Shown: positions 1 to 64,000 of the stretch, one piece after another
How positions within the stretch are numbered: position 1 is the first letter of the stretch
How the letters are laid out: each line of letters begins with the position of its first letter
Source: Chiloscyllium plagiosum
Lineage: Eukaryota
Length of the DNA stretch: 64,000 nucleotides
Assembly (NCBI RefSeq): GCF_004010195.1
Contig: NC_057718.1
Span: 94,965,994-95,029,993, forward strand
Reading direction: 5' to 3'
Made by a program: the position numbers and the translations under genes
The notes under the pieces: generated by a model
Database searches by the model: none
Told to the model about the DNA's origin: nothing
The model's input: only the letters and a program-made list of their open reading frames with translations

Positions 1-2686
1 GCGTGGGGTGTGACTGCATTTGTGTTGGGGGGAGGGGTTGTGTGTGATGCATTGTGACTGAGTGCGTGGGGGGGTTGGGGGTCACGACCGAATGTGTGGC
101 GGGTGGTATGTGGGGCGTATAGGGATCGTGACTGTGTGTGTGGGGTTGGCCGCATCAGAGCATTTCCAATTTTTTTTGTTTTGTTTCTTTGCCACCACAG
201 TGTTGGAGAGTGAACTTAACTCAGTTCTCCCTCCCCGCATCGTTCGTGTGCCATGGCACTGTGGGTGGATATAAGGTATGGAAAGAGCCTCTGGTCCACC
301 CCAGCCCCAGGGTCGATTAAATGAGGTGCCTCAGGGAAGGAGGTGCCGATGTTCTCTGACCCACCTCTTACCCTGTCCCAAAGCCGGTCTGTTTTTGCAG
401 TAGAGAATTTTTCTTGTCGACTTTCTGCAGCATCCTAATTCCCTGATCCCCACTGTGGCAATTACATTAGAGCAATTCCAAAAGATTGTCATTCTCGGGG
501 CTTCTGTACCAGGGTGACCTCTTCCAGCTGAGGGACACAAGTCTTTGGGAGAAATACTTCCTTCCTTATGTATTGATCTCTCGCCAATTTTGACCACCTT
601 CCTGCTGTCCTTTAATATCCGTTAATGAGGGCGAATTGCTAAGTTAATTGCAAACCTCAAGGATCTCTTATCACCGTTCTCCCATTCTCTGTTTTTATAA
701 AGTTGGTTAATTAAGATGTTTTTTCTTTAAAAAAAGTTTAAGAACCTTTAAGAAGTGCAGAGTTGCTAGTATCAATGTAGCATCTACTTAATCCTTTCGA
801 CTTTTCACAGCAACATAAAGCAGTCTGACGTGAGGATGACTTGATGTATAATTGAACGTTCAGCAGTGCTAATATATATTGTGTGACATTCAAACTAGCT
901 AGTTGACCATTAAGCTGCTCTGAATCAGTAAGCTTTGGAAAATAATATTCTATAGATTACCAGTTTTTAAATTAAAGATGTCCTTACTGCCTTTATAACA
1001 AAAACTATGTTGTATGCAAATATTTTGCTTAAATCATTTACCTAGTTTGCTGTTTTACCTAGCTAACAGGAATTTCTAAGAAGGTGTGCATGATGAGACC
1101 ACGAGGCCCCTCACACTTGCCACATCATTCAGTGCGATCATGGCTAAACTCTTTCTTGAACTCTATTGTCCAACCCTATTCCATGTCCTTTTACTTGCTT
1201 AGAAACCAAAAACTATCTGTCTTAATTTTGAACAAAATAATTGACTGGTCTTCCAGAGCCCACTGGGGTGGATAATTCAAGAAATTTGCAGCCCTTTGAG
1301 CAAAGAAATTTCTTGTCTCAGAATGGAATTATTGTGCTCCTTGTCCCAAGACTGTAGGCTCTTTCTAGCCGGGGTCCCAAGCTCAGTGCTGTCAAACACA
1401 CTGCAAATCTTACATATTTGAATGAGATGATCTCTTACCCTCTCAAACGCCAAAGAATAAAGATCCATTCTACAGAATTCCTACTAGGACAATTATTGCA
1501 CGTATCAATTAAAATTTGACTAAAATACAGTATTAGAAATCCTTGGTATATTTCAATGAATTGCAACAGAGGTAATTAATTTCATTTTCGTTAATGTCAT
1601 TAATTTAATTCTGCTCTATCGTATAATATATTGTAGAATTTACCCCAAGCAGTAAGCAAGTTGGAAATAGTTTCATTGCACTTGGCATTAACATGTGTTT
1701 TCATTACAAACCTCTTCCTCAAATTTTTAACTAACAGTTTTAATGGTTCATGAATCGGACAGTTTTCTAAATCCACCAGTTTTTGTTTTGCTTTATAATT
1801 TTTCACATTTTTATCTGATCATCCTCCAGGATGATTCTTCAAACTTTTCTATGATTTTATATATCCCATCTTAGGAGCCTCCACTCTTTCAAAATATTGA
1901 GAAAACTGAGCTGTTCCTACAGTGTGATTATTTTAGTAAGTTTACTCTTTCTGCAGACAAACTTGTATTTGTGAAACTAATAATGTTCTGTTTTTCCCCA
2001 TCAATAATTCTCTGTACAGGCACTCCTGAACTGCAGTATGCTGAACAACATGCCTCTACCTTTATAATGCCCATTGCTAAATACTGCTGCAAAGTACTGT
2101 GTACATGAAGGGCATGAAAACTTTCTAGCTATGGCAGTTGTAACTTTCTACTCATCCCAAGGCTATAAAGTATGAATCAAAACAGCCAATCAGCTCATTA
2201 AGTTTGTTCCTTTCATTGAAAGCTCATGATCCCACCTACATAGGAATCAATTGGCTCACTATTGAAACATAATATTTGTTGCAATGTGTATTTATCTTCC
2301 TTGAAAATCTTAGACAATCTTAGACAAATCTTGTCTAAGTTTATTGCACAGACTGTTGAATTATGTCCTGATTTGAATCATCTTCCTAGGAGGAACTATA
2401 TTCAGTTTGTTTTTGTTCCTGTGTCTGGGGAATTGCTGTTCCATGCATGCAAGACCAAAGTTTGAAACTCCTTGTGAATTTCTAGTATTCATATTTGGGT
2501 CCCATCCATTTGGTGAATATAGACATGCCATTCTGTCCTCAGGTAGAATGATTTACATAAGTACTGTCAGATCTCCAAAGGTAATCTGGTAAAACTTGAA
2601 CAGTTAACTTATTTCCACTTTTGTGCTAGTGAAGACAATTTTGCTGGTCCACAATAGATAACACTCATTAAAGTCACACAGTAACC

Positions 2687-3390
2687 GTCATAGAGAAACA
2701 GACCCTTTCAGTCCATGCTGACCAGATATTCTAACCTAATGTAGTCCCATTTGTCAGCACTTGGCCCGTATCCCTCTAAACCCTTCTTATTCAAATATCC
2801 ATCCAGATGCCTTTTAAATGTTGTAATTATACCAGCCTCCACCACTTTCTTTGGCAACTGAACACTTAATGAAAAGGTCCTGGGAATAAGTAGACCTTGG
2901 AGTGCAGATTTCATGGTTCCTTGAAAGTGGAGTCGTAGGTAGATAGGATAGTGAAGAAGGTATTTGATATGCTTTCCTTTATTGGTCGGAGTATTGAGTA
3001 TAGGAATTGGGGGGTCATGTTGCATCTGTGTAGAAGATTGGTTGGGCTGCTTTTGGAGTGTTGCGTGCAGTTCTGGACTCTCTCCTGTCAGAAGGATGTT
3101 GTGAAACTTGAAAGGGTTCAGAAAAGCTTTGCAAGGATGTTGCCAGGGTTAGAGGATTTGAGCTGTAGGGAGAGGCTGAACAGGCTGGGGCTGTTTTCCC
3201 TGGAGCATTGGAGGTTGTGGGGTGACCTTACAGTGGTTTATAAAATCGTGAGGGACATAGATAGGATAAATCAACGAAATCTTTTCTCTGGAGTGGCATA
3301 ATCCAGAACTAGAGGGTTTGGGTTTAGGGTGAGGGAGCAAACAAATTTAAAAGGGGCTTAAGAGGCAACCTTTTCATGCAGAGAGTGCAT
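2687..3390. mobile_element. CR1 (HER1-like) LINE 3' fragment with internal inversion
   Basis: 2687-~2858 is the 3' tail on minus; ~2860-3390 is the ORF2 C-terminus (CVQFW..KDVVKLERVQ) on plus. Confidence 0.85.
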
Positions 3391-5432
3391 GGTAGAGTGT
3401 TTAATACATATATATTAAAAGCATGCTATTCTTCAATTTGATATGCCACTTCATAATGTACAGCAAAATGTGTAATTGTACCAGCTCCCAAAGCTGTTCC
3501 TGGGGGATAGGGGTTGTGTGGCGGGGGGATGCTCCATCTATTGAAATTGTACTTTTATTTCATTAGCTGTCATTGTTACATTGCAGACATGGACTTTTTT
3601 CTGCACTGGGTGAGTTCATTTGTTTTATAGCTTGTCCCTGTGGAGGTCTTCTAAAAGCTCCAAAAGTTTTAGAAGTAAGGTGTACATGATCTTGGATTTA
3701 TATCCGTGTATTCTCAAGCAATCAAACTTTCATCACTAAGAGTTTCTGACTAATACAACAAAGTTGCAAAATAAAACATCAGTGCAACTTTCTTAATGAA
3801 AATACCATCTTTTTTTTATTGTTGAGGGGAGAAAAGAGGAATTTTAGTCTAATTTAATTACAGGACTCCTGGAGATTTTGGCTATCTTCTATCCTAATTG
3901 AAAGTTATGCATCCGATGCTTGTGTTCCACCTACCAGCCGGGTGGTGTAACTTAGAAACAGAATTCATATTTATATTGTTTGTGAATGCTTTCTAGCCTT
4001 TCCTATGATGTGATTTCTGCTTTAATCATTTCCATATACTGTATATCTTCCTCAATTCATGTTTTTAAATAGCAGCAATATTCTTAAAATCAGAATTGAG
4101 TGAATGCACATTGTTTTTATATTAACAACCATACTTCTTTATTAAGGTTGGAAACATTACCAGAATTTAATCTACACTATATTTTTGTACTTAATATCCA
4201 GAATACTGATCATCTTATAGTCATGACACAATTGACTCTGGCATCCTAAACCTCACAACTGTGTCATTTTGGTTTTTTTTAAACTGTTTAAACCAACTGA
4301 GTTGCATTATTTGTTTGGCTTTAAAGCCTGCAGTCTTTATTGTATTTCTGTTGTCATCATTTGTGTTTACATAGAACCTTTAATTTAGAAAAGTATTCCA
4401 AATATTTTCATAGTCGACAGTAAACTTGAAAGTTTGGAAGCAGGATGAAAACTGGTTGGTAATGACTGCGAATTTTAAATTGGATCCTAAAGAAGAGGTC
4501 TTGGAAGATTTTATGATACTCCAAAGCACAGGGCCTCGATGGTTGAAGCCATGCCACTAACATTAAGGTGAATACAGAGACATTTGAATGAGAAGCTCAT
4601 AATATTTGGCCTATTAGCAGCAGGTACTGGAGAAAAAGCCTGTAATTGGAGGAGCAACTTCTCACTGATTCTGTCCATTCTATTTGCAGCATGACTTTTC
4701 TCTGGTTGCCCCATGATTGAATTTTGCTGGGTATTTGGAGGCCTTCTTGTACTTTGAATCCTGGAATTGGGAGACATCAGAAATGGATTTGTATATGGGG
4801 ATGAAAATTTTAAATTGAAAGTTGGAAGCCAGTGTAGATGAGCAAGGGCAAGAGTAATGGGTAATTATTATTTAGTATCAGGCAATGGAAATTTGAAAAG
4901 TTGAAACTTATGCAGAATGGATGGCTAAAACAGCTTTGAAATAATTGAGTCTGATATTGTTAAATATTTTAAGAACACATGGGCTGAGGTGAACCAAGGA
5001 GAAAGGAGATACTTTGTAACATAGTAGATCAGTCCCAAGCTAAAGTTGCTGTTGCATCAGATATAAATGCCACTCAGTATTGTTCAACATGAGACAGTAG
5101 TATGGAATGAGTGCCAAGAGTCTGAGAGATGGGGTGATTTTGATTGATACTAAACCACATCTAAAGGTCAGGTCAGGTAAGGGAGAAGTGCGTGCAGAAC
5201 CTGATTCCACATTCAAAATTGAATTGTCAGCTTCTGATTTTTTTTAAAAATGGGGACAACATTATGCATCACCCCAGTGGGTTTAGGTTGTTTTCAAACT
5301 TTGATTTTCTACCTTGTAACTATTGTCTGACATTTTCCTTGGAAAAGAATAAGTCATGAGGGCTATGTGATGTCCTTCCATAATATTAATGTAGCCCAGT
5401 GTTTCTCAATGTGGTCTTTAAACTTATTTTTT

Positions 5433-5728
5433 CCCTCACAGCACCAGAAACCCGGTCTGATTCCTGCCTCGGGCAACTGTGTGGAGTTTTGCACATTCTC
5501 CCCGTGTCTGCGTGGGTTTCGTCCAGGTGCTCTGGTTTCCTCCCACAGACCAAAGACATGCAGTTTAGGTGAATTGGCCATGCTAAGCTGCCCGTAATGT
5601 TCAGGGATGTGTAGGTTAGGTGCATTGGTCGGGGAAGTGTAGGGGAGTGGGTCTAGGTGGGGTGCTGTTCAGAGGCTCAGTGTGGACCTTTTGGGCCAAA
5701 TAGCCTGTTTCAACACTAGGGATTCTGA
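5433..5728 (+). mobile_element. HE1-type tRNA-derived SINE
   Basis: Core gtgtggagttt(t)gcacattctccccgtgtctgcgtgggtttc...ggtgaattggccatgctaa is shared with other copies in the window. Confidence 0.85.
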
Positions 5729-6226
5729 GATTATCATGTCTATTAGTAATAGATTAGCAGTAATACTTTTAATTGATCAGATGGTCCAAAACATTTTGAC
5801 TGAGAAGGGAAAATTCATTGATTAATTTTTTGTTTACATATTATTATTCAGATCCTACAGTAAGGTATTCAGACTCACATACAATTACAAAAGTTATTTT
5901 GAGATGTAACAAATTTAGAATTTGATTCTTGCATTGGATTTGTGTGTCTTCCTGTTCTGCTGGCAGTGAGCTGTTTTCATTAAATCACGTTGCTCTACAT
6001 TGAATACATTGCTCTAAACACAAAGGTATAAGAAATGAGATATTTTCGATAAAAATTGGTGCTTAAGAGTATTCACAAAAATCGGAAGAAACAGCGTATG
6101 ATGTATTGTTTATTATACACATTATTTGTCAAACAAATTCAGAATGTATTAGGCAAGCTGAGGACATAATTGCTGAATTTGACTATATGCATGTTTATGT
6201 TGCAGAGGTTGACAAAATAAAGGAAG

Positions 6227-7650
6227 ATGGTCAGCAATCAAGTTGTACTGGAGTCAAGGGCAGCCCCTAAAAACTTGTTGGATGAAATGCACAAACTCCG
6301 GATTTTATGCTACTTCTGTGATGTAACTGTGCAGATAGAGCACCAAGGCAACAAAGAGGAATTTGTTGCTCACAAAGCTGTATTGGCAGCTGCCAGCAGT
6401 TACTTTAAGGAACTGTTCCTTAATGAAATGGTGAACACTAAGATTACTATCGTTACTTTGCAAGACATTTACACAGCAGACTTTGCCTCTTTTTTGGATT
6501 TTGTATATACTGCAAAAGTCGAGGTCGAAGCCGAGAGGGTACAAAGATTACAGGAGATTGCAGAGAAATTGAAGTGCAGGGAACTAGCCGAAGTTTGCAG
6601 TCAAGTAAAATCACAGATACTTGAGTCAGCTCTAATGGACTTGGGCAATTTGGCTGATTCCCAGGGAGCAGAAGGAATTATAGACAATAAACAGGACAGT
6701 GATTGTATTTCAATTTCTTCTCAAAACACATCAGCAATTCCTTCAACAGTAGACATTCGCCAAGTGTCCACTGCCTATGATATTTCTGATGAAGAGAAAT
6801 CTCATGATCAAGATTATAAGCCATTGCTAGTAACCACTAGAGCCAAAGGCTGGGAAAAGTCAGAAAAAGAGAAGAAAATGGGGAAACCTTTCAGTGGAAA
6901 GGCCAAGCGAGCCAGTGGAAGGCTGGCAGGCCGAAAAGTCTTTTTGGAAATTCCCAAAAAGAAATATACTCGTAAGCTTCGTGAGCAAGAGAAGGTTGAT
7001 CAAAATTTTGAAGAGGGATCTGAAAAATTGACCTGTGTAGAAGATAACCAAGTTGATGAAGACCAAGTGAAAAAAGAAACGATGGCTGAAATTGTTGAAG
7101 ATCCAGATGAAGAAGATGGGATGATGGAAGGGGACGATGATGAAGATGAAGCAGAGAGTGATAGTGATTTTGAATTAGATGAGGATACCAAAAAGACACC
7201 TGATGAGATTGAGAAAAAGAGAAGAGGTGGAAATTTTAAATGTGACAAATGTGAGAAAGACTTTCAATATGAGAAGAGCTACTTGAAACACATAGAGCAG
7301 AATCATGGTGTTACGCCTGAAATAATTTATCGCTGTGACACTTGCAATCAGACTTTTGCTAACCGCTGTAACTTAAAAAGCCACCAAAGGCATGTCCATG
7401 TTGAAGAGCGTCGCTTTCCATGCTCACTTTGTGGTAAAAAGTTTAAAAGGAAAAAAGATGTGAAGCGGCATAACCTTCAGGTTCATGAGGGTGGTGGAGA
7501 GCGTCACTTATGTCTGCAATGTGGTAAAGGACTGAGTTCCAAAACTGCTTTGAGACTCCATGAAAGGACACACACTGGAGATAAGCCTTATGAGTGCACG
7601 GAATGTCATGCTAAATTTTCTCAGCCATCTGCACTGAAGGTGCACTTGAG
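6227..7650 (+). CDS. GZF1: GZF1 first coding exon (BTB domain, acidic tract, ZF1-5)
   Basis: Acceptor tgcag at 6201-6205, in-frame TAA upstream of ATG 6227, BTB motif FCDVTV..F.AHKAVLAAASSYFK, donor AG|gtaaaa at 7651. Confidence 0.95.
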
Positions 7651-7724
7651 GTAAAATTGTGCTGAATAACTTTTTATAGTATGGATTTTGAGCCACTCAG
7701 TTATCTCTGCATGGATTTGAGGTA

Positions 7725-9612
7725 CTGTATAAACTCGTGTAAAAGTCAATTTTTTTTAGACGTTTTTAAAGTTGAAATTAGGAGATTGACTATTATGTAA
7801 GTATTGTTTTCGAGGGGATGGAATTCATGCTTGTTTTGAGTCAAAAATGGGCATACAAGAGCCAGATCACAATATAATTCTTTTTCCTTTTGTTTATTAT
7901 TTTATGAACATTATTGAATATTTGTCTACAAAATAACTGTGTCCATTCTGCCTCCTGCAGTAGAATGGTACTGTCATACCGTATTCCAGTTACCAGTACC
8001 GTAAAATGCATGTAGGTCTGCACATACCATATATAGTATAGTAATAGTTTAATTTTTTTGACTACTTTTTAAGGTTAAATTTATGTGGTCAACTCGACAA
8101 GGTTCCCATGGGAGACTGATTAGCAAGGTTAGATCTCATGCAATACAAGGAGAACTAGCCATTTGGATACAGAACTGGCTCAAAGGTAGAAGACAGAGGT
8201 TGGTGGTGGAGGGTTGTTTTTCAGACTGGAGGCCTGTGACCAGTGGAGTGCCACAAGGATCGGTGCCGGGCCCTCTACTTTTTGTCATGATTTGGATGCA
8301 AGCATAAGAGGTACAGTTAGTAAGTTTGCAGATGACTCCAAAATTGGAGGTGTAGTGGACAGCGAAGAGAGTTACCTCAGATTACAACAGGATCTGGACC
8401 AGATGGGCCAATGGACTGAGAAGTGGCAGATGGAGTTTAATTCAGATAAATGCGAGGTGCTGCAGTTTGGGAGGGCAAATCTTAGCAGGACTTGTACACT
8501 TAATGGTAAGGTCCTAGGGAGTGTTGCTGAACAAAGAGACCTTGGAGTGCAGGTTCATAGCTCCTTGAAAGTGGAGTTCGCAGGTAGATGGATAGTGAAG
8601 AAGGTGTTTGGTATGCTTTCCTTTATTGGTCAGAGTATTGAGTACAGGAGTTGGGAGGTCATGTTGCGGTTATACAGGACATTGGTTAGGCCACTGTTTG
8701 AATATTGCGTGCAATTCTGGTCTCCTTCCTATCGTAAAGATGTTGTGAAACTTGAAAGGGTTCAGAAAAGATTTACAAGGATGTTGCCAGGGTTGGAGGA
8801 TCTGAGCTACAGGGAGAGACTGAATAGGCTGGGGCTGTTTTCCCTGAAGCGTCAGAGGCTGAGGGGTGACCTTTATAGAGGTTTGCAAAATTTATGAAGG
8901 GCATGGATAGGATAAATAGGCAAAGTCTTTTCCCTGGGGTCGGGGAGTCCAGAACTAGAGGGCAAAAGTTTAGGATGAGAGGGGAAAGATATAAAAGAGA
9001 CTTAAGGGGTAACCTTTTCACGCAAAAGGTGGTACGTGTATGGAATGAGCTGCCAGAGGATGTGGTGGAGGCTGGTACAATTGCAACATTTAAGAGGCAT
9101 TTGGTTGGGTATTTTAATAGGAAGGGTTTGGAGGGATATGGGCCGGGTGCTGGCAGGTGGGACTAGATAGGGTTGGGATATCTGGTCGGCATGGACAGGT
9201 TGGACCGAAGGGTCTGTTTCCATGTTGTACATCTCTATGACTATTACAGGGATGACTACTTTTGAGGGTCTGAAGTTCATGTTCAAGTTCAAAATTCATA
9301 CAGTTTCATTAGCCGAAGTCCAGTTGATGTCTAAACAAATAAAGAAGAAAAACACAAAAATTACAGTAATTCTGACAATCTGGAACAGAGAGCAACAAGC
9401 CGGTAGACTGGAAGATCCAGTCGGAATGGAGCGGTACACCCAGCAGACTGGAAAGCTGGAGTGGAGTGCAACGGGCAGGCACACTGACTCATAAATGTTG
9501 ATCTGTTATCTGTGAAGAACTAGGGTCGACTTATATTGAAAATTCCAGATTTTTTGATGAAAGGTAAGAGGTTAACTTTACATGAGATCGACTTATACTA
9601 GAGTATATAAGG
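7725..9612. mobile_element. Non-autonomous Tc2/pogo-like (Tc1-mariner superfamily) DNA transposon, interrupted by a CR1
   Basis: Degenerate ~25-bp TIRs (ctgtataaactcgtgtaaaagtcaa vs reverse complement ccttatatactctagtataagtcga) flanked by TA at 7723-7724 and 9613-9614; second copy at ~22450-23098. Confidence 0.65.
8083..9245 (+). mobile_element. CR1 LINE, 5'-truncated (RT C-terminal half and 3' tail)
   Basis: SGVPQGSV.GP, SKFADD, LYRTLVRPL.EYCVQFW, tail ctctatgact. Confidence 0.92.
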
Positions 9613-10166
9613 TAGTTCAGAGGATGTCCCAATGATCTTGTTAGTTACAGCAATATAATCTACACATAATTAAAGTATAATCTTGTGCCTTTTATGAGCA
9701 AGATGGAAGAAGTAATTTATTCATGTAAAAATATGCAGAAGAGTTCTTCATCTTGAAATTTCTTTAGAAAACTGCATTTTCTTTGAAAGCATTGTTTCAT
9801 TGACTAGGTGATTTGCTAACCAAAGTAAAAAGGAAATGTTCTTGAGCATGCATATGGTGAGACAACCTCATGCCTGCCATTCCACTTAGCCAGACTCCAG
9901 TCTGTGGTGTTGATTTTTATTTAATCAGCAACTGCAATTCCTGGAAGCCATGCAATAGCCACCTCTTTTCTGAGTTGTGGAAGTGAGCACCTTGATAATG
10001 TGTAGCATTGTTTGTCTTTCAACGAGTGCATAAGTAGTTTGTACTGAGGCCTCATTGGCAGAGATTGCCTGTCCTAGCTTGTGCTGAGCCTCTTTATTAA
10101 GGTCCAATTTTCACTCTGCTATTTCAAAGCCTGCCACTTGACAGATGGGGTTTGTCACACGGAACT

Positions 10167-12062
10167 TAGAGTCATAGAGATGTACAGCACAGAAACAGTC
10201 CCTTCGGTCCATGCCGACCAGATATCCCAATCCAATGTAGTCCCACCTGCCAGCACCTGGCCCATATCCCTCCAAACCCTTCCTATTCATATGCCCATCA
10301 TGATGCCTTTTAAATGTTGCAATTGTACTAGTCTCCACCACTTCCTCTAGCAGTTCATTCCATACACTTAACCACTGTCTGCATGATAAAGTTGCCCCTT
10401 AGGTCTCTTTTATATCTTTCCCCTCTCACCCTAAACGTGTGCCCTCTAGTTCTGGACTCCCCCACCCCGGGGAAAAGACTTTGTCTATTTATCCTATCCA
10501 TGCCCCTCATGACGTTTATAAACCTCTACAAGGTCACCCCCTCAGCCTCCAACGCTCCTGGGAAAACAGCCCTAGCCTATTCAACCTCTCTATAGCTCAA
10601 ATCCTCCAACCCTGACAATATCCTTGTAAATCTTATCTGAACCCTTTCAGGTTTCACAACATCTTTCCGATAAGAAGGAGGCCAGACTTTCATGCAATAT
10701 TCCAACAGTGGCCTAACCAATGTCCTGTATAGCCGCAACATGACCTCCCAACTCCTGTATTCAGTACTCTGACCAATAAAGGAAAGCATACCAAACGCCG
10801 CCTTCACTATCCTATCTAACTGCGACTCCACTTTCAAGGAGCTATGAACCTGCACTCCAAGGTCTCTTTGTTCAGCAACACTCCCTAGGACCTTACCCAT
10901 TAAGTGTATAAGTCCTGCCAAGATTTGCTTTCCCAAAATACAGCACCTCACATTTATCTAAATTAAACTCCATCTGCCACTTCACAGTACATTGGCCCAT
11001 CTGATCAAGATCTCGTTGTAATCTGAGGTAACCTTCTTTGCTGTCCACTACACCTCCAATTTTGGTGTCATCAGCAAACTTTGCCTCTTATGCTTACATC
11101 CAAATCGTTTATAAAATTATGAAAAGTAGAGGGCCCAGCACCGATCCCTGTGGCATCCCACTGGTCACAGGTCTCCATTCTGCAAAACAAAAGCTCCACC
11201 ACCACCACCCTCTGTCTTCTACCTTTGAGCCAGTTCTGTGTCCAATGGTGAGTTCTCCCTGTATTCCATGAGATCTAACCTTGCCCACCAGTCTCCCATT
11301 GGCAACCTTGTCCAATGCCTTACTTAAGTCCATATAGATCGCATCTACCACTCTGCCCTCATCAATCCTCTTTGTTACTACTTCAAAAAACTCAATCAAG
11401 TTTGTGAGACATGATTTTCAATGCATAAAGCCATTTTGACTATTCTTAATCAGTCCTTGCCTTTCCAAATACATGTACATCCTGTCCCTCAGGATTCCCT
11501 CCAACAATTTGCCCATCACCGAGGTCAGGCTCACTGGTCAACAGTTCCCTGGCTTGTCCTTACCACCTTTCTTAAACAGTGGCACCACGTTAGCCAACCT
11601 CCAGTCTTCCGGCACCTCACTGTGACTATTAATGATACAAATATCTCAGTAAGAGCCCCAGCAATCACTTCTCTAGCTTCCCACAGAGTTCTCGGGTACA
11701 CCTGATCAGGTCCTGGGGATTTATCCACTTTTGTGATTCAAGACATCCAGCATTTCTTCCTCTCTAATATGGACATTTTTTCAAGATGTCACCATCTATT
11801 TCCCTATATTCTATATCTTCTATCTCCTTTTCCATAGTAAATACTGATGCAAACTACTTATTTAGTATCTCCCCCCATCTCCTGCGGCTCCACACAAAGG
11901 TTGCCTTGCTGATCTTTGAGGGGCCCTCTTCTCTCCCTAGTTAGCCTTTTGTCCTTAATGTAATTGTAAAAACTCTTTGGATTCTCCTTAACTCTATTTG
12001 CCAAAGCTATCTCATGTCCCCTTTTTGCCCTCCTGATTCCTCTCTCAAGTATATTCCTACTG
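10167..12062 (-). mobile_element. CR1 LINE, 5'-truncated (~1.9 kb of ORF2)
   Basis: KSPGPD, DAIYMDLSKA.DKV, SGMPQGSVLGP and the 3' tail; frameshifted. Confidence 0.92.
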
Positions 12063-12910
12063 TTAGAGAATTCCCATGGGAATTGTGACAATTTGTGATG
12101 TACAACCAATGTTATCAAGAGAAGATTCAAAAGTTGAAAAGAAAGTCGACCCTAGTTACGTTCTGGAGTCTAGAAGCTGGTTAGAAACCAGCAGTATTGG
12201 GATGCCATTGTTCCCTCTCATTCTTTACAGTCTGTTTGCGCACTGCAGTGCATAGTCTCTAAGATTGTCACATGACCATGCATAGGCATAGCTTAAAACA
12301 CTTAATTATGCATGGCACATTCCTGATATCTTTTGGGCCACAAACCCATACTGTTTAGAGGAAAGATTAGTGGTGATTTGAATTTATGTAATGTTTTACC
12401 TGTACATCAGTATGACAAACAAAAGTATGAATGCCAAACAGGTAAAAGAGAAAAATTAGAGGGGGAAGATCTCAAAGCATCAGAGAGCAGGGGCTTAAGG
12501 TGTCTTTTGAAGATAGAGAGAAAAATAGCAAGCCAAAGTTTCAAGAGTGGATTTCAGATTGGAGTGTAGGAGCATGCTACTTTCTTACATCCCCTTTTCT
12601 CCTTTGGTAATGAGATTGGGAAAGAAGTAAGGGAAAGACTTGCTTCAAGTATTTTATCATATTTTTTGGACTGATATTGTTAAAAAAAACCTTTCAGGTC
12701 AATTTGATAGTATTTGTGAACCCCCACTTGAAAATTGAGATTTTTGTCAGAGTTACGAATGCATACCTAATTTCAGAACCTTCAAATCAAGTAATCACAC
12801 TGCCACTGGTTGTTTTGATGTTGTAACTGTACTGCATGCAGCATTGGAAAGGGCATTTCTGCTTTAGAATTTAATGTAGTTCTTATGCAATTTCATGCAA
12901 TGTTTTGTAA

Positions 12911-13120
<210 letters not shown>

Positions 13121-15018
13121 TGAAGCAGTTCAGTTTGTACAGCCTGAAACAAGGTGTAAAATACAATCAAAAGTTGTGATTCAGCTACATCTCCTAGCTT
13201 ATTAACAAGTATCTGGAATTGGCAGCGCTGCTTGAAATAGCTGATAACCTTGGAGCTGTGCCATAGCAAATGGCATATATATGAAAGAAAGTGAAAATAA
13301 AAGCAAAATAAATTGGTCGTAATAAAGAATAAACGAATGTTAAACATGATATGCCTGTGCAAGTAAAAAGTGGCTCGGCTGATCTGTCTCTGGAAGTACC
13401 TCAACCCAATTATTATGGTCCACAATCTGTTAAATTATCACCGCTATCTATTGAACAGTTTGACCTCTGGAAGGTAAGTACCTAGACACTAGAGGAAAAA
13501 AGTTTCTGAATGAAGAGTATGGTAATGGAGGAAATAAAATGGAAGTATCACCTTGCAAAGAACTGTCTCGCATCTCTGTTGCAATTTGTAATATTAAATC
13601 AAGCTGTGAAGAAGTCAGTTTGGTTGCTTTGACAATCATGTACAGGTGAAGAAAAACTTTTTTGCTATGACATAAAACTAAATGTAACAAGGCAAAAACT
13701 TTAATTTTTCAAAAAGCCTTTTTAAAAGTTATATTTGTGCAGATTTGACCATTTATTTTTACATTAATTTTCTTCCCAGCTTTTCTTTAAGTGTTAAACA
13801 GGCCTTTATTGTTTTCATTGGACTGCTGTGCTTACAACAATCACTCTTAGTGAGGGTGTGTCATTTGGATGTCTACAAGCTATTTACCTCATGTGAACTG
13901 CAGCTGAGCCTAACCTTGGCTAATCTGCACTCATTCAGTTTAAGTAAAGGTCACTGGATATTGGTCAGGAGCAAAACCTTGGCCAGTTCTCCTCCCCTTA
14001 TCTTGTTCTACTGCAGTGTTAACAGATCAAATAAGCCTTCACAGATTGGAGATTGAACTGCTTTGTGCAGCTTACTGTGATAAACTGTTAAGGCCCGGGG
14101 CATCCTTGAAGAAACCTCCTTAATGTTTTGCAGAACTCCAAAAAAGAACATATGTGTTTTTGTATAAGTAATAAGTATTAGAAATAATTGTTACTGGTGT
14201 TTTTCTGGATATTTCAGATGTGTGAAGAAATTTAGGAGCTGCTGGTACTCTAAAGTTTGAGTGTTTGTCCAAGTTTAAATGTTTGGTCAAGCTCTGCAGA
14301 ACCAGGATCTTGAGAGGAGTCAGGAATTTATTAAGTTTGTTGTGCTTTGACATATTCCCAAGAGATATAATATGGTACTTTATGAAGGCAAGTTTGATAA
14401 AATGAATTTAGGAGAACAAACTCATAAGTTTCAGCCAACCGTGTTGCAGAAGAAATATTGATGTATGTAGCCACTACATATCCAAAAAGAAATTATATGT
14501 AAAAATAAATGGTCATTGAATCTAAATACGTGGTAACAGAAAATGATGGAACAGCACAGTTGGACTCCAAAGCAAAGGCTACGTTAGCATTTTGGATACA
14601 CCTTCTTGTGTCTAAAATATTAGCATATTCTTCAAGAAACTGATCAATCTGCTGTATGTTTCTAAAGTTTTCTAGTTTTTATTTTGACTTTGACTCATTT
14701 TCTTTTTACTCCCTTTTACACGTATATAATATCTGAAAAGGACTGCAAACTGATCGAATGACCATAGGACACAGGAGCAGAAATAACCATTTTGGTACAT
14801 CCAGTCTTCTGTGCCATTCACTGAGTCCATGGTTGATCTGATCCTTAATATCACTGTCTTGCATTTTCCCCATAACTCTTGATTTCCTAACTGAAACTAT
14901 GCTTTTCAGCCTTGAATATAATTAACGTTGCAGCCTCAACAGTCCTTTATGGTTAAAAAAAATTCCACAGATTCAACACCATTTGAGAGAAGAAATTTGT
15001 CCTCATCTCTCATAAATG

Positions 15019-15312
15019 ATTTGATTAGATTACTTACAGTGTGGAAACAAGCCCTTCAGCCCAACAAGTCCACACCGACCCGCCGAAGCGCAACCCATTC
15101 CCTTACAATTACCCCTACACCTAACACTATGGGCAATTTTTTTTTTAGCATGGCCAATTCACCTAACCTGCACATTTTTGGACCATGGGAGGAAACCCAC
15201 GCAGACATGAGAATGTGCAAACTCCACACAGTCAGTTGCCTGAGGCAGGAATTGAACCTGGGTCTCTGGCGCTGTGAGGCAGCAGTGCTAACCACTGTGC
15301 CACCATGCCGCC
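15019..15312 (-). mobile_element. HE1-type SINE with 8-bp TSD, nested in an older LINE 3' fragment (~14755-15360)
   Basis: tRNA-like head, (taatc)n tail, cataaatg at 15011-15018 and 15313-15320. Confidence 0.9.
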
Positions 15313-18049
15313 CATAAATGTGTGACCTCTTATTCTGAAATTATGCCCTCTGATCCTAGTCCGTCAGGCCTCCGTGCAATGTTAATATATCCAAGCTCAA
15401 TAGATAATAGGGAAAACAAAAAGAGAATGGAGTATGCAAATAGGAAGTCTTGCTAAAACTGTATTGGCACAATTTCAACCATGTCTAGAATATTGTGAAG
15501 TTTTGGTCCCCTCGTAAGTTCCTTGAATATTGTGAAGTTTTGGTAACTTATTTAAGATGTCTAAATTGTGCCTTGTACAGTATTAGCAAGCCTGCCTATT
15601 TTTATATGCCATTCCTTTTGAAATAAAGGCTACTTTTCCATTTGCATTCCCTGTGCCTGCTGATCTTGGATGCCACCTTTTTGTGATTTATGTAAGGGTA
15701 CCTCCAAAACTCCCTCTGTTGCAACTTTCTGCAGTCTGTCTGTGCTTAAATAATATTTGACTTCTATTTTTCCTGCCAAAGTTCATAACCTCACATTTTC
15801 CTACATTATATTCCATTTACCATACTTTTTCCCACTCACTTAATCTGTCTATAATCCCTCTGCACCTTTTTGTCAGTTTCACCTCCTGCCTTCCCACCTA
15901 TTTTTGTGCCATGTACAGACTTGTTGATAGTACATTCACTTCCCTTATCGAAGTCATTAATATGTAATATACATATAAATTCCTGATTCTATCATTATTT
16001 TCATGTTATTCAAATAATCACAACAGTCACTTTTTAACAACCCTACTATTAACTTCTGAGAAACAAGAAATGGGGTGTGAATAAAACTGAGCTGAAATGA
16101 TGCTTACATTTTATTAATAGACTTAAATTAACATTCTGATCATTTGTTTTTCAACCATTACTGTTTTCAGTGTATATGAATTTTACATTTTGTACTTTCC
16201 ACTTACTTCTACTTACTATACTGAACATTGGGACTATTTAATCAGCATTTTTTAAAGAAAGTCAATGCGTTCCTGGCCTTTGTTTTTAACTGGAACATTC
16301 ATGCCTGTAATTCGCAAGGAAGAACGTCTTGCTTGGATTTGTCCTACAATGAAGACTTGTTTACCAGAAGAGGAATGCTACTGTGGCCTGTGTTAGTGCT
16401 TTCTGGTTGGTCAAAAATGAATCTATTTGAATCTGTGAGCATGAGTTAAAAAAAATTGAGTGTCTTATATGGAAATTGAAATTAGAAATATTGTAGAATT
16501 TTGAGAAAATGCTTTTCTTTGAAGTAAAATCGGATATTATAATTCTGATGAAAATGCACAAGATAAATCTCAAATTGCAACCATGACTAGGAAATCCTTG
16601 TTAGATTTCATTACTCACCTAAAAGCTTCCTGAAACCATCATTAAAGTGTGTAATTAAACAATGCATTCACTTGATTGACTTGTAGCTTGATATTTTTAG
16701 TTCTGGAATTTGAGACTCTTGTGGCATAGCGGTAGTGTCCCTACCTCTGGACCTAGAGACCTGGGTGTATGATAACATCCCAGAGCAGGTTGTTCAGGAA
16801 ATATCTCAATTCTAGAATATCACCATTTCTTTAGCATTTGATCTACTTTAATGACAACAATATTACTGACAGTGCAGCTGATTTCTCAGAATGGATTGCA
16901 GTTAGTACACTGTTTGGAAAAGGAATGCTTCAGCCAAATAACTATTCTTTCTGCTCTCCATGAAATTCTTGATAATTACCTTCTAATTTGTTTACATACC
17001 TCAAAGGCAACGTCGGTTGTCATTTTCATCAATTCTGATAGCTTTGGAAAATCTGAACTACTACTTTCACCTGGCCAATGGAAAGAGAAAATGCAGGTTT
17101 TTATGTAAAATGTTGAGAAATACAGTTGGAGCATAATGGAAGCAAAGTCTTGAGTTATCTTAATTTCCCTTCTCTCCTGCTTTCACTATTTGGTCACAGG
17201 TTTGTAGTTTAGTTTTAATTTGTTTCAACAAAGTGGTGATAATCTCTGCTTTTAAAATAAAATCTAAATCATAACTTCAACTGAATTGCAGCAGAAGTTT
17301 GAATTTTTTTAGCCAAGGTTGAAAAGTTATAATCCATTATGTTGAAAAGATGAGATGAAAAGCAAAGCAAGCTTTAATGTTAAAAGCTTGAAAGATTGCA
17401 GCAAGAAGATGATTGTGGGTACATTCATAGCTTTGAGATCTTGTGAATAAACTCTTCATTTTCTTCGTAGGAAGAAAATGAGAAGGTAAAACAGCAAATT
17501 TGCAGCTTGGAGAAATTTTGAGAAGATTCATCAAACATCTTTGATAAAACAGAAAGACATGACAGTTTGCAGTCTAGTGAAAGGGGGAAACGCCTATCCG
17601 ATACTTTTTCTGAACTGAGAAAAAGAAGAGTTTCCTTAGGTTAAGACGTTTAAATGAAAATTAAATATATGCTTGAATAAGAAACTGAATTTCTTGAAGG
17701 CATCTTTAATATGGAAGAATTTTGGATACTCTATTTGAACTGAGAAGAGATAATGCAGCCTGTATATTAATTGACTCTAGGCCATTTTTAGTATCTATTG
17801 ATTGGATTTTCAAGACACATGAAAAAAATCAGGGTTTTGATGCTGAACTTTAGCTAACAAGAAGTGTTGTTTTCTTTCTAGTTAAAGACATTAACAAAAT
17901 TACACAGGAAGAAAAAGAATTTAATATTTTGTAAAGCTGTTTAGAGTCCAAATGTGGCAAAACCCATCACAAATAATTTTGATGCAAGATCACTCTTGTG
18001 ATGAAGGCCCATACAACTGGAATTTGTACATACCTAGGTTCAATACAGT

Positions 18050-18200
18050 GCAGTGCAATTCAGCTAATCAGTATTTGTATAGTTGGTTGTGGGATAACTA
18101 TTAGCGAAGACTACTGGAAAACTTCCTTATTCTTCCATGTGTTGGGACCTTTTGCAATCACTTGAACAGATAAACGTGGTTTTGTTATTTTGCTCAAGAA
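18050..18200. mobile_element. Degenerate Deu-domain SINE (SacSINE1/AmnSINE-like) fragment
   Basis: gggataactattagcgaagactactggaaaacttcc...gggaccttttgcaatcacttga resembles the Deu core as recalled. Confidence 0.45.
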
Positions 18201-18300
18201 CTATTATTTATGCACTCAGAGACACATTCTTCCATTTATGAAAAACAAAGCACTCTACAGAAGCATCAAATAAATAAGATTTCTAGTTCCTCATCAAAAT

Positions 18301-18818
18301 GTTTTGAGATGGTTTGTAGCTCAGGTTGAGGTTCTGGTTATAGGTTTGTTCACTGAGCTAGAAGGTTCGTTTTCAGACGTTTCGTCACCATAACCAGGTA
18401 ACATCATCAGTGAGCCTCTGGATGAAGCACTAGTGGCATGACCTGATTTTTATTTGTGTTCCTTGGGTTGGTGGTATCATTTCCTGTGATGTCATTCCCT
18501 TTTTATTCTTGGGCTGGTAAATGCGATCTAAGTCAATGTGTTTGTTGATATGTTAATTCAACAAACACATTGACGTGGGTCCCATTTACCACCCACTGAG
18601 GAAAAAAAGGGAATGACATCACAACAGGAAATGACACCACCAACCCAAGGAAGTCTAAACACACAAATAAAAAACAGACCATGCCACCAGTGCTTCATCC
18701 GGAGATTCACTGATGAATTTACCTAGCATGGTGACGAAACATCTGAAAACGAACCTTTGAGCTCAGCGAATAAACCTACATGCAGAACCTCAACCTGAGC
18801 TATAGGCTGTCTCAAAAC
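18301..18818. mobile_element. Penelope-like element inverted pseudo-LTR pair (palindrome, ~250-bp arms)
   Basis: Arms are reverse complements around ~18553. The right arm encodes NKHIDVGPIYHPL (PLE-like ORF end), and both arms carry hammerhead motifs. Confidence 0.8.
18373..18413 (-). ncRNA. Minimal type I hammerhead ribozyme motif (PLE type)
   Basis: UCA-CUGAUGA-U-GUUACC-UGGUUAU-GGUGAC-GAAAC-GUC^-UGA: intact core, 6-bp stem II, palindromic ACGU stem III, 3-bp stem I. Confidence 0.7.
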
Positions 18819-19717
18819 TCACTAACATCCTATCAACTGTCTTCTAAGAGGGAGTGGTAAAATGGGTTAAATGCAGTAATGATTAATTAGGTTGATTGTG
18901 ATTAGTCAGCATATTGTATACAATGTTACCGTTACAATCTGATTTCATATTGTCTGATTTGGGGGACCTCTTTCATGAAGTGGTTGAATTCAGGCTTTAC
19001 AAGTTTTCTTATAAAGCATAAGTTTCTAAACTGCAGCGCATGCATATGATCTATACCACTAGAGCATTGGCTATTTGAAACAATGAGCAAGGTTATAGTC
19101 TCAAGTTGACTTTAATGAATCCACAATCTTAACTTTAGAAATGTTCAAACAAATGGCATGAACCATGTCTAGTATGTTCCAGAAATTCATTTTGATTCTA
19201 CTTTATTTGAAGTGTCTCAGTACTTATGTTTTGTATTGTCTGGACATTGGGAACACAATAGAATGAAAAGTTTCTGCAAACTTGTGGCATGTAAGTGATA
19301 TTTGCATACTACAGTTTAAAAGCAGCTTTGATAGAACACAAATATAGAACACCTTCTCCACAATGGCTAAAATTGAAAATGCAGCATCCATGTAGACATA
19401 TGCCTTGTATAATTGTTAATTTATGAAACTGGTCATTGTACTGAAACCCATTATCATGCTTTGTTTTCCCATTCTCAGCTTCATTGATCCACATTTGTAG
19501 AGCGGTTACATCAGTTTGTCATGACTGATTGAGTTGATCTGATCATTTCCTTTCAGACATTTATCTGTGTATAATTCAGCATTTTCTGTTTCTGTTTTGG
19601 AATTCTAGCAATTACAATTTATCTTTTTATCTCAATTAAGGAATTGTCACTGCAATTATACAAAACTCGGGTCTAGACTATGTATGGAAAACTGTGTACA
19701 CTTCCACAGTACACGTT

Positions 19718-20390
19718 TTTTGTTTATTCACTCATGGGACATGGGTGTCAATGACTAACCAGCATTTATTACCCGTCCCTCATTGCCTTTGAGAACGTGG
19801 TGGTGAACTGCTTTCTTGAGCTGCTGTAGGTTGATCCACAATGTCATTAGGGAGGGAATTCCCGCATTTTGACCCAGCAACAGTGAAGGAACAGTGATAT
19901 ATTTCCAAGTTAGGGTGGTGAGTGGCTTGGAGGAGAGCCTGCATGTGGTGGTGTTCCCATGTATCTGCTGCTGTTGCCCTTCTAGTTGGAAGTGGTTGTG
20001 GGTTTGGAAGGTTCTATCTCAGGATCTGTCACGAATTTCTGCAGTGCATCTTGTAGATAATACACACTGCTGCTGAGTGTTGGTGGAGGGAGTAGATGTA
20101 TGTGGATATTAAAGTAGGCTGCTTTGTCCAGGATAGTGTCAAGCTTTTTGAATGTTGTTGGAGCTGCATCCAGCCACTCGAGTAGGGAATATTCCATCAC
20201 ACTCCTGACTTGTGCCTTGTAAATAGTGGACAGGCTTTGAAAAATAAGGAAGTGAGTTACTCGCCACAGTATTTCTGACCTACTGTTGTGCCAATGTGTG
20301 GTGAGTCCAGTTGACTTTCTGGTCAATGGTAACCCCAAGGATAGTGGAAGATTTAGTAATGGTAACACCATTGAATGTCAAGGGAAGGTG
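19718..20390 (-). mobile_element. L2/Crack-like LINE 3' fragment
   Basis: LSTIYKAQVRSVMEYS motif; tail ...catgagtgaataaacaaaaa. Related pieces at ~27590-27880 and ~40620-41280. Confidence 0.7.
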
Positions 20391-20889
20391 CTTTAAAATG
20401 GTTTAAAATATGTTGGCCTTAAGAGTCAAAAATAGGTTTAAAAAATGTTATAAATGCTCCAAACATTCTGATTGACGGTTACATAAATGTAGGATATATA
20501 TATTCCATTTAAGAGAGTGAGATTAGAGCCAGACTATTCAGGAGAGAAATTGGGAAAAACCTCATGTAAAGAATGGTAAAAATGTGGACCCCTCCCTCTC
20601 GCTTTTCTTCTCAATGTCCCTCTCTCTGAGTAGTAGATGCTAGTTCAGTTAGTAATTTTGTTTGAGATCAATACATTTTTGCTTGCCAAAAGTGTTAAGG
20701 GATTATGAAGCTAAGGCAGGAGAATGGAGTTAGGATACAGATCAACCATGTTGATTGGTGGAACATGCTTCAGAGGTTGAATGGACCTCATCTGTTGTCA
20801 TGTCATCTGGTTACCAGTGTTCATTGCTAAAACATAATTTCTCAAGCAAGCTTATGTAGTTGTATTAATTTCACTGTTTTGTCTTACAG

Positions 20890-21057
20890 GTGAAAGACCA
20901 TTTATGTGTGAAACATGTGGCAAGAGTTTTGCTTCTAAGGAGTATCTGAAACATCACAACAGAATCCATACTGGATCAAAACCATTTGTTTGTGAGATCT
21001 GCTACCGTGCTTTTGCACAGAGAAATTCTCTTCATCAACATCTTAGAGTTCATACAG
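20890..21057 (+). CDS. GZF1: GZF1 coding exon 3 (ZF7-8)
   Basis: ttacag| acceptor, [55 protein letters not shown], donor gtatca, 168 nt. Confidence 0.95.
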
Positions 21058-21554
21058 GTATCATTTGATTTGTTCTGACTTCGCTTTTTATATAAGCAGT
21101 GTGAACCAAATAAAGACCTGCTTCATTTCATTCTTTCTTGAAATCTAAATACTAAACCTGACCTTGTTTTAAATGAGGTTTACTAATTTAGCAGTCACCT
21201 GAGCACCTGTATTGAAGGAATGGCATTGCAGGTCAGAGACTCTAGTTACTGGGGGAAGCAACTGCTTAACTTTGATACGGAGATGTTATAGCTGATGAAT
21301 GGTCTTTGGTCTTCAAACCTGATTCTTTTGGGTGTTATAAATAATTTACTAAACTAAATTTGACAATTTTCTGGACTGCAAATATATATCAAGATCCCTT
21401 TTGCTTTTACAATTTCTACCAGAAAACATGAATATCAGCTTACAACAAATCTATTTTGTATATTGTAATCTGCTGACATATTGCCAAATGTTAACGATTC
21501 AAATGTTTGAAGCTTTGAAAAGCGGAGACAAGCCTCTAATAATGTCTTTTTCAG

Positions 21555-21712
21555 GTGAGAGGCCTTACTGTTGTGATCAGTGTGGAAAGCAGTTTACACA
21601 GCTGAATGCCCTACAACGTCACTATCGCATACATTCAGGAGAGAAACCTTTTATGTGCAGTGCATGTGGGAGGACCTTTACTGATAAATCTACGCTCAGA
21701 AGACATGCTTCG
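21555..21712 (+). CDS. GZF1: GZF1 coding exon 4 (ZF9-10)
   Basis: ttttcag| acceptor, ERPYCCDQCGKQF...RRHAS, donor gtgagt, 158 nt. Confidence 0.95.
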
Positions 21713-22173
21713 GTGAGTATCTAACGGATGCCATGCAGATTTCTCTATAAGACTGCTTAAACTATAATTTCCTTCACCAGAATATTTTTATTGAAAGTGA
21801 CATTAAGGAATTGTGAATGAATGTGGATTATGGTATGGCTATAGTTGGGTGTTCCTGTTTCCTAACAAAATTGCAATCTTATGTCATCTACTTTCGCCCA
21901 AAATGAAGAGTCTTCCATAAGTAGATTGCAAACACCAACAAATATTATAACCATACAGATTGAGACTTTATCACAAAAAAGCCAGTGTGCATATATATTA
22001 TTTTAAAAATTCTTGTTTTGTCCCTTTTCATTTAATGTTTAACATTTTGCTTGTATGTGAATTTCCTGTGAATTTTTCTACTCTGAATTTATCAACATTT
22101 TATATTGGAAATTGCCCATGTGGATTTGTCTACTGTTCCTTCCCTAAGATACTGTCTTTCTCTTCAGCTTTTA

Positions 22174-22239
22174 CAGCAGCATGTATTTGTGCCCTTCATT
22201 ACTGCCCAGCAGCATGTATTTGTGCCCTTCATTGCTGCC
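22174..22239. repeat. 33-bp tandem duplication (1 mismatch)
   Basis: cagcagcatgtatttgtgcccttcatt(a/g)ctgcc x2. Confidence 0.9.
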
Positions 22240-22449
22240 CATCATTTTGATATCATGTGCGCACATTTTTTGCATTCCCACATTTTTTTCCACTATCGAA
22301 CTCTTCAACTATATACTCGTTTTTGTTATTAGACAGATCCTATTGTGATTGCCTTCTTCTCACCCACACTCCTAACAGATGTAATGATACTGGAAATCCG
22401 CTAGCATAAATTACTTGCGTTCTAGGAATGGTTGTTAATGGATGCCATA

Positions 22450-23098
22450 TTGAGAACATTATCATGTATATGTTGAGTTTTGAAGATCTTTTTAAGCTGA
22501 AATTAGAGGGTTGACTTACACATGAGTTATTGTTTTCACGGGGATGAAATTCGTGCTTGGCATGGACAAACGAGCCAGATCTCTCTGTAAAATAGTAAAC
22601 AACAAAAGGAAAAGGAATTATGGCCACTATTGAATATTTATCTACAAAATAACTGTCTCCATTCTGCCTGCTACCATTGAACAGTACGGTCATACTGATT
22701 TCCACTTAAAACTATCGTAAAGTGCATAGGTGTACACATATGTACAAAAGTTAATAGGCATGCCAGCAGGCGGTCAGGCCATCTACCAGGGGAAATTTGT
22801 ACAACACAATTCATGAAATAAAAACAGAGGAGCAGTAAAAGCAAAAAAAACTGGTAGTATTTTATAAAAAGACTGCATAAAACTGTTAATATACAATAAA
22901 CACTTTACATCAAAAACTGATATTCTCAGCAAAATACTCTTCTCACCACATATCACAAATATTATGGGATAGTCAGGAAGAGACCCCTGAAAACTAGGGT
23001 TGACTTATACACAAGCTAATTGAAAAATACCAGATTTTTCAGTCAAAATAAGGGGTCTACTTATACAAGAGATTGACCTATAAATGAGTATTTACGAT
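22450..23098. mobile_element. Second copy of the Tc2/pogo-like element
   Basis: Shares tattgaatattt.tctacaaaataactgt.tccattctgcct and the terminal block with 7725-9612. Confidence 0.6.
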
Positions 23099-24599
23099 AA
23101 GCAGAAAGAAAAGAGATTCATTAAGGCCTAGTAAGAGGCAAGAATTGTTGATTTTTGACTTAGCTGACATAAAAGCATTTGTCCTTATGCTTTAAATATT
23201 ATTTTAAAACTTCTTTAATAGCTTTTATTGTTTGCTATGGCAATCTTTCCTAGCAGTGGAATGGATCTAGAATTTCTGTTTAATTGGCAATTTCATTTCA
23301 CAAATTATTTTCTCAATGTTCAGCCAATGGTTTTTGAATTGTGAAGTTTTCTGCCTAAATTGGGGCAAGTGTCTCAAACTGAATTCTGTATTTTGCTTCT
23401 GATTTTGTTATTCATTCCTCGCCAGCATTTTAGTTTAATTGGATTTTTTCTTAATTTGTGATATTTAATCTCTATCTAATTAACATGGACAGAAAATTCA
23501 AAAGTTTAATGTAACAAGTAGCATTTTAATTGACAAGAACGTGTTTACTTTAGTACATTTGAAGTGCAAAATTAAAGAGTACCACCAATAAGACTACCTA
23601 GTTACTATAATTCCTGGATGGTCTTAATGACTAAATGCAATTTAGCTCCATATTGATACTAATGAATAACTGGAGCACCTACCCTTGTAATGCCAAATTT
23701 CCTCTGTAACAACTTAGAATTTTAGCTAATTTTGTTGCATTAAGTCATTAACATGGTAAAGATTCTTGTAGTTTTGTAAAGTGCCTATGGGATTCCTGAG
23801 AATTTCTAAAATGCCAAAGTTGCAAATTACCTGCTCTGAGGTGTACCAACCAAGATTTGAAATAATGTCAGAATTACTTAGTGATCTCTCAGACAGTGAT
23901 AGGCACCAGACAAGTGACATCTTTCATAGAATGTATAATTCTCATTAGCACTATCAAGTTGCTTTTTGTATTCCAGCGTCCAGCAGCTAAATGTATTGTG
24001 CAGATTTTTGTGGCAGAGAAGCAGGCTATTAGGCCCAACTAATCTATGCTAGCATTGAAACATTGCATGTCCTAATCTTCTTTATCTAATGATAACAATG
24101 TATCCTTCTATTCTTTCTCTCTGATTCATTCCCCTGTGCTAATTGCTTCTTATGTTGCAAATGTGAATCAAATTTTGATCAAGTTCTTCTGAATTCCTTA
24201 TCAGTGACTATTTTTGGAGAAACAAATTTTTGATGTTAAACCTACTTAATCTCTCTCTAGTTTTAAAATTTCTATTAAGGCAGCCGTTTCTTAAGACATG
24301 TATCCCAATTTGTTCATCGCTCCTAATAGTTATAGACTTTCAGTGCTGGTATCACTTGCACTTGTGGGAACTTTTAAACCTCTGAAGTTATTCCTGGTCC
24401 ATTTTCTGTTGCAATGTATAATAGTCATGAAAATGGTGAATAGTACAGCAGAATGAACATGTTTATCAAGAGTTAAACACAAATATATTGTGTTTATATA
24501 TGCTTCATGTGATATTTTAAACCCATCTGTATTTGAACTGTACGATTCTAAACTAGTTAAATGATCTTTTAACAATTGTCTCAATGTTTTAATTAACAG

Positions 24600-25262
24600 G
24601 TTCATAACAAGAATGCACCATGGCAATCCTTCCTTGTCATCTTGGATGAGGGCTCTAAAAAGAGCCATATTCAAAGAACAGATCTCCATCCATTTGTGGA
24701 TTGTGAGCAAGTTGCCCCCTCAGAAGCACAAGAATCAGTGACTTGTACAGAAATACTCAATGACCAAAATACAGTCACGCTCCATGGAAACATCTCTTCA
24801 CATGAACAAAACACATCTGGTACTTCAGATTGGAGGTCAGCTGGTTTGCCTTCCATCACTATGGTAACTCAAGCAGCCTCCATGGCAGCAACTTTTAATG
24901 AGCTTGCAGTACTCCATGCACCAACCGATTCAGTGCAGCCTCACTTGCATATCTTGGCAAATGTTGAACAGTTAGGTGCTGGAAGTACACAAGCTGTAGT
25001 GCTTGACAATAACACATTGGAAAAAAATGGGACCCCTACCACAAGCATTGTGACTACAATTTCTGTGCCTGCATGTCTAGCCATGACGAGTCACATCAGT
25101 AATATATTAACACATGGAGCTGGGGTTGGGCAAATGCAGAGTGGAACACCTGTCACCATATCAACAGGTTCTTCACAGCTAACTGTTATGCAGACTGATA
25201 ATCTATCAACATTGCAGAGTACTGTAAATGGAGTGACCAGTATACAGAATATTCACATCTAA
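24600..25262 (+). CDS. GZF1: GZF1 last coding exon (end of ZF10 and S/T-rich tail)
   Basis: aacag| acceptor, VHNKNAPWQSFLVILDEGSKK..., open to TAA at 25260-25262. Confidence 0.92.
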   Translation, partial: VHNKNAPWQSFLVILDEGSKKSHIQRTDLHPFVDCEQVAPSEAQESVTCTEILNDQNTVTLHGNISSHEQNTSGTSDWRSAGLPSITMVTQAASMAATFNELAVLHAPTDSVQPHLHILANVEQLGAGSTQAVVLDNNTLEKNGTPTTSIVTTISVPACLAMTSHISNILTHGAGVGQMQSGTPVTISTGSSQLTVMQTDNLSTLQSTVNGVTSIQNIHI

Positions 25263-28200
25263 ACTAATATTAACCAGCGGTGTTGTTTCCATCAGCCCAT
25301 AGACTTGTGGATTAATTTTAAATGATCAAAACTTAAATCTTGCAAGTGAAAAAGAAATAAGTCACATTTTGTCAACCTTTTAGTTATCTGTAAAATATTT
25401 GCAGTTTTTATTCACTAGTTGCAGCGTATAATCTGGAGCATCATGAACACCGGTTTATTTCCTTAACTCCTTTTGAAGCTCTCAAGGCTGCAATTTATTT
25501 TTTGTTCCACTTTTTCCTGTTACCTTTTCTGCTGGGCTTTCTGGGAATTTGTTTTTAAAGAGAAGATGGTTTTAGTAACCTGTTGAAGTTTGACAATTGG
25601 ATGTTGAGCATCAAAATATCTTTTAACCTAGTGATTTGATAGGTCCTTTGGAGCAAATCACGGGATGCTAATTGTTTAAATTGTCGTATTGCACAATATT
25701 TTTTCCAAATCAGTCATTAAGTTTGGCATACTATAGTCTTTGATAACAAACTGCATCTTTAAGTTTTCATAAAAAGAATCTGTTTGGCTGGCAATGGGCA
25801 AGTGTGGTTTCTTTTTTGGTTATCCATCATGTTTCAGGTCCATAGCTTTATGATGTGGGTAGCAGTATTTACATCCCAGATTCCCCCATAGAAATGCACG
25901 TGCCTTTTAATACTATGTAGGTGGATGAGTAGTTTGAGGGAAGCTTTGCTGTTTGAGTTCACATTTTAATGATAATGTCATAACACATGTTTAAAAGATT
26001 CCTTTTAAGGTCAAAAGTTGCCACCAAAATGTTGGAGCTATTGTAAATCCTAAATCAGAATGATAATTAAACCTGTAAAATGTATAAAGTGGTCATTTAA
26101 AGTGTATTAGGCACATGGAGAATATTTGTAGTAGGAGAAATCTGCTTCACTATATCATTAACTATAATATTAGGGGTTTGTGATCATCTTGTAAACTTGT
26201 ATTGAACTTTAATATAAATTGGTTTTGTGAATCTCTATAATACAGTTGTAGAGATTGTCAAGTAAAAATGACATGCAGTTCTTTTTAAAAAACAATTTGG
26301 GTAATTTATGCTGTACTGTTCTCTTTGTATCTGTGTGCATTAACTTATTGTCTTAACAGCTTCTGAAATGCTTTGCAGGAGATCATTTATTTTCCTGATT
26401 CTTTTGTTTCAGTTTGTGAGCACTCTTGAAAAGGCATGTGATGGAGTTTCTGGAATTTGTAAACAACAATGTGTCCTCTCAATAATGGACAAGTCTCTTA
26501 TCAAATTGGCCAGACTTTAAACAAGTTTATTTCAGTCCCATTATCTGGCTCTTTTAAAAAGAAACTTTAGAAATTATTCCTGTAATTCAATGTGGTGATA
26601 ACCACCATTTGTTTTACCTAACTATTTGAAAGAGTTTGTTGTACTTTAGAATGAGAAAGGTAGTTGTAACTTTCTTTTTCTCCCCTTTAATGATTAAAGG
26701 TTGTCCATCTCCCTCACAAGATAAATGCTCCTTGACCTTATATGGAGGATCTTGTAACCTTAAAGCAATGTCTCATTCAAACACAATAACAGCAGAATGA
26801 TGTACATTACATGACATAAACAAATTATTTTACGATTGTAGAATATACTCACTAGTAACCTGTTACATCCTCCACTTACCTCTAGAACAGAAAGCTTCTT
26901 ACCAACACCAGAATTTCCATATTAGAATATGGAATGTTAATTGCAAGGGTTGGAAAACATTTCAGAGCCTATGCACGCTCTCTAAAGGAGTGTGTTGTAA
27001 GGTGCTGGTGATGAGAGTCATCAACTCTTTTCTTTGCTAGTTGTTCACGTGACCTGAAATTTATAAATTTTCATATACTTTGTTATTCATGACAAAACAA
27101 TAAGTATTTATTTAATTTATATGCCAAGCCTCTACCCTCTACAGTTAATCATCCTTCATTCCTAAGCAGTTATTCTTTTTAATTGTCTTAATGTTTAATA
27201 TGCTTGAAAGTTCTTAATTGTTTAAAAATTCTCCATCACTTACAAGTTATCTTTTTCAAAAAATCTTTTAGTATTTCTGATCTCCAGTTTCATCTAGTGC
27301 AAATTAAGATCAGCAATAAAGTTAATAACAAGCCTACCTTTTAATTTTAATCTCTAGTAAAAATAGAGCTTCTCCCATAAAAATCTACCAGTTTTGATGT
27401 TTGGATTTCCTGCTGCTGTCCATAGACTTGCTTGTTAACATTTTTGCCCAAAAATCTGAAGCAAGATCCTTGCCAATTTTTGCAAAGGTATGGTTTTACT
27501 GTTGTTCCAAATGAAAATGGGCCTCCTCTTGTAGGGTCAGCATCACGTCCTTCATAGTTCCTTGCTTATTTATGAATCACATGGGCATTATTTGCATTTA
27601 TTGTCCATCTCTAATTTCCTGTGACAAGATGATGGTGAGTTGTGAGATTGAATTGCTGCAGTCCACATGCAACAGGTGCACCCACAGTGCTTTTTGGGCA
27701 GGTGTTCCAGGATTTTGACCCTGTGACAGTGAAGGAACAGGAACGTGCTTCAAGTTAGAATGGTATATGACCTGATGCAGAGCCCACATGAGATGTTCCC
27801 ATGCATCTGTTGCCCTTGTTTTCCTGGGTGGTAGATGTTATAGGTTTGGTAGGTGCTACCGATGCCATAGTGAGTTGCTGCAGTAATTCTTTTGAATATT
27901 TTGCACGTTCATCAATGTACCACTCATTCCTGACACCATTTATTTTTGATATTGGCTGGTATTTTGTTCACCTATTTCCCAATTTAAGGTTTTATTATTC
28001 CTTCCCCCTTCTGCACCAGTGCCTATATATAATCCTCTCTTGAGTGGCATGATCCATTTTGTACGTTCTGACTTTCTTCTAGAGTTTAGATGGTTTATCA
28101 TAGTTTAATAAATATAGTGAATGTTCCAGTTTGAAGCAGGGACTAGTAACATTGCCTTGTCTCACCATAGATATGTTTTCCACTTCTCAATTATGAAATT

Positions 28201-30859
28201 CTAATGATTGCAGTAGAGTTTTTGAACAAGACTACCCTTTCGCAAATGGAAGATAACATAGTGGAAAGTATCTTCCACAGAAGAACGTATTTGAAAAAAA
28301 CGAGCATTATTCTCAGATGCAAATAAAAACAATCTCTGCTCTACAGAATTTAAATAGTTTTAATCTAAGTCTCTCAATCAACTACTTGGTTTATGTTGTC
28401 AAATGATTCCGCTGGGTTAAATAATCATGCCCAGTAACATTTGCAAACTGGTGACAATGATGCAATATTTGCATGGGGCAGAGATGACTGAAAAGTGTTG
28501 GTGACCTACACACAACCTGCGCATTCATGCTACTTGCTACATCCTAGCTCGCCTCCACAAAGCTAACTATTACCAATAGTATTTTTTAAAGTTTCCTGCA
28601 AATGTAGGTGAAACCCTAGTGAATATTGAAATTATTTTGCATTTGGCACTAAGGATGTTGCTCAGTTCATAGGCTACACTTTCTAAGGAATCTAGAGGCA
28701 GATCCATAAAGAAAGTAGGGGAAGGTGGATTATATTGTGTATCCAAAGTATGTAGAAGTCTTCTCATCTTTGATTCCTTCTCATGATTTTTGAGTTGCAT
28801 TTTTGAAATTGAGAGCTGTATTTTAATTTTTGTAAATTTTTACGTTATTCCAGTTTTAAGTTGACAGTACTGAGACTTTTACAATTGTTCTATGATCAGG
28901 CATTTAATAGCACTTTGAAATATTAACTTAATTTTTAAGCAGAACAGTTGAAAGATGTATTAGAAGTAGAATTTAAAAGTTAGGCATACAACAATTTCAT
29001 TGTAGTGTTTTCTTGGTAACTTTTCTTATAAAATAAGAAGGCATGATTTGTTGTTTCTTCAGGATTATATGTAACTTCCTAATGAGCAGACCTTTGAGTA
29101 ACATTTGGTGCTATCAAACAGAGCTGCAGGCCATATGTGTCCCCTGATGCCAGTCTTTTCTGCCTGAGTCCTGTGACTTTCCTGCTGTCTGTCTCTCCCT
29201 CTTGCTTCCTCTCTGTCTGGCTTTTGCTCTTGCTGTCTCTGCAACCAACCACACTTCTCCTCTTGCCCCCATTCACAGAAAAAAAGGCAAGTATTAAAAA
29301 ATAATTTGACTTCAAAAGCAATTTTGCATAACTGTATTGCTGTTATTCCATTCCTATTTGTCTTCCGCTTATCAAATCTTTCTGAAAATAGATGCAGGTA
29401 AAGAATGTGTTAACAGAAAAGTAAATGTTGCACACATTCTGAGAGATATTTTATGAACAAACATGGAACCTGTTAAATTCAGGCTAGATAACACATTTGA
29501 CATTGCCCTGCTGTTTATTCATTCAGGTTTATAAAAATATATTTACAAGTTCAGTCATCAGAGTTTAACACAGATTTTCAAAAGCATCCTATTTATTTTA
29601 TTTTCATACTTCAAATATATTATGGTGTGTATTTTCATCACGTTAAATCATCACTATTTTGAGTGAAGCAATGTTGAATGTTGTCATTATTTCTCATGGT
29701 TTGTTAGTCGAATGCCTCAATCAAAAATGTTATTTATCTTAGAAAATATCAAGTACTATGTTTATTTTCTTATTTTCCTATGAAAGTGCTTATATAGGTA
29801 GTAAAATATAAACGTAAATCAACTCCTTTAAGTTGTGTTCTCTTTTCCTTTACAGACTTGATCTTGAACAGCTTGTTAAAGCCTTATTCAAGTATTTTGT
29901 TTCAATTAATAGGTCCAATCAAAGCAGTAAATGTTACATAAATATGTATTCAGGAATATTAAGGACATAAGTTCTGTCTTAATGTTTCCTTCTGAGAGGA
30001 AGTTGTTCCTTGATTTTATTCCTAGATGGCCTAGCTCTCAAATTTTGACCGCTTGTTTTTGATTCCAGAGAAAATACTGTGGATGTGAAGGACTGTCAAA
30101 CATCTTGACCAATCTTCAAAGTGCCAATGAATGTGTGTTCCTAAAGTTTAATCCTCTGGCCATTTGTCATGCCAGTGAATCTGCTGCATTCCTGACAAGG
30201 TCGATGTATCATCTGAATGGTCAAAACTGAATGCAGTACTCCAGATGAGAAATACATGACTGAAGTTATTCTTGGGATTCTAGCCTCTTTTGATATAAAA
30301 TAAGACATCCCGTTATCTTTTTGTTGTCTTAATACTTGCCTGCTATCTTTTAAGAATTTCTCTGCTTGGACTCTTAAACATCTTGGCTGCTGTACTACTT
30401 ACCTCTGACAAATTGGAAAACAATCTGACATTGAACTCTCTTTTTTAAAATAATAGGGTCACATTAGCCCGCATCAAACTCAAATTCAGTTTTGTGCACT
30501 CCATCTGCAGCTTGCTCCTCCCGTTTGCACTACTTGCAGATCTTCCTTAATGCAAATCGTTAAGAAACAAATTGTGGTGAAAAGTTGATTAAGTCCATGC
30601 TTTTACTCTCTCTACTCCCTAACCACATTTTAACCCAATTCAAATTCTAACTCTAGAACTGTGCATACTCTCATTTACTTCTAATGCTTAAAAATCTTTT
30701 GAGTTGATTAAAAGTGATCTGCATTTTTAGAGTAGTTGTAAGTGTTTTGAATCAACCTGTTCAATCCTTTTCCAGCACAGGTGGGACTTGAACCCAGATC
30801 TTCTGGCTGACATACTACTCACTTATATACAGTATGGTCCCATAAACAACAACTGCCAA

Positions 30860-31110
30860 TTAAGGAAGAATGTTGGTGTAAGTAGCTGGAGAACATCCAG
30901 TTCTTAGAATAGTGCTGTGGAATCCTTAATAACCACCTTTGGTCAGCATGGATGGGTTGGACCGAAGGGTCTGTTTCCATGCTGTATATCTCTGACTCTG
31001 ATGGTAGAGGCTACACTATTACCTAATCTCATTCAAAAGGCAGCACCTCCATTTTGATAGTAAGAGAGTGCTATATCATTGCAAGTGTCAAACAAGATTG
31101 TGCAGTCAAG
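30860..31110. mobile_element. Degenerate Deu-domain SINE interrupted by a short CR1 3' tail (~30938-31000)
   Basis: ggagaacatcc...gaatagtgctgtggaatcctt...tctcattcaaaaggcagcacctcc; the inserted ggtcagcatggatgggttggaccgaagggtctgtttcc matches the CR1 tail. Confidence 0.5.
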
Positions 31111-32124
31111 TGAGCCCCCTCACCCAATTAATATATTCAGTATAGAAAGTGTTTTAATTATTTCCATTCCGATGATAAGCTGAGCAAGAGTACTTGGTTT
31201 TACTGGTAACATACAGTTCTAAGCTGTACAAGCAATATTTTGCTCTATATCACTCTGAAGTTTGCAGGTTAGTGAACTCCATTATGGCAGAAAGAGAGCA
31301 ATTGCTGAATAAGCTACTGATTAGTATTAGAAGAGATTTCAAAATCACTATCTACAGCCTGTTTGGATGTTCTCTTTGCACGTCTTTTTTTTGTTGCATG
31401 ATCGTTAATTTCATTAATACATTGTTACTGATTATTAGAATAGTGTGTGTAATTGCATAAAAATTGTTCACAGGAATTGAACAGTTTCAAGGGGAAATAA
31501 AATTTCTTTTGAAATAGTAGCTTAAAAGTAAAAGCAATTTCATGTTTAGTATTTTCTTTCCATGGTCTGTTATGAGTGGTAGTGATTATTTTTAGCTCTA
31601 CATAAATAAGTGTTATCGTATTATTCAGACTTCACCCCACACCATCCCGACCCAGGCCTGCCTGTCTGCCTGCCTTGGTAGATCAGTCATGTTGCCGAAA
31701 TCGCAAATAAGTCCTTCATTCTCAATTTTCTTACGTACGATCAAATAATGTTAAATCAGTAAAACCATAAACAATCTGCGATACTGTTGATCTCCAGTTT
31801 CTCCTGTAGGATGGCAGCTGGTGTTACCTTGAAAATAAAATGTAAAATATATATTGATTGCTTGATCAACGTTGACTACAAAATCATGGGGTGATTATTT
31901 TTTCACATTGCCCACTGATCAGGCATTAAGGTAGCATGGGTTTGTTTTAAAATATAAATTATTTTTTGATAATGCTTCTGTTAGTATGTGCAGTTTCCTA
32001 GGATTCTTGTTGAGGTTGCACTGTTTACATATGGTAATGTGGTAATTGGTGCAGAAGATGTCATAAAACTTTGTTCCAGATGTCATTTTAAACTTAAATT
32101 GCTGAAAAATCAAAATGTTTTTGT

Positions 32125-32640
32125 CTTGCACTAATCAGGATGCAAGAATGCCCATTTGAGGGAAAATCCATGTTTAAATAGGATGAGTGGAGAATGCTGA
32201 TTGGTTGTAGCATTGCCATGGAGAAAGTGCCAGTAAATAATGATTGACAGTTACCTGCCAAGCTTTGTTTAAACTTTTAAATAAGGCAGGTTGATTCTGG
32301 TCAGGGCACAGGCCTGAGCAATGAACCAGCTGTTGTCCATCACCTATTGTTGAGTTGAAACAGGCACAATTTGTGTATGATTTTTTTTTCCTGCAGTAAA
32401 CAACAGGACACTGTATTTTAATATATACACATAGCTTCCGATACATGCAAGTGTGCCACTGCAAGCCTAACTGGCAATCCTAAATGGTTGTCAGTCGAAT
32501 TCTTTGCACAAAGGATTATCCAGAAAATGCTGTATAATTGCAGAACCACAGCTAATGTTGGACACTGTTGCAAGTTTTTCGAGCAGTCTCAGTAGTCAGT
32601 ACCTTGCTTGTTGGAAGCAGTAGCTGGGTATGCTGTACAA
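32125..32640 (-). mobile_element. Penelope-like element relic (GIY-YIG C-terminus and 3' region)
   Basis: Minus strand gives SAIIQHFLDNPLCAKN...AHLHVSEA...IKIQCPVVYCRKK. Related pieces at ~46500-46620, ~47660-47790 and ~60790-60960. Confidence 0.6.
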
Positions 32641-34122
32641 GTTGCTGGTGAAACCACATCTAGAGTACCATGACTAATTTTAATCCTCTTGCTTAAGAGT
32701 GTATTATGTCATTGGAGGTAGTTTAGAGAACATTCAGTAGGATGATCCCCATTATGGAGGGATAATCTTATAAGTAAAGGTTAAATAGGTTGGGACTCAC
32801 TTCATTGGAATTTAGAAAAACTAGAGGTGATCTCATTGAAGCATGTAGAATTCTTAAGAGAATTGACAGGGTAAATGCAAAAAGAATGTTTCCCCTTCAT
32901 TGGACAGTCTAGGAACCGAGGGAGTTGCTTCAAAAATAAGTAGAAATTCTACCTCATCTCAGTTTTAAATTGGCACCCCTTAAGGCAAGAAGTTCCAAAG
33001 ACTTTCACCTTGAGAGCTGTGGGGGTAGAGTCTTTGTGTTTATTTAATGTTGAGATGAATTCTTGATTAATAGGGTATCAAAGGTTTGAGTGAAAGGGGA
33101 GGAAATTGTCAATGTGAGAAGTGTTGAATCGGTTACGATCCAATTCAATGGCAGAGGGGCTGTTCCTGTTCCTGTTTCTTATGGTCTTATTTTGCTGTTG
33201 GATACAATCCAGCAGAGGCAGACTTTGGAGTGTTGCATTAAGGCTTACTTGATCAGCTTCAAGTCCTTAATGAGTCCAAAGATGTGCAAGTTAGGTGAAT
33301 TGTCTATGCTAAATTGCCCATAGTGTTCAGGGATGTGCTGGTTAGCTACATTTAGTCAGGGATAAATGTAGGGGAATGGGTCTGGGTGGGTGACTCTTTG
33401 GAGGGACGGTGTGGACTTGTTGAGAAATCTAGACAATTCTTCCAACATTCAGAACTTATTTAGCCTACCTACAGGGCTGTGCCCTTTTAAAGGTTTTCAC
33501 TCCAAATTACTGCAAGTCCAGTTGTGGCTCTCCAAATCAATCCTGCAGTCATAGTTCTTTTCAGGCAGTGATTGTGACTCTTCTATTTTAAGTTTATTAT
33601 TCTTGAAATACTTGACCAAAAAAAACTGAAGAATACAAAGGTGTTCCCGGGAAACAAAGATTCCGTCTTCAACACTAGCTTCAACAATTTTTGAGTTTAC
33701 TATAAACTGCAGCAGTATGCGGAGGCTAGTGCTGCTATCAAAATATTATTAACATACAACAGGATTTTTAAAACAATGTTGTATGTTTGGTATGTTTTTG
33801 TGTGTGTGGTCGTGCCTTCAACTAATGTTTGCTGAGGTTGTGCAGACACGTCTGGCCTGTAGTGCTGGTGCGATGTTCTGTTTACAGAATCACAGGACAA
33901 TGGATTATGTTCTGTCTCCGTGATGGACAGCAATTTAGATAATGTTCCCAAAAAGGCTCATGTACGTCACAATCTGAGAGAAAGTTGTGCAGGAGTGTTA
34001 AGGTGCAGTTTAGCCCAGGATCTTGGAATATTGAGTTTTCAACCCAACTGATCTTCAAGGATGTGATTTGAAAGTTTGTCCTTTATGTATTTGTTTAAAA
34101 CTATGTTGCCATTGCTAAGATA

Positions 34123-34339
34123 GTTAAAAATCACACAACACCAGGTTATAGTCCAACAGGTTTAATTGGAAGCACACTAGCTTTCGGAGCGACGCTCCTT
34201 CATCAGGTGACACAATCACCTGATGAAGGAGCGTCGCTCCGAAAGCTCGTGTGCTTCCAATTAAACCTGTTGGACTATAACCTGGTGTTGTGTGATTTTT
34301 AACTTTGTACACCCCAGTCCAACACCGGCATCTCCGAAT
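34123..34339. mobile_element. Young Penelope-like mini-insertion: 89-bp inverted repeat plus 3' extension, 13-bp TSD
   Basis: Arms 34122-34210 and 34216-34304 (1 mismatch); TSD cattgctaagata at 34110-34122 and 34340-34352. Confidence 0.88.
34217..34251 (+). ncRNA. Minimal hammerhead ribozyme motif (mirror copy on minus strand at 34175-34209)
   Basis: CAC-CUGAUGA-A-GGAGC-GUC-GCUCC-GAA-AGCU-C^-GUG. Confidence 0.7.
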
Positions 34340-34784
34340 CATTGCTAAGATAAATAGATGTTGATGATGCCCAAGTGACTTGCTTGTGGAAGGAGTTACT
34401 TCAAGTGTGTTACCAAGAGAAAACAAATCCAAGTTAAAGGGTTAAATTTCTTTATACATTCATATTCCACTAACTCCCATTCATCTGATTGATTCCAGCA
34501 ATCTGCTTGACTATCATCCAAATCTGAGGGTTTACTTGCTGCCAGGAAGTGAATAGATGTGCAGACTTTAAAGTGATACCAATTTTTAGTTTACCCACAT
34601 ATTTAGGACAATGCAGCAACAGACTGGGATCAGAAGAGGTGATAAAGAGGTGTTCTTCATGGTGCTAGGATAGGAAAGGATGAGTTATCAAGAAGGGTGA
34701 TAAGGAAGCAGTGAAGCGCAAGAAAAGGAGAGCGTCCAGGAAAGAAAGTTAATCATGTACAAAGTAGTTTTGATTGGCCAAGGA

Positions 34785-35405
34785 ATGGTGGAGTTCAGAT
34801 AAATGTGAGATGTTGCAGGACTTCTACAGTTAATGGTAGAGTCCTGCCAAGCAAAGGGACATAGGGGTGCAGGTGCACAGTTCCTTGAAAGTGGAGCTGA
34901 AGGTGAACAGAGTGGTGAAGGTATTTGGCATACTTGCCTTCATTGGCCATGATATTGGGTATAGGATTTGAGATGTCAAGCTGCTGCTGTACAAGACATT
35001 AGTGAGGCTACTATTAGAATACTCCATGCGATTATAGTCAATTTTCTATAGGAAGGATGTTGCTGAAAAGATTTACAAGGTTGTTGGGATTGGAGAATTT
35101 AGCCATAGGGAGAGGCTGAATGGATTGGGGTTTTTTTCTTGGAGTTTCCAAAGCTGAGGAGTGACCTGATAGAGGTTTATAAACTCATGAGGAGCATGGA
35201 TACTGTGAATAACTCTGGTCCTTTCTCCCCACCCAAGGAAATGTCCAAAACTAGAAGGCATAGGTTTAAGAGGAAGAAGGAAAGATTTAGAAAGGACCTG
35301 AGGGGTAACTGAGTTAGATACAATTACAACATTTTAAAAGCATCTGGGTGGATAAGTGAATGGGATGGGGTGAGAGGGATATGGGCCAACTGCTGGCAAA
35401 TGGGG
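34785..35405 (+). mobile_element. Older CR1 3' fragment
   Basis: Degenerate match to 8400-9170. Confidence 0.8.
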
Positions 35406-35725
35406 TTAAGATTAGATTACTTGTTGGGGCGAAGGGCCTGTTTCCACACTAAGTTCTCACTGACCTCTGAAGAGCAACACACCCAGACCCATTCCTCTAC
35501 ATTTACCCCTTCACCTACCCCTTCACCTAACACTACAGGCAATTAAGCATAGCCAATTCACCTAACCTGCACATCTTTGGGTGCTCCGGTTTCCTCCCAC
35601 AATCCAGAGGAAATCCATGCAGACACTGGGAGAATGTGCAAACTCCACACAGACAATTACCGGAGGCCGGAATGGAACCTGGGTCTCTGGGTGCTGTGAG
35701 GCAGTCAGTACTAACCACTGTGCTG
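35406..35725 (-). mobile_element. HE1-type SINE
   Basis: Same head, core and gattag tail as the other copies. Confidence 0.85.
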
Positions 35726-36479
35726 GTTGGCCTAGAATTGAACTGAAGTGTCTGTTCCTGTGCGGAGGTTCACTCCAACACCAGTATTTCCTCCAAAGCT
35801 GTGAGCATCACGAATGTGTGCATTGCAGGGAAGGCTTTGTGCCTGGCATATTGTGACAAGTGCTACACTATCATCTCCTGGATGATCCAGACTGTCATGT
35901 GCCTGTTGCTGGCCATGGAGCTAGTCAAGCATTCTGTGTTGGAGGAGACAAAGGTGGTGACCAAGAACTAGCTTCAAGTGAAACACTATGTTGTACTGGG
36001 GGAAGAAAAAAAAACCTGGAGCAATGTTGAATAATAGTATGTTCATAAGATCTCAGCTGGCTGTAATTTTGATTCCCAATGCTGTCTACCCTCCCTTAAG
36101 AATCTATCTAGTGCTACTGTCAAAGAGTCAAGGGGTCTGTTTTCACCACATTAGAGAAAGAAAGTTCCAAAGACTGTTGTCCCTCTGTGAGGAATAAAAT
36201 ATCTCCTTATGTGAATTAAATGAGTGACTCATTTTTAAAACAGTGATCCCTAGTTGTAGATTTTACATGAGGAAATGTCTTTTCCACATCTCCTTTCTCA
36301 AGAACCCCTACTACCCCCACCCCAAGATCATAATATTTCAATCATGTTGCCTTTTACTCCAAATTTCAGTGCAGACAAGCCTAGCATGTCCAACCTCTCC
36401 TGAGAGACTTGTGTAATCCAGAGACCAAGAATGAAAATCTCTTGTACACATTACATGAGAGAAAAGAACAAGTCAAGAA

Positions 36480-39400
36480 AAACAAAGCTTTGATGATAGG
36501 ATATTTTATTTTAAATGGAGGAATTTGTTTTGTGTTTCATGAACAGACCAGCTTTCAGAAGCATAGCCTTCATAATTCTGCAAATCTGACAAAACACCAC
36601 AAAGACTATATTGTCCTGATGCATTCAATATTAAAGAGTTTCTAATGCACACACAGTGTCACAGATTTATTAACAATGCCTGTGAAGACAAAAACATGCT
36701 AAATAATTACACTGGGACAATACTTCATGACATCTAACCACAATACACAGAAATAAGCATACAGCCTGCACAACATAGTCGCTACAGCTCTGAATGATAA
36801 CAATAGGCTAGGTAAAATACTAAGGAAGGTCAGTGGAATTCCTGCCAAAATGCCTGCTGGTCATCTCACTTTTAAAGAAAGCATCGCAGATACAAAAAGA
36901 TTTCATTCCTAATTGAAAGTGGGGAGAGGGAAGGTGGTGGGAATACATTAAATTACTTCATCGAGCTTCTTTTCACCAATATACCACAGTTATCCTTAAA
37001 ATGTAAAAGGGGTTCATTGAACATAATTCCAGTGAAAAAGTAATTAACAGAAGAAATTTCATCCTTATTCTAAAGTCTCTGGCTTTATGGGTTATAGATA
37101 AATTTATCATGCCCCACAGTTGTCAACATTTTTGAACTTATCACAGCAAGAGCTATGGAGGTACTAGTTAAAAATGAAAGCTATGAATACATTTACAGTT
37201 TCAGACATGAATATAGAGAATATCAACATTACATACTTAAACTGATGAGTTCTATTTTAATGCTTTTTAACAATTACTGAGCTCACGTTTGGAAGAGGCA
37301 TCAGGTATATATAAATTGCTTGGCCTGTATTGAAATTTTTTTTGTATCATTCTATATCTACAATTTTCTAGGGATGGTGAAGGAGTCTGGATTTCTGAAT
37401 TTCTGCTGTCAAGTAGAGAAAAAAGTACTCTTGACAACTGTGGGTCATTTTTGTTTTTAGTTAACAAAAACACAAAGTCTGACAACCTTTAAATAACTAC
37501 TTTTTAAAAAAAATTGCTGGAGTTTTCTTACTTTGCTAACAGCTCCAACAAAGCAATTCACAGCCATTTCTCAATAGTATTGAAATACATTCTCCAGGAA
37601 TACAAAATTAGTTAAAATTACTTTGTTTCGATCACTATGTTTGTGTGACAATTCACTGGATTACACACTGATATCTGCAGCATTAAATAGGGTTTCTCCA
37701 TAGATTTCCAAAGTATTTTTCTTAAACTTATGTATATAAATTTTAGCACAAATAATTGTGTATTGAAATTAAAGTTGCAATAGAAGTTATTTTTTAAAAA
37801 CAAATCCATTACTAAGAGAATGTGAAATGCCTGCCATAAAAGGAATTTTTAATCTACATTTGTTCTAAATGAGGAATTGCTTTCAATGAAATTTATCACA
37901 CTTGCTAAATTGAGTCTTTTCCACAAATTGAAATGGTGATCTCAGAATTGTGTTTGATACGAGAAGTTATTTTTTCACAGCATCATTTTAACTCCTGGTT
38001 TTGCTGTTGCACAATCCAAAATGACCTGCCTGTACAAATTATATGAATCAAAGAAAAAGAGCTTTTAGTTTCTGTTCTTTTAGTCAAAAAATAAATAACT
38101 TTAATTCAATATATATTCTTTACGTTAAGTAGTTGAGGATTTAGTTCTTTTTTTAAAAAATCAATTTACAAAATATAGAGACAAAATAACAACAATCACT
38201 AAACATGATAACTAAACAGATGTTGATATGCACTAATGAACAAAGAGGACAAATAAGTCCTCATTGGCATTAGAAGCTCTTGCTGCTGGACTGACCTGGA
38301 ATTTCCATTCTGCAGATACTGAATATACAGAAATTGTTATAGCTGAAAAACATACCAATATCTGGACTGAGTCCATTTGTCAGTACACAATATTTGCATT
38401 TTACACAACTAAACATTTTGAAACACAAAACACTTATTCATGCAAGATGTATCATTGTGTTTTCACTGAAGAACCAAGTTTGAAGCCCTAAAACAGAGGA
38501 ATGGTTTAAAGGTTTTTGTTCAAGGTCAAGTTTAATGATACTGTCACAATCATGGCTAACAAACACATTAAATGTAGTCATGTCTTTGAAGATGTGTATA
38601 TCACAACCTTAGGATACAGCTCATTCACCAGCTTCTTCAGGATATTTTACAAAACATCCACATGCTCACATATAAAGTGCTCAGCTTTTGAAGATTGCAT
38701 ACAGGAACAGAATATTTATTTGTGAAATCTAGCTTAAGGAGTAGGACACTGAATGGATTTGTATGTATCGCCTTCTTCCTCCATGCCCTGAGGTCCTATC
38801 GTTGCTCTTCCATGAGATTATTATCGCTACTTATCACTGGTAGACTGCCATTTACAGTCTTTAAAGCATTAAAGAATAATACTGCTCAAATGAAATTCAT
38901 ATGTCAGTGATAATATTTGATCTGAGGAATCAACTTACGTGAATTTTTGCAGTGGAATAATAAGATCCTAGAATCATAGTTAGTGTTTTTCCATAATATA
39001 GCTAGATGTTTCACACAAAGACCACATCAAGCTGTTGTTCTAGGACGTTTTGCAAAGTTGCTTCCAACAAAAGAGTTCACAACTGAATATGTGCCCAGGC
39101 TAACACTGGCTCAATTGGACTTGCACTATGTACAACAAAAAGCAGCACACTATGAGACAAAGATACACTTTAGGTTGTTACAAATACATGAACACACATG
39201 CACGTACACACTCAAATGTGGAAAAAAGTTGTGGAAACCTTTCACAAAATATTCAATTCTAGATTTACAAAACCAAGCTTTCTTTTATATAAAACATTAT
39301 GTAGAGTAATTTGTGTAGTTACAACCCATTTAGATATTTTGCGAATTGGAAAAAGGTTCCACATTTTCAGCTGCACATTGTAAACAGAAATAATTGGTGG

Positions 39401-40307
39401 CTGCCACCATATTATGTAACTAATGTGATGCAAGTCTTTTCCATTTCGTCCATGAACATTTTAAGATTAAAATGAAATACACAAGAGTAGAATAAATGGT
39501 TAAAAGAATGCCAATTTTAAAAATCTACTTCAATCATAAGGTGAGTATTTACAATTTAGCATAACTGTTTTAATACGTTCCTAAACCATTCTAAAAGGCC
39601 ACTAGTTTACAACCATTAAATTCATTACTCTAATTGGTATGACTGATGAAAAGCATTTTCTAAAATACAAAATGAAAAGGATATATTGATCTTTTCCTTT
39701 GTATTGTTTTAATTATCTATAAATCCTGGCAATGTGTAAAATTAAAAATCAAAGCAACAAAAGTGACTTATCAGCTGCTAAATACAGAAGAACAAGTGCA
39801 GATTAAGTTCTCCAGATGGAACATTTTGTATCCTATGGAATCCAACACTTTTTAAAAAAAAGGTATGTGCTATTTGGTGAACTAATGCCATGTACTTTAG
39901 GATTGTGCAGAGTATAAAAATTTCAGAAATTGTACTCCAGCCTAAATTTCTTCATAATCCTTTTCTAGAACATTTAGTCACCACCCAATAGATTTTTCAC
40001 AAGCACGAAAGAGGAAATTTTACTAGCACTTAGAGTAGTTCTCAGGCAAAAATGTTGATGTGTCTTAACCATGCCCTTTATAGTGCTGCAATGCTTTTGG
40101 CTGGGATCAGTTCCCAAATTGGGCATTAATCAGCAGAATGGAGAAAACAATATATTTAAAATTAAACATTAATCAGGCATATTAAACAAAGGAAACAAAA
40201 CTGAATTATTAACATTGAAACAGGTATATCCATGTTTGTCACAACCCAGCACACACACAATAGCATGTCACAATTGGCAAAATGCCTCAAGTGTATGCAA
40301 AGCTAAT
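36480..40307 (-). other. NAPB: Putative long NAPB 3' UTR (~3.8 kb)
   Basis: AT-rich block with no recognisable TE after the stop; minus-strand AATAAA at 38715-38720, 36666-36671 and 36505-36510. The true end is uncertain. Confidence 0.5.
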
Positions 40308-40406
40308 TCACTTGAGGTCCCCTTCTCCGTGAATGGACTTTTTGATGCGCAGTAACATTGTTGTCAACCACTGGTCCAGTCGTGATATAGAATCAAATTC
40401 CTTCAC
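40308..40406 (-). CDS. NAPB: NAPB last coding exon (99 nt including stop)
   Basis: [35 protein letters not shown] at 40310-40308. Confidence 0.95.
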
Positions 40407-41799
40407 CTACAGACAGACAGAAATAAAGCCAATTCAAATTGATAGGAATGTTTAATACACACATTAAATAAAAACACCTAGAAGTGTTCTAGGTAGCTAC
40501 CAACTGAGCTATTAATATCCTTTAGATCAGCACCTCTAGCCAACTAAGGGAAAGTAGTCGATGGTCATCAGTTGTCCATTCTGGTCCTGATGCAGTAAAT
40601 GTTTTGCAGTCCAGAGCCAATACTAAGTGTTCCCAATATTTTTGTTTATTCATTCATGGGGTGTGGGGTATTGCAGCATTAATTGTCCAGAGGGTAGTTA
40701 ATAGTCAACCACATTGCTGTGGGTCTGGAGTCACATATAGGCCAGACCAGGTAAAGATAGACAAGCAGGAAGCTGGAAGAAAACAGCAAGCCAGGCAGCA
40801 TCAGGTGGTGGAGGAGAAATCGACATTTTGGGTGTAACCCTTCTTTAGGGCCAGGTAAGGATGGCAGTTTCCTCCCCTTAAAAAAGCACATTGGTGAACC
40901 AGTTGGGTTTTCTGACAATCGACAACAGTTTCACGGTCATCATTAGATTCTTAACTGGAGATTTCCAAACTCAAATTCTACCATCTGCCACGGCATGATC
41001 TAAACCTGGGTTCCCATTGTGAATAGTCTAAGCACCAGGCTATCACCTCCCTAGTGGTGATCACCATGCCTTCCAATCCGCTGGGACAAGGCACACTGAG
41101 GGCTGGTGATGAAGGGATGGTATATGGGCGTGGCTGCACAACACGATTCATTGAGTGTGGACATACCTGGTTGTCTCTTGACTGGTTTATGGGATGGCTC
41201 TCCCAATTTTGGTACAAGGCCCAGGACAACTTTGCAGCATTAACTTGGTCAGGGTGTTTCTGATGCCCAGATCTATATTGGCTGGGTACCATCAGATTTA
41301 ACTCCTATATTTGACTTTTCTACAAAGACATGCTAGCAGAGGCTATTGTGGCACAGTGGGTAACATCTTTACCTCTGGGTCAGAAGCTTCAGGTTCAAGT
41401 CTCACCTCAGGACTTGATGGCCATGGAAGTTATGTCATACAAGGCCAAACAGGTTTGTTCTCATCTGTAAACCTTATGGCAGGCAGGGAGAACAGGCAGG
41501 TTCCTGATCAGGCAGAACAATATGTACGAGTTAGGAGCAAGGGCAGATCATTCAGCCCAGTAAGTCTACTCGACCATTCAAGGTGATAAAGACTGATCTG
41601 TGTTTTGAATTCCACATTCCCATCTACTCTTGGTAACCGATGACACGGCCGAACAAAAATCCAATAAAAACCCAAATGGATGCTGTAAATCAGAAACAAA
41701 ACAGAAGTTGCTGGACAAGCTCATCAGGTCTGACATCTATGATGAGAAATCAAAGTCAACATTTTAGGTCTGGTGACCTTTCCTCAGATTCGAATGTCT

Positions 41800-43580
41800 G
41801 CCTGAAAAATATTCAGCCACACCTCCACTGCCCTTTCAAGCAGAGAATTCCAAAGTTTCACAACCTTCAGAAAAAAAAATTCTGCTCGTCTCTGTTCTAA
41901 AAGAGTGATCCCTAATCTTTAAACAGTGCCTCCTAGTCCTGGATACATCCACATGAGGAAACATCCAATCCTCATCCACCTTGTTCAGGATCTTAAATAC
42001 TTCAATTAAGTCACTCACATTCTTTTATACTGGGATGGAAACGACCCAGTCTGTCCTACATATCCTCATAAGATAAGCCACTCATTATAGGTATCAATGT
42101 GGTAAACCTCCTCAGAACTGTCATCAATACATTGACTTCTTTCTTAAACAAAGGAGACCAAAACTACTCATACTACTCTAGATGTGATCTCAAAGCCTGA
42201 ACTGAAATCGGACATTCTAACTTTTTTGTTAAATTCCTCATATAATAAAAGGACAGCATCCCATTAGCCTTTTCTATTACTTGCTGTACTGCATTCTAAC
42301 CTTTAGAGATTAATGCACTTGAATACCTAGAGCACTCTACACCTCACTACTCTACAAGCTGCAACCATTAAAATAATTCCCTTAAATGATATTGCTTTTT
42401 TATTCTTCCTGTGAAAGTAAACAATTACAAATCTTCCCACATTTTCTGACAGCTAGCCAATCTTCTATCTACGTTAATATATTACCACCGTCCAACCCCT
42501 CTCCCTCAAATCCCATGGGCTGCTGCTTTGTATAATAACTTTTCGTGTGGTGCCCTGTCAAATGCCTTCTAGAAATCCCAACACTGCAAATCTACAGGTT
42601 CCCCTTTATCCAGTGCTTCAAACAACTCCAACAAATTGTGAAGGAGAAATCCTGTTTAACCAAAACCACGTTGACTCTTCTCAATTAACTGAAGTTTTTA
42701 TAAGTATCTCCTTAATGTTCAATTCTGTCCCACATACATCAAACTAACTGGCCTATAGTTCTGTTGAAAATCTCCCTTCTTTCATGCGACTTGAAAACCT
42801 GATGAAACCTTTACAGATTTTGGAAAATACCAATGCATCTACTTCTCCAAGATGAAGATCATCTGGACCCACTTATCAGCTTCCATCAGTTTGCTTAGTA
42901 TCACTTGCCTAGGCGAATGTAATTTCACCACGTTCCCAATCCACTTCATGATTTACTGCTTATACCAGAATGGTTATTGTAACCTCTATAGTAAAGGCAG
43001 AAGCAAAACATTGGTTTATTCCATTTGCCATTTCCTCATTATTTACAATTAACTCCCTATTCTCACTCTTGAGAGGATCAACACTTACTTTACCTCCTCT
43101 TTCTTTTTTAAATTCCCATAGAAACATTTCCTGTTTGTTTTTACATTTCTGACTACTTCCTCTCATACTCAACTTTTAGTCAGTCTCAGACATGTTCTTT
43201 ATAGTCTGTCCAACTCTCTGCCCTACTACTCTGCTTTGTGCAATTAAATGCTTTTCTCCTCAAGTTTGATGCTTTCCTTAACTTGCTTCGTTAGCCACAG
43301 ACAGTGAGTGCTCCCCTTAGACCTTTCTCTTTACAGTGGAAATATACATAATCCTAAGTATTCTGAAATATCCCCATAAATAATTTGCCAATGCTTCTCC
43401 ATTGATCCATCCCCAGCCTGGTTCAGAGTTCACTTCAGCCAGCTCAGCTTACAACCTCATGTAATTGCTCTTATTTAAAAGGTGAACATCCTAATCTCGG
43501 ACAAACTGTCCCTTTCAAACTGGATGTAAAATTCAATTATATTACGGTCACTGCTACCTAGAGCTGTCTTTACTCTGAGA
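41800..43580 (-). mobile_element. Highly degraded CR1-group LINE
   Basis: DLIEVFKIL, NEEMA...NQ.FASAFT and LGSSD.NIIEF remnants. Confidence 0.7.
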
Positions 43581-43845
43581 ACACTAATTATTCTGTCACA
43601 TTGCCCACAGGAAGCTGTTGGATCCAGTTCATGAGATATATTCAAGAGGAAGCTGTACATGGCCCATGCAGCTAAAGGGATCAAGGAATGCAGAGAGAAA
43701 GTGGGAATGGGATGCTGTATAATCAGTCATGAACATATTGAAAGGAGGTGTGGGCTGAATGGCCTATTCATGCACTCTATATTGTATGTTTCTATTACAC
43801 AGTATAAGTCAATTATAACCTGTTCTCTGCTTGGTTCAAAAGTGT

Positions 43846-44134
43846 GATTAGATTAGATTACTTACAGTGTGGAAACAGGCCCTTCAGCCCAACAAGTCCA
43901 CACCGACCCACCGAAGCACAACCCACCCATACCACTACATTTACCCCTTCACCTAACACTATGGGCAATTTAGCATGGCCAAATCACCTGACCTGCAATT
44001 CTTTGTGACTGTGGGAGGAAACCCACGCAGACAAGGGGAGAATGTGCAAACTCCACACAGTCAGTCGCCTGAGGCGGGAACTGAACCCGGGTCTCTGGCG
44101 CTGTGAGGCAGCAGTGCTAACCACTGTGCCGCCC
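43846..44134 (-). mobile_element. HE1-type SINE
   Basis: Highly similar to 15019-15312; (gatta)n tail. Confidence 0.9.
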
Positions 44135-45691
44135 AAAGCTACTGAAGAAACTCTCAAAAGCATTTGACGAACTCATTCAGGCTCCCATTGCCAACCTGAT
44201 TTTTCCATTTTATTTATAAATTAAAATCGCCCACTCTTATTGCCTTCTCTTTATCATAAGCATGCGATATCTCCTCCTTTATACTTTGTCCCATCCTGTG
44301 GCTATTGATAGGTGGCCTCTAACCCATCCCTACTAGCGACTTTGCTCCCCTACTATTCCTGATCTCCACCGATCTCATGAACCAATGTCATCTCTAACTC
44401 ATTGACTCAGGCATTTACAATACAAAAGGAGGCCATTCGATCCATCATGTCCATGCTAGTCAACTGAGGTCTGCCTACACTCATCCCATTTTCCAGCTGA
44501 TGGCCCATTGTCCTTGAGGCCTCCATCAGCTCCTACATCAACCTTCACTGCTCCAAGTAAAGCAACCTGAGCCTATCCAAACTTTTCAGATAGCTCAACC
44601 CCTCCAGCCCAGACAGCATCCTGGTAAATCTCCTCTGCACCCTCTCTAAAGTACAATCACACCCTTCCTATAAAAGATGGTGACCAAAACTTCATGAAAT
44701 ACTCCATATGTGGCCAAATCAGTATTTTATACTGTTCCTTACTCTTGTATTCTATGCCTCAGCTAATAATGGCAAATATCCTGTATGTCTTCTTACCAAC
44801 TTTATCTGCCCTGCTACCTTTAGGGATAGTTACTGCAACAGTGATGTCCTTTATTAACAGTGCAACCTCTCCACCCCTACCTAACTTGCTATTTTTGCTT
44901 GAATGTTATATATCCCTCAAGATTCAGAAACCCAATTCTTATGATTATGCGGCCACATGGCTATCAGATCATAATCACTTAATGCAATGGGTGCTACCAA
45001 TTTGTTTACTTTGCTACAAATGCTGTGTGCATTCAGATACAGAGCCTACAGTGTGGTAGCTGCAGAGTCTTGCTGCAACTGAGCAACATTGAGAGACCTC
45101 CAGGCATACACGAAGGCTTAATGCAACTGATTAGTTTGCAGGGCTATTTCAGAGGGCAGCTGAGACTCAATGTATTGTGGGCTTGAAGTCAAATGCAGGC
45201 CAGACCAGGCAGGGATATCTAAAGATCACAACAATTCAAATGTTTTTACGACAATCTGGTGAGTTCCATTATGATAGGAAATGCTAGCCTCTGTTGATAA
45301 AGTAACTGAATTTAAATTCCCCCAGTTGGCATGGTGGGTTAAGCATTAATCCAGGCTTCTGGATTACTAGTCCAGTAACAGTGCCCCAAGGATGGTATCA
45401 TCAACCATGTCCTGTTAAGAGGGGTCCATGTTTCTCAATGGAAGAGTTGAACCAATATAGCAGCCAAATGGTACCCCAATGGAAATGAATTATAGGCACC
45501 ATTGTATATTTTGCATTAGACCAGCAATTCCAAAGCTCTTTCAACAAATGAAACAAACAACTAATAAATCTGAACTCCCACCACCATGGATTGACACCTA
45601 TATATATATATGGAACTAATATTATTTTTCTATTAAGAATCTCAAATAGGTGAATTGATGTGTGCACTTTTCACAACGTATCAGTACTTAC

Positions 45692-45742
45692 TGCTTCAGT
45701 ATAAGCTTCACCATTTTGTTCCTCATGAGCTTCAAGCAATTT
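45692..45742 (-). CDS. NAPB: NAPB exon 10 (51 nt)
   Basis: KLLEAHEEQNGEAYTEA; tag| acceptor, |gtaagt donor. Confidence 0.95.
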
Positions 45743-46248
45743 CTATTCACAAAGAAAAAGAACAGTCAATATTATTGTAAATGTATGTCCAGAGTCCGCC
45801 TGGCATCCACATGCTGTTACACCAGCCCTGATCAATGAAGTGACAATGAAGAGTTGGAAGGAAAGTTACGTCAAAGGATTGGGGGGGATATCTGGGGCAG
45901 TTCTGGTATCTAAGGGGAAAAAGGGGCTTGAAAGATCAGCTTTTAAGAAGAGGTTAAGTTAGTTGAGCTTTCATCATTTAGTCAGCATGTGTGGATCACA
46001 GATATGCAGAGAATGTAATGATAAACAAGACTTTCAGACTGCCAAAGCTAGTAGTTCACACTCTGTCAGTGGCTTTGGGTAAAGATCAGGTGATGCGTAT
46101 GAAAGGTTGTGCACAGAGGTAATGTGAGACATATGGAGATTGAAATATGGGAATGGTAGTATGCGTGCTGTAATGTGTATAAAGATTGAAGGTGTTCTGC
46201 AAACTCTTTCTTTGACAAACCATCAGTGCAATTATTCTCAAGCAATAC

Positions 46249-46317
46249 CTTTAAAAGTTTGCATTCTCGTGAATCGGAAAATGCTGGAAACATTTCTTCA
46301 TACTTCTCCAGAGCAAG
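46249..46317 (-). CDS. NAPB: NAPB exon 9 (69 nt)
   Basis: [27 protein letters not shown] boundaries. Confidence 0.95.
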
Positions 46318-47435
46318 CTGTGATGAAACAAACATTTAATTTCATTACATACTTGCTAAGATAAAATGTAGGCATAAAGATTCACTTATTTCTACACAAG
46401 TTTGTTTATTGTGATGATACTTATAATTGCTTGGTAGATGATATTTTTTTTTAAATGACACAATGTTGAAGCTTTCCATCTTGCACATGTCAGGACTGGG
46501 AAGCAAGAAATCAGATCTAGAAAAGGAACAACTTATACAGCACAAGAAGATGGTGCTGATTGGTTGGATTATGGGTGGCATGCATATACAGCAGGAAGTG
46601 TTAATTGTTAATCTTAGTTAGCATCCGAGGACCAGGAGAGTCAATGCTTTGGACATAAGCCCCTCCTCAGGAATGCCTGACCTGCTGTGTGTTTCTAGCA
46701 CCACACTGCGACTCTGATCTCCAGTATCTACAGTCCTCACTTTCTCCTAGATTAAATTTAAAACTAGGAAGGTGAGTCAACTAACTAAGATTGGCAGTAT
46801 CTTGAATAATTCGCACACTCTAAGAAACACTTGAAATATAAGATATCTCCATCTCCATCATAGGTACCAGCACCTCCAACCTGATTACACTTCTATAAAT
46901 TACGTGCCCTTACAAAGACATAGGAACAAACGCTATACTGGCTCAAATTCTGGAATAAGCGTAGAAGGAATGGGCTTTTCCATTCACTTCCCTTGCAGTC
47001 GCTGGGACAGACTCATCAGTGGAAACTTCCACATGTCCGGCATCTGAATTCAGCGCCCTCTACAGGGAATCTGTGGAGTTGGTGAGAAGGGGAAGAAACA
47101 GGGTGGATCCTCAACAAATCAGATTGAAGAGACCTCAGAGAGACAGAGAGAAAAGCAGCATGCTAAAACAAAAAAAAAGGACAAAAATACTTTTAATTTC
47201 AGAATTACACAATTTCTTACACTAGGGAGATACCGCCATTAAGCCCAGCAAGCCATTTTGTTGCTATTCAGGCAGATTGCATTCTATGGCCCCAGAGAAA
47301 TTGGGTTTATGCTGTTCAAACTATTTTCACTTACAAGTTGCAGAAATAAGTTTTGGACACACCAGCACGAGTTCACTTCTAAGCCATTTTCCACTGTGCC
47401 CTATTAACAATGACTAAGAAGGAAGTCACACCCAC

Positions 47436-47540
47436 CTTAGCATTGAGCTCGTCGACAATAAAATGACACAACGCGGCTTTGAAGAAATATTCCTTTGCAC
47501 TATATTTCAGCAGTGGGTTATCCATGGTGTTGGTCCCAAC
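47436..47540 (-). CDS. NAPB: NAPB exon 8 (105 nt)
   Basis: [39 protein letters not shown] boundaries. Confidence 0.95.
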
Positions 47541-47604
47541 CTGAAGGATAAAAAGCACTCTAATACACTTTACTAGGCATAACATAACAGATTCTTGCTG
47601 AGAA

Positions 47605-47628
47605 AAGAGAGAGAGAGAGAGAGAGAGA
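47605..47628. repeat. (AG)n microsatellite
   Basis: Direct reading. Confidence 0.9.
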
Positions 47629-47852
47629 TGTTCTTGATGTTTTTGTCCTGGGCCCATCAGGACAGGTGCAAGAATACCAAATCTCAAAAGGGGACAACAA
47701 TGTACACTCCATGAAAAACACTGCTCAGCTAGTCAACTCTGATTGCTTGAAGCATTGCCAGGGAGCTGCACAGGAAAACTATTGTTCCCGTGCTATGGTC
47801 AGTAAATTAAAAAGTGTTCTGCACTGGTTGTACAATATTAAAGCACTTGAAG

Positions 47853-50800
47853 CATAGAGTCACAAGAACAGACCCTTCAGTCCAACCCGTCCATGCTGAC
47901 CAGATATCCCAACCCAATCTAATCCCACCTGCCAGCACCTGACCCATATCCCTCCAAACCCCTCCTATTCACATACCCATCCAAATGCCTTTTAAATGTT
48001 GCAATTGTAGTAGTCTCCACCACTTCCTCTGGCAGCTCATTCCATACACATACCACCCTCTGCGTGCAAACGTTACCCCTTAGGTCTTTTTTTATATATC
48101 TTTCCCTTCTCACCCTAAACATGTGCCCTCTACTTCCAGACTCCCCGACCCAGGAAAAAGACTTTGTCTATTTATCCTGTCCATGCCCCTCATGACTTTA
48201 TAAACCTCTAAGGTCACCCCTCAGCCTCCGATGCTCCAGGGAAAACAGCCCCTGCCTATTCAATCTCTCCCAATAGCTCAAATCCTCCAACCCTGGCATC
48301 ATCCTTGTAAGTCTTTTCTGAACCCTTTCAAGTTTCACAACATCCTTCAAGGAGACCAGAATTGCACGCAATATTCCAAAAGTGGCCTAACCAATATCCT
48401 GTCCAGCCACAACATGACCTCCCAACACCTGTACTCAATACTCTGACCAAGAAAGGAAAGCATACTAAACACCTCTTTCACTATCCTATCTACCTGCGAC
48501 TCCACTTTCAAGGAGCTATGAACCTGCACTCCAGGGTCTCTTTGTTCAGCAACACTCCCTAAGACCTTACCATTAAGTGTATAAGTCCTGCCAAGATTTG
48601 CTTTCCCAAATTTTAGCACATGGTATTTATCTAAATTAAACTCTATCTACCACTCCTCAGCCCATATTGGCCTATCTGATCTAGATCCCGTTGCAATCTG
48701 AGGTAACCTTCTTCACTTCCCACCACACCTACAAATTTGGTGTCGTCTGCAAACTTACTAACTATACCTCTTATGCTCATATCCAAATCATTTATATAAA
48801 TGATGAAAAGTAGAGCACTGATCCTTGTGGCACTCCAGTCTGAAAACAACCCTCCACCACCACCTTCTGTCTTCTACTTTCAAGACAGTTCTGTATGCAA
48901 ATGGCAAGTTCTCCCTGTATTCCACGAGATCGAACCTTGCTCACCAGTCTCCCACGGGGAACGCCTTACTAAAGTCCATATAGGTCGCTCTGCCCTCATC
49001 AATCGTCTTTGTTACTTGTTCAAAAAACTCTGTCAAGTTTGTGAGACATGATTTCCCACGCACAAAGCCATGTTGACTCTCTCTAATCAGTCCTTGCCTT
49101 TCCAAATACATGTACATCCTGTCCATCAGGATTCCCTCCAACAACTTGCCAACCACCAATGTCAGGCTCACTGGTCTACAGTTCCCTGGCTTGTCCTTAT
49201 CACCTTTCTTAAACAGTGGCACCACGTTTGCCAACCTCCAGTCTTCCAGCACCTCAATGTGACTATCGATGATACAAATATCTCAGCAAGAGGCCCAGCA
49301 ATCACTTCTCTAGCTTCCCACAGAATTCTACAGCACACCTGATCAGGTCCTGAGGGTTTATCCACTATTATGCACTTCCTCCTCTGTAATATGAGCATTT
49401 TTCAAGATGTCACCATCTATCTCCCTACATTCTACATCTTCCATGTCCTTTTCCACAATAAACACTGATGCAAAATACTCGTTTATTATCTCCCCCATCT
49501 CCTGCAGCTCCACACAAAGGCCGCCTTGCTGATCTTTGAGGAGCTCAATCTCTCCCTATTTACCCTTTTGTCCTTAATGTATTTGTAAAAACACGTTGGA
49601 TTCTTCTTAACTTTATTTGCCAAAGCTATCTCATGTGTCCTTTTTGCCCTCCTGATTTCCCTTGTAAAGTATACTCCTCCTGCCATTATAGTTTAAGGAT
49701 TCAGTCAATCTATCCTGTCTATACCTGACATATGCTTACTTCTTTTTCTTAACTGAACCCTCAATTTCTCCAGTCATCCAGCATTCCCAACACCTACCAG
49801 ACTTTCCTGTCATCCTAACAGGAATATACTTTCTTTGGACTCTCGTTATCTCATTTCTGAAGGCTTTCCATTTTCCAGCTGTCCCTTTACCTGCAAACAT
49901 CTGCCCCCAAATCAGCTTTTGAAAGTTCTTGCCTAATATTGTCAAAATTAGCCTTCCTCCAATTTAGAACTTAATCTTTTAGATTTGGTCTATCTTTTTC
50001 TATCACTATTTTAAAACAAATAGAATAATGGTCGCTGGCCCCAAAGTGCTCCCTGACAGACACCTCAGTCACCTGCCCTGCCTTATTTCCCAAGAGCAGG
50101 TCAAATTTTGCACCTTCTCTACTAGGTACATCCACATACTGAATCAGAAAATTTTCTTGTACACACTTAACTTCCTTTCTATCTAAACCCTTAACACTAT
50201 AGCAGTCCCAGTCTATGTTTGGAAAGTTAAAATCCCATACCATAGCCACCCTATTATTCTGACAGGTAACAGCGATCTCCTTACAAATTTGTTTTTCAAT
50301 TTAGCCTCTGACTATTAGAGGGTCTATAATACAACCTCAATAAGACAATCATCCCTTTCTTGTTTCTCAGTTCCACCCAAATAGCTTCCCTGGATGTACT
50401 TCCAGGAATATCCTCCCTCAGCACAGCTGTAATGCTATCCTTTGTCAAAAACACCAGTCCCCCTCCTCTCTTGCCTCCCTTTGTCCTTCCTGCATCTTTT
50501 GTATCCTGGAACATTAAGCTGCTAGTCCGGTCCAGCCCTGAGCTGTAATTGCTATGATATCCCAGTTTCTGTAATTGCCATGATATCCCATGTTCCGAAC
50601 CATGCCCTGAGTTAATCTTCCTTCCCTGTTAGGCCTCTTGCAGTGAAATAAATGCAGTTTAATTTATCAGTCTACCTTGTACTCTGCTTTGTCCCTGCTG
50701 CCCTGACTGTTTGACTCGCTTGTTTTCTCAACTGTACCAGTCTCAGGTTGATCTCTTTTCTCACTATCTCGCTGGGTCCCACCCTCCACTCCTCCCAAGC

Positions 50801-52290
50801 AGCTCTAGCAAATCTTCCTGCTCGTATATTAGTCCCTTTCCAATTCAGGTGCAATCCGTCCTTCTTGTACAGGTCACTTCTATCCCAGAAGAGATTCCAA
50901 TGATCCAAAAAAGTGAATCCTTCTCGCATACACCAGCTCCTCAGCCATGTATTCATCTGCTCTATCCTCCTATTCCTACCCTCACTAGCTCGTAGCACTG
51001 GGAGTAATCCAAATATTACTACCATCGAGGACCTCCTTTTTAGATTCTTGCCTAACTCTATATATTCTCACTTCAGAATCTCATCCTTTTCCCTTCCGAT
51101 GTCGTTGGTTCCAATGTGTGCAATGACCTCCTGCTGGCTCCTCTCCCCCTGGAGAACATTCTGCACCCTCTCCGAGACATCCTTGATCCTGGCACCAGGG
51201 AAGCAACACCATTCTGATTTTCGCTGCTGGCCACTGAAACGTCTGTCTGTGCCTCGGACTAGAGTGTCCCCTAACACAAAATCAATCTCTTTGAACCTGA
51301 CATACCCTTCATTGCATTAGAGCCAGTATCGATACCAAAAATCTGGCTGTTCGTTCTACACTCCCCTGAAAATCCATCACCCTTACATTTTCGAAAACAG
51401 CATACTTGTTTGAAATGGGGATAGCCACAGAAGATTCCTGCACTACCTAGATACCTCTCTCACTTTTCCTGAAGTTAATCCATCTATGCGACTGTATCTG
51501 TGACTTTTCCCCCTTCTTATAACTGCCATCCATCACATCCCCCTTGCTCTTTTAAGTTTCTCATTGCCTCTAACTGTCTTTCCAACCAATCCATTCAAAC
51601 TGATAGGATTTGCAACCAACGGCATTTATTGCAGATATAATCCTCAGTAACATGTTAACTCTCCCTAAACTCCCACATCCAACAAGAAGAACATATCACT
51701 CCGCTAAGGGCCATTTTTGTTTCTTCCAATATGCGGACCCAGAAAATGGCACCGTCTTATTCCTCTACAAAACACTGCTCCAGGCTAACTTAATTATTAT
51801 GGCTTATACTTTTACGTTTAATCAAGAGGCATATCTCAATAAAACATAATCAAGAAAGAACCCACTCTACTCACTACTGCAGACTTACAGCAAGGCCACA
51901 CTCAGTACTATTCACTTATCTGTTTCTGTGCTGTGACCTCTCCCTAACAGATTCCTCCAAGATCAGTTGTGAATTTCACTGTTTGTTAATTTTCCCAGAC
52001 GCACTCCAATGTCCAGCAATACATAAATTCAAACAGCAAAGGCAGCAACTGTGCAGGTTCACTGCTGCGTCAGTTAGCAGTGTGGGTTTCTTTTCCTCTC
52101 TCTCCTACACTGACCTGACCATGTACTATCCTTGTCTGTTCCTCTCCCTTTTAAAAGTGCTGTTGTTTTGACTTTTTTTCCCTCCAAAGTTCTGAAACAA
52201 TGCAACAGCTTATAAAACAGTAATTGCTTGCTCCTGGAATTTGAGGAAATCACCTCCAACACCTAAAAAAAATAAGGAGCAGCTGTTACA
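47853..52290 (-). mobile_element. Near full-length CR1 LINE (pseudogenised): ORF1 zinc finger/leucine zipper + SGNH esterase; ORF2 APE + RT
   Basis: ATG at 51714 MALSGVICSSCWMWEF...YICNKCRWLQ; esterase motifs GDTLVRG, CFPGARIKD, HIGTNDI, DGLHLN; APE WDFNFPNIDW and SDH; RT QHGFVRGKSCLTNL and SKFADDTK; 3' tail at 47853. The 5' end is approximate. Confidence 0.9.
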
Positions 52291-52891
52291 GCCAGGCATT
52301 TTGGATTGTGATGAGGAAATTTTTCCATATGACTTGTCTTTTATTGTTGTCTCCTTCAATCAAATAACTCTTATCAGTATAAACTATATCAGGTTAAATG
52401 TAAGAATTGCTTGTTTAAGTAATTTGCTTGATATTTTAAACTTGAGGACAAGGTCAGGCGATTGCGGACCATGATTTTGACCCTGGAATTAAAGTTATTG
52501 GGAGATAGCCCAGCATCTGGAAGTGATTTTGCCAATTGCTTTGCTGAACAAAACAAAACCCCAAGACTAAGATGAGACTCTCTGAAAATGTTCGAAGAGG
52601 TACAGCTGACCCACCCTCCTGTAAAAGCACTCTGATTGAACAGAACAGAAGTGATCCAGGGTTGTGAAAGGTTTAAAAGGTCAAAAAAGGCTACAATACT
52701 CTTCCCATTCCACCTTTCAAACAATGTGGAGGGATATGTTACGGAATATATTGGGATCAGGGATGGGTCCCAGAGCCACAACCACAGTGGCCCCACTTAT
52801 TCGACCCCAGTGTTAACCCTTGTTCTGATTAGCATTAGATAATTGAAGCAAGAGGTGTGGCAAATGTAGAATAAAACAAGTCCCTTTATGT

Positions 52892-53162
52892 TAGAGTCCG
52901 GGTGTCTCTGGAGAAGGAGCACGCAGTGTCCACCAACACCCTGGAGCCGTTCAGGGAGAGGTGGGTGCCACTGGATGTGGAGTGCATTATTTCCCCCTCC
53001 AACTCTATTTTGATTTAATCCCTGCCCTCCCCTTCACTGTTTGATCGCACAACATTGGCCTTTGATGCGAAGCTTGTCAACTGGACACTTGGGTGCTCCT
53101 TTTCTTTCGGGTGGGTGGAAACTGAATAAAGTTTTGTGCACCTTGTGTCTTTCACTGTGTCT

Positions 53163-53196
<34 letters not shown>

Positions 53197-53252
53197 GGGA
53201 AAAAAGAAAAAAAAGAAAAAAGATATAAAAGAAAGAAAAAATAAATAAATAA
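52892..53252 (+). mobile_element. Tx1-like (L1 group) 3' end with AATAAA, (CA)n and A-rich tail
   Basis: RVRVSLEKEHAVSTNTLEPFRERWVP...ECII...*; degenerate 21-bp TSD at 52871-52891 and 53253-53273. Confidence 0.7.
53165..53194. repeat. (CA)n microsatellite in the Tx1-like 3' UTR
   Basis: Direct reading. Confidence 0.9.
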
Positions 53253-53280
53253 ATAAAACAATTCTCATTTTGTAACTGAC

Positions 53281-53365
53281 CTGCTCGTAGATTTCTATTG
53301 CCTTCTGATACTGTTCCAGCTGGGCTGCATAGGCCGCTACTTTCAGCAGACACTTATTAGCAGAA
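53281..53365 (-). CDS. NAPB: NAPB exon 7 (85 nt)
   Basis: [28 protein letters not shown]; follows an 86-nt intron. Confidence 0.95.
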
Positions 53366-53451
53366 CTGAAACAAGAATGACCAAATTAGCAGTGCTTCCA
53401 GTAGCGTTAATAGAAATACGATGTACGTGTTCATTAAACACTGATAAATAC

Positions 53452-53507
53452 CTGTTCGACTCTTCTCCTTTATAGTAATCCGCAGCTTGTTCATAATGAG
53501 CAATTGC
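53452..53507 (-). CDS. NAPB: NAPB exon 6 (56 nt)
   Basis: AIAHYEQAADYYKGEESN; AG/GT boundaries. Confidence 0.95.
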
Positions 53508-53664
53508 CTGAGAAATTAAAACAAATACGTGACAGTGTTTAAAAGCCACAGTTCCATCTCTTTGCGGTCCTTACCATGTTCTCCCCATCTTCCCAATGAA
53601 TAGGTTCTTACTCCAACCCCCAGTACACAGGTAGGATGGTGCACTGTATTGGAGAAAGTATTTA

Positions 53665-53868
53665 TAGAGTCAGAGTTACAAAGCGTGGAAACATACCCTT
53701 CAGTCCAACTCGGCAAGCTGACCAGATATCATAAATTAATCTAATCCCATTTGCCAACATATGGCCCATATCCCTCTAAACCCTTCCTGTTCATATATCC
53801 AGTCAGGTGCTTTTTAACTGTTGCAATTGTATTGGCCTTCACACTTTCTCTGGTAGCTCATTCCACAT
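53665..53868 (-). mobile_element. CR1 3' tail (continues at 57707-58145)
   Basis: Matches 10167-10365. Confidence 0.85.
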
Positions 53869-53874
53869 GAAGTC

Positions 53875-55806
53875 TCACGGCTTCTGGTTAAACATGGGCA
53901 AGGAAACCTCTAACTGGTTACCACATCCTCCTTCGGCTGATGAATCAGTTATCCATATTGAGGAAGCACTGAGGGCAGCAACAGCGCAAAATGTACACTG
54001 GGTGGGGGATTTCAATGTCTACCACTAAGGGTGGCTCGGCAGCAGCATTACTCATCAAGCTGGTCAGGTCCTAAAGGACATAATGGCTAGACTGGGTCTG
54101 CAGCAGGTGGTGAAGGAACCAAGAAGAGGGAAAAAACATAATTGACCTCATCCTTACTCTTCTGCCGACTGCAGAAGGATCTGTCCAAGACAATATCGGT
54201 AAATGACCACCGCACTGTCCTTGTGGAGACAAAGTCCTGCCTTCACATTGAGAATAACCTCCATCTTGTTGTATGGCACTATCACTGTGCTAAATGGGAC
54301 AGACTTCGAACCAATTCAGCAGCTCAAGACTGGGCATCCATGAGGCGCTGTGGGCCATCAACAGAAGCAGCTGTTATCCAGCACAATCTGTAACCCTATG
54401 GACCTGGCATATCCCCCCATCAACCATTACCACCAAGCCAGGGGATCAACCCGGGTTTAATGGAGAGTGCAGGAGGGCATGCCAGCAGCAGCATCAGGCA
54501 TACCTGAAAATGAGGTGTCAACCTGGTGAAGCTTCCAAACAGGACTATTTGCGTGCCAAACAGCATAAACAGCAAGTGATAGACAGAGCTAAACGATCCC
54601 ACGACCAATGGATCAGATCTAAGCTCTGCAATCCTTCCACAGCTAGTCATGAATGATGGTGGACAATTAACAAGTCATTGAAGTAGGAGGCTCTACAAAT
54701 ATCCACCATCCTCAATGTTGCAGGAGCCCAGCACATCAATGCAAAAGATCAGGCTGATACATGCACAACAATCTTCAGTCAGAACTTCCGACTACATGAT
54801 CCATCTCGGGCTCCTCCAGTGTTCCCCAGTATTACAGATACCAGTCTCCACCCAATCGATTCACTCCACGTGATATCAAGAAACGCCTGGAGGCACTGGA
54901 TTCTGCAAAGGCAATGGGCCCTGATAAGATTCCAGCAATATTACTGAAGAGGTGTCCTCCCAACTTGCTGCTCCCCTTGCCAAGCTCTTCCAGGACAGTT
55001 ACAACACTGGCATCCACCCCGACAGTGCGGAAAATTGCCCAGGTATATCTTTACACAAGAAGCAGGACAAACCCTACCCGGCCAATTACCGCCCAATCAG
55101 TCTACTCTCGATCATCAGTGAAGTGATGGAAGGTGTCATCAATAGTGCTACCAAGCAGCACCTGCTCAGCAGCAACCTGCTCAGTGATGCCCAGTTTGGG
55201 TTTCGCCAGGGTCACCCGACTCCTGATCTCATTACAGTCTTCGTTCAAAACATGGACAGAAGAGCTGAATTCCAGAGGGGAGGTGAGAGTGACAGCCCTT
55301 GACACCAAGGCTGCATTTGACAGAGTATGGCATCAAGGAGACCTGGCAAAACTGGAATCAATGGGTATCAGGGGCAGACACTCCACTGGTTAGAGTCATA
55401 CCTGGCACAAAGGAAGATGGTTGCGAATGTAGAGGGTCAGTCTACTCAGCTCCAGGACATCCCTGCAGGAGTCCCTCAGGGTAGTGTCTTAGGCCCAACA
55501 ATCTTCAGCTACTTCATCAAGAACCTTCCCTCTGTCAAAGTCAGGAGTGGGGATATTTGCAGATGATTGCACACAGTGTTCAGCATCATTCACAACTCCT
55601 CAGATACTGAAGCAGTCTGTGCTCAAATGCAACAAAATCTGAACAATATCCAGGCTTGGGCCAACAGGTGGCAAGTAACATTTGCACACACAAATGCCAG
55701 ACAATAACCATCACCAATAAGAGACACTAACTACCACCCCTTGGCATTCAACAGTATTATCAATTAATCCCCCACTGTCAACATCCTTGAGTTTATCATT
55801 GACCAG
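53875..55806 (+). mobile_element. L2/Crack-like LINE internal fragment (APE + RT)
   Basis: WVGDFNV, NYRPISLLSIIS, QFGFRQG, ALDTKAAFDRVWHQG, GVPQGSVLGP; no 3' tail. Confidence 0.8.
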
Positions 55807-55809
55807 TAT

Positions 55810-57706
55810 CATTGATGCAGATGAACGATCCGGCAGCTGGGGGGGGGTGGAGAGATAGTAAACTGGATGCCATGTCCAGACTGCTGATGGAAATGGTCAA
55901 AGATGCCAAGCTGTATGACGTCTTCAGCACCCTTGCAGACGGAGCGCAGCATAGATACACCTGGTCACGGGCAGACGCGTCTATACGCTCAAGGATAGAT
56001 TACCTGTTTGCGTCCTGAAGGCTCTCGGTCAGATCCACCGACGTCAAGCCGGTGTTCTTCTCTGACCACTACCTCCTGCGGGCCGACTGGCACCTACAGG
56101 ATGAGCAGTGGGCTGGTAAGGGAACGTGGAAGCTGAACACCAAGCTGTTGACCCCGGGAAACATTGAGGAGCTCAAGAGGGACTACACAGGTTGGAGAAC
56201 CGTGAAGCCCCTCTGAGTCTCCAGCAGACTGGCAGGAAACAGTAAAAGGAAACATCAAGAGGTTCTTCATCCTCAAAAGGTGTTCACGAGGCGAGAGAGA
56301 GGTAGGGAGAACTGTCCCAACTCCAGGAAAGTATGCAGAACCTGCTCCTGCTGCAGACAATGGGGGTGGATGTCACAGAGGATTCATCCTGACCAAACCT
56401 GTGCTGTACTGGGCAGGAGGATTTCTGAGAGTCTCGCACTCCTCAGGGATACAATCGCCTACGTGCAGGACCGGGGGTTGGACAACTGCCTCATCAGCCT
56501 GGACCAGGAGAAAGCCTTTGACAGGATATCGCATACGTATATGAGAGATGTTCTCTCCAAAATGGGCCTTGGGGAGGGAATCTGCAATTGGATCAGACTG
56601 CTCTACACCAACATTGTCAGTGCAGTTTCAGTTTCAATCAATGGGTGGGTATCAGACAGCTTCCCAGTCACATTTGGAGTCAGGCAGGGCTGCCCTCTCT
56701 CTCCTTCCTGCTTTGTGTGCTGCATAGAGCCATTTGCCGAGTCCGACAGGAAGGATGCGAGCCTGAGGGGTGACTATTCCCGCCAGCTGGGGCCTACAGG
56801 TTAAGGCCTCCCTGTACATGGATGACGTTGCTGTTTTCTGCTCGGATCCGCTGTCCGTGTACAGACTCATATGACCAGTTCGAACGGGCCTCGGGGGCCA
56901 AGGTAAACCGAGGCAAGAGTGAGGTCATGCTCTTCGGGAACTGGGCCGCCAACCCTCCATCCCCTTCACCGTCAAGTCTGACCACCTGAAGGTATTTGGT
57001 TCAGAGGCGCTGGTGCGTGCGCCAAATCAGGAAAGTGAGGCAGAAACTGGGCAGATGGAAGCAACGGTTGCTCTCCATCGTGGTTAAAAATCTGGTCATC
57101 AGGTGTGAGGCACTGTCATTGGTGTTATATGTGGCACAGGTCTGGCCTATTCCCAGAACCTGTGCCGCCGCAGTCACCCGGGCCATCTTCCACTTCATGT
57201 GGCGATCAAAGATGGACCGAGTCCGAAGGGACTCGATGTATAAAGATCTGGGCAATGGGGGGAAAAAAAACACACCCAATGCCACCCTCACCCTGATGGC
57301 CACCTTTGTGTGTGGCTGCATCAAGTTGTGCATAGATCCCCAGTACGCAAACACCAAGTGTCACTATGTACTGAGGTTCTACCTGTCCCCGGTGTTGCGA
57401 AGGATGGGCCTGGCCTCGCTGCCGCGGAACACTCCAAGTAGTTGGACCGTTCCATATCACCTGTCCTTCGTGGAGAAATTTATGAAGAAAAACACCTTTG
57501 ACCATAAGTCCATCAAGAAGTGGTCAGCACGTAGTGTCCTTGAGACCCTTCGGGAAAAGGAGAGGGCAGATCCTATCAAGTGGTTCCCTAAGCAGACTGT
57601 CAAAGTCATTTGGCAGAATGCCTCATCGCCAAAACTTTCCAACAAGCACCAAGACATGGCTTGGCTGGTGGTGAGAAGGGTTCTGCCTGTGAGATCGTCT
57701 ATGCAC
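55810..57706 (+). mobile_element. Tx1-like LINE internal fragment with internal deletion near 56380
   Basis: YTWSR...SRIDYLF, SDH, WKLNTKLL, ISLDQEKAFDRISH, GVRQGCPLSP, LYMDDV; no 3' tail. Confidence 0.85.
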
Positions 57707-58145
57707 GCGTGAAAGAGTTAGTTAGGTCCCTTTTAAAATCTTTCCCCTTTCACCTTAAACCTATGTCCTCTAGTTCTGGACTCCCCGACCTCAGGGAAAA
57801 TATCTTGACTATTTAACCTGATGATTTTATAATCCTCTAAGGTCACCCCTCAGCCTCCAACGCTCCAGAGAAAACAGCCCGAGCCTATTCAGCTTCTCTC
57901 TATAACTCAAACCCTCCAATTCTGGCAACATCCTTGTAAATCTTTTCTGAATCCTTTCAAGTTTTACAACATTTTTTGTATAGCAGAAAGACCAGAATTG
58001 AACACAGTATTCCTTCATTTTGAAGGAACTATGAACCTGCACTCAAAAGGTCCCTTTGTTCGGCAACACTCCCAGGACCTTATCATTAAAAGGTGTATAA
58101 GTCCTGTCCTAATTTGCCTTTCCAAAAAAAAATGCAGCACCTCAC
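57707..58145 (-). mobile_element. CR1 fragment, upstream continuation of 53665-53868
   Basis: Matches 10381 onward. Confidence 0.85.
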
Positions 58146-59439
58146 CATTATTTGTTTATTTTGTCAAACTTTTCATAAAACGCAACAATGCAATTAGTCA
58201 TCCAAATGAATAGATCAATTGTTTCTGGTTTTCAAATTTTGAATTATTGCAAACATTAGCAATATGTAACTGCTATAAACAAAGATAATTTTCTAATATA
58301 GACTTCAAAACTATCAAGGCCACTTTATTATTCAAGAGACAACATCCAAAAATATTAATAACTTAGTCATTGAAATTGTGAGAGCTTTGAAAACTTTTAC
58401 TGGGCAGAGAGTGGCAAGAGTACTTTGACAAATAATGTTCAAAGGAAACTACTAAGGATTTATAAAGCATCAGTTACTAACATATATTTTTTGAACCCAG
58501 AGGTATTAAAAAAAGGAAGGAATCCCCACGACACCAACTGAAATAAAATATTTCACTTTGTAAAACTTTTACTGCAACAAACCAATCAAAATCAACATAA
58601 TTCAAACAGTATTTAACAAGAGAAGGATATTTCAAATTGAAAAGTAAGTTTCACTTCAAATAGTCAAAGATATACCTTAAGTAGTTACAAGCCTTCACAT
58701 TACTTCCCACATAAATGTGAACCGTATCCAAACTGTCTCCAAATCTTTCCTACTCAAGTCAGTTCAGCCCTTGAATAAATTTCATCATCCAAAATCTCTG
58801 GATGTTGTTAATACCAGCAATTATCACTCTCATACAAGTCATATCAGTGCTGATGCTACAGAGTCCCAAGAAATTTCTTTGTCAATCCCTTAAAATGTTC
58901 TGGTTTGCTCTGGTAAACTGGAACAGGAGCAATTGGTCTTTTCCAATCCATCATTTCCTGTTCTTCCCATCTCCAGTTCACTGGAAGTTACAACTGCATA
59001 CAGTCTCTGTCCTATTCACACAGAATTGCTTCCAATTAAGATGTTAAATAGAAAACAGATCCATTTACATACTGTCTCTCTTGCTTTCAGACTCACCAAT
59101 TCTGCATGTTCTGAACAAACTCATTAACTTTCTATTAACCTTTTTGCTACATACCTTTTTTTATTAATCCCCAGGCAATCTCAGGTGACACTGACATTCA
59201 TTGGACTCTGGGTATCATAACCAGTTAAAAGAAAAGTCTTTCAGAATACTCCCAAGTTCACTTTAGTCTTAACATGCTAAAGGGGACATCACACAACAAA
59301 ATGTTTTTCCCCCCCAGAATGTATAATCGCCATTAACAGTGACTGTAATCTGATTTTACAATGAATGACAAAGAGCTGAAAACAATTAGGGTGAAGAGCA
59401 CGGAGTGTGTAGAAAAAAAGATTTAGCCTAACACAATAC

Positions 59440-59517
59440 CTTTTCAATATCTACCAGCTCAGATTCATAAATCTCTGCGATGGTGATATGGTGTTTTGCT
59501 GCAATTGTAAACCTCCC
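59440..59517 (-). CDS. NAPB: NAPB exon 5 (78 nt)
   Basis: [30 protein letters not shown] boundaries. Confidence 0.95.
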
Positions 59518-59666
59518 CTGTAAAATAAAAACAAAATCAAAGAATGCAGTGAGTTGTTTCTGGAGATGTCAAATGGTATTTATTATGCAAACATCATCAG
59601 TTACTCTGCAGAGTCGAGTTACATTGATCTCCTTCTGAACACAGCAAAGTTAATGAAGCTTCTTAC

Positions 59667-59713
59667 CATATCCGTGTATATGTCAATAGCAGCATTTAAG
59701 CAGTTGATGGCCT
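59667..59713 (-). CDS. NAPB: NAPB exon 4 (47 nt)
   Basis: (E)AINCLNAAIDIYTDM; cag| acceptor, |gtaag donor. Confidence 0.95.
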
Positions 59714-60176
59714 CTGTGGGGAAAACAACAAAAGCTAATTCAGAAAAGCAATGCTTCCAGTGTTTCAGTGTTCAATTTATAAAATGTATCTCAGTCATTT
59801 CACTTTACATTTTAAAATAAAAAATAAGAAGTGAGCTAAGGAGTCCCACAAACATATAAATTAAAAAGAGGAGTCAGCTATTCAGCCTACAGAGCCTGTC
59901 CTGCCATTCAACAAGATCACAGCCCATTTGATTTACTGCACCTTGTGCCTACTTTCATAATCTTTTGCCCCTTATGAATCTAATCTCTGCTGTAAAAATA
60001 TCCAAAGAAAGGAAGTAAGTTCCTAAGACTGTGTGAGGGGAAAAAACTTCATCCTCATCTCCACCTTACATTGGCCACTCCTTATTTTTAAAAAGTGACC
60101 CCCTTAAATCTAGATACTTCTAGAAGAGAAACATCTTTCGCACGCACGCTTTCTCAAGAGCCAAGATCCTGCATGA

Positions 60177-60497
60177 GCGGTTAGCACTGCTGCCTTACAG
60201 TGCCAGGGACCCGGGTTCAATTCCCAGCATTAGGGGCAGCTGTCTGTGTGGAGTTTACACGTTCTCCCAGTGTCTGCGTGGGTTTGCTCTGGTTTCCCTC
60301 CAAAGGTTTGCAGGTTAGGGGGATTGGCCTTGCTAAATTGTCCATGGGTGTCCAGAGATGTACAAGCTGTGGATTGGGAAACACAGGGTTACAGGGATAG
60401 GGTAGGCAGTTGGGTCTGGGTGAGATGGTCTTCGGGCATCAGTGTGGACTCAATGGGCTGAGTGACCTGCACCCACATTGTAGGGAATTCTATGATT
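60177..60497 (+). mobile_element. HE1-type SINE
   Basis: ggttagcactgctgcc...ggttcaattcc head (A/B boxes) and shared core. Confidence 0.85.
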
Positions 60498-61154
60498 TTA
60501 AGAATTCAGTGCCTCTTCTAAACTCTAGCAGATACAGGCCTAGCCTGTCCAACTTTTCCCCACAAGACAATCTGTCTATTCCAGGTGTTAGTGATCTTCC
60601 TCTGAACTGCTTCCAATGCTTTTCCATCCTTCCTTAAATAAGCAGACCAATACAGTACACAGTAATCCAATTACAGTCTCACCCATGCCCTGTGTAACTG
60701 AAGCGTAACAATGATACCAATTTGTTTCTTTGGTATCCAGGAGTTAATTAGGATGCAGGTAAATAAGTTGCCAACTTGTGCAGATTATTTATGTGGAAAG
60801 CCTGACAGGTTCAGCTACAAATGAGCCACGTTAAAGGTTTGGCTGAGCATCGTAAGTTGGTTATCAGGCACATTCCAGATTGTTCAGTCAGCGCTGCCCA
60901 AATGCAAAATCACTTCTAAACAGAGACATTTTGTTTTGGGTGTGCAAGTGTTGTCTATACACCACTTATTATGAAGAAAGCATGTGGTTTAAGCAGAAAG
61001 CAGGGTCACTGTGTGAGTTTTTTCCATCACCAAACTAACTGAGCTTTCTTAAAAAAATGTAAGAACTGATGTTTTGTACAGACCTCTTAACTCTAGGCCT
61101 GACCAATCTCTCTGGGCCTCCCATGCACTGCAAACTTGTCTTTATTGAACTTCA

Positions 61155-61480
61155 TTAGATTAGATTAGATTCCCTCCGATATGGAAACAGGCCTCTCGGC
61201 CCAACAAGTCCACAACGACCCTCTGAAGAGTAACCTACCCAGACCCATTCCCCTACCCTACGTTTACCCCCAATTAATGCAGCTAACACTGTGGACAATT
61301 TAGCATGGCCAATTCATGGCATATCTTTGGAGTGTGGAATGGAAACCGGAGCACCTGAGGAAACCCACGAAGACACAGGGAGAATGTGCAAACTCCACAG
61401 AGATAGTCACCCGAGGCAGGAATCGAACCTGGGTCCCTGGCAGTGAGAGACAACAGTGCTAACCACTGAGCCACCGTGCC
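61155..61480 (-). mobile_element. HE1-type SINE
   Basis: Full head and (attag)n tail. Confidence 0.9.
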
Positions 61481-61954
61481 GTTACTGTTACCTGTGGCCA
61501 GACTCCCCTCCCATTCTCTTCAAACTTATTCTGCTGGATAAAACCAAGAAGTGTGAACAAAATGAGGACTTTAGATTTTCCTTTCTCCTGGTACCAGTCC
61601 ATTTCTTTCTCATTTTGTAGCTGGTTATGAGGACGTTGGGTGACTGCAGCAGTCCCTGTACACCACTGGCACTGGGTGGCTTTCAGCTTAAAACTGGAGC
61701 ACTCTCCTTGCCTGCATCGCCCACAGCACAACTAACAACACTTCCACGGCACAGGAAACCCACATTCATCAGAAACATCAATGGAGCAACAATGCAGATG
61801 CTGTGAGGACACCGGTTCAAATCCCACCACAGCAGCTGACAGAAGTTTTCAATTCAATTAATTAAAATTCGGAATTAAAACCTTTTCTGAACAAAGATGA
61901 CCGTGACAACCAATATTGATTGTTTCATTTGGTTCACTACTGCCCTTTAGTGGC

Positions 61955-62355
61955 TACGAAGAGAGGCTGGATAGACTCTGGCTGTTTTCTTTGGAACACA
62001 GAAGGCTGAGGGAGGAGTGTGATAGAGGTGTACACAGGGGGGTGCATGAACAGGATGGATAGGAAACAGCTGTCCCCTTTACTTGAAGGATTGATAACAA
62101 GACAGGGCATTATTTTAATGTGAAGGGCAGGATGTTCACAGGGGATTTCAGGAAAACGATTTGCACCCAGATGGTGCCAGGAATCTGGGATGCACTGCCT
62201 CGGAGGGTAAGAGAGACTGGTCATCTCACAACATTTAAAATGCATGCGGAGGGGTGCGCTCATTGTCATAACATTCAAGGCTGGATAGTGGAATTAGCGG
62301 AGATAGGTCAGCTAGACAGGATAGGCTGAAAGCCCTCTTCTGTGCTGTATGATTA
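61955..62355 (+). mobile_element. Old CR1 3' fragment
   Basis: Degenerate ORF2 end and tail. Confidence 0.65.
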
Positions 62356-63333
62356 TGTGAGGGAAATCTTATTTGGTCCGAACGAGACATACAGAAATGC
62401 AGTGGACTCTTGTATGTTACTCAATTCAGGGGCAATTAGGGATAGGCAGGAAATACTGGCCTTACCAGAGACAAACAAATGCCGTAAAGGAATAAAGATG
62501 TGGGATGGAATGCAGGGTGGAATGGGATGTGGGATGGAAGCAGAAAAGCCCGAAATGTTGACTCTCCTGCTCCTCAGATGCTGCTTGATCAGCTGTGCTT
62601 GTCCAGCACCACACTCTGACTTGAGAATGTAGGAAAAAATAGAATATTGTTCATTGTCACGTGTACTCAAATACAGACGTACAGTGAAAAGTGAACAATG
62701 TCACCACTTATAACACCATGTTGTTAGGTACAAATCCTAGATACAAAAAGAGGACTAAAAATGAATAGTAGTAACATTACTTTGCAGTGATCTATTGTAT
62801 AAGTTAGAAATATGACAGCTATAGATCTCTCTCTAAACCTGCTACATTGCTGAATTTAATACTCCCCCCAGGCCAAATTCCAAGTCTGCAAGGCAAAGCT
62901 TTCACATGCCAGAAGCTAATGTAAGTTTAGAAAAAGAGAGGGGTCTCCATTAAAACTCAGCACAGCATGCCCTCTGAATGTCTGCTGCAGCTGGGTCTAT
63001 CACAGCTGGTTCTCCTCTCCCTTACAAAGCAGGTGGTCTGGTTCAAACCTGGTTTGGAGAGCCGTGTAAATGCTTGGTGCATGATGCTTGTTTCTGTGAT
63101 AAAGTCAGCCACAGATCAGCCAATATCTTTCGTTTGCGGCTCAGAGCAGGGACACGCTGCCGCAAAGCCACTTGCTTCTGAGCAGTTAAAGCAAGAGCTG
63201 GAGAACAATTAGAGGTAGAGGGACCAAAGTGCTTGAGGAAGAGTTAATATGATTCTGTTTCTCCCCCTCACTTGAACAAAATGTCTGAATAAGTAAATCA
63301 GGCAGGAGCTCGGCAATATAAAGGGTCACCTAC

Positions 63334-63450
63334 CTTGTGGGTCTGCCTTCTTGTACGCATTCCCAGCATCCACAAAACTGGTGGCAGCATCGTGTTTGCT
63401 TTGTAACTGGAGGTGCAGTTTGGCGGCTTGGCAAAACGCATTCCCTGCAG
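63334..63450 (-). CDS. NAPB: NAPB exon 3 (117 nt)
   Basis: [42 protein letters not shown] boundaries. Confidence 0.95.
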
Positions 63451-63620
63451 CTGGTCAATGCAAAGAAAACAGTAACATCTACTGCACGTCAGCACATGGT
63501 GAAATAGCAACATTATCTATGGAATCTAAGGAGAGTCAGAACATCTAAACACGTTATAAGTTATGACTTTGGCAATGATTAAATGCTCTCAGGCTGATCA
63601 ACAGTTCTAAATGTAGGAGT

Positions 63621-63822
63621 AAATTACTGCAGATGCTGGAATCTGTACTGAAAACAACAAATGGTCAGACAGCATCCTTGAATAGAGAGCAATCTAACAT
63701 TTTTTAGTCTAGATGACCCTATCATAGCTGACTCTGAAGAAGAGTCAACTAGACTCAATGTTAGCATGCTCTCTCTTCATGGATGCTGTCTGACCCACTG
63801 GGATCTCCAGCATTTGTTGTTA
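63621..63822. mobile_element. Degenerate Penelope-like inverted repeat
   Basis: gtcagacagcatcc...gagagc / gctctc...ggatgctgtctgac arms; decayed ctgaaga-a-gagtc-aacta-gactc hammerhead-like core. Confidence 0.6.
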
Positions 63823-64000
63823 GCTGTCAACAGTTCTACCCTACAGTATCGCACAGTAGCAGGACACATGGACATGTTTTGATGTGTATTTTAATTTGTC
63901 AACACAACAGCATTACTTCATATCAACGATATTATAATATCTGCTCTTCATAGTTCCTCTGTGCTGCAGTGTATGATGGCTCATTTAAATAATGAGCTCA

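Follow-up and report, generated by a model that had tools for sequence, protein, structure and literature searches.

How does a near-perfect palindrome with a ribozyme motif on each strand come to lie between two convergent genes, and is such a palindrome a mobile unit in its own right? We address this question for positions 34110-34352 of a 64-kb stretch of Chiloscyllium plagiosum DNA (the window, meaning the whole stretch that was analysed). We read the locus, with a probability of roughly 0.88, as a dead-on-arrival insertion of a very high-copy Penelope-like element (PLE), of which only the ribozyme-bearing pseudo-LTR (pLTR) end was copied, twice and head to head.

The insert measures 217 bp. 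It consists of two 89-nt arms (34122-34210 and 34216-34304) that differ at a single position, T34178 against C34248, a 5-nt centre that joins them (CACAA, 34211-34215) and a tail on one side only. It is flanked on the forward strand by an exact 13-bp direct repeat, 34110-34122 on the left and 34340-34352 on the right, which has a chance probability of about 5e-5 with 40 x 40 positions allowed and which probably represents a target-site duplication. The predicted hairpin folds with -171.2 kcal/mol (z = -31; 0 of 200 shuffled sequences were equally stable), and stops in all three frames leave the insert without coding capacity. The original prediction of a palindromic insertion of about 220 bp, with arms pairing at 88 of 89 positions and a perfect 13-bp duplication, is therefore borne out. 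Its one-sided extension is also present, but with 89-nt arms this tail is 35 nt long (34305-34339, forward strand, delimited by the arm ends and the family ends) and reaches the predicted 36 nt only if the pair A34122/T34304 is excluded from the arms.

Four public sequencing runs of the 24 listed (X3, X5, X15 and X21) were compared with positions 33600-34800. Contigs matching the element region number 67,768 in X3, 32,675 in X5 and 3,209 in X15, and in X3 the summed depth, which is not a copy number, is 1e5-1e7 on the element but about 17 on the flanks. The family is very high-copy. Within the 64-kb window no second copy of the element was found, and searches for the exact pattern among contigs from metagenomes, viruses and prokaryote genomes found no locus in any of the three sets.

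The ends of these family copies reveal how the insert is put together. In X3, family 3' ends pile up at 34305/34306 (357 and 378 contigs) and at 34342 (379 contigs), which places the two end sites 56-60 and 91-94 nt after H17, the cleavage-site nucleotide of the hammerhead. These pile-ups (34304-34308 and 34342) coincide with both ends of the insertion: one copy ends at the downstream site and has the tail, and the inverted copy ends at the upstream site and has none. The direct, 5'-truncated copy of the PLE end occupies 34211-34342 on the forward strand, with loose ends before 34211 and behind 34342. The inverted, tail-less copy, with its sense on the minus strand, occupies 34123-34210, as judged from the arm comparison and the mirrored family ends at 34304-34308, and begins 4 nt ahead of the hammerhead core, reaching as far as the family's upstream end site. 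Since family copies extend as far as 34342, the right-hand duplication begins with 3 nt that are element sequence too, a 3-nt microhomology; on the left the microhomology is 1 nt, the last base of the duplication also pairing as the first base of the left arm.

The direct copy starts 5 nt earlier than the inverted copy. Longer family copies extend upstream past 34211, in one subfamily with a TATAAA about 23 nt before it, and from its sequence context the direct copy would start near the predicted transcription start. Because longer copies continue upstream of 34211, the CACAA centre is native element sequence. The original prediction was thus right about 5 nt at the centre but not about their role as a loop or spacer, since these bases lie directly before the hammerhead in longer family copies as well. 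Loose ends show one and the same end module attached to at least two different upstream sequences, which suggests several subfamilies. A search for an RT or GIY-YIG gene linked to the family found none, in loose ends that reach only about 30 nt upstream.

A truncated end with an inverted copy, a tail of the 30-40-bp class, a duplication and a hammerhead in the pLTR are all found here, and the published pattern is close. In the available parts of the sources, PLE insertions typically comprise an inverted 5'-truncated copy and a 30-40-bp tail (PMC8557442), and duplications of 8-10 bp flank inverted pLTRs in rotifer examples (PMC3846280). The likeness to these EN+ PLE complex insertions lies in the head-to-head copy, the tail at one end, the duplication and the pLTR hammerhead; the differences lie in the extreme truncation, to 217 bp without an ORF, and in a duplication of 13 bp rather than 8-10 bp. 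The insertion fits the known pattern 'inverted pLTR + tail' and is an ordinary example of it. The predicted Penelope-like origin with an inverted pseudo-LTR accordingly agrees with both the structure and the published insertions.

Could the palindrome instead move as a complete unit of its own, as a non-autonomous element of the retrozyme-like or fold-back MITE kind? Long near-perfect inverted repeats with a flanking duplication, and the absence of coding capacity, are compatible with such a unit. The fold-back joints of the family argue strongly against it: all 14 found within the element, among the best 15 of 456 joints by support, have different centres. Since the centres differ between copies, the mirror half is made anew at each insertion. 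Six of these 14 joints have one end within 13 nt of 34211, in a subset chosen by support and not a sample; the aligned pieces considered, the best 24 of about 97,700, were chosen in the same way. Furthermore, the one-sided tail means that the termini do not form inverted repeats, longer copies run upstream through the centre, and each strand carries a single ribozyme that is masked in predicted folds. Retrozymes themselves are defined as head-to-tail tandems with a same-strand ribozyme in each unit (bioRxiv 10.64898/2026.07.22.740005, in the part available). The animal non-LTR retrozymes described there are likewise protein-less, bear a type I hammerhead and derive from PLE pLTRs, whereas the present locus is a single head-to-head pair with one motif per strand. 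We consider whole-unit copying very improbable, and with it the original prediction's retrozyme-like unit; a TIR transposon or MITE, which that prediction named as the outcome that would overturn it, is equally at odds with the one-sided tail and the 14 distinct centres among the joints listed. The same preprint finds non-LTR retrozymes in the single chondrichthyan it sampled, and its chondrichthyan families may include this PLE-end family. Four of the 14 listed joints end 2-3 nt from the ribozyme cleavage site, and we discarded truncation at the cut as their cause: alignments are interrupted at that point by a common 2-nt indel and by the C17 mismatch.

Each copy of the PLE end, in the reading we prefer, brings its own hammerhead. 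The minus-strand motif (34175-34209, identified by the core pattern and the family consensus) has a 3-bp stem I, a CUGAUGA core at 34206-34200, a bulged A, a 5-bp stem II, GAAA and a palindromic AGCU, with H17 = A34178 (CUA, the consensus of the family). In the plus-strand motif (34217-34251, identified by the core pattern), stem I is formed by 34217-34219 and 34249-34251, the core lies at 34220-34226, stem II at 34228-34232 and 34236-34240 and the AGCU at 34244-34247, with H17 = C34248 (CUC), a minority variant. A relaxed core pattern matches three times in the window, in both arms and in a second element at 18377-18410, against 0.25 expected, and 0 of 100 shuffles reached three. Both arms show the min-HHR type I features: C3-A9, G12-A15, a bulge after 9, G10.1-C11.1, a palindromic 15.1-16.1 and an NUH triplet. 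A minimal type I hammerhead with a palindromic AGCU stem III in each arm, as originally proposed, is therefore supported by the core-pattern search, but the companion Rfam search over the locus returned no hammerhead model at any E up to 10. Its miRNA-like matches are below the gathering score (best 43.6 bits against 81), and we rejected a microRNA precursor in favour of hairpin artefacts.

The motifs resemble the min-HHR of metazoan PLEs (PMC4209133) in being type I, with a bulge between 9 and 10.1, G10.1-C11.1, a palindromic 15.2-16.2 and no stable stem III. That source also describes paired minimal hammerheads on opposite strands in Schistosoma, where the two members lie about 100-700 bp apart; here the two cores are 13 nt apart, and stems II and I have 5 and 3 bp against 7-8 and 4-5 bp in the Schistosoma consensus. 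The available part of PMC4209133 makes no mention that we found of cartilaginous fish.

Quantitatively, the predicted fold of an isolated arm gives stem II a probability of 0.9-0.96 and stem I one of 0.03-0.05. In five read-through folds, including nascent ones that end just past the ribozyme, both probabilities are 0.0, in line with the earlier suggestion that the hairpin would mask the ribozyme in read-through RNA. The sole arm mismatch does fall on H17, as CUA at 34178 (minus strand) and CUC at 34248 (plus strand). The meaning attached to it does not hold up: C17 is a minority family variant, seen in 25 of 336 RNA reads over 34248 with A in 221, and one event shows nothing. C17 is most simply a point change, with a 1/89 chance of landing on H17, which is odd. 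Elsewhere in the family, variants cluster in loop II and the neighbouring pairs, several of them CpG transitions, in a variant table that is unphased. A common 2-nt deletion lies right after the cleavage site (34173/34249; 223 of 957 RNA reads at 34173) and shortens the GU run that forms stem I.

Which RNA could have been copied into the insert? Run X21 is a 3'-biased single-cell poly(A) RNA run, of which about 2% was read. All 1,996 placed reads fall on the element, and 23 of 30 bins, comprising all unique flank, are empty. Poly(A)-tailed family reads make up 600 of the 1,996 (355 + 245), seen as loose ends with long poly(T) stretches at 34146 and 34149, which mirror 34280 and 34277. The tails are added 12-15 nt after ATTAAA/AATAAA, downstream of the hammerhead. 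On the plus strand the signal is ATTAAA at 34260-34265, with poly(A) sites at about 34277-34280 and a GU-rich downstream element within 34260-34300; its mirror on the minus strand (34146-34166) comprises ATTAAA at 34166-34161 and sites at 34149 and 34146. AATAAA replaces ATTAAA in 32-43% of the summed family depth in X3. Polyadenylation of family transcripts thus takes place some 30 nt beyond the cleavage site. The tailed reads stem from the family at large and may not derive from the copy at 34110-34352; elements themselves, or host transcripts that end in inserted copies, fit equally as their source. We rejected internal oligo(dT) priming as the origin of the tails, since the 20 nt that follow contain only 1 and 3 A.

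The same reads bear on cleavage. Depth across H17 is 830 and 860 on its two sides, and X21, a library that cannot show short cleaved products, has no pile-up of read beginnings or ends at the cleavage site. Given this steady depth and the lack of an end pile-up, the captured tailed RNAs are mostly uncut. For the Poseidon PLE PAc of Anolis carolinensis, the available part of PMC11167929 likewise reports no public RNA reads ending at the ribozyme cut.

PAc also offers a biochemical comparison. According to the same available part of PMC11167929, the purified protein, a predicted dimer, cuts each of the two DNA strands and extends it, and it begins reverse transcription at two sites inside the RNA, one on either side of the tail. 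The present family has two favoured 3' ends that delimit its tail, at a similar distance from the ribozyme, although the distances are comparable and not identical: the PAc start site, read by eye, lies 82-89 nt after H17, against 56-60 and 91-94 nt in the present family. The two also differ in coding and processing. The PAc ORF starts in the ribozyme and stays open, whereas here the frame from the hammerhead-core ATG closes after 13 codons and is followed by a poly(A) signal, a hexamer that visual inspection did not find in the printed portion of the PAc template. An exact match to PAc in a cut site 26 nt after the ATG was considered and dropped, the PAc start codon beginning at a different core base.

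Because the poly(A) site precedes both family end sites, a tailed 3' end cannot template those ends. Together with the use of both preferred sites by the insertion, this limits which RNA can be the template. One candidate is a short, protein-less, SINE-like RNA from the PLE end, with its own promoter and mobilised in trans, which would leave the insertion mechanism unchanged. The early closure of the core-ATG frame, the used poly(A) signal behind the ribozyme, the presence of at least two upstream sequences on the same end module and the PLE-derived non-autonomous units described in the available part of bioRxiv 10.64898/2026.07.22.740005 all speak for such an RNA. On the other hand, an RNA that is tailed at 34277-34280 contains neither family end site and cannot serve as a template for the tail. 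In addition, the tailed reads extend beyond 34211 on its upstream side, still in family sequence (282 and 287 reads with loose ends), as longer transcripts would. We regard the SINE-like template as unlikely, at perhaps one chance in four. Read-through tandem transcripts, as proposed for PAc (PMC11167929, in the part available), explain the same facts.

Drawing our intuition from the ends, the microhomologies and the PAc activities, we can sketch how a single event might have produced the insert. In this two-nick model an endonuclease would nick the two strands 13 bp apart, and each nick would prime its own cDNA, one per start site: the bottom strand would use the tail end (3 nt of microhomology) and the top strand the upstream site (1 nt). 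Both cDNAs would stop near the RNA 5' end, just upstream of the hammerhead, and would then be joined without homology. As a whole, comprising paired nicks, two cDNAs and their joining, we rate this model only slightly above even odds. L1-type twin-priming as the source of the inversion fits the data equally and is not distinguished from it, and self-priming, proposed in the part of PMC3846280 available, remains a rival for the same step.

A more speculative version treats the pseudo-LTR as a true U3-R-U5 unit that yields strong-stop cDNAs, the mini-palindromes being two joined strong-stops. A TATA and a start just before the hammerhead, a poly(A) site about 30 nt past the cut and RT start sites beyond it would form the unit. 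A tailed RNA does not contain the RT start sites at its 3' end, so copying would begin near the RNA 5' end and would give a short strong-stop cDNA. For a long copy this cDNA would jump to the R repeat at the RNA 3' end, and a mini-palindrome would result when strong-stops from each nicked strand were joined before either had jumped. We hold this to be a tentative idea, doubtful at present. The literature searched, at the level of titles and counts, gave no description of a poly(A) site after the hammerhead or of the two-nick model, and polyadenylation is not mentioned in the available part of Schostak 2008.

When did the insertion occur? The original prediction called it very young, but in two other samples junction contigs suggest that this insertion is present as well. 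X3 has contigs at 33600-34145 and 34319-34800 that pass without a break from the unique flank into the element, at the depth of a single copy; over about 1 kb, the haplotype they represent departs from the window at about 5 letters and by 3 indels. In X5, a contig at 34323-34511 shows zero differences, including the rare G34336, where the family has A in 85-96% of its depth and G in 30 of 238 RNA reads. These junction contigs enter the element by 6-24 nt only, below the 31-letter bridging rule, and they are a strong indication, short of proof, that X3 and X5 carry the insertion. The X15 flank contig begins at 34422, short of the junction, and no empty-site joint occurs among the joints listed. 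One mismatch in 89 is compatible with an arm divergence of 0.03-6%, and the insertion is younger than an 81%-symmetric palindrome at 18301-18818. In the nearby flank, X3 lacks 29 nt at 33701, and at an imperfect hairpin at 33740-33798 it has 9 nt extra in the left arm and 9 nt fewer in the right, a pattern suggestive of a small inversion polymorphism.

The 18301-18818 palindrome belongs to a different, older family, with arms of about 250 nt. Each arm has a hammerhead-like motif, at 18410-18376 (minus strand) and 18710-18743 (plus strand), the latter with an altered base after the GAAA, and near the centre one frame gives a stop-broken peptide that may resemble a PLE endonuclease C-terminus. 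A third palindrome, at 63663-63795 with its flanks in an intron of the SNAP gene, is more decayed (77% symmetric) and has a degenerate hammerhead-like core in its right arm. Around these two older palindromes we found no duplication longer than 6-7 bp. Other repeats in the window include LINE fragments of 67-87% similarity at 2700-12060, 34815-35420, 47870-49680, 53690-53865 and 57700-58150, with an RT match at 8190-8894 and an inverted pair at 8096-9242 and 10170-11312. Frameshifted ORF pieces of a non-LTR retrotransposon (RVT_1, E=7e-14) occupy a G+C-richer stretch at 56217-57712. A further dispersed family is of SINE size (about 290 bp); its copies, 69-88% alike, lie at 5430-5710, 15018-15310, 33273-33422, 35458-35723, 43845-44133, 60176-60345 and 61158-61481.

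Finally, we consider whether the insertion does anything where it sits. Pfam domains identify a BTB-zinc-finger gene on the plus strand, with its stop at 25262, about 8.8 kb before the insertion, and a SNAP gene on the minus strand, with its stop at about 40310, about 6 kb away. The predicted convergent arrangement is confirmed by these domains; the names GZF1 and NAPB are those of the original prediction and would fit vertebrate synteny. With a poly(A) signal on each strand that the family uses elsewhere, an intergenic position between convergent genes and an apparent presence in three haplotypes, the insertion could have been co-opted as a two-way terminator or as an RNA-decay or dsRNA element. 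We judge this highly improbable: 23 unique-flank bins hold 0 X21 reads, the stop codons are 6 and 8.8 kb away with several AATAAA intervening on each strand, the signal and the ribozyme sit inside the hairpin in predicted read-through RNA, and such palindromes are common in the window. Read-through that feeds Dicer or ADAR, as the original prediction envisaged, likewise finds no support in the 0 of 1,996 X21 reads on unique flanks, a weak count from about 2% of a 3'-biased run. With one hammerhead motif per strand, a read-through transcript of either strand reaches the antisense arm first and offers its single sense motif no same-strand partner for the dimer on which minimal hammerheads depend, so the ribozymes would be inert at this locus. 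The locus as a whole is most likely inert.

As a single locus, this insertion carries little weight: it is one of very many stubs that follow a published pattern. It nonetheless preserves a clean trace of how PLEs integrate, a reaction that the available parts of PMC8557442, PMC11167929 and PMC3846280 present as still unresolved, and the two-nick, strong-stop model is testable from one assembly together with mapping of RNA 5' and 3' ends. If the U3-R-U5 idea were true, the tail, the pseudo-LTR and the inverted copy would all come from one target-primed, retrovirus-like route. The poly(A) site just past the ribozyme may help to explain how such elements are copied, and a family this abundant would supply host transcripts with many portable poly(A) signals.
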